From a virus, in IMG/VR virus record IMGVR_UViG_3300045988_169898: a stretch of DNA of 53,299 nucleotides; one strand, given 5' to 3'. Position numbers and translations under genes: made by a program. Below are positions 1 through 53,299 of this stretch, piece by piece. The notes under the pieces are model-generated. The model made no database searches and was not told the DNA's origin. It saw nothing but the letters and a program-made list of their open reading frames with translations. Positions within the stretch are counted from its first letter, which is position 1. The number at the start of each line of letters is the position of its first letter.

Positions 1-55
1 CCATATTAACACTTACTTGCTCAATCAATATAACAAACAAACCTCTCAAAAAAAA
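1..55. repeat. 55-bp end overlap identical to 53245-53299 (circular assembly / terminal redundancy)
   Basis: The string ccatattaacacttacttgctcaatcaatataacaaacaaacctctcaaaaaaaa occurs at both window ends, giving a unique length of 53,244 bp. 55 nt is a common assembler k-mer, so this is more likely a circularisation overlap than a physical terminal repeat. Confidence 0.9.
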
Positions 56-82
56 ATTTGCAAAATTTTGTCGAAAATCTAT

Positions 83-100
83 ATTATATAATGATATTAT
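83..100 (+). promoter_or_regulatory. Promoter-like motif ATAATGATAT (copy 1 of 3), upstream of the packaging operon
   Basis: TATTATATAATGATATTAT has its core at 88-97. The same 10-mer in an AT-rich TATA context recurs at 12754-12763 and 21068-21077. Each copy lies 38-96 nt upstream of the first ATG of a plus-strand gene block. Confidence 0.4.
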
Positions 101-146
101 AGTACTCTATATATAGAAAGAGAATATAAAGGAATATAGTTTACAA

Positions 147-166
147 ATTTTGAATATAATGTTAAT
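147..166 (+). promoter_or_regulatory. Conserved 20-mer ATTTTGAAYATAAYGTTAAT (copy 1 of 2), sigma70-like -35 TTGAAT
   Basis: attttgaatataatgttaat matches 2609-2628 (attttgaacataacgttaat) at 18 of 20 positions. TTGAAT/TTGAAC is followed 17-18 nt later by TATAAA/TAATAA, just upstream of an RBS. Confidence 0.4.
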
Positions 167-193
167 GAATACCTATAAAAGGAGATAAGCTAT

Positions 194-709
194 ATGGCAA
201 ACAAACAGCATCGAGATTGGGCGGAAATGAAAAATTTGTTTTCTGACCCAAAGTTTTCTCGTCAAGCCTGGAAATCTGTAGGCATCGCTATTGCAATGCA
301 ACCTGCAGTTAAACCTATCCAAGTGCTTGACAAAGACGGCAATGAAACATTTAATAGTCAAGTAGAAAGTTATTCCTACAACAAACTTGCAAAAGACATC
401 AAATCCTTGCAATGTGAAGACCGTGAACCTACTGAGCTCGAGATGATACTCCATTGTCAGATGGTCAAGGCAAGAACTGACACTTCTGCAGCTGTGTTTA
501 TCAGAGACACACTTGGAGCTAAACCTATCGACGAGAGCAAGGTCGACGCACAATTGTCGAACCCCTACGAACAACTTACTGACGAGGAGTTGGAGGCACT
601 TCAGGCTATGCGTGAGAAGAAAGCTCTTGAAGCCGCTAACAAAGAACTGTCAGAGCCTCTGACTAACAACGATGAAGTGGTTGTGGAACAAGATAGTCAG
701 TCTTTGTAA
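194..709 (+). CDS. Putative terminase small subunit
   Basis: AAGGAG lies 9 nt upstream of the ATG. It is the first gene of the plus arm, directly upstream of terL. FIRDTLGAKP resembles the conserved ..GKP segment of small-terminase families, and the C-terminal tail is acidic. The call rests on position and one motif only. Confidence 0.5.
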   Translation: MANKQHRDWAEMKNLFSDPKFSRQAWKSVGIAIAMQPAVKPIQVLDKDGNETFNSQVESYSYNKLAKDIKSLQCEDREPTELEMILHCQMVKARTDTSAAVFIRDTLGAKPIDESKVDAQLSNPYEQLTDEELEALQAMREKKALEAANKELSEPLTNNDEVVVEQDSQSL

Positions 710-968
710 ATGGCTATGGCAACAGCTAAAGGACTGGCGTAACTTGGTCATATTTGCAATCGTGTTCGTTGTCCTATCGAGTGAGATATGGGTACCTTAC
801 CTGATAGGCATCATAACAGGCGACGGCTACTGGTTCGCGATAGGCTCCGCTTGTTGGGCCTTTTGGCTTGCTCCGTTCACACCGTTCCTGCCGCTGTGCA
901 TTGCAATAACATTAGGAATAAGGAAATTGATAGACCTTATTAAAAGGAGAAAAGATGGCGATAGCTAA
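672..968 (+). CDS. Small hydrophobic protein (about 2 predicted TM helices) between the TerS-like gene and terL
   Basis: This 98-aa ORF overlaps the TerS-like 3' end by 38 nt and the terL start by 14 nt. Hydrophobic stretches are VIFAIVFVVLSSEIWVPYLIGII and WFAIGSACWAFWLAPFTPFLPLCIAI. The start codon is uncertain. Confidence 0.45.
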   Translation: MKWLWNKIVSLCKWLWQQLKDWRNLVIFAIVFVVLSSEIWVPYLIGIITGDGYWFAIGSACWAFWLAPFTPFLPLCIAITLGIRKLIDLIKRRKDGDS

Positions 969-2607
969 TACATTAGAAGGTGAAATATTTAGAAGACGTC
1001 TGCAAAAGGACTATGCCGCCTATGTTCAGTATGCAAACCCTGGCTTTTGTATGACTAAGTTTCATAGATACTTGTGTGGAGAGATACAAGAGTTCCTTGA
1101 CATGCCGCCTACTGGCAAAGCAATGGACATACTTCTCTTGTCAGTCCCTCCTCAGCACGGCAAATCATACACCGTCACAGAGACCTTGCCTTCGTGGTTC
1201 CTCGGCAAACACCCTCAGGATGCTGTCATTATATGTTCTTACGACGGCACTATTGCAGAAGGCTTCAGCCGCAAGAACAGGGACAAGTTTAACGAGTATG
1301 CTACTGACGTGTTCAGGGTCCTACCTAACGACCAGGTTCAAGGTGTGGCCTTGTGGGAAACAAAAGATGGTGGACGTTGTCGTGCTGCTGGTCTTAAAGC
1401 CGGTATCACATCATACGGCGCTGAGCTATTCATAATCGACGACCCTATCAAGAACAAAGAGGCTGCTCAGTCGGAAACCATCCTTGCAAAGATACACGGT
1501 GAAATGGGACCTTCGGTTCAGTCACGTATCCATCCCGGTGGTAAACTCATTGTCATACAAACTCGATGGGTTGAGAACGACGTCATAGGTTACATAGAAG
1601 AAAAGTGGTCTGAGTACATATGGAAAACAATCAACCTTCCTTGCGAGTGTGAGGACGAGGCAAACGACCCGCTCGGACGCAAACTTGGTGAAGCACTGAT
1701 GGGTGAACACCTCGGTGACAAGAACATTCCTGCTAAGATTAAGAACGACAACGAGTGGCTTAAGAGTAAGAAAGCACTTATCATTGCAGGCGACGGTGAG
1801 TATACCTGGAACGCCCTGTACCAAGGCCATCCCTCGGCTCAGAACGGTAACTTGTTCCAGGAACACTGGTGGCAACTGTACGATAGGCGAAACGTGAGGT
1901 TCGAGGACTTTGAGTATACTTGCTTGTCGATAGATGCTACCTTCAAGAAAACAGAGACGTCAGACATGGTTGCGATGGAACTCTGGGGTCTACGTCAAAA
2001 CCACGCCTTCTTGTACAAGCTTGTTAACAAACGCATGGGGTTCGTTGATACAGTCGCTCGCATAAAGAAGTTCCTTGAACAATATCCTGGCATAGACGAG
2101 CTAGTCATCGAGGATAAGGCTAACGGCTCGGCCATCATAGATACCTTGCGATACAGTGAGGGTGTTCCTCCTATCGTCGGTGTTAACCCGTTAGGTGGTA
2201 AATACTCCAGAGCACAGGCCGTGTCTCCATTCATTGCAACCCTTGCGGTACACATACCTAACGACTTCAGTGACAGTGAGAACCTCGAGATTGAGTGGGA
2301 CGCTAACGAGAAGCTTACTGGAACTCAGAAGTTTATTATTCAACATAGTAAGTTCCCGTTTATGAAACATGACGATATGGTAGACGCGGAAACCCAGGCA
2401 CTTACACGACTCATCAAACTTGTAACTGGCGAGGAACCGATGCCTGACCGTAACTACTTGGTGTTTAATAAGTGGTACCCGGATATGTGGGAGGATTACG
2501 AACAGATGAACTCTGCTGAACAAGAAGAATTTATAAAGAGGTATGGAGCTCCGTTAGAGTGGGCGCCGGACGACTATGTTCAAACCAAGAGATACAAAAG
2601 TATGTAA
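955..2607 (+). CDS. terL: Terminase large subunit
   Basis: 550 aa with a GGAG RBS. Walker A-like VPPQHGKSYT, Walker B LFIIDDP and the coupling motif IQTRWVEND (TRWHxxD type) are present. The C-terminal RNaseH-like nuclease acidic residues are in CLSIDATFK and KHDDMVDA. Confidence 0.9.
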   Translation: MAIANTLEGEIFRRRLQKDYAAYVQYANPGFCMTKFHRYLCGEIQEFLDMPPTGKAMDILLLSVPPQHGKSYTVTETLPSWFLGKHPQDAVIICSYDGTIAEGFSRKNRDKFNEYATDVFRVLPNDQVQGVALWETKDGGRCRAAGLKAGITSYGAELFIIDDPIKNKEAAQSETILAKIHGEMGPSVQSRIHPGGKLIVIQTRWVENDVIGYIEEKWSEYIWKTINLPCECEDEANDPLGRKLGEALMGEHLGDKNIPAKIKNDNEWLKSKKALIIAGDGEYTWNALYQGHPSAQNGNLFQEHWWQLYDRRNVRFEDFEYTCLSIDATFKKTETSDMVAMELWGLRQNHAFLYKLVNKRMGFVDTVARIKKFLEQYPGIDELVIEDKANGSAIIDTLRYSEGVPPIVGVNPLGGKYSRAQAVSPFIATLAVHIPNDFSDSENLEIEWDANEKLTGTQKFIIQHSKFPFMKHDDMVDAETQALTRLIKLVTGEEPMPDRNYLVFNKWYPDMWEDYEQMNSAEQEEFIKRYGAPLEWAPDDYVQTKRYKSM

Positions 2608-2608
2608 T

Positions 2609-2628
2609 ATTTTGAACATAACGTTAAT
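2609..2628 (+). promoter_or_regulatory. Conserved 20-mer ATTTTGAAYATAAYGTTAAT (copy 2 of 2), upstream of the portal gene
   Basis: 18 of 20 positions match 147-166. It sits in the 45-nt terL-portal spacer. Confidence 0.4.
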
Positions 2629-2652
2629 ATAATATAATAAGAGGTAAATATA

Positions 2653-4698
2653 ATGTCCGAAAAATTAACAAGAGTAGATATGTACTTACAAAGAAACATT
2701 GCCGACCAGTATGTTAATACCGAGGAGGAGAATGAACTTGTAGATAAGTTTGCAGAGTTGTACTCTCTTGCATTGTCAGCTCAACAGAATACCGAGGAGG
2801 CTAATCCTAAGAACCTTGCCAAGTGGCGTAAGGCTTATTATGGTACTCTGAACGCTCTTACAAAAGATGGCGAAGAAAGTACTAGGAAAGGCCGCTCCTT
2901 GCGTAAGATGGTATACGAACTGATAGAGAGTAAGATTGACAACTCTATTCCTATGCCTAAAATAAGACCAAGGTACAAGACTGATCTGCCTCTTGTATCA
3001 GTAACCGAGAATTATTTGAAGTTTGAAGTAGATGGAATATTTACTAAATACTTGAATGATAGAAGTGAACGTGCTACGTATGTAGATGGCACAAGCTGGT
3101 ACAAGGTTTGGTGGGACTCGTTAGACAACACTCACGAGCGTTCAGGCAACGTCAAGATAGACCTTTGCAGAGTTGACCAGATAGTTCCTCAACCTGGTGT
3201 TAGTGACTATCGTCAACTTGAGTACATCTTTGAACGCAAAGAGATTTCGCTCACAAGGATTTGGGACCTCTATCATCGCAGGATAATACCTACCGAGGCC
3301 AACACAAACGTCATAGAAGTTATTTCTTGTTACTACTTAAACAAAGACCGTGTCGTAGGCTTGTTTATGTATGCACCTCATAGCAGACAGGTTATTTGCA
3401 ACGAAGAAGATTGGCAAATTCGTAAACTTAGAACTTGTACAGTCTGTGGTACAGTTAATCCTACCGGTGATACTTGTAGAAACTGTGGCAGCAAAACTTT
3501 TAAGTATGAGAATGCAACAGAGGAAATACTTGAAAACGACATTGAAGAAATTTACAATCCGTATGATGTCGGTGAAACTGACGACGAAAGTGAGAAAGAA
3601 CACTACAAGAGTAGGGTGTTTTTGACTGCAGGCACAAAGATACCTTTCTACAAAATAACTCAACTTCCTTTTATTCCAAGACCTGCAATAAGTTCACTCG
3701 ATAATATTTATGGTACCAGCGAGGTTAAGGTTACCTTGGAGTCACAAGATGCTATTAACAAACTGTTAACTAAAGCACTTGAAAAGACTATGAAGTCTGG
3801 TACGATTTTAACTAAACCTGAAAAACTTAAAATAGGCGACTCTGACGATACAATTAAAGTTTTGTCAGTTAGAACTACCGAGGAAGCAGCAATGGTTCAG
3901 AGTAGAGCCGTGGTAGCAGACACCTCACAAGACCTTGTAATGGCCGCAACACTGTATGAGAGCGGTAAAGCTTCGTCTGGTGTTACAGAGTCCTTCCAAG
4001 GTGCAAAAGATAGTAGTGCTACATCTGGTAAAGCAAAACAGTATGCTGCAGTTATGACCGCAGGACGAATTGAAAGTTTGAGGGTTATGAAATCTGCAGC
4101 CTTTGCAGGACTTTATGAACTTGTACTTAAATATTTACTTGCATTCAGTGACGAGCCTCGAAAATTTGTTAGAGTACTTCCGAACGGTTCTCAAAAGGAA
4201 GAGGTTTGGAACAAATATATGTTCTTGGATAAAGACAAGTATGGCAACATTTATTATCGTGACGACCTTCGTTTCGACAGTGACCCTGCATCTACTTTAA
4301 GCCAAAACAGAGCACAAATGTGGCAAGAAACACAAGATAAATTTGTACAAGGTGCGTTTGGTAATCCGGCAGACCCGAGAGTATTGGAACTTTTCTGGAA
4401 CATTATGGACTCGTTACAATATCCTCTTGCAAAAGTCGTTCTTGCAGGAATAAAGGAAAATTCACAACATTTGCCTCCTGAGGTAGAACAAATGATTATG
4501 ACCAATCCTGAGTTACAGGCTTTAATCGCACAGACCTTGCAATCAGGTGTCGAACAAAGAGGTGGTGCAAGACCTAACAGTGGACCAGTAGGAAATGGAG
4601 CTACACACGCAAGTAATGTAGAACGAACAAACGAGAGGAACAGATCGTTGAACCGAGAGGTCATTTCGAGTCCTCAGTCACAAGGAGTTAGTCAATGA
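2653..4698 (+). CDS. Portal protein (putative), with a zinc-ribbon insertion
   Basis: 681-aa ORF immediately after terL with a GAGGT RBS; size and position are typical of a portal. It contains CTVCGTVNPTGDTCRNCGS (CxxC-x9-CxxC, nt 3436-3492). An ATGA start/stop overlap couples it to the next ORF. Confidence 0.75.
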   Translation: MSEKLTRVDMYLQRNIADQYVNTEEENELVDKFAELYSLALSAQQNTEEANPKNLAKWRKAYYGTLNALTKDGEESTRKGRSLRKMVYELIESKIDNSIPMPKIRPRYKTDLPLVSVTENYLKFEVDGIFTKYLNDRSERATYVDGTSWYKVWWDSLDNTHERSGNVKIDLCRVDQIVPQPGVSDYRQLEYIFERKEISLTRIWDLYHRRIIPTEANTNVIEVISCYYLNKDRVVGLFMYAPHSRQVICNEEDWQIRKLRTCTVCGTVNPTGDTCRNCGSKTFKYENATEEILENDIEEIYNPYDVGETDDESEKEHYKSRVFLTAGTKIPFYKITQLPFIPRPAISSLDNIYGTSEVKVTLESQDAINKLLTKALEKTMKSGTILTKPEKLKIGDSDDTIKVLSVRTTEEAAMVQSRAVVADTSQDLVMAATLYESGKASSGVTESFQGAKDSSATSGKAKQYAAVMTAGRIESLRVMKSAAFAGLYELVLKYLLAFSDEPRKFVRVLPNGSQKEEVWNKYMFLDKDKYGNIYYRDDLRFDSDPASTLSQNRAQMWQETQDKFVQGAFGNPADPRVLELFWNIMDSLQYPLAKVVLAGIKENSQHLPPEVEQMIMTNPELQALIAQTLQSGVEQRGGARPNSGPVGNGATHASNVERTNERNRSLNREVISSPQSQGVSQ

Positions 4699-5360
4699 AA
4701 ACATTTAACAATGAGTTAGTTATTCATAGAGGCGAAACGTTTTCTATGGATAAAGTGGTACAAAACAAAGATGGGTCACCTTACATTGTAAGTAACAAAT
4801 TAAAAAATCCTTATGTATTGGTAGCTGTTTCTACAACAAGATACGACCAAAACAAAAGGTACTTGTTAAACCAATGGCTCCCTCTTAGCGACAAGGTTAG
4901 GTTTTCCATAACAGACCCGATTGACTTAACGTCATTTAAGACGGAAGCAAACGGTATAGTATCGAAATACACAAGCTTTGATGACGTCAACAAAAGAGAA
5001 CCTGTACCTGGCTCTGGCGGAAAGAACTGCATAGTTTCAGGTTACATAGGCGACCAATTTGTGTTTTACGATTATGACGACTGTGTTCTTTATCTCGAAA
5101 ACGAACAAGGTATAAAAGAATATAGATACTGGAACCTTGAACAAGAAGGTTTATTAAAGTATGAGTTTAGGATTACTTGTCCGTTTACACAAGATATAAC
5201 ATCTAAATGGGTAGAACAAAGTTATGTTTACAGTATGACTCTTATGTCTGGCGAATTACCTGAGTCTGGTGAACCGCCATTTGCAAATATAGATACTGTA
5301 CAACCACTACTCATACCTACAAAATTGTCTGTACTAAGTAGTATAAATGGAGGTTTTTAA
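4695..5360 (+). CDS. Hypothetical virion-module protein
   Basis: 221-aa ORF translationally coupled on both sides (ATGA and TAATG overlaps). No motif recognised. Confidence 0.6.
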   Translation: MKTFNNELVIHRGETFSMDKVVQNKDGSPYIVSNKLKNPYVLVAVSTTRYDQNKRYLLNQWLPLSDKVRFSITDPIDLTSFKTEANGIVSKYTSFDDVNKREPVPGSGGKNCIVSGYIGDQFVFYDYDDCVLYLENEQGIKEYRYWNLEQEGLLKYEFRITCPFTQDITSKWVEQSYVYSMTLMSGELPESGEPPFANIDTVQPLLIPTKLSVLSSINGGF

Positions 5361-8300
5361 TGAGCGAACAAAATATTGTTAACGTAATGGTTATACCTGA
5401 CGTACCTAAAGTATTGCCAGGCGAGCAATTATATGTATACGTTCCTAAGGCATCGTTTACTTCTCCCGGTATAATTGCTTATAATGATACCCAGTTTGAA
5501 ATAAACGGTGACTTTTTGTCTATCCGAGACGATTTTATTTTCCCTGAAGTAGAACGGCGACTTGCCGAGCTGAAACAATGCACCGACGACAAGTTGCAGT
5601 TGAAACAGGACAAAGAGGACGACAACATTTCTCTTTCACAACGCCCTGAGCAAAAATCTGTGGTCGGTGCAATAAATGATTTAGGAACATTGACACAAGA
5701 GGCAAAAAATGCTGCTGATCAAGCACAAGCAACTGCTAATGGCTCAATAACAACTGCAAACGAAGCAAAGAGCAGTGCACAGACCGCCGAGAATAATGCC
5801 AACAGTGCGGTAGATAAGGCAAACAATGCGATTGACCGTGCTAATAAAGCATACGAGAAAGCCGCTAATAATGTATACGCGGTAGGGTTTATGACCTTGA
5901 AAGAAGCAATTACGGCTGTGAATGGCTATGACAACACTGTGCTTAAAACAAACGACAATATTCTTGTTGTGGCACAAGGTTCTCCTGACTTGTATGTAAC
6001 GAGCGTTGAAGCAACTAACATACCGTACAACTTTACGACGGTCGACAAATTCAATGACGAGCTTGTAAAGAACACCGTATTGCAGGTTGGTTATTACAAA
6101 GTAGCATTTTATGAAACTGATGGACAGCCTGTTACTGTTGCATACCAGAACATCGTTGTTAAGAGTACTGACTGGGTAGCAAGCACGGAGTTTGCAGACT
6201 TCCCGTACGAGGCAAAAATAGAACTCACTGACTTTGTTGATTACAAAACAGTTCCGCAAGTGGTGTTTGATATTGACGACACAATGAGTGGAAACTATGC
6301 ACCTATTTGTAAATCCGGTGATAAGTGTGTTTACATTTACAGTAAAGTACAAAACGACGTCACACTTAAAACGGTCATCACTTTTGCGCCGAACGTCAAT
6401 GGTGCTAGTGTAACCGGCGGTGGATATAACAATCGTGGCAAATGGGTTGCAAGCACGAGTTATGCAGTTAACGACCTTGTTTACACCGACAATGGACAGT
6501 ACGTGTGTATCGAAGATATTACTTCGACCACAAGTCCCGAACAAGATACTACGCATTGGCAAGCGACTTTTGTTGCGACTGCTCCAGAAGCATTGCCACA
6601 AAAAGCGAGTCCGTTGAAAAGTGGAAGTTTGCCGATAACCGGGTGGAAGAACCTATCCGCGCCGGTGTGGACAGGTGCACAAGGAAACAGTTATGGTGAG
6701 AAAAAATTATTTAATTTAGGCGTTACTTGGGAAAGTCAAGACGCTATGCCTACGACAGGTTGGACGTTTTCTTATTATCAAGATAATCCAACAAGCATTT
6801 TCACAAATACTAAGACGTGGAGCAGAAGTGACGGTGGAATAACAACATATATTGGCGATTATTTTAACCTTAAAATAATGCCCAACGGCAACGTATATTT
6901 TTGGACGACATCTTATAATTTAAACGCAAATTGGCACACATTAACAGAAATAACGCAAACTACTTTATCAAAACAAGGCTACACTATCTCCGACACTTCC
7001 ATAACCGCCAACAGCGACGTCCTTATGGAACTCACCGACGAAGGCGGAGTAAAGCCCTATTCAATGGAAGTAGGTAAGATAACCGTTATCCGCGACACAG
7101 TGCCAACAAACCCTATCCCATACACTTATAAGGTCAAACAGACGAACGCGAGCGGGCAGTTTACTGTGTTAAATCACTTTGTATCGAATATCCCAGTAAC
7201 AAGCGTGAACGGACAAACAGGCGCAGTAACAATCGCCGTGCCTACGAAAACAAGTCAACTCACGAACGACAGCGACTATGTGAGCAATCTTCCCACTGTG
7301 CAAAATGTTGTTTGTAACGATGTTGAAAGTGCGACAACGCTTGATACGACAATAACCTGCGAAGTTGGCGATTTGATTTTGGCACAGATTATTGTAAAAA
7401 GTGCATTGACTTTACCGACAGACTGGACGTTATTGAGAACAATACCTGCTGTCGAAACGACATATAATCAAACATTGTCTTTCGCATACAAAAGAGCAAC
7501 TTCTACGAGCGAAACATTAACTGTTACACAAGCAACTTCGGGAAGAATATATACTAACATTGTGCGATTGAGCGATGCCGCTTCGGTCAGTTATATTCAA
7601 TCTTGCGAAAAGACAAACACAGACACGGCATCTATTTCATCAACAAAACCTGTTACGCCGAATATGGTTGTTTGGGGTGTGTCGTGTAATTTGTGGAACT
7701 CATCTTCGCCTAATGGAGATTGGACGTATTCTCCGTCAACATTAGACTATTATTCACTGCCGCAATCTACGAAACAGCCTCGACTCGGAACATTCATTGA
7801 CAGCAGTGGAGCAGGTGGAAGAACATTCACAGCGTCGATGTCAAATGGTAGCGGAAATGGTATTATGTGCGGAGCAGTCGAAATCGTTGGTGATAAAGTA
7901 GCGAGAAAAGGCGATATATCTACATCATTACCTCAATTAACTGGAACTAGTGTATACGACCCGTTTGGAACGTCAACTGGCGAAAATGGAGTTTGGAAAC
8001 CTAATGGTACTGTAATTGCGTCATCGGTGACATTAGGCTGGGGTGCTGGAACTCATAATTTAGGGACTTACAGTGGCGATAAAACTAAATTAACAGAAAT
8101 CGTTGTAAAACGAGATAGGTTATCCAACCATCTAAATGTTATTGTCCCGAGAACGTCTGTTGCAGATGGAGTATATACTTATACTAAGACTGATGAAGAT
8201 AATACAACTTTCACTATTACTATTAACGCCAACAATGAAATTACCTATAAAGTAACTGGAGCTCGCGCATATACTACGTATTGGTTACAAGAAAATAACA

Positions 8301-8869
8301 CAACTTGGTATTCAACAAAGAAAACTCTTGTCTATACCGCAAGTAGTGAGGTTTGGAACGCCGACGCTATAGTTGAAGTAAACGACGGCGGAGGTTTGAA
8401 GTTGTTTTATAAGAACGAGTTGGACCTTTATTTCTCTCGTCCAAGTGTGCCTAGTTCTCCCATTCGGTGTACTTACAAGGTACGACAAACGTCAGACCAA
8501 GGTCAAATTGTTATTATAAATCAATACGACGGCATTGGGAATATTGACGGAGAATGGAGTGAATACATATATCCGAATGTAACCCTTACGGAAGCTGGGT
8601 TATATGAGATATATGCCCAGAGTCATGATGCGTTCGTGTATTGGGATGGCAAGAAGCTCACGAAAAAACTGTTGCGTGTGAACTATTTGAAATCGAATGA
8701 CACTGAACAAACTGATGTTCAAAGAATATATTTAGTTGTCGACACCATACAAATAACGTCAGAGGGTGTGCTTTCTATTGAAGAATTTAATACGAAATAT
8801 TCGCTCGAAGGCGCGTTAATTACTTCTGGTTCGAGCTTTAGTGGCTTCAAATACCGCAAAATAAAATAA
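5360..8869 (+). CDS. Tail (or head) fibre protein
   Basis: 1169 aa. The N terminus has an Ala/Asn-rich coiled coil (AKNAADQAQATANGSITTANEAKSSAQTAENNANSAVDKANNAIDRANKAYEKAANN). SVNGQTGAVTIAVPTKTSQLTNDSDYV is a classic phage fibre motif. One segment is internally duplicated (..PIPYTYKVKQTNASGQFTVLNHF / ..PIRCTYKVRQTSDQGQIVIINQY). Confidence 0.8.
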   Translation: MSEQNIVNVMVIPDVPKVLPGEQLYVYVPKASFTSPGIIAYNDTQFEINGDFLSIRDDFIFPEVERRLAELKQCTDDKLQLKQDKEDDNISLSQRPEQKSVVGAINDLGTLTQEAKNAADQAQATANGSITTANEAKSSAQTAENNANSAVDKANNAIDRANKAYEKAANNVYAVGFMTLKEAITAVNGYDNTVLKTNDNILVVAQGSPDLYVTSVEATNIPYNFTTVDKFNDELVKNTVLQVGYYKVAFYETDGQPVTVAYQNIVVKSTDWVASTEFADFPYEAKIELTDFVDYKTVPQVVFDIDDTMSGNYAPICKSGDKCVYIYSKVQNDVTLKTVITFAPNVNGASVTGGGYNNRGKWVASTSYAVNDLVYTDNGQYVCIEDITSTTSPEQDTTHWQATFVATAPEALPQKASPLKSGSLPITGWKNLSAPVWTGAQGNSYGEKKLFNLGVTWESQDAMPTTGWTFSYYQDNPTSIFTNTKTWSRSDGGITTYIGDYFNLKIMPNGNVYFWTTSYNLNANWHTLTEITQTTLSKQGYTISDTSITANSDVLMELTDEGGVKPYSMEVGKITVIRDTVPTNPIPYTYKVKQTNASGQFTVLNHFVSNIPVTSVNGQTGAVTIAVPTKTSQLTNDSDYVSNLPTVQNVVCNDVESATTLDTTITCEVGDLILAQIIVKSALTLPTDWTLLRTIPAVETTYNQTLSFAYKRATSTSETLTVTQATSGRIYTNIVRLSDAASVSYIQSCEKTNTDTASISSTKPVTPNMVVWGVSCNLWNSSSPNGDWTYSPSTLDYYSLPQSTKQPRLGTFIDSSGAGGRTFTASMSNGSGNGIMCGAVEIVGDKVARKGDISTSLPQLTGTSVYDPFGTSTGENGVWKPNGTVIASSVTLGWGAGTHNLGTYSGDKTKLTEIVVKRDRLSNHLNVIVPRTSVADGVYTYTKTDEDNTTFTITINANNEITYKVTGARAYTTYWLQENNTTWYSTKKTLVYTASSEVWNADAIVEVNDGGGLKLFYKNELDLYFSRPSVPSSPIRCTYKVRQTSDQGQIVIINQYDGIGNIDGEWSEYIYPNVTLTEAGLYEIYAQSHDAFVYWDGKKLTKKLLRVNYLKSNDTEQTDVQRIYLVVDTIQITSEGVLSIEEFNTKYSLEGALITSGSSFSGFKYRKIK

Positions 8870-8884
8870 GAAGGAGATAAACAT

Positions 8885-9994
8885 ATGTACGGAATAACTA
8901 ATGCACAACAACTCGCCAGCGGCGGTGGCGGAGGCGGCGGTGGCGGCGAACTCGATAAAATCTATGGCGTTGATTTAGTCGGTTCAGAAAACCCGTCAGC
9001 ACTCATAAGAACAAATGACGCCGTTGGCTTGAAAGTTACAGTCGGCACTCCGGAAATTACAAGTGACTTTGATAATTGCTATCCCTGGAGTGACATTAAA
9101 GAAATCACTGACTACTTTGGAAATGTTTTTATCAAGATACCTAAATTTTATAGCAAAATCACTAAAAACGCTGATGGAACTTACAGGCATCAACTGTCAG
9201 GAACGAAACACGAGGGCTTCGACACCTTGTTCAAGGTCGGCGCAAAAGAGATTGACTATGTAATGGTTGGGAAGTACGAAGGTAGCGGTTCAAGCGAAAG
9301 GGTTTACTCGAAATCGGGACAAACAGTGCTTGTGTCTCTCACGATGGATGCGTACCGTGCTGGATGTAAAGCGAACGGGTCAGGCTATCAACAATACGAC
9401 TTCTTGATTGACTTGATTATTAAAGAGTTGTGGATTGTCGAAATGGCAACGACGAACTGTCAATCAATTATGTATGGCTATTCTAATAATACTGATGATT
9501 CAGCCAATCCAATTAACACTGGCACAACTGATATTGTTACAGGGCCAACCGGCTCACCTATAAGCAATACCGATGGTCTTCACGCTTGCAAATACCGCGG
9601 TATAGAAAACCCGTGGGGTAATGCTTTCATTTGGTGCGACGGCATATCGTTTAGCGGCAATAAGGTGTATGTATGCACAGAGCCTGCGGATTATAGTACA
9701 GGCAAAATGACAGGTTCATATCTTTATTATGGTACTCGTCCGTCAAACGCCGGCTTTATAAAAACTGTTGCTCCACTTGCTGAAGGCTCGCTCATTCAAT
9801 ATGCTACCGAGGTCGGAGGGAGCGAGACAACTTATTACTGCGATCAAAGCTGGACAAATGGAGCTATTCTTAGCTGTGGTGGCAGTCACTTAAGCGGTTC
9901 GAAGTATGGCCTGTGGTGTTATGCAGGTTCCAGTAAAGTAGACGCATACTATAGGGACAGCGGTTGTCGTCTCTGTTATAAACCTGCATTTTAA
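8885..9994 (+). CDS. Receptor-binding-type protein with a Gly9 linker and an FGE/C-type-lectin-like C-terminal domain
   Basis: GGAG RBS. The Gly9 tract is encoded at 8921-8947. VGKYEGS..., AYRAGCKANGSGYQQYDFLIDLIIKELWIVE and the terminal CGGSHLSGSKYGLWCYAGSSKVDAYYRDSGCRLCYKP follow the FGE-sulfatase/CLec-fold pattern (YEVT.., ..AEWE.., GGSW....GFR). KYRGIENPWGNAFIWCDGI is common in fibre tips. Confidence 0.55.
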   Translation: MYGITNAQQLASGGGGGGGGGELDKIYGVDLVGSENPSALIRTNDAVGLKVTVGTPEITSDFDNCYPWSDIKEITDYFGNVFIKIPKFYSKITKNADGTYRHQLSGTKHEGFDTLFKVGAKEIDYVMVGKYEGSGSSERVYSKSGQTVLVSLTMDAYRAGCKANGSGYQQYDFLIDLIIKELWIVEMATTNCQSIMYGYSNNTDDSANPINTGTTDIVTGPTGSPISNTDGLHACKYRGIENPWGNAFIWCDGISFSGNKVYVCTEPADYSTGKMTGSYLYYGTRPSNAGFIKTVAPLAEGSLIQYATEVGGSETTYYCDQSWTNGAILSCGGSHLSGSKYGLWCYAGSSKVDAYYRDSGCRLCYKPAF

Positions 9995-10004
9995 TTTTCG
10001 GCGC

Positions 10005-10035
10005 ACCCGTCCGCTTTGTAGGCGGGTAAAATTTT
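10005..10035 (+). terminator. Candidate intrinsic terminator after the RBP gene
   Basis: A GC-rich stem ACCCG(T)CC / GGCGGGT (7 bp with a 1-nt bulge) has an 8-nt loop and is followed by AAAATTTT. The T-tract is not immediately adjacent to the stem. Confidence 0.35.
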
Positions 10036-10081
10036 ACTTGTCAGTAAACTAATACAAATTGCTAAGACTAAGGAGTAATCT

Positions 10082-10555
10082 ATGGAACTTAATATTAAAC
10101 TTATCGGAAACATCGGACGGTTGAACAAGCGAGAGCCGTTCATTTTGGCAGACAACGAAAAACTTGTCCTTAACTTTTCGTGTGCAACACCGCTGACGGA
10201 CTATTATATCGAACTCAAAAACGGCGACAAATCGGCAAAATACAGGCTTAACGCCGTATCTTCCTATGAAGTGCCGAACGAACTCTTACAGGCGGGTACT
10301 TTGGAAGTTACGGTCAGCCTTTTATACTGCGGTAAAATCGTCGTTACCTACACCGTCGAACCTATCTTAATTGCATTTATAGACAATGGATATAAGGTTT
10401 TTGCAGAACTTGAAGATATGAAAGCGAAATACGACGTTCTTATGGCGAACTACAAGGAAGTTGTGTCAAAGGTAAATCAAGTCATCGACACGGCGAATAA
10501 ACAGCAAGAAGATATACAAAAACTGTATAACGTTGTTGAACAAGGCGAATTCTAA
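10082..10555 (+). CDS. Hypothetical protein (fibre-associated?), C-terminal coiled coil
   Basis: 157 aa with AAGGAG 7 nt upstream. It follows the fibre/RBP genes. No motif recognised. Confidence 0.55.
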   Translation: MELNIKLIGNIGRLNKREPFILADNEKLVLNFSCATPLTDYYIELKNGDKSAKYRLNAVSSYEVPNELLQAGTLEVTVSLLYCGKIVVTYTVEPILIAFIDNGYKVFAELEDMKAKYDVLMANYKEVVSKVNQVIDTANKQQEDIQKLYNVVEQGEF

Positions 10556-10622
10556 GCGTGCTACCGCTCAAAAATCTAAATGCCCTCGTCGGGTAGCAAC
10601 GGCACGGGCAAAGGAGTAATTT

Positions 10623-11144
10623 ATGGTAACTTTATCACTTACGGCTGAACAAATCGACCAACTTCGCAACATCGCGGCAGTTGGCGGCAAATGGCTTATG
10701 GCGGCTTTCACCGCTCTCGGCGGCATTACGGGCATCGTGAAGATTATCACGACAATCGTAAGCAAAAAGAAACCCGTCAAACTTTCCAACTCGGACTATC
10801 AGGCAATTGCGAACGCTATCGTCGATAAGACCAACGGCAGTATTGAAATCAATATGTCGTCCGAAATCGACAAGGCAACGCGTAACAGACTTACGGAAGT
10901 CGAGAAAGTCAACGGCGAACTTGTCAAGGCTTGCAAACAACTTGTCAAGTCGCAAAAAGCAATCGCAAACGCTGTTTCGGACTTTAAGACTATATCTACG
11001 AGTGCAAGGGACGAACTCAAAGCAAGTATGAATGACCTTGCGGACGGCGAAAACGGGCTTGTGGCGGTCGAAACACCGAAAGTCGATAAACCTATCGTCA
11101 AAATAGAAAAAGTGGCAGAAAACGAAAATACGCCCTTGTATTAA
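10623..11144 (+). CDS. Membrane-anchored coiled-coil protein
   Basis: 173 aa with an AAGGAG RBS. An N-terminal hydrophobic helix (WLMAAFTALGGITGIVKIITTIV) is followed by a charged helical region. The long antisense ORF 10635-11261 has no RBS and was rejected. Confidence 0.6.
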   Translation: MVTLSLTAEQIDQLRNIAAVGGKWLMAAFTALGGITGIVKIITTIVSKKKPVKLSNSDYQAIANAIVDKTNGSIEINMSSEIDKATRNRLTEVEKVNGELVKACKQLVKSQKAIANAVSDFKTISTSARDELKASMNDLADGENGLVAVETPKVDKPIVKIEKVAENENTPLY

Positions 11145-11156
11145 GGGGGTGAGAGT

Positions 11157-11663
11157 ATGAAACGAAACCCGAAAACCATAATGTCGGCAATTATGGAGTA
11201 CATTGTGCTTATTGCGCCGACTGCGGGATATGCTATTTATTCGTACACGGACACTCTGCAATACACGATGAGCGCGAACTCAAAAGGCTTCTTTTGGACA
11301 CTTATCAGCCTTGCTATTCTTTGTGCGATAATCTACGGCATTTTTAAGTCAAGGTATGACGAGTATCTTAAAGGCTATTACCAACACAAAGCGGACTTGA
11401 AAGTCGCGGATAACCCGTCGGAACTGTTAGTCAAGACCGTTGCGAAAGAAGAAAAGGTTGTATCTAACATAACCTACATACCGATTATGTTCTATCTTTT
11501 AATGGCGTTGGCTGTACTCTCGGCATTCCGCGATGCGATTGAAAAGTTGGAACTCATTATCGAAATCATTGCAGCGAGCGTGTTTGGCAAAATGTGCCTG
11601 CATTGTCTTACCGTTCATTTGCGAGAAGTTGCGACTATCAAAAAGGACGGTGAAACCGAATGA
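11157..11663 (+). CDS. Multi-pass membrane protein (holin-like candidate)
   Basis: 168 aa with about 4 hydrophobic helices (e.g. IVLIAPTAGYAIY, FFWTLISLAILCAIIYGIF, ITYIPIMFYLLMALAVLSAF). An ATGA overlap couples it to the next ORF. Confidence 0.55.
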   Translation: MKRNPKTIMSAIMEYIVLIAPTAGYAIYSYTDTLQYTMSANSKGFFWTLISLAILCAIIYGIFKSRYDEYLKGYYQHKADLKVADNPSELLVKTVAKEEKVVSNITYIPIMFYLLMALAVLSAFRDAIEKLELIIEIIAASVFGKMCLHCLTVHLREVATIKKDGETE

Positions 11664-12709
11664 GTAGCGAACGAAAGAGAGTTATACTTGTCGGCAGTCG
11701 AATAACCATTAACGCGGCAATATCGTTGTGTATCACGGCGGCGTTGATTTTGTCGAGTTTCTTTATCTTCAAAGGTATCGAAACGCATGTATCGGGAAAA
11801 GACTTCTGGATACAAAAATCGGTTATGGCGGTCGCTACGTTCTTGTTGATGTTCTCCATTGCGAACGTAACCGAAAACATATTGTTTGCCAAAGACAAGG
11901 ATATAAACGACCGACTGAACGCATTAGACATGCATTATCAGACCATAATGGCGAACTATGAAACCGCCGACCTTGAAACCTACATCGAGAACTTGAATAA
12001 AGCGAACAAGTATAAGAATTATATCCACAAGTGGAAAAAGAGATTACGTTTTGCAAGTCGCTTTAAGAAGTGGGGAACTCCGAAAAGGCTTGAACGCATA
12101 AACAAGGCGTTGACCGTTACGGCAGAAGAACTGTGGGAGAGCGGACGAAAGGTCAAGTATCATCGGATAACTTTCAGCCAAATGGTGAGCGGTGCGAACG
12201 ATGTATCACCGAACGACGATGAGAGCGATTTAAGGTCGCACAAAGCCCGCTACGGCGCACAAAAATTCGGTTGGAAGATTATATCACTCGTTGCGTTTGG
12301 CGCGTTCTCGGGGCAATTATTGTACTCGTGGCAAGACTTTAACAAGGGTATGATTATCCCACTGATTTTTCAGTGCGTAACGATTTTAATCTCTATCTAC
12401 TCGGGAATATGTTTCGGGTGCGCGATGAACGAGAGAACGAAACAGACCTTAAAACGCAAGTTAAAGATTTTCTCGCAATTCAGGTACAAGATGAACAACA
12501 AAGTCAACGGCGTTGCGAACTTGGGCGTGGAAGTAATCAAAGACCTTGAAGTTGAACGAGCGAAAGAAAAGTCCAACAATCCTGTTAAGCGAACTTTCGA
12601 TGATACTTTCGGTAATGGACAACCTGTAAAGGCTGGTGCATTTGTCGGAAAACTCATATCTTCTACGATTGATATTGAAGCCGAGAAAATGGCAAGTTCG
12701 CAACAGTAA
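11660..12709 (+). CDS. Membrane protein, 4 predicted TM helices with a large soluble loop
   Basis: 349 aa. There are two N-terminal and two central hydrophobic helices (AAISLCITAALILSSFFIF, VMAVATFLLMFSIANV, IISLVAFGAFSGQLLY, IIPLIFQCVTILISIYSGICFGCA). Function unknown. Confidence 0.55.
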   Translation: MSSERKRVILVGSRITINAAISLCITAALILSSFFIFKGIETHVSGKDFWIQKSVMAVATFLLMFSIANVTENILFAKDKDINDRLNALDMHYQTIMANYETADLETYIENLNKANKYKNYIHKWKKRLRFASRFKKWGTPKRLERINKALTVTAEELWESGRKVKYHRITFSQMVSGANDVSPNDDESDLRSHKARYGAQKFGWKIISLVAFGAFSGQLLYSWQDFNKGMIIPLIFQCVTILISIYSGICFGCAMNERTKQTLKRKLKIFSQFRYKMNNKVNGVANLGVEVIKDLEVERAKEKSNNPVKRTFDDTFGNGQPVKAGAFVGKLISSTIDIEAEKMASSQQ

Positions 12710-12743
12710 TACCTACGAATTATGTAATAATTACATTTTTCTC

Positions 12744-12766
12744 TATATATAATATAATGATATAAC
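12744..12766 (+). promoter_or_regulatory. Promoter-like motif ATAATGATAT (copy 2 of 3), upstream of the scaffold/capsid operon
   Basis: TATATATAATATAATGATATAAC has its core at 12754-12763. It lies in the 115-nt gap before 12825 and is preceded by the palindrome ATGTAATAATTACAT (12729-12743). Confidence 0.4.
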
Positions 12767-12824
12767 AACGGCTGCAAAACGGGTGATGTCCGAAACTCGC
12801 CTAAAAACATCATAGGAGGCAATT

Positions 12825-13574
12825 ATGCCGGGAATTGATGGCGTTAACGAATTTACTATTGCAGAACTTGAGCAATTGTTTGATAGTGAATTTGAACAGG
12901 TACCGCCACCTGTAGAGGAAAAAACAGATGCTCAAGGTGCCGATGACGACAAGAAAGAACAGAACGTTCCTACTGACGACATTGACAAGACAAAGGCTTT
13001 TGCTAAACGTTTGAAGGAGTCAACTGATAAGGTTAGACAAGAAGAGCGAGAAGCAATTGCGAAATCTTTGGGTTACGAGTCTTATGAAAAACTTGTAAAA
13101 GAAAATGAGACAAAGAAACTCGAAGAAAAGGGAATTGACCCACAGCAAGGTTCCGAAGTCATTGACGAACTCGTTAGACAACGTATTGAGGCTGACCCGA
13201 GAATTAAAGAGTTAGAGGAATACAGAAAACAACGAGTAAAGGAATTTGGAGAAAGAGAACTTGCAGAAATCAGTAAACTTACCAACGGGGAAATAACTAG
13301 CTTGGCTCAGTTACCAAAGGAAGTTATTGATTTATGGAAAACGAAAGGTTCACTGAAATCTGCCTACCTTGAATTGGAAGGAGAAAAACTTATTAACAAA
13401 ATAAGAAGTGAACAGAGTAAGGGTTCCACGGACCATTTAGCAAATCCGAGCGGTAGCACTCCTCCTCCGAGTAACAAACGTCCATTAAATGACAAAGAAA
13501 AGGCAATCTGGCGACAGTTCAATCCTCATATAACTGACGATGAGTTAAATTCAAAATTCGTAGAAAATAATTAA
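12825..13574 (+). CDS. Scaffolding protein (putative)
   Basis: 249 aa with a GGAGG RBS. It is highly charged and helical (E/K-rich, e.g. EKLVKENETKKLEEKG, KELEEYRKQRVKEFGERELAE). It lies two genes upstream of the capsid gene. Confidence 0.55.
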   Translation: MPGIDGVNEFTIAELEQLFDSEFEQVPPPVEEKTDAQGADDDKKEQNVPTDDIDKTKAFAKRLKESTDKVRQEEREAIAKSLGYESYEKLVKENETKKLEEKGIDPQQGSEVIDELVRQRIEADPRIKELEEYRKQRVKEFGERELAEISKLTNGEITSLAQLPKEVIDLWKTKGSLKSAYLELEGEKLINKIRSEQSKGSTDHLANPSGSTPPPSNKRPLNDKEKAIWRQFNPHITDDELNSKFVENN

Positions 13575-13586
13575 AGGAGATACAAA

Positions 13587-13949
13587 ATGTTTAAAGCAAG
13601 TTTTAAGACTGCCTACTTACAGAGAGAAGTTCCTATGACTGTTGCAGTCGTCGGAGATAAACCTCTTGTAGTAGGCGAAATGGTAACTCTTACAGCAGCT
13701 TCTGGAGCCATTCCTGCTTCGATTAAATCGGCAGCTACGGTTGCAGCAGCAACTCACATCATTGCACAATCGGATATGACTATGGAATACGGACACGTTC
13801 CCGTTGAAAATAGGGATTACAAGTATAGCGATGAAGTAGCAGCAACTATTGCGGCGGCTGGACCCGTAGCAGCAAGCACTCCTACTAAAAAAGTTGCGTT
13901 ATTTGCAATCACTGACAAAGACGATTTGATTGTTAAAACGGTAGCATAG
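13587..13949 (+). CDS. Small Ala-rich head protein (decoration/cement-like candidate)
   Basis: 120 aa with an AAGGAG RBS, sitting between scaffold and capsid. The pattern VGEMVTLTAASGAIPAS...THIIAQSD resembles DUF2190-type decoration proteins. This is a weak, pattern-only call. Confidence 0.4.
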   Translation: MFKASFKTAYLQREVPMTVAVVGDKPLVVGEMVTLTAASGAIPASIKSAATVAAATHIIAQSDMTMEYGHVPVENRDYKYSDEVAATIAAAGPVAASTPTKKVALFAITDKDDLIVKTVA

Positions 13950-13962
13950 GAGGTAAACATAA

Positions 13963-15171
13963 ATGGGAATGATTATTAACATTGACGAAGCTCTTAAACT
14001 TCGTTCCGATTACAATATTTTGAAAGAGCCGCTTCACGCGATGATGAGAAATCAGCAAGAAGCGTGGGAAAGAGAAAACCCGATTGACTTTATTTTCAGT
14101 AGAGGTTCACTCGGTAGTTTCCAAGAAACCTATACTTCGAGCATCGGTTTTGACCACGCATTTGCCGAAACGGCTGACTATTCGGTAGGTCCTATCTTTA
14201 ATACGGCTGAAGGTTTTTCGGCAACGTATAGAACCAGGACTTTCCAGGGTGGTTTCATTATTTCGCAGCAAGTTCTTGAAGACGGTCAGGTCAGGCGAGT
14301 CAAAGACGATGCGTCGGCGTTCATTAAGAGGTGGCACGGTGACATCGTCGAATACGCAATTGCATCTCTTGCAGGTGGCTTCGGCGAAGATTACTACTGG
14401 GAGAACGGCGATGGTAAATCCAGACTTCGTTTGAACTCTGCTGATACCGTTGACGGTGACATTATGAACAGCACGAAGAACCCGTTGTTCACTAATGCTC
14501 ACAAAACGGTTAAACGAGATGGTGGTACTCCGATTACTCAGTCGAACCTGTTCTATGTTGACACGGCAGACCTGAAAATCGGTGGCGAAGATGCAGGACA
14601 GATTTCCAAACTTGCAGACGTTATAAACCAAGTCATTACTACGATGGAAAACTATCGTGATGACAACGGTAAACGTGCAGGTGTCCTTGGTGCAAAAACT
14701 ATCGTTGCAGGTAATGATGCTCACCTCAAAGCAGCTCTTGAAACGGCTGTATCAACCGACGTATTTATGCAAGGTGAGACGAAATTCCCCAACCCTGCAA
14801 AATCTCGTGCTACGGTTAAGACTTCTCCTTACTATCTTGACATTGATATGTGTAAAGATGGAAACGGTTTCTTTATTGTAGATAAGGCATATAACGAGGA
14901 AAACCACGGCCTTGAACTTACTGAACGTATTCCGTTTACACTCGATGCATTTGAAAAGAGAGAAGCTCCGAGAGGAATTAAATACGAAGGACGTCAAAGG
15001 TTTGATATTAACTGTGCGAGCTGGAGAGGTATCGCTTATGTAAGACTTGGAACACCTGGTAACAACAGCGGCTGGGATAAAGTAGGAAACTACACCAGAA
15101 TTACTCCGACCTCGACCATTGTCAGACCGGTCAGCATTGTCGGTACTGTTTCAACCAAAGCATCAACCTAA
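13963..15171 (+). CDS. Major capsid protein (putative)
   Basis: 402 aa with a strong TAGGAGGT RBS, downstream of the scaffold-like gene. A perfect 13-bp hairpin follows, the usual arrangement for a highly expressed capsid gene. No motif-level proof of fold. Confidence 0.7.
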   Translation: MGMIINIDEALKLRSDYNILKEPLHAMMRNQQEAWERENPIDFIFSRGSLGSFQETYTSSIGFDHAFAETADYSVGPIFNTAEGFSATYRTRTFQGGFIISQQVLEDGQVRRVKDDASAFIKRWHGDIVEYAIASLAGGFGEDYYWENGDGKSRLRLNSADTVDGDIMNSTKNPLFTNAHKTVKRDGGTPITQSNLFYVDTADLKIGGEDAGQISKLADVINQVITTMENYRDDNGKRAGVLGAKTIVAGNDAHLKAALETAVSTDVFMQGETKFPNPAKSRATVKTSPYYLDIDMCKDGNGFFIVDKAYNEENHGLELTERIPFTLDAFEKREAPRGIKYEGRQRFDINCASWRGIAYVRLGTPGNNSGWDKVGNYTRITPTSTIVRPVSIVGTVSTKAST

Positions 15172-15184
15172 CTAAATTAAATCA

Positions 15185-15219
15185 ACTTACTGCTACATAT
15201 CTTCTGTGTAGCAGTAAGT
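15185..15219 (+). terminator. Strong hairpin after the capsid gene (terminator/attenuator)
   Basis: ACTTACTGCTACA (15185-15197) pairs perfectly with TGTAGCAGTAAGT (15207-15219) around a 9-nt loop. Only a weak T-rich tail (ATTAT) follows. Confidence 0.6.
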
Positions 15220-15224
15220 ATTAT

Positions 15225-15265
15225 CACAATAATGGTATTAGCCGGTTCGACTCCGGCAATTGTGG
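15225..15265 (+). ncRNA. tRNA-like acceptor/T-arm minihelix (not a full tRNA)
   Basis: The canonical T-arm GCCGG-TTCGACT-CCGGC (15241-15257) is flanked by CACAATA (15225-15231) and AATTGTG (15258-15264), which pair at 6 of 7 positions. A 9-nt linker replaces the D and anticodon arms. The 3' end abuts the GGAGG RBS of the 15274 gene. Confidence 0.4.
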
Positions 15266-15273
15266 AGGTAAAT

Positions 15274-15879
15274 ATGGCGTACACCTGGGGATACATTAAA
15301 GATGTAAGTTTATCAAAGTTAGATTTAGACGAAAACGAAGCGACTGTGCAAAATTTGCTCAGTCGATTTCCATTTTATGCAAATGAAGTAATTACACAAG
15401 TATGTTCTTCGATAAAGCCTAAATATACATTTGAAAACTTTGTAATCGACAAAACAAACGTCGGGATTAAGCAAACAATGCCCGACGATTTTGTAAGTTT
15501 CGGGGACGATGTTTGCTATATGTTGGAAGAGGTTCGTGAACGTAACGGTGAAACAAGACTTATTAAAGTACCTATTCACGATGACGACTATGAGTATTTA
15601 GGTTACAATCAAGTAGTATTTAAGCATCCTGGAAATTATTTTATTTCATACAATGCAAGATGGTATACATTTGACAAGAGTTTGTCTGACGACGAATTGA
15701 TAGATGTTCCGGACGATATTCTTGATAGTATACCGTCATACATTGCAAGTCAATGTTACAAAATTGACGACGAGTATAAAGCATCTGTATTTAGAAACGA
15801 ATACGAAATAATGCTTTCAAGAATAGACAATAGTAACTTTAGGAATACTAAAACTATTAAGATTGAAGGAGACTGGTAA
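15274..15879 (+). CDS. Hypothetical virion protein (head-tail joining candidate)
   Basis: The ATG at 15274 has GGAGG 6 nt upstream, whereas the ORF-track start at 15232 has no RBS and would read through the T-arm-like element. A TAATG overlap couples it to the next ORF. Confidence 0.55.
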   Translation: MAYTWGYIKDVSLSKLDLDENEATVQNLLSRFPFYANEVITQVCSSIKPKYTFENFVIDKTNVGIKQTMPDDFVSFGDDVCYMLEEVRERNGETRLIKVPIHDDDYEYLGYNQVVFKHPGNYFISYNARWYTFDKSLSDDELIDVPDDILDSIPSYIASQCYKIDDEYKASVFRNEYEIMLSRIDNSNFRNTKTIKIEGDW

Positions 15880-18800
15880 TGATAAAGACTTTTAATAGAA
15901 CGCCTATATCTGTAAATACTCCTGGCGACAAAAACATTAAAAATTACTTTTTTAATCATTACAATTGGAAAGGTATGTGCGACGACAAAAACATTCTTGC
16001 CGTTGACCAAGAGACGTTTTCCGATTGTAAAAACGTATATGTCGACTCGGAAGGCTTACTGAGAAGTAGACCGTCATTAAAAATAAAAACTGTAACATAT
16101 ACCAATGCCGGAAATGAGTATACATTGTCCGACATACTTGATGTATGGACGTTTAACGATGTTACAGTCTACTTGTCTACGTCCGATAAAAAGTATTACT
16201 TGACATTTGTAAATAAAAATGTAACAGACAATATTCAAAGAGAACTTAAATATACTGACAGCAATGGAGAAACTCATTCCTACAGTAAAGTAATACCAAT
16301 TCTTGCAGACAATAAGATATTTATTTTTTCGGAACACGACTTCAATTATTACGACATTGAAAAAAATATTTATGCTACTGCAATAGACTTTATTTATATT
16401 CCTACTACATCGGTCGTATCTGGCAATAAAACTACTGAGTTAGACAGTCCGAATGTTTTGACTAAGTCATATATTACAAAATATTTGTACGATAAGTCTA
16501 CAAACATCAACTTTGCAGACCTTGTAGGTAAAGAAATAACTGTAGAAGTAGATGGTGTTTCTTACAAAATAAAGTTTGAATATAACAATGAACTTGTTTT
16601 TGTAGAAAGATACTGTGGGTTAGGAGAAAACAACTTTTCTACTACTAACAATATTCTTGGAAAAAATACAGAAAACATTCCATTAGTTCAGGCATCCGAG
16701 CGTGAAAGTACTCTTGTATGTTCGTATGAGCGTGTTCTCGACAACAAAGGTAACATATCTGCAGTTAATTGGACGATTTATCATACATTAGATGGAATTA
16801 CTTTTACTTCTGTGCCTACTAAATCTAAAATATTAGGAATGCCTAAAATAAGCAGAGACGGCTTTTATGTATTTGTTTTTTGTGAAGATGGTCCTTGGGT
16901 ATACAGTTTGTTAGATACAGATGGTAATATCACAGGTACCAAAAAATATGCCGTCTGGACTAATTTATTAAAAGCAATAAATGAAACCAAATACAATGAA
17001 TGGATTGCAGATGGATTTAACTTAAACAAACATAACTCTGTCGATGTTTACTTTAACCAAACTACTTGTGTAAACGGTTATTTTAGAGATGACAGAGCTT
17101 TTGCATTTACGTATGGCGACGGTTTAGTTACTACGGACGGTGAGCCGAGGTACCAAAACTTTTATTGTGTATATTGTTATGGTTCTGACTTTCATAAAAA
17201 GGTCATTTTTAATTCGTTAATATATGCTCCATATACTTATACACCCCGCGTAAGTAGTACTACGCTTGGAATATCTGCCGATACCGAAACCAGTGGCACA
17301 TCAGGTACTCCATATTATAATAATATTACGTCTAATAATTTGACAGACGTTCAATTTGTTTACGTAAATGAGAATGGAGCCACAAAGTATACCGCATATT
17401 TAACCGACCTTAAGTTATTTCTTAACTTATTTTCTCCTGGATATCCTCCGGGAAATGGAACGTCTTGCTCAGGAACTTCTATATTATTTGGAAATTATAA
17501 AATAGCTGATAATGATGGAAATGTAATTGACGGTGGTCAGATATATAACGAGATTAACGTGTCATTAGATGTTGGCGGCGGTCTTGAGCCCGCTAAGCAA
17601 CATTACGTTCAAAATTTTACCACTAGTTATTTTTCATTTAATGTTAATGTATCAATAACCGGTGATGCTACAGTTCCTTCTAATAGTCACATACATATTA
17701 TTCCGGGTTCCTCCAGTGGTGGAGCCGGTAGTTACATTACCATAAGTGCAGGAAATATCAGCGGAACAGATGTTATATATGGAATTTTATTAGAAGGTGA
17801 GCCTGCAGCAACAGCACAAAGCATGCCTAATTTGTATGTTGCTTTCAAAGAACAACGTATGTCTATTGCAATAGACTTTACTGCATCCATTCCTAATGAT
17901 GTATACCGTGATAACTACAGAGGAATTTATCACATTGAAAGGGACAACACAGGTGAAATAGGTTCAGGAATTATTTACTCCAAACGGTATCCGTATGTAA
18001 CAGACGGTCCTATTCCTGTTGTAAGACCTCCGTTGAGAGACGGACTGATAGTTTCCAACGGAAGATATATGTTTACAAGACTTGAAAAGGAAGGTGAAAA
18101 AGAAGTTGTTCGCGTTCATACTATAAAATATGATAACATTGATATTGTTTCTAATCATATTACAACAGTTTTTTCAGAGGAATACGTTTCAGACTTGCAT
18201 TTTTTGAACAAAACGTTTGTTTTTGGAGACCCTGTCCCGTACCTCTTAACAAAAAATCAATTGTTTACTTATGACGATTATACTTCTGATGCTGTTGGGT
18301 ATGACCCGATAAATCTTCTGTTTACTTGTTTTCCTATTGCATACTTCTACGGAGGAAATGTATTTGATAGTATGTACATTGCAACTACAAATGCTTTGTA
18401 CATTTCAAATGCAGATAAGGTCATAGAACTTGCTGAAACTACTGTAGGTGAAACAAACTTTATTTTGCCTGAAGTATATGCATTGTTAGAAAACTATTAT
18501 ATAGGAATAGGAAATAAACTTTATATATCAAAATCTATAACTGACAACGGAAAATTCAAATGGTATTTTCCTGAAATTTCAGTTCAACCTTTTGACAATA
18601 GTATAACAAATCTGCAGCCTATATCAAATAGTGAAGTAGCAATATTTTTTGAAAACGAAATTTGGCATTCTACATTTGATGCTGAAACTACTATTGACGG
18701 TAGAAAAGGTGTATACAGGTATTACAAATCAAAATTGCAAGCAGGTTGTAAGAAAGGTTCTGACGTATTAGTTACCTACGATGGAAAATATACTATCTTT

Positions 18801-19544
18801 GCAAGTAATCGAGGCCTCGTAGCAATGAGTTACCAAGACTTTATTGCAAGCACAGAACAATCATTAACTTACTTGTCAGACAATATTTACGATAAATTTG
18901 TAAATTATATTACAGAACAAAACTCGTTAAATCAAATAAAACTTTATAAGTTTGGTTACTGGATTATTATTTACAAACGAGACAGTAAAGATGGATTTGT
19001 TTTTGATACACGAAACAACTCTTGGTGGCCTTTGTCGTCATTTGACAAACCTACAAAATTTGTAACAATTGACAACAAGGTCAAGATGTTAAGCGCAGGT
19101 AACATGTATGACCTCAATAAGAGTGATGCTGACTATTATGATTATGACGGAGAATTTGTTAACAAAGTATCCTGGCTTGTAAAAAGTCAGAAGTTACATT
19201 TAAGTGCGTTAAACAATTACAAACACATAATAAATATGACCTTCGTATCAGTTCACGATAGTAATATTTTACAAAATTCGGAATATAATATAGATGGGTT
19301 AGACTTTAAGTTGCAGGTAAATTGTTATCGTAAAAAAGTCGATGGAAATATAAATAGCCTTGACGATTATGTAACAGTAAATTACAGAGTAGATACCATT
19401 AGAACATATGTACAAAGGTTAAACTATTCAAAGATTAACGAGTTCCAATATCAGTTATCTTCCGATGAGGAAAATGCAATGGATATACCCTTGAGTTTGA
19501 ACAGTATAACTATAAAATATAAGGTAGGAGGTCAAGTAAGATAA
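15879..19544 (+). CDS. Large structural protein (tail/nozzle/baseplate-like candidate)
   Basis: 1221 aa with N/Y/T-rich beta-type composition. It is translationally coupled on both sides (TAATG overlaps). No catalytic motif recognised. Confidence 0.6.
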   Translation: MIKTFNRTPISVNTPGDKNIKNYFFNHYNWKGMCDDKNILAVDQETFSDCKNVYVDSEGLLRSRPSLKIKTVTYTNAGNEYTLSDILDVWTFNDVTVYLSTSDKKYYLTFVNKNVTDNIQRELKYTDSNGETHSYSKVIPILADNKIFIFSEHDFNYYDIEKNIYATAIDFIYIPTTSVVSGNKTTELDSPNVLTKSYITKYLYDKSTNINFADLVGKEITVEVDGVSYKIKFEYNNELVFVERYCGLGENNFSTTNNILGKNTENIPLVQASERESTLVCSYERVLDNKGNISAVNWTIYHTLDGITFTSVPTKSKILGMPKISRDGFYVFVFCEDGPWVYSLLDTDGNITGTKKYAVWTNLLKAINETKYNEWIADGFNLNKHNSVDVYFNQTTCVNGYFRDDRAFAFTYGDGLVTTDGEPRYQNFYCVYCYGSDFHKKVIFNSLIYAPYTYTPRVSSTTLGISADTETSGTSGTPYYNNITSNNLTDVQFVYVNENGATKYTAYLTDLKLFLNLFSPGYPPGNGTSCSGTSILFGNYKIADNDGNVIDGGQIYNEINVSLDVGGGLEPAKQHYVQNFTTSYFSFNVNVSITGDATVPSNSHIHIIPGSSSGGAGSYITISAGNISGTDVIYGILLEGEPAATAQSMPNLYVAFKEQRMSIAIDFTASIPNDVYRDNYRGIYHIERDNTGEIGSGIIYSKRYPYVTDGPIPVVRPPLRDGLIVSNGRYMFTRLEKEGEKEVVRVHTIKYDNIDIVSNHITTVFSEEYVSDLHFLNKTFVFGDPVPYLLTKNQLFTYDDYTSDAVGYDPINLLFTCFPIAYFYGGNVFDSMYIATTNALYISNADKVIELAETTVGETNFILPEVYALLENYYIGIGNKLYISKSITDNGKFKWYFPEISVQPFDNSITNLQPISNSEVAIFFENEIWHSTFDAETTIDGRKGVYRYYKSKLQAGCKKGSDVLVTYDGKYTIFASNRGLVAMSYQDFIASTEQSLTYLSDNIYDKFVNYITEQNSLNQIKLYKFGYWIIIYKRDSKDGFVFDTRNNSWWPLSSFDKPTKFVTIDNKVKMLSAGNMYDLNKSDADYYDYDGEFVNKVSWLVKSQKLHLSALNNYKHIINMTFVSVHDSNILQNSEYNIDGLDFKLQVNCYRKKVDGNINSLDDYVTVNYRVDTIRTYVQRLNYSKINEFQYQLSSDEENAMDIPLSLNSITIKYKVGGQVR

Positions 19545-20959
19545 TGGCCAAGTATGGAATGATATTCGATACGTCCGATATTAAATCTCAACTTGCACAG
19601 GCTAATCGAGATTATTACGGACGAAAGGTTTGGGAAAACTTATACGGTTCTATTGATTATGCAAAACAAAAACAGTTAGGCAAACTTCAGCAAGATTATT
19701 CTTCTGCGGTTAACGAAGCTTACGCCTCTGCATATCTTGCAAATCAAAACATTGCAGCTAGCAATTTAGGTGTAGGTTATAAGACTGCGGCATCCGAGGC
19801 AAATGACCTTGCATTGGAGGAGGCATACAATACCTATCGTCAAAAATACCTTGCAGGTGTTTCGGAAGTTGAAAGTTTATCTGCTAAACAAACACAAAAT
19901 GTCACTAATGCATTAGATGAGCAAGCTAAATATGAAAGCGCCTTTGCAGAAAAACCTTATCAATATTTGCAGTATATATTTGACAAATATTCGGAAGGTG
20001 ACCGTGCAAACAATATTTTCTACAACGAAGAACTTTGGAAACGTTATACAAAAGAAGTTAAGGACGAGGCTGGAAATCCTACCGGAGAGCGAGAACTTAA
20101 ATCTTGGGAAGAGATTGCTAACTATGGTGCATACGAAGAAGTTGAAGGCAAAAAACAATGGACAGGTTTATTTGACAATTCTGGCAATTTAACTATAAAG
20201 GGAGTAGACTTCTACGACCAAATGATGAACCAACTTGCATATGAAGGCCGAGGAATAAGTTTCGCACAATGGTTAGCTGGAAATGACGAAAAACTTTATG
20301 AGTGGTCACGTTCGTATAATCCTTACAACTATACAGAGGCAGGAACAAATCTTGGTTCATTCAAGACAATGGTAGGTTTAACTTCTGCTGATGAAAAATA
20401 CACCTTTATGGAGCGTTTTGGTGGTTTAAGTAAATCTGATGTAAATAATATGTACTCTGGATTTACTAATAAACTTAACGAGTTGAACAAGAAAATATCT
20501 TCGAGTTCAGGAAAAGATGCTAAACAAATTGCTTCGGAGTTTACAGGTTTAACTGCTGAAATAGGAAAACTTACTAAGCAACTTGGCATAACCACTGATG
20601 TAGAAAACGAACTCGGTATGAGTTTGGACGACTTAGGCAAGTATCTTGCAAATAATGCCTCTGCAGCTGTAAGCAAAGGTGACATTTGGCTTCAAGGTGT
20701 ACAGACCGCACTTACTTCAATCGGTTCAGGAGCTGTGATAGGTGCTAAAGCCGGTGGCGGTAAAGGTGCCATTGCAGGTGCCATCGTTGGTGCTATTGTA
20801 GGTTCAGCCTTTGCAGCTTTGGAAGCAGAAGGTACCAAAGACCAAAACAAAGAACTTGCTAAGGCATCAAGAGATGCATACAATAACCTTGTAACTACTT
20901 TGATTACTTATAGTCAAAATAAGCAACGAGAGGCACAAATAAATTACTATAAAAAATAA
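19544..20959 (+). CDS. Virion internal/ejection-type protein with a C-terminal glycine-zipper membrane segment
   Basis: 471 aa. The N-terminal two-thirds are helical. The C-terminal segment is GSGAVIGAKAGGGKGAIAGAIVGAIVGSAFAAL. Confidence 0.5.
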   Translation: MAKYGMIFDTSDIKSQLAQANRDYYGRKVWENLYGSIDYAKQKQLGKLQQDYSSAVNEAYASAYLANQNIAASNLGVGYKTAASEANDLALEEAYNTYRQKYLAGVSEVESLSAKQTQNVTNALDEQAKYESAFAEKPYQYLQYIFDKYSEGDRANNIFYNEELWKRYTKEVKDEAGNPTGERELKSWEEIANYGAYEEVEGKKQWTGLFDNSGNLTIKGVDFYDQMMNQLAYEGRGISFAQWLAGNDEKLYEWSRSYNPYNYTEAGTNLGSFKTMVGLTSADEKYTFMERFGGLSKSDVNNMYSGFTNKLNELNKKISSSSGKDAKQIASEFTGLTAEIGKLTKQLGITTDVENELGMSLDDLGKYLANNASAAVSKGDIWLQGVQTALTSIGSGAVIGAKAGGGKGAIAGAIVGAIVGSAFAALEAEGTKDQNKELAKASRDAYNNLVTTLITYSQNKQREAQINYYKK

Positions 20960-21044
20960 TTTTAATATATAATATTAAGATTATTTTTGAAACCAATATA
21001 AATATTCGATATATTGGTAAATATTTCTCTATTATATATTAAAA
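20960..21044. repeat. AT-only inverted-repeat element, copy A
   Basis: The left arm TTTTAATATATAAT (20960-20973) and right arm ATTATATATTAAAA (21031-21044) are exact reverse complements separated by a 57-nt spacer. The spacer contains a nested inverted repeat CCAATATA-N9-TATATTGG. The same arms recur at 30460-30533 and 40905-40979. Copies A and B also share the flank TCTCTYAAAGT. Confidence 0.85.
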
Positions 21045-21061
21045 TCTCTCAAAGTGAATAA

Positions 21062-21080
21062 TATATAATAATGATATTCT
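21062..21080 (+). promoter_or_regulatory. Promoter-like motif ATAATGATAT (copy 3 of 3), upstream of the giant ORF
   Basis: TATATAATAATGATATTCT has its core at 21068-21077, 38 nt before the ATG at 21116. Confidence 0.4.
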
Positions 21081-21115
21081 ATATTTTGCGAAGAGCAACA
21101 AAAGGAGTATAACAT

Positions 21116-24100
21116 ATGTCTACATTAAAATTAACACCTTCTTATTTGAACAGCTATGAGGCTGCTCACAAAATACTTTCTAACAACCCTTGGTTTCAAG
21201 AAAGCGATTGGCTTTCGATGGCAAGAAGTGGTGAACTTGACCAGTATATTACTGTTCTTGCAAATACCGACAAAATTACTGATAAAGACAAGTTTTACAG
21301 TGATTACAATTATGCATATGCAGACGACCAAACCAGGGTTGCTGCATTGTATAATGAACTTCTTGCAGACAGAAGTAATGTCGACGAACCTCGTAAAAGA
21401 TTAGCACTCGACTCGTCCGGTAACGTTATATTGGATGCAAAAGGAAAACCTACATATGAGAGTTTCAAAGCATCTGACTATGACTATTACAAATCTGTAA
21501 TTAAAAATAGAAACGACGAATATTATCAAGAATACCTCATTGAGCAGGAAAAAGAAAGAAAAAACTCAATGAATGGATTTGTAAAATTTTTAGGCGACAC
21601 AGCTTCAATAGGAACTGAACTTGCCTATGGATTAGCAAATCAAATAGATAACTTAACGAACAGTATTGCTGCAATAGGTGATGGAATAACTGCATACTTC
21701 AAAGATGAGGACGTTGCAGACGCGATTGTCGATACTAATGCAAGTGATACTTGGAGATGGTTTGAACAGTTAGGGGTACAAGATTGGATAGTTGATTTTG
21801 AACGTAGATATACTAACGTCCGTGACTTAGACGGAAATTACTCCAACACAGGTAAATATCTTGGTGGCATTTGTAGCACATTAGGACAAATGTTACCTTC
21901 TATGGTCGGCGGCAAAGTAGTTGGCTCAGCTGCACAAAAGGCGGGAGCGGCGGCTAAAACAGTAAATACATTGTCACAGATAAGTTCTACTTTAATTTTC
22001 TACCAGGGAATTACAGCAGGAAACATCCGGGATATGTACAAACAATTTGCAGCTGAAAAAGCATCGGTACCTTCCGGTGCAATTCTTGCAAATGCCAGCA
22101 TAAAATCTGCATTACAGTGGGCTGTTGAAATAGGACTTGCCAAAATCTCCGGTGGTAGTACGATAGATAATGTCGTATTCGGAAGGTCTATTCGTACAAG
22201 TGCAGGCTCTACTCTTGCAAAATCTGCCGGAAAACGACTGTTAAGTGACTTCGTTACAGAAGGACTTGAAGAAGTATTCCAAGATACATCTGACTGGCTT
22301 GTTGATAAAGCATTCTCTGTACTCATCAATGAAAACTTCGGTAAGGTTACTGAGATTAGTTACCAGAGTTTAATGGACTCCTTTATAATAGGTGGTTTAG
22401 CTTCATTTGCAGGTTCTGCTTTGAATATAGTTACTACTAAAAAGGTTGCAACCGGACAAGTTAAAACCAACAAAAAAGGTGATACAAAGTTAGATAAGGA
22501 AGGAAACGTTAAAGCAGAGAAACTTGGAAAGTTAGCATCTTGGGAATATGGCTTGGATATGCAGAGTTTTATGAAAAACTATGTTGAACTGCAAGAACAA
22601 GCAAAAGGATTTCTTAAAAGGTACGACAAAGACAGTACCGAGGCTAAAAAATATGCAGCGGCTATAACCGAGATGTATGCTGCATACCGTATGTTAAGTT
22701 CTATCTATGGCGAGATAGGTGAAACTCGTTTTAAGAATGCTAACCAGGTCCTTTCCGAAATTACTAACTTAGTCAATAATGGTAAATTTACCAACGACGG
22801 TGCATATAATATTGGACAAGAGTTGATGAACAGCTTAACTGACCTGCGCAAGAATAGCTTAGAGAAAACTCTTGCGGCATTAGAAAAAGCAAAAATCACT
22901 CAACTTGCAGATGTCATAGAACGAGATAGCGACTTAACTCAACTTAACATAGACGAAGATACTAAAAAGTCAATCCAACAGTTGTTTGATGGCGACGACA
23001 ATGTTAAGAAAGTAATACTTACAAAAGACGGTGCAAATATTGCGGTCGTAGACGACTCTTTGTTTGTACCTATCAATTATGCAAAAAATGCAGATGGCAG
23101 TACATTATATGAAACTGTTGCAGAACAAACTCTTGTTGAAGCAATATCGAAAGGTAAGTTCAAGGGTGACGTTCTTAACTTAGTGCTCGAAACATTCAAG
23201 AAAGTAACCGGAAGAAACGACGCCTCTATGGAAGAAGCTATCTATAATCTTGTATTTAATGACAGTTTCTTCAACATTATGCTTTCTACTGCAAATAAAG
23301 ATATGTATTCGTTACTGTCTTCGTTGATTAGCATAGAAGATAACGTCGTATCTAACAAACTTCGTGACAAGATATACAAAAAGAAAATCGCTACAGTTGT
23401 AGAAAGTATGACACAATCTTTGTACGACTATTGTATAAATCAACCTTACGCAGACTATCGTCTTGATGTATTTACTAAAACTCAAATAGATAAAATTGCT
23501 GCAATTAGATGGTGCAGAAATTTGTATGCAAGAGTTATCGACAATACTTCTTACAAACATCTTACCGACAACGACTGGAATGTACTTAATAACAGGGTAA
23601 ACAGTTTGCCTGTATCTCAGCAGCAGAAGGATAAAATATTAACCGCGTTAAAATCGAATAATAAAGATACTCGTGCTTCTGCAATGAACAAGATTGCATT
23701 GGTGTATAAAGGTATATTTACTACCAACTATGATGGAACGGTTTATATGCCTGATACCAACGTTGCAAATAGAACATTCAACTCTTGGCTTCAGTCGATT
23801 GGACTTACCATTGAAACCTTGACCTCACTTGAAATTGACGAGAATACTAAAAAGACTATATCAGAACTGTATGGAGCATTTACAACTGAAAACTTGATAA
23901 AGTTTAGACAAAGTCAGTTTATGCAATATTGCAATAACTCGTTCATATTCCGGTACGATAAACAAGGTAAGTTAGGTATTTACGAACACGAAACTAATAA
24001 ACAAGTCGGATTTTCCGAATACAGAACTAATGCAGAGGCCGTCTTGGCAGGAAATGATTTTGATAAAAGAACTACTCTTGAAAGAAGTTACAAAAAGAAC

Positions 24101-27100
24101 TATCTTGTCAAGGAAATACTGAACAATGAGATAGATGCTGCTACTGCTGCCTATTTGTCAATAGATGACGTAATATCTAACCCATCATTGTTGTCGGAGA
24201 AAATGTTAGCCGACATACAGATGACCTATGGAGATGTAAATCAAACTTCTGCATTCTTGTATTTGAGAGAGTACTTTATAAACAAATTCAAAACCACAAC
24301 CGTCGTAGTATTGTCGGATGGTACATATGGATTTGCAGATATTCGTCCGATGAAGTCAATGCTTAAAACTGAGAACTTTAGCATTGACAAAAATACAAAG
24401 ATTAAGGATATTATCAAAGACGATTACTTGAAAGGTAGATTAAAAGACGTAAAAATTAAGCTGACTGACCGAGGGATTGTTGCAGAATACAATGCAGAAG
24501 AAAATACTATCTACATAAATGAATTTCGTGCAGCTAAGAAAGGTCCATATTTGACTTTTGCAGTACTTCACGAGTTCCAACACGCAATCCAAGTAGAAAA
24601 CGGTATGAACTTGGGTATGAATGTAAACTGGATAAATTCGGTTGCTAAAACTACCAAAGCAGCTATAATTGCAGACGTTAGAAAGCATCGTCCTGAACTG
24701 TTTACTGATGTAGCCAAAGGCAGCAAAGACGAGGCAAACATTGTAAACAACTTTGTATACTATTCGTCAGGAGAAAGTACTGCTTATGGTATTGACGCAA
24801 GTCAACTTGTAAACTATTATCCTACTGTGGTAAATGCTGACAAAGGCATTAAGATTACATTCCCTTGGGGCAAAACTTATAACATTAGTTCAAATGTTCC
24901 TGTATCAATAAAGTTAAGAAACTTGTACAATAAAGTATTTACTTTGTTGAACGAGTCTAACTATGAAAAATACTTTAATGCAATAAAAGATACTACTGAT
25001 ATTACTCCTTTTTCAAGCCAAGTAAAATCGCTTGAAATATATCGAAACTTATTGGATAGTGTAAAAGGAATTAACGAGTATATAAGTGTTGGTTTAGGAA
25101 CTGTTCAAGATGTTTCTGAAATTAAACAGCAATTACTCAATAGCATAACTCCCGACGTTAAAAATCAAATGCTTAAAATGATGTATTTCAAATTAGGAAT
25201 GACCAGTATAAGCTTTGATGAATTTTTGCAAATGGATATTCCTTTTGTAAGGGTTCAAAACAATATTACATCTAAACCAGATGCATTTTTGTCGGCAAGT
25301 GTTACGATGGATGCAAACTTGACATTAGACAAATGCTTAGATTTTATAATGAAAACTGACATAGTTAAAGGTTGGAATAATGAACAGGTAACTCCTACCG
25401 ATAAATTAACTATTGTAGTTGGAACTATAAAACCTGCAGATTGCATAGGCTTTTTAGGCACCAAACTTGACGAGGTACTTCTTCCGGTGGACGTAGTAAA
25501 TAAATCTAAAAAATACACCATAGATATTAACGACTATGTTCCTACTGGAAATCCTGAACCTGTCTATGAATTTGTAGAAACAATAGACAAAGTTTTCGGT
25601 GACATAATAAGATTGTATTCTACATTTTTCAGTAGATTTGATATTAAAGACGATAGAGCACTTACTAATGCATACTTTACAGGGTATATTCGTGAATTAG
25701 GAACTGCCAGATACCGTGAGATTATGCAATTATACCGTTATACACAGAAATTGGAAGATACTCACGGAAAATTAGATGTAAAGGACTCTGAACAGCTTAG
25801 AAACGCCAGAACAAAATTTTATGAACTTATTACGTCAGATAAAGGATACAAACTTGCAACTTACAAAATAATAAGATATTTACTAAGTGTTTCTAATGTT
25901 CCTGATGTGGAGTTATCAGAAATAAAAATACCTGTGGTAAGAGTGCAAAAAAATAACTTCGTAGACGAAAGACTTCCTTACGTTTCTTGTAGCTTGTTTT
26001 TAGGTGGCGATATAGATAACATAAGCATTCTTACTGATGTTATGCAAGAAGAGGATGCCAACTATGTTTTCTCTCACGTAAAGGTAAAAGATATTGTAGG
26101 TTTTGTATCAAATGACCTTCGAGAAGTACTAGTAAACAGCAGTGCATTTTCTTCCGATGATACCATAATCAAACATCTAAAAGCAAACAGAACTTTTGAA
26201 CGAAATGTTTTTGAAGAAGGTGCAATTATATCCGAATACTTTCATACCTATAGTGAGCTTGGTCCTTCCGATAGTATGTCAATCAAACAACCTGGCGATA
26301 TTGAAACCAAACGTTATGTCACACAAAAAGAAGGAAAAGACACAAACCTTGAGAAGTATGGTTATACCGCTAAGTACAAAAGAACTCAGATGGATACCAA
26401 ACTTAAAAACTTCATCATAAATGCAAACGAAGACATTGCATCAGAGCTCTGGAATAAAGTAAAGTCTGGCAAGATAACCACATCTGACGTGATGGATTAT
26501 TTGAGAGATGCCGACAAGATAGACGACAAAACATTCAAACTGATAAACGATTCGTTTTTCAAAAATAGCAAGATAAAAACATTTGAAGAACTTAAAGCCA
26601 AAATTGCTGAGTCGTCGAAATATTATGCTATGAGGGCTGTATTAAAATCTGCAGGCTTCGGTGAGGCTTTACTTACAAACGCAAATCCTGAGTTATTTAA
26701 CGGAGTACTCGAAATAATAAACAAAGATGAGAAACTTAAAAAACTTTTTGACGAGATAGACAGCAGGTATTATACTTACAGACAGCAAGGTCTTGACATA
26801 AGTGAAAAGTATTTAAGAAAACTTTGGATGGAGTATTTCGATGGCACCGTGGCCGCAGGTGGCTATATTGCAGCAATAGCAAAAATTGCAGCGATTTCCA
26901 AATGGAAGGTAACAGGTGAAGGTTCAACCATATCTACTCGCTCTCTTGATGATACTGTAGGCAAAGATATGGCTCTTGAAGAAGTATTGGAAGACGTTTC
27001 TGCAAAAGATGCATTTAGTTATATCTTGAACAACGGTGACAGAAGTGATAAGATAGACGACATAATTAAGGCGGTTACACCTAAGATTATCAAGAAGTTA

Positions 27101-30100
27101 AGGGAAATGGGTCCTTTGAAAGCTGAAAAATATTTGCAACAAAAGCGTGAACAGCTTGAGGAAATGAGTGACCGAGACTTTATAAAGTCGTACAAAAAAT
27201 ATGTTGAAGGTCAAAGCGAGGAAGAGATAAACAAAATGTTCCTTAAAACTATTATTGTAGAAACAGGAGCAATAGATATTTCCAAGTTAAGCGACCAACA
27301 ACTTGACCAACTTGAAATCACCGCAAATACTATCTCTAAAAAGGTTGACAGACCTAACACAGCCGTTGTAAATAACATTAAGTCTCTGGTTAGAACTATA
27401 AAAGCAAATCTTAGCAAGAAAGATACCACTCGTTTCTTAAAAGACAATGGCGACATTTTTGACAACAACCTTGATGTAAAGAAAGATTTGTATCAAACGG
27501 TAGATGACAAAGGAAGAATTAGGTTAAAAGATGCTTCGGAACTTTTAGAGCTGGAAAACAGAGTTAGACAACTTAGTAAGAGTGTTCGAGCCAACGACTA
27601 TTCGTCCGACCAATCGTTGAAATTTAGGAAGAAGATGGACCGAGAGTTGGAAAAACTCCGTATAGAAAATGAACATCTTGCAGAAAAGTTAGGAAAAGGT
27701 AAAACACAGGTACAAGCAGTAACTTATGAAATTGCGGACGATGTAATTACAATAGATACTAAAAAGGAAATACCTTCTGCATTAAAGAGAATACTTGAAA
27801 GTAACTTTAGTAAACCTGCAAAGTCTACTACTCAATATTTAACAGAGCAAGACCAAATGCACGTTCAAAGTAACTTTAAGAAGTTTGTTTCGGAAAATGT
27901 GGAATATTTGATTTCCTTAACACAGGCTGATGTTGACCAAATCATTGACTTCTACTTAACAAGCGAGATTATTCCGTCTACAAACAAAGCAAGACAATAT
28001 TCTGCAATTCAAGTTTATTTGATGACTTACATTATTAGTAATGCAAATAGCGGTAGATTTTTGCTTACTGATACACAACGAAGCGAATTGACAACAAGAC
28101 TTGAGTCCATCATATCAATGTCTGCAGCTAACTTGTCAAACTGGAAAGCAGCTATGAAACTTCTTAAACCCGAAGAAACTTTAATTCAGTCAGCTGCCAA
28201 AGCTACTGGTATAGAGTTTGCCGTAAGTGATGTTCAGGCTCTTGTAGAGGCAACTAACTCAGGAGACATAGAAAGGATACAAGCTGCCAAAACTGCAATG
28301 TATGAGAATGCATTAAGGTCTTACAAAGGAATAAAACGGTCATTCTTTGATAGATTGTTGAAATTTGAACGAATGGCTATGTTGTCTGGTCCCGGCACCT
28401 GGGTAAGGAACCAAGTATCTAACTTGATGGTTGTTGCAGGAAACAAAGCCGCAGAATATGTATCAGGTCCCATTGTAAAAATGCTTGACAAATTGTTCCC
28501 GAAGAAGTTTAAGCATAGAGATAACCAATACAAACTTGCAGGTACAAAAGTTACCTCGGAAGTTCAGACGTTTATCAAGAGGGAAATTATTGACAGTAAG
28601 ATACTTGAATTAGTTCGAGATGGATTTAGCAAGTATGATACAAGGAAATATAAACCAAACGAGGTAAGCAGTGAGCAATCATTAGCAGACCTTATTCAAA
28701 ACTCAATTCGTTCACAAATTATGAAGGACACTTACAGTAATTCAAAAGTTGTAAATGAAACGTATAAGTTTTTGTTTAAGATGCTGAGTGATAACAAATA
28801 TATTGACCGAGCCGCAGTTAAGTACCTCGGAAAGATGCTTACCGAAGATAATGTAAACCTTAATGAAGGACTTAGTACTGATGTGTTAAATCATATTGCA
28901 GATGCATATGTTATGGCAGCTCAAGACTTTATGCACACGACTAACTTCTTTAATGATATAGAAACTAAGTTAAGAGAACGACTCGGCGATAAAGCATTTT
29001 TCGTTTACAAACAATTCTTGCCTTTTGCAGCGGCCTCTTGGAACTGGTTTGTTGCAGGCTTAAAATACACACCTGTCGGTTTAGCACAAAGTATATATCA
29101 ATATGCTAAGTTAGAAAATACAATCGAAAAGATTGAAAAGCGAAAACAAAAAGGTGAACAAGTAGTATCAAGTAGATTTGCAGAATATATTGCAAAAAGA
29201 AACATAGGTAAAGGTGTAATAGGAACAATAGGTTGTGCTATAGGAATTGCACTTGCCGCATTTGGAGTTGCCGGCATTGACGAAGAAGACGGAAAGTATA
29301 AACTTCGTGTTGGCGATGTGTATGTAGATATTAGCGATATATTTAGTACACAAGGTATATTCGTCGGTATTGCAGCATTCAGTTCTATTAAGAGCGGCGA
29401 CATATGGTCAGCAATGGGAAATGTACTCGACACTATGTTTTTGGATAGTACATTTACCGACATGTTTAATTCGTTCCGATATAGTGAGACGTTCGGTGAC
29501 TGGTTAAGGGACCAACCGTTCAGTATATTAAGTATGTTTATACCTAATATGTTGAAGGTATTAACATCTACTACTTACGGCCACAAGGTTCAATATAGCA
29601 AAGGTATACTTGGAAAACTTGAACGAATTGCAGCTCAATCAGTTCCCGGTATGGCATATGCATTGCCTAAACAATATGACCCATACACAGGCGAGTATCA
29701 AATACAATACAAGGTGTGGTTCTTAACAAAACTTGTAGACAAACTTTCTCCGCTCGACATATATGCTTACAATATTAGTGAACAAGAAAAGATTGCTATG
29801 AGTTTGGGACTTAAGAAAGGACCGTTAACTGGAAGATACGAAATCAATGGAGAAAAAATTAACCTTAACTCCAAAGAACTTTCGGAAGCAAACAAGTTCT
29901 ATGGCGAATTAAATAGTAGGGACTTAAAAGAATTTACTTCTGGTACTAAAAAATACAGCGTATATGACGATAAAAAAGGCAAATATGTTGAACTAACTTA
30001 TAGTAAAATGACGGACAAACAAAAAGCTGCTGTCATCGACCGAATAATGTCAAACAACAGCAGCAAAGTTAAAATTTATATACTGACTAAACACGGTTAT

Positions 30101-30202
30101 TATAAATATTATGCAAGTCAAGAAGAATACAAAGAACTTAAAAAGTTAGGTATCAATGTACAAAAGGCTAATGGTAACAAGAAAGGCTTTCTTAACAGTT
30201 AG
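21116..30202 (+). CDS. Giant virion-associated protein (3028 aa) with one zincin HExxH motif and a C-terminal TM segment; function unknown
   Basis: Uninterrupted 9,087-nt ORF with an AAGGAG RBS. FAVLHEFQHAIQ (HEFQH at nt 24569-24583) follows a beta-strand TIYINEF. There is a Gly/Ala-rich hydrophobic N-terminal region and a hydrophobic GVIGTIGCAIGIALAAFGVAG at about nt 29210-29277. It is the last gene of the structural arm. Confidence 0.85.
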   Translation: MSTLKLTPSYLNSYEAAHKILSNNPWFQESDWLSMARSGELDQYITVLANTDKITDKDKFYSDYNYAYADDQTRVAALYNELLADRSNVDEPRKRLALDSSGNVILDAKGKPTYESFKASDYDYYKSVIKNRNDEYYQEYLIEQEKERKNSMNGFVKFLGDTASIGTELAYGLANQIDNLTNSIAAIGDGITAYFKDEDVADAIVDTNASDTWRWFEQLGVQDWIVDFERRYTNVRDLDGNYSNTGKYLGGICSTLGQMLPSMVGGKVVGSAAQKAGAAAKTVNTLSQISSTLIFYQGITAGNIRDMYKQFAAEKASVPSGAILANASIKSALQWAVEIGLAKISGGSTIDNVVFGRSIRTSAGSTLAKSAGKRLLSDFVTEGLEEVFQDTSDWLVDKAFSVLINENFGKVTEISYQSLMDSFIIGGLASFAGSALNIVTTKKVATGQVKTNKKGDTKLDKEGNVKAEKLGKLASWEYGLDMQSFMKNYVELQEQAKGFLKRYDKDSTEAKKYAAAITEMYAAYRMLSSIYGEIGETRFKNANQVLSEITNLVNNGKFTNDGAYNIGQELMNSLTDLRKNSLEKTLAALEKAKITQLADVIERDSDLTQLNIDEDTKKSIQQLFDGDDNVKKVILTKDGANIAVVDDSLFVPINYAKNADGSTLYETVAEQTLVEAISKGKFKGDVLNLVLETFKKVTGRNDASMEEAIYNLVFNDSFFNIMLSTANKDMYSLLSSLISIEDNVVSNKLRDKIYKKKIATVVESMTQSLYDYCINQPYADYRLDVFTKTQIDKIAAIRWCRNLYARVIDNTSYKHLTDNDWNVLNNRVNSLPVSQQQKDKILTALKSNNKDTRASAMNKIALVYKGIFTTNYDGTVYMPDTNVANRTFNSWLQSIGLTIETLTSLEIDENTKKTISELYGAFTTENLIKFRQSQFMQYCNNSFIFRYDKQGKLGIYEHETNKQVGFSEYRTNAEAVLAGNDFDKRTTLERSYKKNYLVKEILNNEIDAATAAYLSIDDVISNPSLLSEKMLADIQMTYGDVNQTSAFLYLREYFINKFKTTTVVVLSDGTYGFADIRPMKSMLKTENFSIDKNTKIKDIIKDDYLKGRLKDVKIKLTDRGIVAEYNAEENTIYINEFRAAKKGPYLTFAVLHEFQHAIQVENGMNLGMNVNWINSVAKTTKAAIIADVRKHRPELFTDVAKGSKDEANIVNNFVYYSSGESTAYGIDASQLVNYYPTVVNADKGIKITFPWGKTYNISSNVPVSIKLRNLYNKVFTLLNESNYEKYFNAIKDTTDITPFSSQVKSLEIYRNLLDSVKGINEYISVGLGTVQDVSEIKQQLLNSITPDVKNQMLKMMYFKLGMTSISFDEFLQMDIPFVRVQNNITSKPDAFLSASVTMDANLTLDKCLDFIMKTDIVKGWNNEQVTPTDKLTIVVGTIKPADCIGFLGTKLDEVLLPVDVVNKSKKYTIDINDYVPTGNPEPVYEFVETIDKVFGDIIRLYSTFFSRFDIKDDRALTNAYFTGYIRELGTARYREIMQLYRYTQKLEDTHGKLDVKDSEQLRNARTKFYELITSDKGYKLATYKIIRYLLSVSNVPDVELSEIKIPVVRVQKNNFVDERLPYVSCSLFLGGDIDNISILTDVMQEEDANYVFSHVKVKDIVGFVSNDLREVLVNSSAFSSDDTIIKHLKANRTFERNVFEEGAIISEYFHTYSELGPSDSMSIKQPGDIETKRYVTQKEGKDTNLEKYGYTAKYKRTQMDTKLKNFIINANEDIASELWNKVKSGKITTSDVMDYLRDADKIDDKTFKLINDSFFKNSKIKTFEELKAKIAESSKYYAMRAVLKSAGFGEALLTNANPELFNGVLEIINKDEKLKKLFDEIDSRYYTYRQQGLDISEKYLRKLWMEYFDGTVAAGGYIAAIAKIAAISKWKVTGEGSTISTRSLDDTVGKDMALEEVLEDVSAKDAFSYILNNGDRSDKIDDIIKAVTPKIIKKLREMGPLKAEKYLQQKREQLEEMSDRDFIKSYKKYVEGQSEEEINKMFLKTIIVETGAIDISKLSDQQLDQLEITANTISKKVDRPNTAVVNNIKSLVRTIKANLSKKDTTRFLKDNGDIFDNNLDVKKDLYQTVDDKGRIRLKDASELLELENRVRQLSKSVRANDYSSDQSLKFRKKMDRELEKLRIENEHLAEKLGKGKTQVQAVTYEIADDVITIDTKKEIPSALKRILESNFSKPAKSTTQYLTEQDQMHVQSNFKKFVSENVEYLISLTQADVDQIIDFYLTSEIIPSTNKARQYSAIQVYLMTYIISNANSGRFLLTDTQRSELTTRLESIISMSAANLSNWKAAMKLLKPEETLIQSAAKATGIEFAVSDVQALVEATNSGDIERIQAAKTAMYENALRSYKGIKRSFFDRLLKFERMAMLSGPGTWVRNQVSNLMVVAGNKAAEYVSGPIVKMLDKLFPKKFKHRDNQYKLAGTKVTSEVQTFIKREIIDSKILELVRDGFSKYDTRKYKPNEVSSEQSLADLIQNSIRSQIMKDTYSNSKVVNETYKFLFKMLSDNKYIDRAAVKYLGKMLTEDNVNLNEGLSTDVLNHIADAYVMAAQDFMHTTNFFNDIETKLRERLGDKAFFVYKQFLPFAAASWNWFVAGLKYTPVGLAQSIYQYAKLENTIEKIEKRKQKGEQVVSSRFAEYIAKRNIGKGVIGTIGCAIGIALAAFGVAGIDEEDGKYKLRVGDVYVDISDIFSTQGIFVGIAAFSSIKSGDIWSAMGNVLDTMFLDSTFTDMFNSFRYSETFGDWLRDQPFSILSMFIPNMLKVLTSTTYGHKVQYSKGILGKLERIAAQSVPGMAYALPKQYDPYTGEYQIQYKVWFLTKLVDKLSPLDIYAYNISEQEKIAMSLGLKKGPLTGRYEINGEKINLNSKELSEANKFYGELNSRDLKEFTSGTKKYSVYDDKKGKYVELTYSKMTDKQKAAVIDRIMSNNSSKVKIYILTKHGYYKYYASQEEYKELKKLGINVQKANGNKKGFLNS

Positions 30203-30437
30203 GCCTATACCAACCTTGTTTCCTGAGTTCATTATCCAACCACTCTAAGTCGTCTTTTTCGCCGACGATTTCTAAATAGTCTCCTGATAGCGGGCATCTT
30301 ATAGTTAGGTGCTCGCTATCTTTTTCTACTAATCGTAAAGATTTTTTAAGTCCCTGTGCACGTGATGTAACATATTTGAGAGTTTCATATCTGTTCGCAT
30401 ATTCATATGGAACATAATTTCCTGTAAATATTGTCAT
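30192..30437 (-). CDS. Hypothetical 81-aa protein, convergent with the giant ORF and overlapping it
   Basis: AAGGAG lies 6 nt upstream of the ATG at 30437. Its 3' end overlaps the giant ORF stop region by 11 nt on the opposite strand. Confidence 0.6.
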   Translation of the reverse strand: MTIFTGNYVPYEYANRYETLKYVTSRAQGLKKSLRLVEKDSEHLTIRCPLSGDYLEIVGEKDDLEWLDNELRKQGWYRPNC

Positions 30438-30459
30438 ATTGTCTCCTTATTATATTCAT

Positions 30460-30533
30460 TTTTAATATATAATATTATTTGGTCGAATATTTTATCAAGA
30501 TAATATTTTATTTTTATCTATTATATATTAAAA
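30460..30533. repeat. AT-only inverted-repeat element, copy B
   Basis: The arms are TTTTAATATATAAT (30460-30473) and ATTATATATTAAAA (30520-30533) with a 46-nt spacer. The spacer contains the direct repeat AATATTTTA twice. The flank TCTCTTAAAGT matches copy A. Confidence 0.85.
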
Positions 30534-30550
30534 TCTCTTAAAGTCATATC

Positions 30551-32455
30551 TCAATCGAAATAATTAAATCTATTCGTCGATATAATATCATCACCTTTTA
30601 ATTGCCGCCAAGGAATATCTAACAAGTCAGCACATCTACTAACATAGAACATATAATCTATATCCTTTTTAATATCCTCGAAATTGTATGTGGATAAATC
30701 GTGGTTAATCAATCTACAATGTTCAGGAATACTCGGCATTTTTGCATAAGATATGTTGCCTTTGTACATCTTGTACTTAAAGATTTGTCCGAGTGATGTG
30801 TCTTTACTTGCATAAACCCTATTGCATTTATAAAGTTCCTTCTCGCTTCCATCTTCAAATCTTTGAACAACACCTCTATATGTAGGACCTTTTTTACAGG
30901 TCATTGCAAAGTCGAGCAAGTTGTTATTTTCTATTATGCTTTCAACTATATCTTTTCCATATGCAAGATAATTTATTACAGCCTTTTGACTTACAAATGC
31001 AGTTAACGGACTTACCAAGAAGTAACCAGGCTTTTCCCAAGTATCCATAAGCCAAAGACCTTTTCTTTTAACCTTGCCACCTTCCTTGATAAGTAGATAG
31101 TTATTTACATCTCGTTGCCAAATCTTTTCTATCATATCTACTTCCATATTTATTCCAGATGCTTTTGACCATTCTTCTCGGCATGCATCTACCTTTGGCA
31201 TATCTTTTCGTCTACAATAAACCAGAATACCATCTGTATTAGTTTGTATAACTTTCAATCCAGGAATTGATTTAGTAAGTTTGTTTGCAAGAGCTGCAAG
31301 GAATATTTGTCCTAGTCTGCAACATCTTGTGCACATATATGGGTCATACAAATCTAACCACTTGTTTCCGGATGCTCCATAAGTTGTATTCAATACCAAT
31401 TTGTTGGCCGTTTGAGCATCTTCTTCGTCTTGTGTTCTATTTGCTTTATGTTTAAGCATAATTCGTTCATTAAATATGTTCTCAAACACCTTCGGGTTAT
31501 GAACCGTTCTACTTAAACAATCAAACTGAATTAACATAGAAGGATAATATGATGCTGCATCTACATTCATAAGTGTCCATTCGTCGTCCGACTCTAAATA
31601 CAAGTTATTTGAATATACACTATGTATTCCTCCGTTTCCAAAAGATACCGTGTTTTCAAACAGCTTTATTTCAAAAGGTTTTGTATCAGTTCTAATTTGG
31701 TCAATCAGTTTGTTAGGTAAATTTTCGTAACAATATTCGTGAATTTTACTAGGAAGTTTTATTTCGATTTCATCTGCATCCGAGAAGGTACTTCTCTTTG
31801 CACCTAATGCTTTTGAAACGAGGTTTGCATTTGTACACATATAACAATCTCGTTCAGGTATGCCAAACTTTCTTCCTATTGCAAGTTTATTCTTAACATA
31901 ACCTTTCATAACTTTGTTGAAGAAATACATACAAGCAAATACATCGTGTCTACAATAATATGTCAAATCAGCTTTGTCTTCGTCGGTCAAATCTTCTTTG
32001 TTAAAATCTACCGAACTTTCCATAATATCAAGACCGAGTATTGCTTCTTTTTCTTTTAATGAACCATCGTTATCATCTAACAAATCTTGATAACAAAGGC
32101 CTCTCATTCGTCTTTTTGCAAAAGGTTGCATTTTAATATGTTCCTTAGTGCTCCAAGCACAGCCAGGATTTATTATTATATCACTAAGTATTTTTATTTG
32201 CTGAGGATTAAAACCTTGATATATGCCGTTTGCTATAACTAAGTCATATCCTTTTATATTATATCCGGTCATAACAAAGTTTTCTTCTTTAAGCAACGAA
32301 ATCAATTTATCCCTTGCATTAGGCATATCACTATTTACTATTGTGAAGTTATCTTTTATGCTTTCCTTGATGTCTTTTTCATCATCAGGCATATCGCCGA
32401 ATACACATAGCCACCAATTAGGTGTAACTTCAAAGTCAAAAAATCTCATCTTCAT
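30551..32455 (-). CDS. Family B DNA polymerase
   Basis: 634 aa. Exonuclease motifs are Exo I FFDFEV, Exo II GYNIKGYDL and Exo III YYCRHDV. Polymerase motifs are A NVDAASYYPSM (DxxSLYPS type), B KLVLNTTYGASG (KxxxNSxYG type) and C IQTNTDGI (DTD type). Confidence 0.85.
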   Translation of the reverse strand: MKMRFFDFEVTPNWWLCVFGDMPDDEKDIKESIKDNFTIVNSDMPNARDKLISLLKEENFVMTGYNIKGYDLVIANGIYQGFNPQQIKILSDIIINPGCAWSTKEHIKMQPFAKRRMRGLCYQDLLDDNDGSLKEKEAILGLDIMESSVDFNKEDLTDEDKADLTYYCRHDVFACMYFFNKVMKGYVKNKLAIGRKFGIPERDCYMCTNANLVSKALGAKRSTFSDADEIEIKLPSKIHEYCYENLPNKLIDQIRTDTKPFEIKLFENTVSFGNGGIHSVYSNNLYLESDDEWTLMNVDAASYYPSMLIQFDCLSRTVHNPKVFENIFNERIMLKHKANRTQDEEDAQTANKLVLNTTYGASGNKWLDLYDPYMCTRCCRLGQIFLAALANKLTKSIPGLKVIQTNTDGILVYCRRKDMPKVDACREEWSKASGINMEVDMIEKIWQRDVNNYLLIKEGGKVKRKGLWLMDTWEKPGYFLVSPLTAFVSQKAVINYLAYGKDIVESIIENNNLLDFAMTCKKGPTYRGVVQRFEDGSEKELYKCNRVYASKDTSLGQIFKYKMYKGNISYAKMPSIPEHCRLINHDLSTYNFEDIKKDIDYMFYVSRCADLLDIPWRQLKGDDIISTNRFNYFD

Positions 32456-32467
32456 AACTAATTCTCC

Positions 32468-34504
32468 TTAAAATGGTTTGAATGAGCCGTCAAAAGCTCC
32501 TCTCTTTGTAAATACTTGTACAGGAGGTGCATCCTCTGTAATTGTCAACATCTTTATTTCCATCTGGTATAATGAACAAATATCTTCCTTAAATGTAAAT
32601 GCGGTAGGTTTCTTTCCATACCCGTTATTTGAACACCATTCCATAAATTGTGTATACAATACAGAACATTTTTTATTATACAAATCTGCAACTGTGACAT
32701 CATTCTCATACAACCATTCATTTAATGCACTCTGTCTGCGTTTGAACATTTCCAACAGTTGTTGTTCACTCTGCATAATTCTGAAACGTCCTTCTTCTAT
32801 TGCAAGACTTATTCCTTCTACCGCCTTGAACAAGAAGTATTGCATATCATTATCTGTAACTTTATTTATAAACAACGGGTCAGGTTTCTCTACCTTGTGA
32901 TTTAACTCTATCAAAACCATTCGTCTATAAAGTCCTGATGTTTTATCCATAATTCTCGGAAGTCTGTTACAAGAAAATACAAGAGTTACATACGGAACGA
33001 AGTCACATACCTCTTTGTAAATTTGTCGTACAGAAATCACGTTTCCTGATACAATAGATTTGAACCTGCCGGTATTTTCCAATGCTTTTCCATCTACGAC
33101 ATCGTCGTCTATGTTTACCAGTTTTCCTATCATCGTTGCAAGATAGTAATCTTTGTCCAAGTTGTCTAACGATGCGTGTGAACAGTTAACATCTCCTCCC
33201 ACAAGTTTATGAAGTAAGTTCGTAAATGTAGATTTTCCTGTGCCACCTTCACCCTTAAACAAGAAAAACTTTTCAAACAAATTTTTCTTCAACAAGCAAT
33301 AGCCAGCTATTTGATACAAGAATTGCATCTTAGTTACATCTCCGTCGGTTATCTCTTTCATAAACTGGTCAATTCTCGGAGAGTAAGGAGGGTCTGGATT
33401 ATATTCGTAAGGTATGAATATTGTATTTATATCCGACTTGTTAGGTTCCTCGATTTCAGTTGTTACAAGATTTAATATGCCGTTTTTACAGGCTATCTTG
33501 TGCCAGTCCTTGTCGAAATCATTTATACTTACCTGAGTTTTAATACGGATAAAATCTCGTATCTCAGCTCGTCCTGTTTTGTTAACGTTCTTGTTTATTT
33601 CAAAGTGGATTATCCTATCAATATCTACATCGCTCATAGGTTTATAATAAATTCCGTTGAACTTGTAGAATGTAGAACCATAAGATACAATATCATATTT
33701 GCCTATTATTTCGTCTGCCAACTTGTTATAGATGTTTTCTCTCTCGGCAGGAGCGATTTTATCTTCGCCATCCCTTTGTTTGAGAACTGTCTTAAATAAC
33801 TCGTTGTTCGGCATCGGAGTATCAAACAAGTTTTCGTTTATTATTCGTATCGTTTTCTCAACTTCTTGTGCACTTAATTTTTGGCATCTTTCAAGTTGTG
33901 AACGCCATTTGAATAATGCATTGTTTCTTCCATCTCCTTCTTTCATACCTATAAAGGATGGTGTGCTATCTTTCAAAAGTGGTTTCAAAAAATAAGGAAT
34001 ATCCTCTACAAAGTCATTCCATTCACCCCACGCTCTATGAGGGTCGTTTGATGGCAAAACAATATAACCTGTTTTATTTGCTCTTGTATCAATTAACACA
34101 TTAAGTCCACATTTAACTCGGCTATCACTTTTTATTGACTCGGTCGGGTCACGAAACAAAATGTGAATTCCTTTACTTGTGTAGTTGTAAGAATACTTGA
34201 CCTCAAACTTTTCCAAGAGTCGTTCCAAGTATTGTTGTGTTCGTTCGTCATCTTTATTGTCTATATCTACAACAACAAATCCCTTAGGAATAACCCAACC
34301 TACTCTATACCCTTGTTGCAATGCTTCTTGTGCCTCATCATAACTAAGTGGTTTGCTATTCCATCTGTTTATTGCTGCTTTAGTGTCAAATGCACTATCG
34401 TACTTCTTGTCCTTAAATTGCTCTGGTTTGTATGCAGGAATTAAAACATAGCCACAATTAGGATATATTCTATTAAGTCTTGCTAAATTTTCGTCTAATC
34501 CCAT
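32468..34504 (-). CDS. Primase-helicase (N-terminal prim-pol, C-terminal D5/SF3-type helicase)
   Basis: 678 aa. The prim-pol acidic motif is VVVDIDNKDD, with GIHILF nearby. Walker A is FKGEGGTGKSTF and Walker B is LVNIDDDV. Confidence 0.8.
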   Translation of the reverse strand: MGLDENLARLNRIYPNCGYVLIPAYKPEQFKDKKYDSAFDTKAAINRWNSKPLSYDEAQEALQQGYRVGWVIPKGFVVVDIDNKDDERTQQYLERLLEKFEVKYSYNYTSKGIHILFRDPTESIKSDSRVKCGLNVLIDTRANKTGYIVLPSNDPHRAWGEWNDFVEDIPYFLKPLLKDSTPSFIGMKEGDGRNNALFKWRSQLERCQKLSAQEVEKTIRIINENLFDTPMPNNELFKTVLKQRDGEDKIAPAERENIYNKLADEIIGKYDIVSYGSTFYKFNGIYYKPMSDVDIDRIIHFEINKNVNKTGRAEIRDFIRIKTQVSINDFDKDWHKIACKNGILNLVTTEIEEPNKSDINTIFIPYEYNPDPPYSPRIDQFMKEITDGDVTKMQFLYQIAGYCLLKKNLFEKFFLFKGEGGTGKSTFTNLLHKLVGGDVNCSHASLDNLDKDYYLATMIGKLVNIDDDVVDGKALENTGRFKSIVSGNVISVRQIYKEVCDFVPYVTLVFSCNRLPRIMDKTSGLYRRMVLIELNHKVEKPDPLFINKVTDNDMQYFLFKAVEGISLAIEEGRFRIMQSEQQLLEMFKRRQSALNEWLYENDVTVADLYNKKCSVLYTQFMEWCSNNGYGKKPTAFTFKEDICSLYQMEIKMLTITEDAPPVQVFTKRGAFDGSFKPF

Positions 34505-34508
34505 TGTA

Positions 34509-35795
34509 TCAATCTCCTTTTATTGACATAAATAAATCTGCCAATCTTTCCTTGTTTTTAACAGCATTCCATATTTTTGTTTCGATAGTATCTTTATGCA
34601 ACAATATATCTATTTGAACATCATCGGTTTGTCCCATTCGATATATTCGGTGTATCATTTGATTGTATTTTATATACGAATAATCCAAATTGTAAAACGT
34701 CATATGTTTACACATTTGCAAGTTAAACGACTCACATTTTGAACATTGTAACAAAAGTATATTTGCCTTGCCTTTCTTAAAGTCGTCAACTATTTCTGTA
34801 TATGTACAACCAGCTATCGTCAGTTCTTTTTGTATCGCAATTAAATCTGCCTCAAACCTATAAACTATTGTTCTCGGTCCAGAAATCATATGGTCACGAA
34901 GCCAGTCAAGTTTTCGATTTCGTTCTATGTCGTAAATTTTTCTATTGCCTTCGTCATCATATACATATAAAAAGCCATTTACTGCCTGATGTGCTTTTTG
35001 AATTGCTGATAGTTTCGTCATTGTGCTTTCATAATCAGGAATTGCAATAATACCATCTTCTGCTTGTAAATATTCTTTTGTAGGTGTATATGGTATTTCT
35101 ACGACATTTACTTTTATGTCTGGCATATTATCTTCTTCGTCGTAGCCTATTCTTTGAGTATACATTGCAATATTTCGTTCCCAACCGGCTTTGTATTTTT
35201 CATTTATTCCGATAGGAATTGTTACCATCTGTCCGTGGAAAAACTTTTTATCAACATCACAACACAGCTGAACAAATTGAGTATATGTAATATTACCCCA
35301 ATCACTTATGCACATGTTGTGAAACTGACAATAAATATCTACGTCACTATTACCTCTCGGTGTTCCCGACAAACCCCAAACATATTCTGCTTTTTTAGAA
35401 AGCATGTATACAAGTTTTGAAGATTTTGCATTATGTGATTTAATCTTATGGCATTCGTCAACAATTATTACGTCCCATTTTATTGATAATAATTTTGCCT
35501 TCGTCTTATCTTGTATCGCTGCGGTCAAACTCATAAGAACTGTATTCTTAGGTAAAATATTTTGAGGCTCTATTTCAGCAAGCCACATATTTTTTATTGC
35601 ATCAGCGGTAGAAAGAATTAAAACTCTTGCATTTCCATTTTTCGATTTGTCTACATCTCTCAATGCATCTATCGTAGGATAAGTTTTTCCTTTTCCAGGT
35701 TTGTAATATAAACAACAATGTTTTCTTTCTAATAAAAACAAATAGCCGAGTTCTTGATAGTCTCGTCTATTCAATAAATATTCGTCGTAAAGCAT
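34509..35795 (-). CDS. SNF2/DEAD-like (SF2) helicase
   Basis: 428 aa with motif I KPGKGKTY, motif II IIVDECHK (DExH) and motif VI QMIHRIYRMGQ. Confidence 0.8.
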   Translation of the reverse strand: MLYDEYLLNRRDYQELGYLFLLERKHCCLYYKPGKGKTYPTIDALRDVDKSKNGNARVLILSTADAIKNMWLAEIEPQNILPKNTVLMSLTAAIQDKTKAKLLSIKWDVIIVDECHKIKSHNAKSSKLVYMLSKKAEYVWGLSGTPRGNSDVDIYCQFHNMCISDWGNITYTQFVQLCCDVDKKFFHGQMVTIPIGINEKYKAGWERNIAMYTQRIGYDEEDNMPDIKVNVVEIPYTPTKEYLQAEDGIIAIPDYESTMTKLSAIQKAHQAVNGFLYVYDDEGNRKIYDIERNRKLDWLRDHMISGPRTIVYRFEADLIAIQKELTIAGCTYTEIVDDFKKGKANILLLQCSKCESFNLQMCKHMTFYNLDYSYIKYNQMIHRIYRMGQTDDVQIDILLHKDTIETKIWNAVKNKERLADLFMSIKGD

Positions 35796-36152
35796 TTAAT
35801 TTTCCTCATCACCTGTAAATTTTAGCATAAGTGCCTCTACAATGTCCGGATCGTCTATCGAAAACCAGAGTCCAGATGCCTTTTGGATTTGTTTTCCTAC
35901 AATTATTTGAGCATCGGAGCTGTCGTAAACTTTCTTGTTTCTTTTTACCTCTATTCCTACGAATAATCCTACTTTAGCATTTTCTCCGAACAACTCTACA
36001 ATCTTTTTCAATGTAACAGGTACACAAGCGGTTAAATCAGGTCTACCTTTTTCTGTATACATACTTTGTGCATTCTTGTATACATAACCACCGTACTTTC
36101 TAATCGTTCGTATCATTTTTGCTTGGACATCACTCTCTAACTTGTTTGCCAT
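35796..36152 (-). CDS. VRR-NUC family nuclease
   Basis: The PD-(D/E)xK signature is GRPDLTACVP ... FVGIEVKRNK. I start at MANKLE (ATG 36152, GGAGG 7 nt upstream). The ORF-track start at 36206 would run into the tRNA-like element. Confidence 0.75.
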   Translation of the reverse strand: MANKLESDVQAKMIRTIRKYGGYVYKNAQSMYTEKGRPDLTACVPVTLKKIVELFGENAKVGLFVGIEVKRNKKVYDSSDAQIIVGKQIQKASGLWFSIDDPDIVEALMLKFTGDEEN

Positions 36153-36175
36153 AAATACCTCCATAATAATCATTG

Positions 36176-36243
36176 TGCGAAAAACCGGATTTGAACCGGT
36201 ATACAAGGTTTTACATTAAACTATTTTCACATAATATTTCGAC
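36176..36243 (-). ncRNA. Degenerate tRNA-like element (68 nt; possible pseudo-tRNA, anticodon position UGU)
   Basis: Reading the minus strand: acceptor GTCGAAA/TTTTCGC pairs at 6 of 7 including one G-U. The T-arm ACCGG-TTCAAAT-CCGGT is canonical. The anticodon stem AGTTT/AACCT has one mismatch, and the loop AATGTAA lacks U33. The D-arm is reduced to about 11 nt with no GG. It lies 23 nt upstream of the VRR-NUC ATG. Confidence 0.35.
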
Positions 36244-36318
36244 GTTTCAGGTTCCGTCCGGGATTTCAACCGAGTGTAATATTTACACACCTAAACAACA
36301 AGTATTATTTATTATGAA

Positions 36319-36738
36319 TTACGCTTCTTTGTATTCTACGATTTTGTAACTTGTCTTTTCTTCAACTCCATCTTGGAACGTTCCATCATCAAGAGGAATT
36401 TTAACCTGCTTTTCGTAAATCTGTTCTTCAACGACACCTCTGAACTTTTTGCCAACAAGTTCGTTTCCGATGGTTTCATAATCGCAAGAAAATGAGTTAA
36501 TCTTTTCTTTTGTATTAAGTTTAAGGCAAGCCTTGATGAGGTTGTTGTACGACCATCTTGCTTTCGGATCAAGCGAATGATAAATAGTAGCACGTCCTTC
36601 ATCGCTTTTAACGTTGAATACAGCCATCATATTGTCATTCTTGCTGTCCTTAAGTTCGTAGTCTGTAATTTCAAACTCAAATTCGCCTTCTTTGCTCAAA
36701 AATCCTACGCTTTCGTAGTCACTAAACTTTTCTACCAT
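36319..36738 (-). CDS. DUF669-like putative ssDNA-binding protein
   Basis: 139 aa. SKEGEFEFEITDYELKDSKNDNMMAVFNVKSDEGRATIY fits the DUF669 pattern (..G.Y...I......S..G..M......V..G...G..I). It is adjacent to a Sak4-like ATPase, which is the usual pairing. Confidence 0.5.
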   Translation of the reverse strand: MVEKFSDYESVGFLSKEGEFEFEITDYELKDSKNDNMMAVFNVKSDEGRATIYHSLDPKARWSYNNLIKACLKLNTKEKINSFSCDYETIGNELVGKKFRGVVEEQIYEKQVKIPLDDGTFQDGVEEKTSYKIVEYKEA

Positions 36739-36752
36739 TGTGATATTCTCCT

Positions 36753-37598
36753 TTAATTATTTTCGTTATTTTCTTCTGTTTCTTGTTCGCCGTCTTCTGT
36801 TGTTAAAACGTTTGCAGCATCTAACCTTCCGGCTTTGATTAGTTTCTGCCACTTATCATAGTTAAAGTCCTCTATGAATGCGCCTTTCTGCAAAAGAATG
36901 TCTCTTGTTCCCGTGTCCATCAAAGGATGCGGTCCTACATATGTAAGGAACTTAACATCTCTCTCACCGTCATCGTTGATTACCGTTTTTCTGCAACAAT
37001 AAAAGATGTTCGATGCGTCCTTCATATATTTGACGCCACTCTTAATTGTCAGGTCCGGAATAATTCTGATTTCCTTGTTCAAGCCGCTGGTCTCATACAG
37101 TTCTTGCTCTGATGTGTGAGTTATCCATACAATAATTACTTGTTGTTCTTCGCTAAATCGTTTCATATTGTCCTTTATGTTAAGGACCATCTTTGCTACG
37201 TCGCCCCACTCTTGCTGAGACAGTAGACGTCCACCTTTTGCAAATTCAAGGTACGATTTGTAATCGTCTTGCAATGAACCAACAGTATCAATTACAATCG
37301 TTTTGAATTTATCAGCATCCGGCTTTCTCAGTTCTGCTAACAGCATTGCGAGTTTTTCGATAGATGTTTTTGCTATTTTTCCGCCTATAACAGGGTCGTT
37401 TTTAAGATTTTTTACTTTAATCAAGCCTTTTTCTACCTCGTCCCGATATTTAGTAAAAAGAACTCTTCCTCCACCATCGTCTCCTACTGATACGTATAAC
37501 AATGGTTTCGGATAACTACCTGCAATAAGCGTCTTGCCTGACTTTGGCTTACCCATATATAAATCTATGCTATGAGTAATGAAAGTATCATATTGCAT
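36753..37598 (-). CDS. RecA-fold AAA ATPase (Sak4-like recombination protein)
   Basis: 281 aa with Walker A MGKPKSGKT and Walker B TIVIDTVGS. The C-terminal tail is acidic. Context is a replication/recombination module. Confidence 0.7.
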   Translation of the reverse strand: MQYDTFITHSIDLYMGKPKSGKTLIAGSYPKPLLYVSVGDDGGGRVLFTKYRDEVEKGLIKVKNLKNDPVIGGKIAKTSIEKLAMLLAELRKPDADKFKTIVIDTVGSLQDDYKSYLEFAKGGRLLSQQEWGDVAKMVLNIKDNMKRFSEEQQVIIVWITHTSEQELYETSGLNKEIRIIPDLTIKSGVKYMKDASNIFYCCRKTVINDDGERDVKFLTYVGPHPLMDTGTRDILLQKGAFIEDFNYDKWQKLIKAGRLDAANVLTTEDGEQETEENNENN

Positions 37599-37610
37599 AT
37601 TGTGCCTCCT

Positions 37611-38075
37611 TCATATTATAAATTTTATTACTTCGTTAAATTTTTGTTTCTTCCAATTATAAGTAAATACCTCTGTCTTAGTGAACTTGTCTAACATTGT
37701 AAGTATTAACTTATAAGCATCTTTTATTTTTGTAGCAGTTTCTTTGTCAACAATATTGTTTTCGCCTCGTTTCATACTATCTTCAAAAGCAGAGTCAGTA
37801 TCACAAAGTATTATTTTGCAATATTTTAACAAATAGCACATCTGTTCTAATGTTATGTTCCCTGCCTTCTCATCGTCAACAGCCCTATAAACAAGGTCAG
37901 TTATAAAACTTCGGTCAATTATTGCATCACCTTTGTTTATTAACTTAATCCATTGTTCGTATGGATTTGTTTCAGAACGACTTACCGTAGGCTCTACATT
38001 AAAACCGAACTCTTTTAACTGTTTACAAAGTGTCGTTTTTCCTGAGCCATCGGCTCCTTCTAATAGTATCAACAT
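37611..38075 (-). CDS. P-loop deoxynucleoside/dNMP kinase (Tmk/dNK fold)
   Basis: 154 aa. The P-loop is LLEGADGSGKTT, and IIDRSFITDLVY resembles the (E/D)RS motif of dNK/Tmk kinases. Substrate is unknown. Confidence 0.65.
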   Translation of the reverse strand: MLILLEGADGSGKTTLCKQLKEFGFNVEPTVSRSETNPYEQWIKLINKGDAIIDRSFITDLVYRAVDDEKAGNITLEQMCYLLKYCKIILCDTDSAFEDSMKRGENNIVDKETATKIKDAYKLILTMLDKFTKTEVFTYNWKKQKFNEVIKFII

Positions 38076-38076
38076 A

Positions 38077-39012
38077 TTATTTACCTGTAGAACCTAACTT
38101 TCCTGAGGTCCTCTTTCCTTGTTTTTTAACAACTACGTTGTCTATGTTACTTCTATTGAAAGGAACGGTTACCACCTGACAAAATGCTTCACCTTTTTTG
38201 TATTCTATAATGCTATTACTTACATTATGAACTATTGCCTCTACCTCTCCGTTATAATTGGGGTCTATCGGACACATAGCCAAAATTATTCCTTTCGATG
38301 CCGCAGAAGTTCTACTGCAAAGTAAAGCCATTTCACCTTCTTTGGGAGTTACTTTAACTTTAAGACTGAAACTTTGTGTAGACATTGGCATAAATACTAC
38401 ATCTTCTTGTAAACAAATATCTATTCCTGCATCGTCTTCATAACCTTTAACAAATATGTTTTTGTTATGTTCTTCCTTTTCAATAGGAATATTGTATTTT
38501 TTACAAAAACTTTCATATTCTTCGTCAAACTTACGTTTTGTAGATTTATAAACCCGTGTAGAGAAGTCGCCACTCGGAAAACGAAGTTCGTATTCTATGA
38601 ATTTATAACAAGCCATCAGGTCTGCAAGATGAACTACTTCTGATGTAATTGCATCTTTTTTACCTATGATATGACTTTCAAACAGTTCCTCTTCGTCGTC
38701 TATTTGTTTACGAAGTCCGTTTACTTTATCTTTTGTGACCGAAAGAATGTCGCCACGAAGTAACTCTAAGGAGTCGTGAAGCATAGCAAGTCTTATCATA
38801 TACTCAAAGTCTATTTTGTTCTTCAACTCTTCGTTCTTTACAATAAAGAAATCATAAAGTTTGATTGAACAAGCACAAACAAGGTGAGTATGTTCTGCAA
38901 GATTTTCCTTTTCACGAAGGTCCCTTCCGTTCCATCGGTTTAGACATCTCATTTGTAATGCATTATCTGCAATATCGAAGTTTTCTAAAAACTCTTTTAC
39001 ATCTTCTTGCAT
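38077..39012 (-). CDS. Fusion protein: YfbR-type HD 5'-deoxynucleotidase (N-terminal) + trimeric dUTPase (C-terminal)
   Basis: The N-terminal half has LNRWNGRDLREKENLAEH, AMLHDSLELLRGDI and ADLMACYKFIEYEL. These parallel E. coli YfbR NRW..ENVSEH, YHDASEVLTGDL and ADALCAYLKCLEEL. The C-terminal half has dUTPase motifs 1-5: DAGIDI, CSRTSAA, PIDPNYNGEV, GEAFCQVV and GKRTSGKLGSTG. Confidence 0.8.
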   Translation of the reverse strand: MQEDVKEFLENFDIADNALQMRCLNRWNGRDLREKENLAEHTHLVCACSIKLYDFFIVKNEELKNKIDFEYMIRLAMLHDSLELLRGDILSVTKDKVNGLRKQIDDEEELFESHIIGKKDAITSEVVHLADLMACYKFIEYELRFPSGDFSTRVYKSTKRKFDEEYESFCKKYNIPIEKEEHNKNIFVKGYEDDAGIDICLQEDVVFMPMSTQSFSLKVKVTPKEGEMALLCSRTSAASKGIILAMCPIDPNYNGEVEAIVHNVSNSIIEYKKGEAFCQVVTVPFNRSNIDNVVVKKQGKRTSGKLGSTGK

Positions 39013-39971
39013 TATTTGTTCTCCTCGTAATAATCCATTGTTTTAATCATATTTTTAGCAACATCAGGTTGACTGCCATCATATGTTGTATTTAATTTGG
39101 CACCTGATTTCCATTGTAAAATCAATGCACGTTCCTTTTCGGTCAGGTAATTTGAGCCTGTGTCATACATTCTTTCAAGTTCCATTTTCCAACCAGACTT
39201 TCTCCAATCGTTTAATGCAGGAAGTTCAGGCGTATATTCCGACCGAGCCGTAAAGTCACTATTGAAAAGTCTTTCTCTTGTGTAGAAACCATCATTTATA
39301 CATTTTGCCTCAGAGAATATCCAATTATACAACTTCCAACTATTCACATCGGTTACGCTGTCCATCAGTTTTCTTACTTCTCGATACATCAGTCTGTAAA
39401 CATAATTGCATTCGTCACAGAAGTTGCTCGATGTTCTACTGAAACAAGACCTTACAAAGTCCTGAGGAGTATAACTTGCTGTCAAAGATATTACCTGAGG
39501 ATGCAGTCCTACATATCTTGCCTCTATCGTAGGAATTTCCTTTTCACAAGCAATGATGTATGCCTCTTCGAGTAACTTTTGAGCCTCTTTAAGTTTATCC
39601 ATTATCTCATCGTCTTTATAAATAGACATCGGAATATTGAACTCTTGTGTAAGAGGAAATACTCCTGTGCTACTACTTGCAAAGATTGCACTGTCTCTTG
39701 TCAATTGTGCAAGACAAATTCTCGAAATGTTTTCTATACGAAATTGAAGTCTAATGCCTTGCAATGCAAATTTAGGCAATGTTTTACCGTCGATAATCTT
39801 TTGGATAAGTTTTTTACAATCATCTGAGTTTTCGTCATATGTTTCTTGCAATGGAATATAGTAATCGTGTGATAAACGACCGAACTCATATACACTTTTT
39901 GCAAAATCATTTCCCGGAGATTGAATTAAGGTGACTTTAATGTTTTCATATCCGTTATTAAATTTAGCCAT
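39012..39971 (-). CDS. ThyX-fold protein with a non-canonical signature (divergent flavin-dependent thymidylate-synthase-like)
   Basis: 319 aa. LQFRIENISRICLAQLTRDSAIFASSSTG aligns by eye to the ThyX core f.I.giSR....QL.RHR..S....S.RY, but RHR is replaced by TRD and the terminal RY by VF. SRTSSNFCDECNYVYR sits where ThyX has R....AQ.EIR. Confidence 0.55.
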   Translation of the reverse strand: MAKFNNGYENIKVTLIQSPGNDFAKSVYEFGRLSHDYYIPLQETYDENSDDCKKLIQKIIDGKTLPKFALQGIRLQFRIENISRICLAQLTRDSAIFASSSTGVFPLTQEFNIPMSIYKDDEIMDKLKEAQKLLEEAYIIACEKEIPTIEARYVGLHPQVISLTASYTPQDFVRSCFSRTSSNFCDECNYVYRLMYREVRKLMDSVTDVNSWKLYNWIFSEAKCINDGFYTRERLFNSDFTARSEYTPELPALNDWRKSGWKMELERMYDTGSNYLTEKERALILQWKSGAKLNTTYDGSQPDVAKNMIKTMDYYEENK

Positions 39972-40552
39972 TATTCAATGCCCTCCCATTTGTTCTCGAT
40001 TTTTATCGTTTCATAATCTTGTCCCATCAAAAGTTTTGAAAACTCTTTCAATGTTGTGCAAGTACCTGTGAATGCAAGCATTACATTTGTGTGTGACAAG
40101 AAGGTGGTATCGTCCAAGCCTAACAACACAATTTTCTTTTTCAACGAGTATGCCATTCCGATTTCCCAAGCCGTTCCAACGTCTTTTTCATCTACGAATG
40201 CGACTACCATATCACAATCTTGTATGTTCTCGACGTTCTTTGTAAATGCATCGTAAGGTTTATCATTTACTTGACATCTCGGAAAGAAAACTTCATACTC
40301 ACTGTAAGGAGTAGATGCTGCTGCGATTACGGTTGCCGAATTGTAAAACGAGTTAGACTTCTCGTTGAACCAAGGTCCTGCAAAATATATCTTTTTTGTT
40401 TTCTTACGTTGTTCGCAAATCGTTTCCTTAGGAAGGACACTTAAAGCTGCCATTTGTTCTTTTGCAATGAGTTCTCTGAGTTGTTTTACATCGAGCGAAT
40501 TGTATGTGCTCACACCTCTCGAAGTGCCTGTTTTACCTGCCTCAGTTGTCAT
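39971..40552 (-). CDS. Nucleoside 2-deoxyribosyltransferase family protein
   Basis: KKIYFAGPWFNEKSNSFYN and CDMVVAFVDEKDVGTAWEIGMAYSLKKKIVLL mirror Lactobacillus NDT TIYFGAGWFTDRQNKAYK and NDIMLGVYIPDEEDVGLGMELGYALSQGKYVLL. The catalytic Glu is conserved in WEIG. There is a roughly 50-aa N-terminal extension. Confidence 0.75.
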   Translation of the reverse strand: MTTEAGKTGTSRGVSTYNSLDVKQLRELIAKEQMAALSVLPKETICEQRKKTKKIYFAGPWFNEKSNSFYNSATVIAAASTPYSEYEVFFPRCQVNDKPYDAFTKNVENIQDCDMVVAFVDEKDVGTAWEIGMAYSLKKKIVLLGLDDTTFLSHTNVMLAFTGTCTTLKEFSKLLMGQDYETIKIENKWEGIE

Positions 40553-40805
40553 TTTCTTTTACCTCATCATATTGCGGGTCGTTCATATACTTATTGATAA
40601 GGTCTGTAACGTCACTCGCAGATTTTATAACTCCGTCTTTTAACAAGCATTTAATTACAACGGTCATAGCGAAAGCAGTTTCTGCTACATTCGAACCTTT
40701 GGCCAGGTCTACGATGTAAGTATTTTTGCTTTCATTAAATGCGACAGCCATCAAAATGACAGAGTCGTCAGTGTTAGTTGATACATTTTTTTGTTCTTCG
40801 TTCAT
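40542..40805 (-). CDS. Hypothetical 87-aa protein, first gene of the nucleotide-cassette operon
   Basis: GAGAGG RBS. It overlaps the NDT-like start by 11 nt. No motif recognised. Confidence 0.55.
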   Translation of the reverse strand: MNEEQKNVSTNTDDSVILMAVAFNESKNTYIVDLAKGSNVAETAFAMTVVIKCLLKDGVIKSASDVTDLINKYMNDPQYDEVKENDN

Positions 40806-40904
40806 AAGTTAACCTCTCTTTTTTGGTAAGATTTTTATTTTTCGTATTATATTATATTCAAATTTTTTAATTATATTCCCAATCATATTATATCCTTTAA
40901 CGAA

Positions 40905-40979
40905 TTTTAATATATAATAGAATGAAATTATATATAATATTGATTAGATATTCAACCGATTAGATATTATATATTAAAA
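40905..40979. repeat. AT-only inverted-repeat element, copy C
   Basis: The arms are TTTTAATATATAAT (40905-40918) and ATTATATATTAAAA (40966-40979) with a 47-nt spacer. The spacer contains the direct repeat GATTAGATATT twice. It lies in the 194-nt AT-rich gap between the ligase gene and the nucleotide cassette. Confidence 0.85.
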
Positions 40980-40999
40980 AATGAATATAAAGTAATACC

Positions 41000-42316
41000 T
41001 TAATATTGGCTTGTTTCCTCTTTGTCATCTCGTACTCGTTTCAATCTCGGAAATCTTAACGAGTATCTATTTGTTCCTCTGTTTGCTGACTCTTGACTTA
41101 AAGAAAAATAGCTTATCTCTACAATTTTGCCACAAATTTTCTCAGGATGTAATGCCCAATCTTCTCGTTGTTCATCACTTATGCCTGTTCCTACCGAACA
41201 AGTCACAACTTTTCCATCAAAGTTTGCTTGACAATAGATATTTCCTAACACATTGTAGTATTTACCAGTTCCATACGACCAGTCAAATACTTTCATATCC
41301 ATTGTGTATACCTTTTTAAGTTTAAGCAGTTGGTCGGTTCTCTTGTTCAAGTAATTTGAATTTGCAAGGTTAATCATAAGTCCTTCGGCTCCGGTATCTG
41401 TTACTTTATTTAACAGGCTCCAAATATCAAGTTTCAGTTCGTCAGGCGTTTTATAGTGTGCAAGAACTGGAACGATGCGAATGTCTTCGCCAATATCAAG
41501 CCTATTGAATGTTTCAAGTTCCGTACGACGGTCGATGTAAGAACTGTTAGTATCTACAATGTCAAAAATATTGTATACTAACTTCTTGTCGGTTGTATGT
41601 CTATTTATCATACCGGACGTAAAGTTGAAGTCAGTATCACTGTTCTTAAAGTTACCGTCACCTCGTCCAAACACCATATCTTCCAACTTTTTAGAATTGC
41701 TTGTTTGTAAAGGACTTAGCACTTCGCCATCATAAACATATCGTTTATCCATACAACTCATATCGAAGTTTACATGCATTGCTTTTCCATTCCTCGATGT
41801 GAAGTTCCATTTTTCGCCATCCCAGCTAGCAATACATCTATTGCCATCAAGTTTTTCAGTTACGAAATAACCGTCTTTTGAAAACTTTATGTCTCCTTCA
41901 AACTTTTTAGCAAGCATCGGTGATATTATGCTCTTTTCTACAAGGCTTTCACCTATTCCTAACCTCAACGTTCTATTTACAATAGGTTCAAAGAAGTCTG
42001 CCCAGTTGGTTGTCAATGATACATACGACATAATATTCTCTGTACTCAAATCTCTGTCCTTTGCAGGTGTAAGTAAAAATTGAAGTACTGATTTTACAGT
42101 CATTGCAGAGATTGTAGAGTTATACAAAAAAGGATATCGTTTATAAGTATAACCGAACTTATGTTTTCCTGCAAGACATTCAATTATGAAGTCGAAATCT
42201 TCCTTACACCTTGGGTCGATGTCTTTAACTATTTGTTCCTTCTCAATCCTTGAATTGGTATCTTGCAACAAATCAAATATGTAACTTAAATAGTCTACTC
42301 TTTCTTGTAATGTCAT
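41000..42316 (-). CDS. ATP-dependent DNA ligase
   Basis: 438 aa. Motif I is TEKLDGNR (KxDG), motif III YVYDGEVL, motif IV AEGLMIN and motif V QLLKLKK. Confidence 0.85.
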   Translation of the reverse strand: MTLQERVDYLSYIFDLLQDTNSRIEKEQIVKDIDPRCKEDFDFIIECLAGKHKFGYTYKRYPFLYNSTISAMTVKSVLQFLLTPAKDRDLSTENIMSYVSLTTNWADFFEPIVNRTLRLGIGESLVEKSIISPMLAKKFEGDIKFSKDGYFVTEKLDGNRCIASWDGEKWNFTSRNGKAMHVNFDMSCMDKRYVYDGEVLSPLQTSNSKKLEDMVFGRGDGNFKNSDTDFNFTSGMINRHTTDKKLVYNIFDIVDTNSSYIDRRTELETFNRLDIGEDIRIVPVLAHYKTPDELKLDIWSLLNKVTDTGAEGLMINLANSNYLNKRTDQLLKLKKVYTMDMKVFDWSYGTGKYYNVLGNIYCQANFDGKVVTCSVGTGISDEQREDWALHPEKICGKIVEISYFSLSQESANRGTNRYSLRFPRLKRVRDDKEETSQY

Positions 42317-42534
42317 TTGTTTCTCCTTTTAAGGTTCCTAATCTCTCTGTTTATGTACCAAATGGCCTTTTGAAGGTCCTCTATTTCCTTTGATGCATCT
42401 TTTTTGCCAGCTCTACAAATATATTTTATTGCATTGCCTCTGTGATAACTCAATTGTTTATCCTCTATGAACTCTATTACTTCAATTTTTCCATCAGTAT
42501 AATGAGACGGATGTTTTACGTTATCGTCTATCAT
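42313..42534 (-). CDS. DUF3310-family small protein
   Basis: 73 aa with HPSHYTDGKIEVIEFI ... GNAIKYICRAGKK ... EDLQKAIWY, the characteristic DUF3310 pattern. ATGA overlap with the ligase gene. Confidence 0.65.
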   Translation of the reverse strand: MIDDNVKHPSHYTDGKIEVIEFIEDKQLSYHRGNAIKYICRAGKKDASKEIEDLQKAIWYINREIRNLKRRNK

Positions 42535-42767
42535 AATCTACTCCTTTTGTTTAATTTAGCACTGTACTCATATTCTGCCGCCACGGCATCTATCAATAGT
42601 CTGTTAACTTTGTCGTCAGGTGTCGCAATAAATTGTCTAAGCAATACACGGATAAGTGATGCAAGTTGACCTTTTGGTTTGTCGCCACTAAGTCTTACCA
42701 ACTTTTCTATTGCCTCTTGTTTAACATCATCGTCAAGATAAAAGTTGAATAATGTTTTATTTGACAT
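42531..42767 (-). CDS. Ribbon-helix-helix (Arc/CopG-like) DNA-binding protein candidate
   Basis: 78 aa. The N-terminal KTLFNFYLDDDVKQEAIEKLVRLSG fits a beta-strand-helix-helix pattern. Confidence 0.45.
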   Translation of the reverse strand: MSNKTLFNFYLDDDVKQEAIEKLVRLSGDKPKGQLASLIRVLLRQFIATPDDKVNRLLIDAVAAEYEYSAKLNKRSRL

Positions 42768-42945
42768 GCTTTTCCTCCTTCGGCTCTAATTTTTCCTTTA
42801 GCCAAGATTTCCAAATTTCGCTACATTTTAATGACCTTGTCGAACGACATTTTCTATAACAAGGACATTCACTACAGTTAAGTGAATTACAAAACGAATC
42901 GTTAAAAATATTATACAACCAATCGTAGTTATTCTTCATTTTCAT
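42757..42945 (-). CDS. Cys-rich small protein (62 aa)
   Basis: CNSLNCSECPCYRKCRSTRSLKC contains 7 Cys. It lies in a coupled same-strand array. Confidence 0.5.
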   Translation of the reverse strand: MKMKNNYDWLYNIFNDSFCNSLNCSECPCYRKCRSTRSLKCSEIWKSWLKEKLEPKEEKHVK

Positions 42946-43174
42946 ACTCCTTTATAAGGTCGTCAATCACGTACATAGTTGTGACGGATCTGCAGTAAGT
43001 TCTACCGTTTGATACATATGTTTTTTGTTTCTTTTCTCGTTCCTCTTGTTTCTTAGCATCCTCGTACTTTTCTCGTTCTTTGCGATAATACTCACAAGTA
43101 TCGTGACAACCCGGATGCCGGTCAGGTGCTGCACAGTCTTTGCAAACTGTAAAAAACTCACTTATTTTTCTCAT
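42929..43174 (-). CDS. Cys/His-rich small protein (81 aa)
   Basis: CKDCAAPDRHPGCHDTCEYY. Overlaps its neighbours by 17 nt on each side. Confidence 0.5.
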   Translation of the reverse strand: MRKISEFFTVCKDCAAPDRHPGCHDTCEYYRKEREKYEDAKKQEEREKKQKTYVSNGRTYCRSVTTMYVIDDLIKEYENEE

Positions 43175-43361
43175 CTTTCATCTCCATAGCTAATGCCAGA
43201 ACAGGTTCTATTGGCATAATTTTACAAGTTTTAATATCTCCTTGTTTACCGGTGAGAGGACAAACATAAATGCAATCTCCACCTAACCTTACATGTAGTC
43301 TGGAAAGTTTACATTTCTCACAACTGGTTGGACATTGATTAGCAAAAGTGTATAAATTCAT
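43158..43361 (-). CDS. Cys-rich small protein (67 aa)
   Basis: CPTSCEKCKLS...GGDCIYVCPLTGKQGDIKTCK. Confidence 0.5.
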   Translation of the reverse strand: MNLYTFANQCPTSCEKCKLSRLHVRLGGDCIYVCPLTGKQGDIKTCKIMPIEPVLALAMEMKDEKNK

Positions 43362-43362
43362 A

Positions 43363-43593
43363 TTAACTCCTTAAAAAATTTAATAGGTTGCTATACCGCA
43401 ACGAGTGATATACGGACATCCATATTCCGAACAACAATGCTATTCCTATTAAAACATAGGTGATTATTGAAAATGCATCGTCTGCTCTCATAATTGCAAT
43501 TGCAATATCGAATGCCAATGCTATGCTTTCAACTAACGATACAATCCAAGATTGGATATACCTTCGCTTAACCAAACTGATACCTTCGCTCAT
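43363..43593 (-). CDS. Small membrane protein (2 TM)
   Basis: 76 aa with the hydrophobic helices WIVSLVESIALAFDIAIAI and IITYVLIGIALLFGIWM. Confidence 0.55.
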   Translation of the reverse strand: MSEGISLVKRRYIQSWIVSLVESIALAFDIAIAIMRADDAFSIITYVLIGIALLFGIWMSVYHSLRYSNLLNFLRS

Positions 43594-43844
43594 CGTTCTT
43601 CCTCTCTTAAACTTTTTATTATTTTACTACAAGTAAAAATGTTATCAAGCAAAAATGATTGTACAATAAGCAATGCTCCCAATACGAGTGCTCCGCATAC
43701 TATTACTACTTTGTCGTGAATGTGTCGGCCAATAACTATTGCATTTGAAATAAGTCCTACAAATATCACTATTGACCGATATATCATAACGCGTCTGTCT
43801 TTAATAGCATTGTATAATATTACTCTTCTTTGTTCTTCGTTCAC
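43590..43844 (-). CDS. Small membrane protein (2 TM)
   Basis: 84 aa with SIVIFVGLISNAIVIG and VIVCGALVLGALLIVQSFLL. ATGA overlaps on both sides. Confidence 0.55.
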   Translation of the reverse strand: MNEEQRRVILYNAIKDRRVMIYRSIVIFVGLISNAIVIGRHIHDKVVIVCGALVLGALLIVQSFLLDNIFTCSKIIKSLREEER

Positions 43845-44155
43845 TTTTCGTTCTCCTTAACTTTTCTTTCCGCCACAACAAATTGAACACCTTTCGGCAA
43901 TGTTGCCCTTTCAATAGGAACACCCATTACTCGGTCAAAATCAAGGTAAGGAACATCGTCGCTTACAAGTATGAAATTGACTTCGTGTTTCTGCTTGTGC
44001 AACTTTTCCATTTCGCGTAAAATACGCATAAAAAGCATTCCTTTACTCTTTTTCCGTTGTCTGAAATAGTCAACATTTAGACATATCGCAGGAATTATTA
44101 TGCATATTGTTGCTATTACAAAAAATACAATCATACAAATATCTGATGCCGTCAT
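43841..44155 (-). CDS. N-terminally membrane-anchored small protein
   Basis: 104 aa with ICMIVFFVIATICIIIPAICL at the N terminus. Confidence 0.55.
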   Translation of the reverse strand: MTASDICMIVFFVIATICIIIPAICLNVDYFRQRKKSKGMLFMRILREMEKLHKQKHEVNFILVSDDVPYLDFDRVMGVPIERATLPKGVQFVVAERKVKENEK

Positions 44156-44505
44156 TTTCTATTCTCCTTATAGTTCAAGGCAATATTTTTAGCCTTAATT
44201 ACCGCTGTGATTTCATCTTGTGTCCTAACATTACCGTTTAGCCGCCATCCTTCTCCGCTGTATGCTTCTGAAAGTTTGCAACCATACATTTCAATATATA
44301 CGGTCAATGCCGTTACTAACAAGACAAGTTGCTTTTTCATTATCTCCAAATCGGTTTCTTGTTCGTTTAATTTTTCTTCTGCTTTACACCAATTGTGGAA
44401 ATACATAGTTGAACAATCATTTGCTGTTTTATATTTTTGTTTCCACTGTTCTATTTCGGCGTTTTCTTTTTCAACTTGTCGCTTTCTTAAAAAGTTTTTT
44501 AACAT
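44152..44505 (-). CDS. Hypothetical protein (117 aa)
   Basis: Same-strand coupled array. No motif recognised. Confidence 0.5.
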   Translation of the reverse strand: MLKNFLRKRQVEKENAEIEQWKQKYKTANDCSTMYFHNWCKAEEKLNEQETDLEIMKKQLVLLVTALTVYIEMYGCKLSEAYSGEGWRLNGNVRTQDEITAVIKAKNIALNYKENRK

Positions 44506-44733
44506 TTTTTGTTCTCCTGTTCATTAAGAAAGCAAGGTGGGACAGAACCTGCTCTGTATACGACGATTTTGATTTTAAGGTCGTGTTCATCAATGAACAT
44601 CGCCAAATCGTCAATGTCGATGCTGCCGTCTTCTACAAGTCTGATGCAATGATGCCGACTTCCACTTCGGAAAGGGCAATCGCATTCTCGTTACACGACT
44701 TGTTTATGATTATTTCGATTTGTTCTTGTTTAG

Positions 44734-45063
44734 TCATTTATTTAATTCCTCCAAAAGTTTTTCTATGTCATCAACAAATACATATCTATGCCATTTGCCA
44801 TCTGTAAAAAAGTTATCACAATGACTTAGCTTCTTTGCTTCATTCAACACTTCGATTTGTGCTTGTTTTTGTGCCGTCTTTACAAAGTTACAAGTTAATC
44901 TCGCATTGCGTTCTGCTTCAAGTTCTTTGACTTCTGCTTTGAGTTCGTCTATCTCTCTGCAATCGGATTTTATGCGTTCCAGAGAGCGAATATAGTCTGC
45001 AGTAAGTTGCCTGTTTACTTCCTTTAATCTTTCGTTTTCTTCTTCAAGTCTTGTCGTTCCCAT
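44734..45063 (-). CDS. Coiled-coil hypothetical protein
   Basis: I prefer the internal start MGTTRLEEENERLKE (ATG 45063). The ORF-track start at 45177 would overlap the upstream gene by 134 nt. Confidence 0.45.
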   Translation of the reverse strand: MGTTRLEEENERLKEVNRQLTADYIRSLERIKSDCREIDELKAEVKELEAERNARLTCNFVKTAQKQAQIEVLNEAKKLSHCDNFFTDGKWHRYVFVDDIEKLLEELNK

Positions 45064-45382
45064 CGTCGTCCTCATACCAATCGTGCGAATCGCTGTATTT
45101 ACAACCACATTCCTGGCAAACATATTCGCCATACTTGGGGCTGTAGTCCATATATGCTCCACACTTAGGACAAACACCGTTGTCTTCTATGTCTTGCAAT
45201 ATGCTATCTTTGCAGTTTGCTTTCATCTCTTTAAGTTTTGCAAGAGTTCGTTTAGCATAAGTTTCAGGTCCTAACTCTTTAATCTCTGCAATAGCACCAT
45301 TGAGTGCATCAAGGTATTCTTGTTTATCCTCGTGACTCCAATGGTCATAAAATACGTTTGTTAATTCAGTATCTGCTACCAT
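45044..45382 (-). CDS. Zinc-ribbon small protein
   Basis: 112 aa with CPKCGAYMDYSPKYGEYVCQECGC. Confidence 0.55.
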   Translation of the reverse strand: MVADTELTNVFYDHWSHEDKQEYLDALNGAIAEIKELGPETYAKRTLAKLKEMKANCKDSILQDIEDNGVCPKCGAYMDYSPKYGEYVCQECGCKYSDSHDWYEDDDGNDKT

Positions 45383-45394
45383 TTTTTGTCCTCC

Positions 45395-45739
45395 TTAAAA
45401 TTTCGTCGGCACTATTGTAAGAATAGTTATCCATAAATCAATATATTGTTTGCTCAACTTGCTGTCGTCATCTTGAAAATCTTGTGACGCTGTTATAACA
45501 TATCCGCATTGTTCCGCTTCGCCGCTTTTGTTGTCGATATACATTGCCTCTTTTTTCTTTATCGCGTTTTTTGTTATTGTTGTATAATCATCTCTCTCAA
45601 CCAATTTGACGTATATATCGAGGGCTTCGGCAGTGCTGTCGGCGGTAATAATCTTTTCCCTTATTATTCCGGGGTCAATCCACCATTTGTCCCTGTTGTA
45701 GTCTTTCATTGTCGCGCTTGTCTTAAAAATAAATCTCAT
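45395..45739 (-). CDS. Hypothetical protein (114 aa)
   Basis: AAGGAG RBS preceded by a 4-bp stem / 3-nt loop hairpin (45751-45761). Confidence 0.55.
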   Translation of the reverse strand: MRFIFKTSATMKDYNRDKWWIDPGIIREKIITADSTAEALDIYVKLVERDDYTTITKNAIKKKEAMYIDNKSGEAEQCGYVITASQDFQDDDSKLSKQYIDLWITILTIVPTKF

Positions 45740-45764
45740 TTTTACTCCTTCGCCTGAGGCGGTT

Positions 45765-46217
45765 TTAATATCCTTCTTTTGTTATGCGTTTCTCACAACG
45801 TTCCATCAACCAATCCTTTCCGCAAAAGTTGATGTCACGTATTTCCATTTGGTATTGTTTACCGAAACCACAAAAGCCTTCACCGTATACAGCAGTTGTT
45901 GCCATCTCGTAAAGGTTTTTTACAAGCCTATCGTGGTCTTTTAACAATGCTTCTGCGCTTTTGTATTCTTCACTATCTTCCGAATAGTCAAGCAACGTGT
46001 TTTCAAGACCGCCGAGTAAATCGTTTGCTGCCCAATAGATGTTATAAAATGCCTTCTTTTGTCTTGCATTCATTTCTGATACTTTCATTGTAAACTCCTT
46101 TTCGTTCTCTGTTTTTGCTATACCGAACACAACTTTGCCATTCTTCCTTGCAAAATAGTCGGCATCACTTAATTTCCTGAAGTTAAAACAAATATTACCT
46201 ATAAGTACCTTATACAT
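45765..46217 (-). CDS. Hypothetical protein (150 aa; alternative start at 46088)
   Basis: The in-frame internal ATG at 46088 (MKVSEMNARQ) has a strong AAGGAG RBS, while the upstream ATG at 46217 has only a weak one. Confidence 0.5.
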   Translation of the reverse strand: MYKVLIGNICFNFRKLSDADYFARKNGKVVFGIAKTENEKEFTMKVSEMNARQKKAFYNIYWAANDLLGGLENTLLDYSEDSEEYKSAEALLKDHDRLVKNLYEMATTAVYGEGFCGFGKQYQMEIRDINFCGKDWLMERCEKRITKEGY

Positions 46218-46219
46218 AA

Positions 46220-46351
46220 CTACTTATCATCGTGTTCGTCACGAGATTTGTCCTCCTTCTCTTTTTTTCTATCTGCCAAATAGTCAAGAGTCATTGGAAT
46301 AGCCATACTTAAAAATGCTGCCAATACAGCAATTATAGCTGCCCACCACAT
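46220..46351 (-). CDS. Tiny membrane protein (43 aa)
   Basis: I start at MWWAAIIAVLAAFLSMAIPM, where a TAATG overlap couples it to the exonuclease stop. The ORF-track start at 46414 lies inside the upstream gene. Confidence 0.45.
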   Translation of the reverse strand: MWWAAIIAVLAAFLSMAIPMTLDYLADRKKEKEDKSRDEHDDK

Positions 46352-47358
46352 TAAAAGTCTCCTTCTACTGTTAGCCAAGGTTTGCAAGCGGTAAGATACT
46401 CGCAAGATTTGCAAGAATATGAGTCGTATTTCCTTAGGAATGGCATATTATGTTCAACCATAAAGTCTATCATTTTTGCTGCATTCATCAGGTCGTTAAG
46501 TACTCCTGTGTATACCTCGCTGTCTAAATACTGTATCGACAAGTAGGCCGCTTTATTTAGTGCAAGATTATTCCATATGTCGTGGTAATAACCACCTTCT
46601 TTGCAATTGTAATAGTTATCGTCTCCGTGAATTGCTATAACACATTGTTCATAAAACTCTTGTGACACGTTTTGTGACTTCGAGCGAGACAATGTTCCAT
46701 TACTTAGCAAGGTAGGTTTATCGAATGCCTTTTTAGGAATGTCGATGTAACCGTATCTTATGTTATGCAATGGAATGTCATAGTTAATATGTACGAGGAA
46801 TGCATACAAAGGCAACTGACTGTTCATATCGAAGTCGTCTTGTGTCTTTTTACTCGAACTGAATTTGTAGTCAAGTATTATCGCGTTTGTTTTAGTGTAT
46901 ATAAGACAGTCTATAACACCTACCACCTGTTGTTCTATGTCGGTATATCCGAGTTTTTTAAGTTGCTCAACAGTCAGTTGAAGTTTAACCTCTCGTTCTA
47001 TGGCCACGTTACCTGTTTGTGTGTCCATAAGTTCTTTTGTTAGTTCTCTCTCATATATTGCCGTTTGTTTTATGACCGGAACGAAATAGTTTTGCCAACT
47101 TTCTATTCCGAATTCTTCTTTAAGTTCAGGATAAAGTACTTCGGAAGGGATTACTTGTTCATAATCACCTTGTTGAATTACTCCATCGTCATATTCGTCC
47201 CTCAGCTTACCTGCTTTGTATAAGCAATCGTGTGCCATAATACCGAATGTAAGGTGAGGTGAAATCGGTTTGCAAGGAGGAGTATGTAAAATGTAGTTAT
47301 GTTCGTATTTTGCCATACAATTTGCGAAACTGTTTAGTGATGAGTTGCTATGAGCCAT
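46351..47358 (-). CDS. PD-(D/E)xK exonuclease of the RecB/Cas4 type with Fe-S cysteines
   Basis: 335 aa with VGVIDCLIY, ILDYKFS (D..DxK) and QLPLYAF (QxxxY). Cysteines are one N-terminal Cys (FANCMAKY) plus the C-terminal CKSCEYLTAC, the Cas4/AddB 4-Cys arrangement. Confidence 0.7.
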   Translation of the reverse strand: MAHSNSSLNSFANCMAKYEHNYILHTPPCKPISPHLTFGIMAHDCLYKAGKLRDEYDDGVIQQGDYEQVIPSEVLYPELKEEFGIESWQNYFVPVIKQTAIYERELTKELMDTQTGNVAIEREVKLQLTVEQLKKLGYTDIEQQVVGVIDCLIYTKTNAIILDYKFSSSKKTQDDFDMNSQLPLYAFLVHINYDIPLHNIRYGYIDIPKKAFDKPTLLSNGTLSRSKSQNVSQEFYEQCVIAIHGDDNYYNCKEGGYYHDIWNNLALNKAAYLSIQYLDSEVYTGVLNDLMNAAKMIDFMVEHNMPFLRKYDSYSCKSCEYLTACKPWLTVEGDF

Positions 47359-47378
47359 ATGTTGTACCTCCGGTTAAA

Positions 47379-48203
47379 TTACTTTGTTTGATAAAATGAC
47401 GACCAACTCAAGCCCATTTCCTTGAATTTTTCTTTAAGTCTGTACATTTTCCGTTGTGACCAAGATGTCGTGTGTTTGTTTGCATAGTCCCTCATAAGCT
47501 GTTCAAACTGCCGTTCACCTATGAGTTCTATGCATATGTCTTTTACTTGTCCGAATACATATTTTATGAAGTCCTCGTCTTGCTTTGCCTCTTCTTCCTC
47601 TTCTATGGAAATGTCAGGCAGCATATCTGCAAGAGTTAACGAGTTGTCTTCACCTTGATGTACCACGGTGTCTATACTTACTATCTCTGGCTTGTTTCGT
47701 TCGCTACGTAGATAGCAAAGTATGTCGTTATTATAGCATCGTTCTATGAGCGAAGGATGCAAATAATAGCCCTTGTGATACAAGTTTAGCATAGTCAGTC
47801 TGCATATCTGTTTAGCATCGTCTAACTCCAACTGAGACCACCTTTGCACTTGTTTCAAGGCGCATTTAGATATAAACGGCTCGAACAACTGAAGTTGCAT
47901 CTCGATGGGCGGTTGTTTGTAACCTATGACGTTTGCTATCTTTTGTTCTCCACTTTCCTTGATGACCTTAAATATGTCATTGACCACGTCATCAGCTTGT
48001 AGAGTATTATATCTATCCTTCTGACTGATAGTGTATTCTATCTGCCAGTAGGCCAGTTTGTCTTCTTTGTATCGTTCATACACGAGGTATGAGTATATAG
48101 TTTTAAGTTCGTCGAGGACGGTATGCAATTGACGCAAGATGTCCTCATCTGTACAGGTTGCACTTATCTTTTGGATTAGTTTGTCAGTTATGTTCTCTGT
48201 CAT
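47379..48203 (-). CDS. Hypothetical protein; weak resemblance to a sigma-70-family factor
   Basis: 274 aa. LELDDAKQICRLTMLNLYHKGY resembles region 2 (eDl.Q.g.l.L..a...y). An acidic linker follows. The C-terminal ELIGERQFEQLMRDYA..SQRKMYRLKEKFKE resembles region 4. Pattern-level evidence only. Confidence 0.3.
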   Translation of the reverse strand: MTENITDKLIQKISATCTDEDILRQLHTVLDELKTIYSYLVYERYKEDKLAYWQIEYTISQKDRYNTLQADDVVNDIFKVIKESGEQKIANVIGYKQPPIEMQLQLFEPFISKCALKQVQRWSQLELDDAKQICRLTMLNLYHKGYYLHPSLIERCYNNDILCYLRSERNKPEIVSIDTVVHQGEDNSLTLADMLPDISIEEEEEAKQDEDFIKYVFGQVKDICIELIGERQFEQLMRDYANKHTTSWSQRKMYRLKEKFKEMGLSWSSFYQTK

Positions 48204-48666
48204 CGCTAAGGTACTCCTCTAGTTTGTTAAGTAACTCGTCTATGACAATGAGTTCTCGTTCGACCTTCTTGTCATCTTTTTTAACTATGCCCACACGTTT
48301 CAGTGAGCTTCTTGCTGTGTCTATGTGTTTGAGTAGCCGTTTGAGTTCCTTGTCCTCGTATCTGTTGACCGGTTTCCAACCAAGGTCCTCGTAGACACCG
48401 AAGTCAACGAACCAGTACAATATCCGACGTATGGATAGCTTGGGACTGTTGACCGGGTAGCTCTGCAGCATGTCTATGTAGTCAGGCTGGTTGATAGTTA
48501 TGTTGTATCGTCCGGCTCCCTCACGGTTTTTGCAAGGAGGTCTGTCTATTAGCTCGATGTTTCCATCAGCACCCTCTTGCAAGATGCGGTTAACCACCTC
48601 CGATAGGTCGCCGAACAAGCATAATGTGTCGACCACATATTTATGTAGATATACACTCTGTATCAT
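48184..48666 (-). CDS. Hypothetical protein (160 aa)
   Basis: Same-strand coupled array (ATGA overlap at 48663-48666). No motif recognised. Confidence 0.5.
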   Translation of the reverse strand: MIQSVYLHKYVVDTLCLFGDLSEVVNRILQEGADGNIELIDRPPCKNREGAGRYNITINQPDYIDMLQSYPVNSPKLSIRRILYWFVDFGVYEDLGWKPVNRYEDKELKRLLKHIDTARSSLKRVGIVKKDDKKVERELIVIDELLNKLEEYLSDDREHN

Positions 48667-49091
48667 TGTGAGTTCCTCCTATAGCACTCAGGCCCGAGGC
48701 CTCTCTGTATACTCTCTGGAGTAGTGAGCTTCCTGCCACAGCGACCACATCTTCCCTCGTGGTACACATGCAGGTTGTTAGGTATGTTGTACAGGTTATC
48801 AAAGAAGAAGCTTATTGCTCGGAGTGATGCCGGCCAGGCCATCTGCATCTTGTCTTTCCAAGGCTTAGCAGGATGGAAGTAACAAGTATCACTGTAATAG
48901 CAACCTATGTACTGGTAGTCGTCCTCGTTGTCTGGACCACTGAGTAGGTGAATGAAGTACAAGTTTTCCTGAGTTTTAGATTGTTTCACCTTGTAAGTAA
49001 AATGTACCCCTGTGTTGCCAGACTGCAAGGTGACTGTAGCGTTGCCTGCAAGAGTGTAGTCGACGATGGCGTCTGATTTAAGCTCGTTCAT
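48663..49091 (-). CDS. Protein with a C-terminal CxxCGR..LT.PES...G.GP.C zinc-ribbon (DUF6011-like)
   Basis: 142 aa ending with GRCGRCGRKLTTPESIQRGLGPECYRR. Confidence 0.5.
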   Translation of the reverse strand: MNELKSDAIVDYTLAGNATVTLQSGNTGVHFTYKVKQSKTQENLYFIHLLSGPDNEDDYQYIGCYYSDTCYFHPAKPWKDKMQMAWPASLRAISFFFDNLYNIPNNLHVYHEGRCGRCGRKLTTPESIQRGLGPECYRRNSQ

Positions 49092-49321
49092 CTCACACCT
49101 CCCTTCTCACAGATGCGTCTCAGTTGTTCCAACTCTTCCTTGTCGGCCTCAATCTGTTCACGAAGTTTCTCTCGTTGTGTTTGGTCAACCCAGTGACCGT
49201 CCTTGTTCTTTTCCCAGTACTCAACAATCTTGTCGTTGTTAGTTATCTTATAGACCTTTAAGCTGGGGTATGTGGTGATAAGTTCCTCGAGGTCAGGATG
49301 CTTTTGCAATAGTTCTTTCAT
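49088..49321 (-). CDS. Hypothetical protein (77 aa)
   Basis: AAGGAG RBS and an ATGA overlap with the downstream gene. Confidence 0.5.
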   Translation of the reverse strand: MKELLQKHPDLEELITTYPSLKVYKITNNDKIVEYWEKNKDGHWVDQTQREKLREQIEADKEELEQLRRICEKGGVR

Positions 49322-49366
49322 AGCAGGTACTCCTTGTTATATGTATATATTTATATCGAGAGTTTT

Positions 49367-49402
49367 TATATAGGCCCAGCTACAAGAGGCCAGGCCTGTA
49401 TA
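49367..49402. other. Conserved intergenic hairpin, copy 1 (core GCCCAGCT)
   Basis: A 10-bp stem with one T-G pair (49367-49376 / 49393-49402) encloses a 16-nt loop. On the minus strand it reads AGCTGGGCCTATATAAAAA. It is related to 51733-51756. Confidence 0.55.
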
Positions 49403-49418
49403 AAACATTGGAGGACGG

Positions 49419-49634
49419 TTAGTTGTTCTGGGAAGCAAGCAAGGCATCGAGCGCAGCTTGTGCTTTAGCCAGTCTGCCTTCGGCCATCTTCTTCTTTTGT
49501 TCTACCGTCATGGGAGCACGTTTTGCTCTGGGAGCCTTAGGTGCATTTGCTTTAGCTTCTTCTGCCATAGAGAGAAGCTCGTTGTAACGTTCGTAGTCCT
49601 CAGGAAGGATAAAGTCAATAAAAGATTTGCTCAT
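49419..49634 (-). CDS. Paralog family member (short, 71 aa) with the conserved C-terminal helix
   Basis: APMTVEQKKKMAEGRLAKAQAALDALLASQNN matches the C termini of the 49694-50236 and 51987-52427 products. Confidence 0.6.
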   Translation of the reverse strand: MSKSFIDFILPEDYERYNELLSMAEEAKANAPKAPRAKRAPMTVEQKKKMAEGRLAKAQAALDALLASQNN

Positions 49635-49693
49635 TATTATTACTCCTTGTATTTATTGCGTAGCTGGATATGGAGCTCACAGCTGTTGCAAGA

Positions 49694-50236
49694 TTAGATG
49701 TTGCCTTCTGCTGCTTCGGCTTCAAGTTTTGCAAGAGCGGCCTGAGCCTTAGCGAGTTTTGCCTGTGCTTTCTCGAGTTCCGTCATAGGTTTGGTCTTGG
49801 CGGCTTCACGAGCTGCGATAGCACGTTCTACAATAGCCTTGTACTCGGCCTGCAGGTCTTCCGAGAGGTACGAGATAAGTTTCTCGTTGGGAAGTTTACT
49901 GCCGATGGAACCAACGTGACGGGTGGGTTTATAGCAGAGTTCTACGAAACCTTTCTCGGAAATCTCCGCGTCTGCCTTCTTGCGGTTGAACCACTGGCGG
50001 TTGGATTTGTTTTTGGTAAGGACGATAGTCTTGTCGTCTGCATCACAGAATTTGCAAACAGGACCTACGGTACCGTCGAAGTCTACGACATAGAAGTTGC
50101 CATCGTCGTCTTTGATAATTTTCGCATAAGCTTCGCCTTCAACGAGAGTTTCTGCTACGTTTTCTTCAATGTGTTCTTTCATTGTTTTGATAGTCTCCTT
50201 GTTATAATAATTTGGTTTATCTAATGACTGCTCCAT
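49694..50236 (-). CDS. Paralog family member (180 aa; alternative start at 50182)
   Basis: It shares NRQWFNRKKAD, LISYLSEDLQAEYKAIVERAIAAREAAKTKPMTELEKAQAKLAKAQAALAKLEA with the 51987-52427 product (NRKYFSSKKVD, LEEYLEGDDKATYLALVEKAKAAREAANKKAPMTEYEKKLRAVQRAQAALEALLA). Confidence 0.6.
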   Translation of the reverse strand: MEQSLDKPNYYNKETIKTMKEHIEENVAETLVEGEAYAKIIKDDDGNFYVVDFDGTVGPVCKFCDADDKTIVLTKNKSNRQWFNRKKADAEISEKGFVELCYKPTRHVGSIGSKLPNEKLISYLSEDLQAEYKAIVERAIAAREAAKTKPMTELEKAQAKLAKAQAALAKLEAEAAEGNI

Positions 50237-50407
50237 CAGTCGTCAGTTCATCTATTGGTTATATTATATTATATGAATAAAATGGTAATATTATTCCTAC
50301 TCATTTTTCGATTTTACCTTACAAGGTATGAGGTAAATCAGCCTCGATGCCATACTCCTGTTTTGTTGTAGTAATAATTTATCATTCTATCATAGGTTAG
50401 AGTGATA

Positions 50408-50429
50408 ACTGATACAAAATTTTATCAGT
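50408..50429. promoter_or_regulatory. 22-bp near-perfect palindrome ACTGATA-N8-TATCAGT (operator-like)
   Basis: In actgatacaaaattttatcagt, 9 of 11 symmetric position pairs are complementary. A related site lies at 50714-50743. Confidence 0.45.
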
Positions 50430-50446
50430 CACAGGAAAATTTTCAA

Positions 50447-50688
50447 TCTTTTTAAGAAAAAAATGAGGCCCCCCCCCATAATTATTTATAAGGTAATCTA
50501 TCTATTACATTTTATATAGTATATCATATATATGTATATAAATAAAAATTTTAAGACAATTTCCTTATTTAGGGAGCTTTTTTCTTAATTTTTTACTGTC
50601 TTATGAAGGCTATAACATTTTACCATATTTTAATGGCATAATATCATTACCTTCAAAATATTTTTCAGGGGGGGCCTCTTAAAAATCT
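50447..50688. repeat. Long-range imperfect inverted repeat anchored by GAGG-C9 / G7-CCTC around an AT-rich core
   Basis: The left arm spans 50447-50497 (tctttttaag..gaggccccccccc..ataattatttataaggtaat). The right arm spans 50646-50688 (attaccttcaaaatatttttca..gggggggcctc..ttaaaaatc). The exact 11-bp core GAGGCCCCCCC/GGGGGGGCCTC is at 50465-50477 and 50668-50678. The central core (50498-50645) is AT-rich. Confidence 0.8.
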
Positions 50689-50713
50689 AAAATATTTTGA
50701 AAATTTTGTTGTT

Positions 50714-50743
50714 ACTGATAAAAAAATTTATCATTTATCAGTC
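50714..50743. promoter_or_regulatory. Second operator-like site (ACTGATAAAAAAATTTATCA + TTTATCAGTC)
   Basis: It has the same CTGATA/TATCAG half-sites as 50408-50429 and lies on the other side of the inverted repeat. Confidence 0.4.
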
Positions 50744-50795
50744 TTACAGGTCCAAAATATCGAGATTTTCGCCGCCTGGCCATCCTACGGACGAC

Positions 50796-51026
50796 TTAGT
50801 TCGAGTGCATTCTTGCAAAGAACTCATCGCCGTCAACTTCTCGGCCACTTTTCTCCCAAACGGTGAGCGTTACGCTGTACTCAGGGTTAGGAAATTTAGC
50901 TTTTATCTCATTGTAGGCCTTCTCGGCACCTGAAAGGCTATCCATTGTGGTGTGAAAAAGGTAAATATACCTGTTTTCGCCGTAACTTTGTTGAAATTTT
51001 GCTACATTTATACGATATTCCATCAT
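50796..51026 (-). CDS. Hypothetical protein (76 aa)
   Basis: ATGA overlap with the upstream gene. No motif recognised. Confidence 0.5.
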   Translation of the reverse strand: MMEYRINVAKFQQSYGENRYIYLFHTTMDSLSGAEKAYNEIKAKFPNPEYSVTLTVWEKSGREVDGDEFFARMHSN

Positions 51027-51394
51027 TTTACCTCCAGTAAATAGGGTTCGGATGTACGATAGAGGTCAAAAGTGGCCACGAGCCAGCGGATTTGGTGCTC
51101 TATCTCATTGTATTTCGTTGCTACATAGTTTCTGTGTGCCTCATTGTTCGCCGTCGACTGCATTTTGTCATACTTGCGGCCGAGCTGACGTTTTTGCTCC
51201 TCGAGCAGGTATATGCATTCTTGCAGAGATGGCTTTGAAGCCTTACTTATGCCAACCGCTGTCCAGAACTGGTCTGCAAATTCGTCGACAACGTTGAGCT
51301 TTTTAGCTTGTTTGAACAGGAACTCTGTGTCCTTGAGTGATATATGCCTTAAATCGTAGTTTGATAAGTTTAATATTTCGGGTAATTCGTTCAT
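51023..51394 (-). CDS. Hypothetical protein (123 aa)
   Basis: Same-strand array. No motif recognised. Confidence 0.5.
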   Translation of the reverse strand: MNELPEILNLSNYDLRHISLKDTEFLFKQAKKLNVVDEFADQFWTAVGISKASKPSLQECIYLLEEQKRQLGRKYDKMQSTANNEAHRNYVATKYNEIEHQIRWLVATFDLYRTSEPYLLEVK

Positions 51395-51396
51395 AG

Positions 51397-51669
51397 TTAG
51401 TCCTCCGATTTAGTGAGCCAGCCGGTCCATTTTTCCATTTTGCGAACGTTTTCTTCGCCTACGAATATCAAGTTGTAAAACGTACCGTCTTCCATATTAC
51501 CGTACACGGATTGGAAGGTCTCGTCGCCAACTTGTACACATCTTTGTCCCACTATGCCATTTATGTCAAACGATAAACCGCATACCTTGCAGATTACGTT
51601 TTTGCCTCGTTTGTCGCTTAAAAGCTCCAAGCCATCCAGAATGATTATTTCAATTTCATTTTTACTCAT
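51397..51669 (-). CDS. Hypothetical protein (90 aa)
   Basis: I start at MSKNEIE (ATG 51669) with AGGAGG upstream. The ORF-track start at 51690 is a TTG codon inside the RBS region. Confidence 0.5.
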   Translation of the reverse strand: MSKNEIEIIILDGLELLSDKRGKNVICKVCGLSFDINGIVGQRCVQVGDETFQSVYGNMEDGTFYNLIFVGEENVRKMEKWTGWLTKSED

Positions 51670-51732
51670 AGTTAGTCCTCCTTCTTGCAAATAGGTCGAC
51701 GACGGCCACTATGCAAAATAGATAATTTTAAT

Positions 51733-51756
51733 AAGCCCAGCTGTTACACCGGGCTC
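51733..51756. other. Conserved intergenic hairpin, copy 2 (core GCCCAGCT)
   Basis: The stem AGCCC/GGGCT (plus a G-U pair in the minus-sense RNA) encloses a 12-nt loop. On the minus strand it reads AGCTGGGCTTATTAAAAT. It is related to 49367-49402. Confidence 0.55.
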
Positions 51757-51762
51757 ATTACG

Positions 51763-51972
51763 TTAGATGTCTAAGCTACATTCGCCGGTCGGTGAGATTG
51801 CATAATCGGTGCCGTCAACGGTTGCATATAACATTTCCGGCTGGATGCTTGTGATTATGATACTTTCGGCGTTCGGGAATTGTTTCGGCAGTTCGGTTTT
51901 GATTTCCTCAATATCCCAATCTGCATAGTTTGCCATCCACTTTGTGTATTCGTTATCGAAGTTGTTTGTCAT
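51763..51972 (-). CDS. Hypothetical protein (69 aa)
   Basis: Same-strand array. No motif recognised. Confidence 0.5.
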   Translation of the reverse strand: MTNNFDNEYTKWMANYADWDIEEIKTELPKQFPNAESIIITSIQPEMLYATVDGTDYAISPTGECSLDI

Positions 51973-51986
51973 TGTTTCTACCTCCC

Positions 51987-52427
51987 TTATGCATTTTGTT
52001 GAGCGAGAAGTGCTTCAAGGGCAGCCTGTGCACGTTGAACCGCTCTGAGTTTCTTTTCATACTCGGTCATCGGGGCTTTCTTGTTAGCCGCTTCTCTTGC
52101 CGCCTTGGCCTTTTCAACCAGTGCGAGGTAGGTCGCCTTGTCGTCGCCTTCCAGGTATTCCTCGAGGCCTTTTCTCGGGGTTGACTCGGAGCGAGGGCCG
52201 TAGGTTTTGCTCTCTTTGTAGGTGAGCTCAATCTTGCCACCGGCCGCATCGACCTTCTTGCTGCTGAAGTATTTGCGGTTTGACTCGTTCTCGGGGAGTA
52301 TGAGTGTGAAGGGCTCATCTTTGGGTTGATTGTCGATAGGCACAACAACTTCGTTGCCTTTCTCGTCGACTGTTACGAGTTCGTAGCCGGTTTTGCTGTT
52401 GTTGCTTGTTCTTACGAAAGTTGCCAT
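51987..52427 (-). CDS. Paralog family member (146 aa)
   Basis: AAGGAG RBS. See the 49694-50236 entry for the shared segments. Confidence 0.6.
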   Translation of the reverse strand: MATFVRTSNNSKTGYELVTVDEKGNEVVVPIDNQPKDEPFTLILPENESNRKYFSSKKVDAAGGKIELTYKESKTYGPRSESTPRKGLEEYLEGDDKATYLALVEKAKAAREAANKKAPMTEYEKKLRAVQRAQAALEALLAQQNA

Positions 52428-52459
52428 AATGGTACTCCTTATGCCGCTTTGAGCGGTGT

Positions 52460-52505
52460 TGGGCCTCAGGGGAGTCGAACCCCATCCACTGCCATCCGGG
52501 GGCCC
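52460..52505 (-). ncRNA. tRNA-like acceptor/T-arm minihelix (not a full tRNA)
   Basis: The minus strand reads GGGCCCC-cggatggcagtgga-TGGGG-TTCGACT-CCCCT-GAGGCCC-a. The acceptor pairs at 6 of 7, and the T-loop TTCGACT is identical to the one at 15246-15252. A 14-nt linker replaces the D and anticodon arms. It lies in the gap between the 52515 gene and the 52427 start. Confidence 0.4.
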
Positions 52506-52514
52506 ACGGTGGGC

Positions 52515-52709
52515 TTATTCAGCCCTGTTTTCAAATATCTTGAACGAGTTTTCTGAGCCGTTTAGGGTTATTTCGATTTGCCTGGAGTCGTATCTATCGA
52601 GGGCATCTTCTATATCTGCATAGAACTCATAGAACTCTTCGCCACAATTTACCAACTTATCCAGTGCGGCTACCCACTCGTCGTATGTCATCTTTATTGT
52701 TTTTTCCAT
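52515..52709 (-). CDS. Hypothetical protein (64 aa)
   Basis: I start at MEKTIKMTYDEW (ATG 52709) with GGAGG 5 nt upstream. Its stop codon sits in the loop of the hairpin GGGCTGAATAAGCCC (52511-52525). Confidence 0.5.
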   Translation of the reverse strand: MEKTIKMTYDEWVAALDKLVNCGEEFYEFYADIEDALDRYDSRQIEITLNGSENSFKIFENRAE

Positions 52710-52710
52710 A

Positions 52711-53034
52711 TTACCTCCATTTTTCATTGTATTTTTCCTCATATTCATTTTTCAATTTCAAATACTCTTTGAGGGTATTCTCATATTCTTGGAAATCTAT
52801 ATCGTCGACCTCACCGAAATTTCGATATTCATAATCCAATCTGTTTTTCAAGATGGAAATTTCATCTTTGAGGGTGGCCAACTTCTTTTCTTTGAGATAT
52901 TTCACATATGTGTAGGTCATTCTAAAATCGGTCTTTTCGATATAGGTATCGCCCACCCAGGGGTCTTGATTTGGAACCAATTTTATTCCACTTTCCCTCC
53001 ATTTAGAGCCTTGAAATTTTGGATAATCAATCAT
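52711..53034 (-). CDS. Hypothetical protein (107 aa), first gene of the minus (early) arm
   Basis: GGAGG RBS. It lies directly downstream of the divergent control region. Confidence 0.55.
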   Translation of the reverse strand: MIDYPKFQGSKWRESGIKLVPNQDPWVGDTYIEKTDFRMTYTYVKYLKEKKLATLKDEISILKNRLDYEYRNFGEVDDIDFQEYENTLKEYLKLKNEYEEKYNEKWR

Positions 53035-53082
53035 ATAATACCTCCATTGGATTTCATATCTTATAGAATATATTGGATTTTA

Positions 53083-53128
53083 TATTCTATATTCTATTTT
53101 TCTATTCTATTTTTCTATTCTATTTTAT
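53083..53128. repeat. About 3.5 tandem copies of the 13-mer TATTCTATTTTTC
   Basis: Exact copies are at 53090-53102 and 53103-53115. A degenerate copy is at 53116-53128 and a partial one at 53083-53089. All lie in the divergent intergenic control region. Confidence 0.8.
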
Positions 53129-53244
53129 TTTTTCTTTTTCTTTCAATAATATACTTTTGAATAATATTAAAATTCGAGAGATGTCGGCCGATTTCTATTT
53201 CGGTATATATGAGTTTTCATACCTTACCAGCAAAAATTTTTGAA

Positions 53245-53299
53245 CCATATTAACACTTACTTGCTCAATCAATATAACAAACAAACCTCTCAAAAAAAA
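53245..53299. repeat. 55-bp end overlap identical to 1-55
   Basis: See the feature at 1-55. Confidence 0.9.

Follow-up and report, generated by a model that had tools for sequence, protein, structure and literature searches.

The four-gene deoxynucleotide cassette of this phage of gut origin is, on sequence comparison, the local form of a conserved module that recurs in many uncultured phages. Its organising gene is ThyXL, a ThyX-fold protein and the most constant member of the module, rather than the nucleoside 2-deoxyribosyltransferase (NDT). The initial annotation had placed the ThyX-like enzyme merely alongside a salvage loop, a view that does not hold since it is the enzyme around which the conserved core is built. 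We tentatively read the cassette as a system for pre-replicative replacement of thymidine nucleotides by a C5-modified deoxyuridine nucleotide, which is the most likely explanation, while ordinary dTTP supply with pool recycling is a near-equal rival. If replacement is correct the module may supply the thymine substitute for the DNA of these phages; otherwise it is an odd route to ordinary thymidine nucleotides.

The four adjacent, tightly packed minus-strand genes were confirmed, with each ORF found at the coordinates in Table 1, within the window (the whole stretch of 53,299 nucleotides that was analysed, which is AT-rich at 38% GC). The NDT/ThyXL and ThyXL/HD::dUTPase junctions both read TAATG, with one base common to the stop and start codons, and the HD::dUTPase/kinase junction reads TAA-T-ATG, so that each stop codon overlaps or abuts the next start, which makes translational coupling plausible. 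A small upstream ORF overlaps the NDT start, and seven related loci of the ~53-kb type (L002, L003, L004, L006, L007, L009, L010) have it in the corresponding place; Pfam and PHROG searches gave no match for it, and its membership of the cassette is uncertain.

Table 1. Cassette genes, domains of the fusion protein and adjoining small ORF
Feature	Coordinates	Strand	Length or extent	Remark
NDT	39971-40552	-	193 aa	
ThyXL, ThyX-fold protein	39012-39971	-	319 aa	
HD::dUTPase fusion	38077-39012	-	311 aa	
HD domain, YfbR-type 5'-deoxynucleotidase	38503-39012	-	residues 1 to ~170	
Trimeric dUTPase domain	38077-38487	-	residues ~176-311 + stop codon	
Short Tmk-like P-loop kinase	37611-38075	-	154 aa	
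Small ORF	40542-40805	-	87 aa	overlaps NDT start by 11 nt

ThyXL matches PF02511 in Pfam at 2.1e-6 (28.1 bits, cutoff 24.8) and canonical viral ThyX in hhalign at 99.8%. The best Foldseek matches of its AF2 model (pLDDT 89.7) are the PolB UMP/dUMP methylase and ThyX (about 1e-8), and the fold is common to ThyXL and the ThyX family including PolB, the C5-methylase of polyoxin biosynthesis (target-normalised TM about 0.7). In a comparison of 60 ThyXL with 9 canonical ThyX sequences, every member of either group has Q75, R78, R147, R174 and E182, and S88 is retained in 59/60 ThyXL, the nucleotide-phosphate ligands and R174 thus being shared. In contrast R90 and H53, each present in 9/9 canonical sequences and the targets of the ThyX mutant structures 5ios, 4gtf and 4kar, occur in 0/60 ThyXL, N163 falls from 9/9 to 7/60, and Pro or Val stands in place of Y91. 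The window protein keeps Q89, R92, S101, R152, R179 and E187 in its own numbering, and shows the substitutions R90 to G, Y91 to V, H53 to T or K and H79-R80 to D-S. The RHR triplet is indeed replaced in this protein (R92-D93-S94), as had been noticed at the outset, whereas the family-wide losses lie elsewhere: the His is retained in 16/60 ThyXL and the second Arg in 44/60, and the alignment suggests that the defining differences are R90, Y91, H53 and N163 rather than RHR. ThyXL further differs from ThyX by a conserved C-terminal extension of ~100 aa, its phage-only occurrence and its almost constant company of NDT, nucleotidase and kinase. At E<=1e-3 only 56 representative clusters were found in 1.84 billion proteins, tblastn gave no match in 50,697 GenBank phage records, and 185,579 species genomes yielded only 11 matches, all of them MAG contigs of the binned-phage-genome kind. 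ThyXL is accordingly a separate clade, seen on phage contigs only.

The partner genes accompany ThyXL at nearly all of its loci. NDT and 5'-deoxynucleotidase genes lie within 6 kb of ThyXL in 62 of 66 loci from diverse phages, joined by the short kinase in 58 of the 66, whereas NDT or HD genes were found at none of 80 canonical and none of 10 short viral ThyX loci. The linkage still holds at ThyXL identities as low as 24% and over contig sizes of 5 to 330 kb; one locus (L001) is without any partner gene. In one lineage a HAD NT5C-like 5'(3')-deoxynucleotidase occupies the position of the HD enzyme, which points to the dephosphorylating function itself as the conserved trait, and keeping an enzyme that destroys precursors is easiest to understand where one nucleotide has to be eliminated. 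Neighbours in some lineages include a glycosyltransferase resembling TET-associated enzymes, a GT8-like enzyme and a full transporter/kinase/LicC/LicD set, all of them candidates for decorating a hydroxylated base. Flavin-reductase-like, nitroreductase or aldo-keto-reductase genes adjoin ThyXL-type genes in some lineages.

The classes initially assigned to the remaining products are borne out. The NDT matches PF05014 (9e-16, over cutoff) and phrog_7995 (2.7e-20), contains both of the peptides originally singled out (IYFAGPWF and DVGTAWEIGMAY) and has a lineage-specific N-terminal extension (residues 1 to ~50). Its best solved relatives are the true NDTs 6evs, 2a0k and 1f8x, with DNPH1/Rcl much weaker, and none of the 55 ThyXL-linked homologues deviates at Y56, D124, N156 or the catalytic Glu, E130. 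The Asp of the DVG...E segment corresponds to NDT Asp92 and not to the Ser of the dNMP hydrolases, and the product probably belongs to the true nucleoside 2-deoxyribosyltransferase class. The fusion protein joins a YfbR-like HD domain (PF12917, 3e-14; phrog_7076, 4.5e-14), with OxsA and YfbR as closest solved relatives and R26, H41, H79, D80, E83, D88 and D131 invariant in 43 homologues, to a complete trimeric dUTPase (PF00692, 7e-18). The latter aligns end to end with the EIAV, FIV and poxvirus enzymes and has all five motifs, GKLGSTG replacing GGFGSTG (Leu for Phe) in motif 5; it also gives a weak DCD/dCTP deaminase match.

The kinase has only sub-threshold Tmk matches in Pfam but matches phrog_761 'thymidylate kinase' at 2e-14; its P-loop reads LEGADGSGKTT and is accompanied by a DRS motif, with G7, D9, G12, K13, R55 and R103 invariant or nearly so in 56 homologues. 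The family profile scores best against SPbeta YorR (2axp, 1.4e-15), the closest solved relative, then thymidylate kinases (1e-9), and more weakly against deoxynucleoside kinases including deoxyguanosine kinases (3e-6). Given these scores, the Tmk-type P-loop Asp (EGxDGxGKTT) and the DR motif, a dNMP is the probable substrate rather than the nucleoside released by the NDT. A loop with nucleoside re-phosphorylation, as first proposed, is therefore not the best reading, while the comparative linkage does support the accompanying idea of a role beyond plain salvage. SPbeta, a temperate phage with canonical bases, has YorR beside the 5'(3')-deoxyribonucleotidase YorS, so a kinase-nucleotidase pair alone is not diagnostic; the annotation of 8.5 kb around SPbeta yorR lists neither a ThyX-like gene nor an NDT.

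In the proposed replacement pathway the dUTPase domain, its motifs intact, would convert dUTP to dUMP, to be bound by ThyXL through the retained phosphate ligands Q75, R78, S88 and R147 together with R174. ThyXL may then put a one-carbon (or other) group on C5 without the normal outcome, the most likely product being 5-hydroxymethyl-dUMP if the exocyclic-methylene intermediate of the flavin mechanism were trapped by water and not by hydride. The short Tmk-like kinase would phosphorylate this product, which the host Tmk may not accept. The HD phosphohydrolase, whose class is clearer than the specificity we infer for it, would dephosphorylate thymidine nucleotides to thymidine, from which the NDT, likewise firm in class and putative in specificity, would take off thymine and move the deoxyribose to another base so that dT could not be re-phosphorylated. 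With the HD domain fused to a pyrophosphatase of the dUTPase family, two consecutive dephosphorylation steps would be joined. Replacement is supported by the separate ThyXL clade with its altered active site, by the linkage, the HD/HAD swap and the nearby decorating enzymes, by retention of the catalytic residues of NDT, HD and kinase in all homologues, and by finding neither a second thymidylate synthase nor PurZ among the scanned window ORFs, which take in every ORF longer than 215 aa.

Comparable enzyme sets occur in other phages, some of them with replaced bases. Bacillus hmU phages (SPO1, SP8, phi-e, SP5C) combine a pyrophosphatase for dUTP/dTTP and a 5'-nucleotidase for dTMP with a dUMP hydroxymethylase and a kinase for hmdUMP, a logical parts list equal to that of the cassette. 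Their C5 enzyme is a ThyA homologue and not ThyX-fold, and to our knowledge an NDT has no part in the pathway. In diaminopurine (dZ) phages, PurZ is found with DatZ and with MazZ or a dUTPase homologue; for these phages a 2025 preprint (10.1101/2025.10.22.683976) proposed the NDT, together with the YfbR-like HD protein DatZ and dUTPase homologues, as a dA-removing accessory, and one such NDT prefers dA. The initial remark of knowing no described phage DNA-modification route built around an NDT is overtaken by that proposal and by the SP-15 NDT near an atypical ThyX. The dZ phages and the cassette thus bring together YfbR-like HD, NDT and dUTPase-family proteins, with the same proposed logic of removing the canonical competitor nucleotide; the synthetic enzyme of the cassette is, however, a pyrimidine-type ThyX relative, so thymine and not adenine would be the replaced base. 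Further parallels supporting replacement come from SP-15, Listeria phage LIS04 and Geobacillus phage GR1, each with an atypical ThyX-family gene near NDT and HD phosphohydrolase genes. SP-15 has a YfbR-like 5'-nucleotidase, NDT and atypical ThyX (gp90/gp127/gp129/gp130 set), the NDT lying three genes from the ThyX; its thymine is partly replaced by 5-dihydroxypentyluracil, and gp130 was proposed as the hmdUMP synthase by its sequencers (SP-15 genome paper). The ThyX proteins of SP-15 and LIS04 fall outside the ThyXL family (hhalign 0.5% and 8.9%). That of GR1 is related (98.6%) but keeps RHR, and the GR1 gene set further includes a 145-aa Tmk-like kinase and an HD protein of YfbR type.

Restriction-site usage limits what the modification could be. 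Palindromes containing T are strongly avoided in the window (observed against expected: GATC 7 and 123, CATG 19 and 174, CTAG 13 and 87, TTTAAA 2 and 40, ATTAAT 0 and 19) and likewise in relatives, whereas GC-only palindromes are just mildly avoided. Such avoidance indicates that thymine positions give no restriction shield, which excludes a bulky protective modification and leaves either unmodified T or a small substituent as in 5hmU, a base that stops just some 8% of type II enzymes (PMC7653180).

The solitary ThyXL of L001 counts against thymidine replacement, and so does this avoidance, which is typical for unmodified phages and fits the near-equal rival, to which we give a probability of about one third. 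ThyXL would then be a divergent but functional thymidylate synthase fed by the dUTPase, the Tmk-like kinase would yield dTDP, HD and NDT would recycle host-DNA deoxynucleotides (dNMP to dN to base swap) toward the needs of an AT-rich genome, and virion DNA would be canonical; the pool re-balancing already raised in the initial annotation is thus a live rival. dTMP is the simplest guess for a dUTPase, ThyX fold and Tmk-like kinase, together the textbook dTTP route, and ThyXL retains its nucleotide-binding residues and R174. The adjoining reductases fit the net reductive chemistry of dTMP synthesis better than a redox-neutral hydroxymethylation, and an HD domain that also hydrolysed dUMP would, fused to the dUTPase, starve ThyXL. 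Recycling is further consistent with the YorR-YorS pair of SPbeta, with the NDT, deoxyguanosine kinase and PnuC-like transporter in a salvage context in Enterococcus phage VPE25, and with the host-pool dependence implied by finding no ribonucleotide reductase among the scanned window ORFs. However, generic recycling leaves the linkage (62/66 against 0/90 viral ThyX loci) unexplained. The loss of R90, H53 and, in most ThyXL, N163, all invariant in the compared canonical ThyX, also counts against it, and dephosphorylating dNMPs brings little gain without a nucleoside kinase when the cassette kinase looks dNMP-type.

The other explanations are improbable. A route centred on the NDT, in which HD supplies deoxynucleosides, the NDT attaches a non-canonical free base and phosphorylation by the kinase lets the resulting nucleoside enter DNA, draws on the complete true-transferase catalytic set with its conserved C-terminal residues, on HD products being NDT substrates and on the weaker deoxynucleoside kinase matches. 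We consider it unlikely given the Tmk-type features of the kinase and a window in which no enzyme making an unusual free base was found, and it leaves ThyXL without a role. Cytosine replacement, slightly less probable still, would have ThyXL convert dCMP to 5-methyl- or 5-hydroxymethyl-dCMP, the dUTPase-family domain act as a dCTPase and the kinase take the resulting dCMP derivative, in the manner of T4 or XP12. The missing R90 and Y91 might indicate a changed pyrimidine, dCTP-specific members exist among dUTPase-family enzymes (compare the weak DCD match), and one lineage has the TET-associated-like glycosyltransferase; but R174 is invariant, the dUTPase motifs are canonical, nucleotidase and NDT would be needless with dCMP as substrate rather than competitor, and the palindrome pattern does not specifically indicate protected cytosines. 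Least probable is that deoxyribose furnishes a C5 side chain like that of the SP-15 dihydroxypentyluracil, with the NDT donating deoxyribosyl as an alkyl chain to C5 of dUMP for processing by ThyXL and reductases. SP-15 has NDT, SDR reductase and atypical ThyX side by side, a 1978 report among the references of its genome paper has a title that speaks of ribose label into dihydroxypentyl uracil, and in some lineages ThyXL has aldo-keto reductase or other reductase genes as neighbours. Yet gp130 stands outside the ThyXL family and the scanned window ORFs include no reductase or sugar-handling gene. We know of no NDT chemistry that builds a C5 chain from deoxyribose, and the strong restriction-site avoidance speaks against a bulky group.

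The four minus-strand ORFs of the cassette that the initial annotation had described are all found where it placed them, and Pfam, PHROGs and NCBIfam assign them to the classes it had proposed: a nucleoside 2-deoxyribosyltransferase (NDT, with the quoted peptides present), a ThyX-family protein, a fusion of a YfbR-like HD domain to a trimeric dUTPase (HD::dUTPase) and a Tmk-type P-loop kinase. The NDT/ThyX and ThyX/HD::dUTPase junctions are TAATG overlaps, and one base separates the HD::dUTPase stop from the kinase start. The 319-aa ThyX-family protein, which together with its phage-only homologues is termed ThyXL, scores 28.1 bits against PF02511 (gathering cutoff 24.8) and aligns with canonical viral ThyX across residues 11-200 at 99.8% probability in profile-profile comparison. 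Its AlphaFold model (AF2, 21 homologues; pLDDT 89.7) matches the UMP/dUMP methylase PolB and many ThyX structures in Foldseek at ~1e-8, with an extra C-terminal part in ThyXL.

Sixty ThyXL sequences were compared with 9 canonical viral ThyX and T. maritima ThyX in profile and MAFFT alignments (T. maritima numbering is used for conserved positions). The dUMP phosphate ligands and R174 are retained in ThyXL (Q75, R78, R147 and R174 in 60/60, S88 in 59/60), and E182, Q75, R78, R147 and R174 are invariant in ThyXL and canonical ThyX alike. In contrast, R90 and H53, invariant in the canonical set, are found in none of the 60 ThyXL sequences, N163 is kept in 7 and Y91 is replaced by P or V, where all four positions are invariant or nearly so in canonical enzymes. 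We take the lost residues to line the side of the pocket that faces the flavin, folate and pyrimidine edge in the T. maritima structures. This conservation pattern indicates that the nucleotide site has been kept and the substrate/cofactor side remodelled. The motif RHRx7S (R78-H79-R80...S88) is disrupted in the window protein, which has R92-D93-S94...S101; the reported replacement of RHR thus holds for the window, where the triplet reads RDS, but not family-wide, H79 being kept in 16/60 and R80 in 44/60. Short viral ThyX proteins (about 185-190 aa; eight loci, L066-L073) have TRSxH instead of RHR with the SxRY segment intact and NDT and HD genes absent nearby, so that RHR loss alone does not define the ThyXL clade.

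ThyXL is a small and separate family. Only 56 representative clusters occur among 1.84 billion proteins, and a search of 185,579 species genomes gave 11 matches, all on MAG contigs that are assigned to Clostridia, Oscillospiraceae, Ruminococcus or Bacilli and resemble binned phage genomes. In public databases, homologues carry the automatic name thymidylate synthase. Most lie on metagenomic contigs of 53-56 kb, one of which (L002, from IMG/VR) is identical to the window across the ThyXL gene.

An alignment-based scan of IMG/VR with ThyXL yielded 75 loci, in which the usual order is NDT and HD genes before ThyXL and a short Tmk-like kinase after it, with a trimeric dUTPase or a dimeric dUTPase/MazG-like gene nearby. 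This neighbourhood persists where ThyXL identity falls to 24%, on contigs that range from 5 to 330 kb. For linkage counts, HMMs built from the ThyXL neighbours were used in a second search, and control canonical-ThyX loci came from an alignment-based scan, a single canonical ThyX as query having given no matches. NDT and a 5'-deoxynucleotidase both lie within 6 kb in 62 of 66 ThyXL loci (58 of them with the kinase as well), against 0 of 90 control loci (80 canonical and 10 short viral ThyX), none of which carried the kinase in addition. The linkage is exclusive to ThyXL, and the co-occurrence survey proposed in the initial annotation gives comparative support to its view that the cassette goes beyond plain salvage. 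Partners missing at ThyXL loci are mostly explained by contig ends that cut the locus. In one lineage (L034, L053, L055; also L048, L051, L065) a HAD NT5C-like 5'(3')-deoxynucleotidase replaces HD at the same position, which indicates that it is deoxynucleotide dephosphorylation itself that is conserved. An FNR-like reductase is also present at three loci of the HAD lineage, and at two a GIY-YIG endonuclease is fused to the NDT.

The partner enzymes have intact catalytic residues. The NDT scores 58.5 bits against PF05014 (cutoff 28.8), and Y56, D124, E130 (the catalytic Glu of the DxGTxxExG segment) and N156 are invariant in 55/55 ThyXL-linked homologues. The solved structures that match it best are those of true nucleoside deoxyribosyltransferases, with DNPH1/Rcl dNMP hydrolases and CMP glycosidase far lower. 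A role as dNMP N-hydrolase (Rcl/DNPH1 or MilB type) was considered because such an enzyme would destroy dTMP directly; it is disfavoured by the weak DNPH1 matches and by the invariant D124 (DVGTAWE), which aligns with the 5'-OH-binding Asp of NDTs and not with the Ser of Rcl/DNPH1. Judging by the L. leichmannii NDT and Rcl structures, an Asp in the DxGT segment is the mark of nucleoside- rather than nucleotide-binding enzymes. The HD domain (53.5 bits against PF12917, cutoff 25.9) can be aligned with YfbR and OxsA over the NRW, EH, HD and GD segments, which hold the H...HD...D metal ligands and the R-W and E/D substrate residues, at positions invariant in 43 homologues, and its product should therefore be a deoxynucleoside, from a mono- or triphosphate. 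The PHROG label 'dATP triphosphohydrolase' is a family name only, and a PDB search with this domain returned no close match to DatZ.

The dUTPase domain (65.1 bits against PF00692, cutoff 22) matches retroviral and poxviral dUTPases over its whole length, and all five motifs are visible against 1duc and 3c3i, with the motif-5 Phe replaced by Leu. The kinase is more divergent, falling below the Tmk cutoffs (PF02223, 20.4 vs 27; TIGR00041, 29 vs 83), and at 154 aa vs about 200 for Tmk it is shorter than a protein with a full-length LID. It has the Tmk-type P-loop with Asp (EGxDGxGKT; LEGADGSGKTT in the window) and the DR motif (IIDRS), and D9, K13, R55 and R103 are conserved across 56 homologues; a single-sequence structure model reached a pLDDT of only 60. 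A profile built from 19 homologues has SPbeta YorR as its best match (1.4e-15), followed by thymidylate kinases (~1e-9) and then deoxyguanosine kinase (3e-6). This ranking lends no support to the loop first envisaged, in which the nucleosides formed by NDT are re-phosphorylated by the kinase.

The pattern as a whole is most simply explained by a pathway with two arms. In the synthesis arm dUTPase, ThyXL and the kinase would act in succession, and in the disposal arm a pyrophosphatase/HD step would yield a deoxynucleoside from which NDT would release the free base. This two-arm pattern follows the logic of base-replacement phages, and a thymidine-replacement pathway is therefore our favoured, though unproven, reading. 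The likeliest ThyXL product would be 5-hydroxymethyl-dUMP, because it requires only that water capture the exocyclic-methylene intermediate known from the flavin mechanism. The enzyme classes, the intact catalytic residues, the remodelled pocket and the exclusive linkage are established by the analysis, and the individual substrates, the ThyXL product and an unusual base in the DNA are inferred. Other replacement systems were rejected: a 2,6-diaminopurine (dZ) system since no PurZ (adenylosuccinate synthetase homologue) was found among the window ORFs scanned, and uracil-DNA of the PBS1 type since the dUTPase is intact. No ThyA-like ORF (ThyA-family dUMP hydroxymethylase) was found among the window ORFs of at least 250 aa, all of which were scanned. 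Nearly as likely as thymidine replacement is that ThyXL is a divergent thymidylate synthase, accompanied by pool recycling for an AT-rich genome. The closest solved relative of the kinase comes from SPbeta, a phage with ordinary bases, where it adjoins a 5'(3')-deoxyribonucleotidase; reductase genes that adjoin ThyXL-type genes would suit a reductive methylation; and no ribonucleotide reductase is present among the window ORFs scanned. Such an enzyme does not readily account for the exclusive linkage, nor for the loss from ThyXL of residues that canonical ThyX never loses.

Palindrome counts are indirect evidence and tell in part against thymidine replacement. T-containing palindromes are strongly depleted in the window (observed/expected: GATC 7/123, CATG 19/174, CTAG 13/87, TTTAAA 2/40, ATTAAT 0/19, ATCGAT 0/12) and GC-only palindromes are only mildly low, a pattern shared by close relatives. 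Such extreme depletion suggests that particular host restriction systems exert strong pressure. It follows that thymine positions give the window DNA no protection against restriction, and a bulky modification is thereby excluded for this phage. Plain thymine and 5-hydroxymethyluracil (5hmU) both agree with the counts, and these statistics cannot separate the two; 5hmU blocks only 8.3% of type II enzymes (PMC7653180). Five loci of the HAD lineage, when pooled (56 kb), show zero palindrome avoidance, unlike the other groups.

Similar gene sets occur in cultured phages. Geobacillus phage GR1 (locus L078, OK896991) carries in one region an NDT, thioredoxin, a YfbR-like HD protein, a 459-aa glycosyltransferase, a 145-aa Tmk-like kinase, RNase H, a nitroreductase and a 322-aa atypical ThyX that is related to ThyXL (98.6%). 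The literature searched contained no paper on GR1, which, being cultured, would be a convenient phage in which to test the hypothesis. In Listeria phage LIS04, an HD protein and an NDT are accompanied by a 371-aa ThyX with RSK instead of RHR. In Bacillus phage SP-15, 5-(4',5'-dihydroxypentyl)uracil makes up about half of the thymine, and the genome encodes a YfbR-like 5'-nucleotidase (gp90), an NDT (gp127), a reductase (gp129) and an atypical ThyX (gp130) that its sequencers guessed to be a hydroxymethyluridylate synthase. Membership of gp130 and the LIS04 ThyX in ThyXL was rejected by hhalign, and these systems are therefore analogies. The initial annotation was aware of no phage DNA-modification route built around NDT; such enzymes have since been proposed as accessories of dZ phages. 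According to a 2025 preprint (10.1101/2025.10.22.683976), NDT is found in these phages together with DatZ, an HD enzyme, and dUTPase homologues; one such NDT prefers dA, and its authors propose that it depletes dA.

Combining these strands, ThyXL might be the first ThyX-fold family to make a thymine substitute, as a flavin-dependent dUMP C5-hydroxymethylase or another C5 transferase, within a module that is a self-contained base-replacement kit. We put this forward tentatively, and consider it a little more doubtful than probable. The kit would comprise five activities (NTP pyrophosphatase, HD or HAD 5'-deoxynucleotidase, NDT, ThyXL and a short Tmk-like kinase) and occur widely among uncultured phages whose hosts are gut Clostridia and other anaerobes. 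Its HD-plus-NDT arm would serve generally to get rid of a canonical nucleotide, a device shared with diaminopurine phages, and the new base would be further decorated in some lineages, by glycosyltransferases or choline/LicD-type phosphotransfer. To our knowledge and in the papers searched, wherever experiments have established that a phage replaces a pyrimidine before replication, a ThyA-family enzyme is used, and the literature searched held neither a characterised ThyX-fold hydroxymethylase nor this module. With a ThyX-fold version, modified DNA bases would have originated a second time, independently, and the flavin-relay mechanism could be tested in a natural case where it is diverted from reduction. 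Non-canonical DNA would then be present in a sizeable group of gut phages that are now automatically annotated merely as thymidylate synthase carriers, with consequences for virome sequencing bias, phage-host defence studies and enzyme tools. Even with dTMP as product, the strict linkage of a ThyX clade to nucleotidase, NDT and minimal kinase is an undescribed nucleotide-metabolism module, for which the cassette genes provide a marker set.

Some lineages carry extra genes beside the module, including a glycosyltransferase weakly like TET-associated GTs, a GT8-like protein, an aldo-keto reductase (adjoining ThyXL at four loci, L013-L015 and L020), an FNR-like reductase and a transporter/choline-kinase-like/LicC-like/LicD set. 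The last lies between the ThyXL-kinase pair and dUTPase-PolA in one phage lineage (L020, L022, L025, L026, L028-L033, L042, L043, L045) and consists of a BCCT-like membrane transporter (by eye), a choline-kinase-like protein, a LicC-like nucleotidyltransferase and a LicD-family transferase (PF04991, 6e-35). These four genes would form a complete phospho-alcohol transfer pathway, which might decorate DNA or the cell surface. On the jumbo-size contig L015, two different short Tmk-like kinases adjoin each other.

Coordinates of the cassette and of other features in the window and in compared loci
Feature	Sequence	Coordinates	Strand
Head genes, GC 40-44%	window	1-16000	
3028-aa ORF	window	21116-30202	plus
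Sign change of coding strand and GC skew	window	30.2-30.5 kb	
Replication block	window	from ~30.5 kb	minus
TTG-started ORF	window	35796-36206	
Rfam tRNA match	window	36176-36230	minus
NDT, ThyXL, HD::dUTPase, kinase cassette	window	37611-40552	minus
Other small ORFs, most without family match	window	42.3-53 kb	
DUF3310 protein (7e-19)	window	42313-42534	minus
DUF6011 protein (2e-15)	window	48663-49091	minus
LicD set	lineage loci	about 7.4-11.7 kb	
LicD set	L026	7458-11655	
Two short Tmk-like kinases	L015	3855-4891	
NDT to atypical ThyX region	GR1 (L078)	23.9-29.7 kb	

At ~53 kb, the window has the appearance of a complete phage genome. Its plus strand encodes the large terminase subunit, nearest to terminases of Staphylococcus and Bacillus phages, together with the portal, tail genes and the 3028-aa ORF, and the minus-strand replication block comprises PolA, a primase-helicase, a helicase, a Sak4-like annealase, an ATP-dependent ligase and an exonuclease. 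No close cultured relatives were found by blastn (region) or tblastn (ThyXL, HD domain) against 50,697 GenBank phage records. The giant ORF occupies 17% of the genome and has no Pfam match, and the adjoining ORFs of 1169 and 1221 aa are essentially unannotated; coding strand and GC skew change sign between this ORF and PolA. GC content outside the head-gene region is 33-37%. Two small early-region proteins carry DUF domains. The Rfam tRNA match (40.8 bits, only 55 nt, no ARAGORN call) may represent a tRNA that is truncated or unusual. This match and the 5' end of the TTG-started ORF overlap; the first residues of the ORF (GSNP) resemble a translated tRNA T-arm, and its true start probably lies further downstream.
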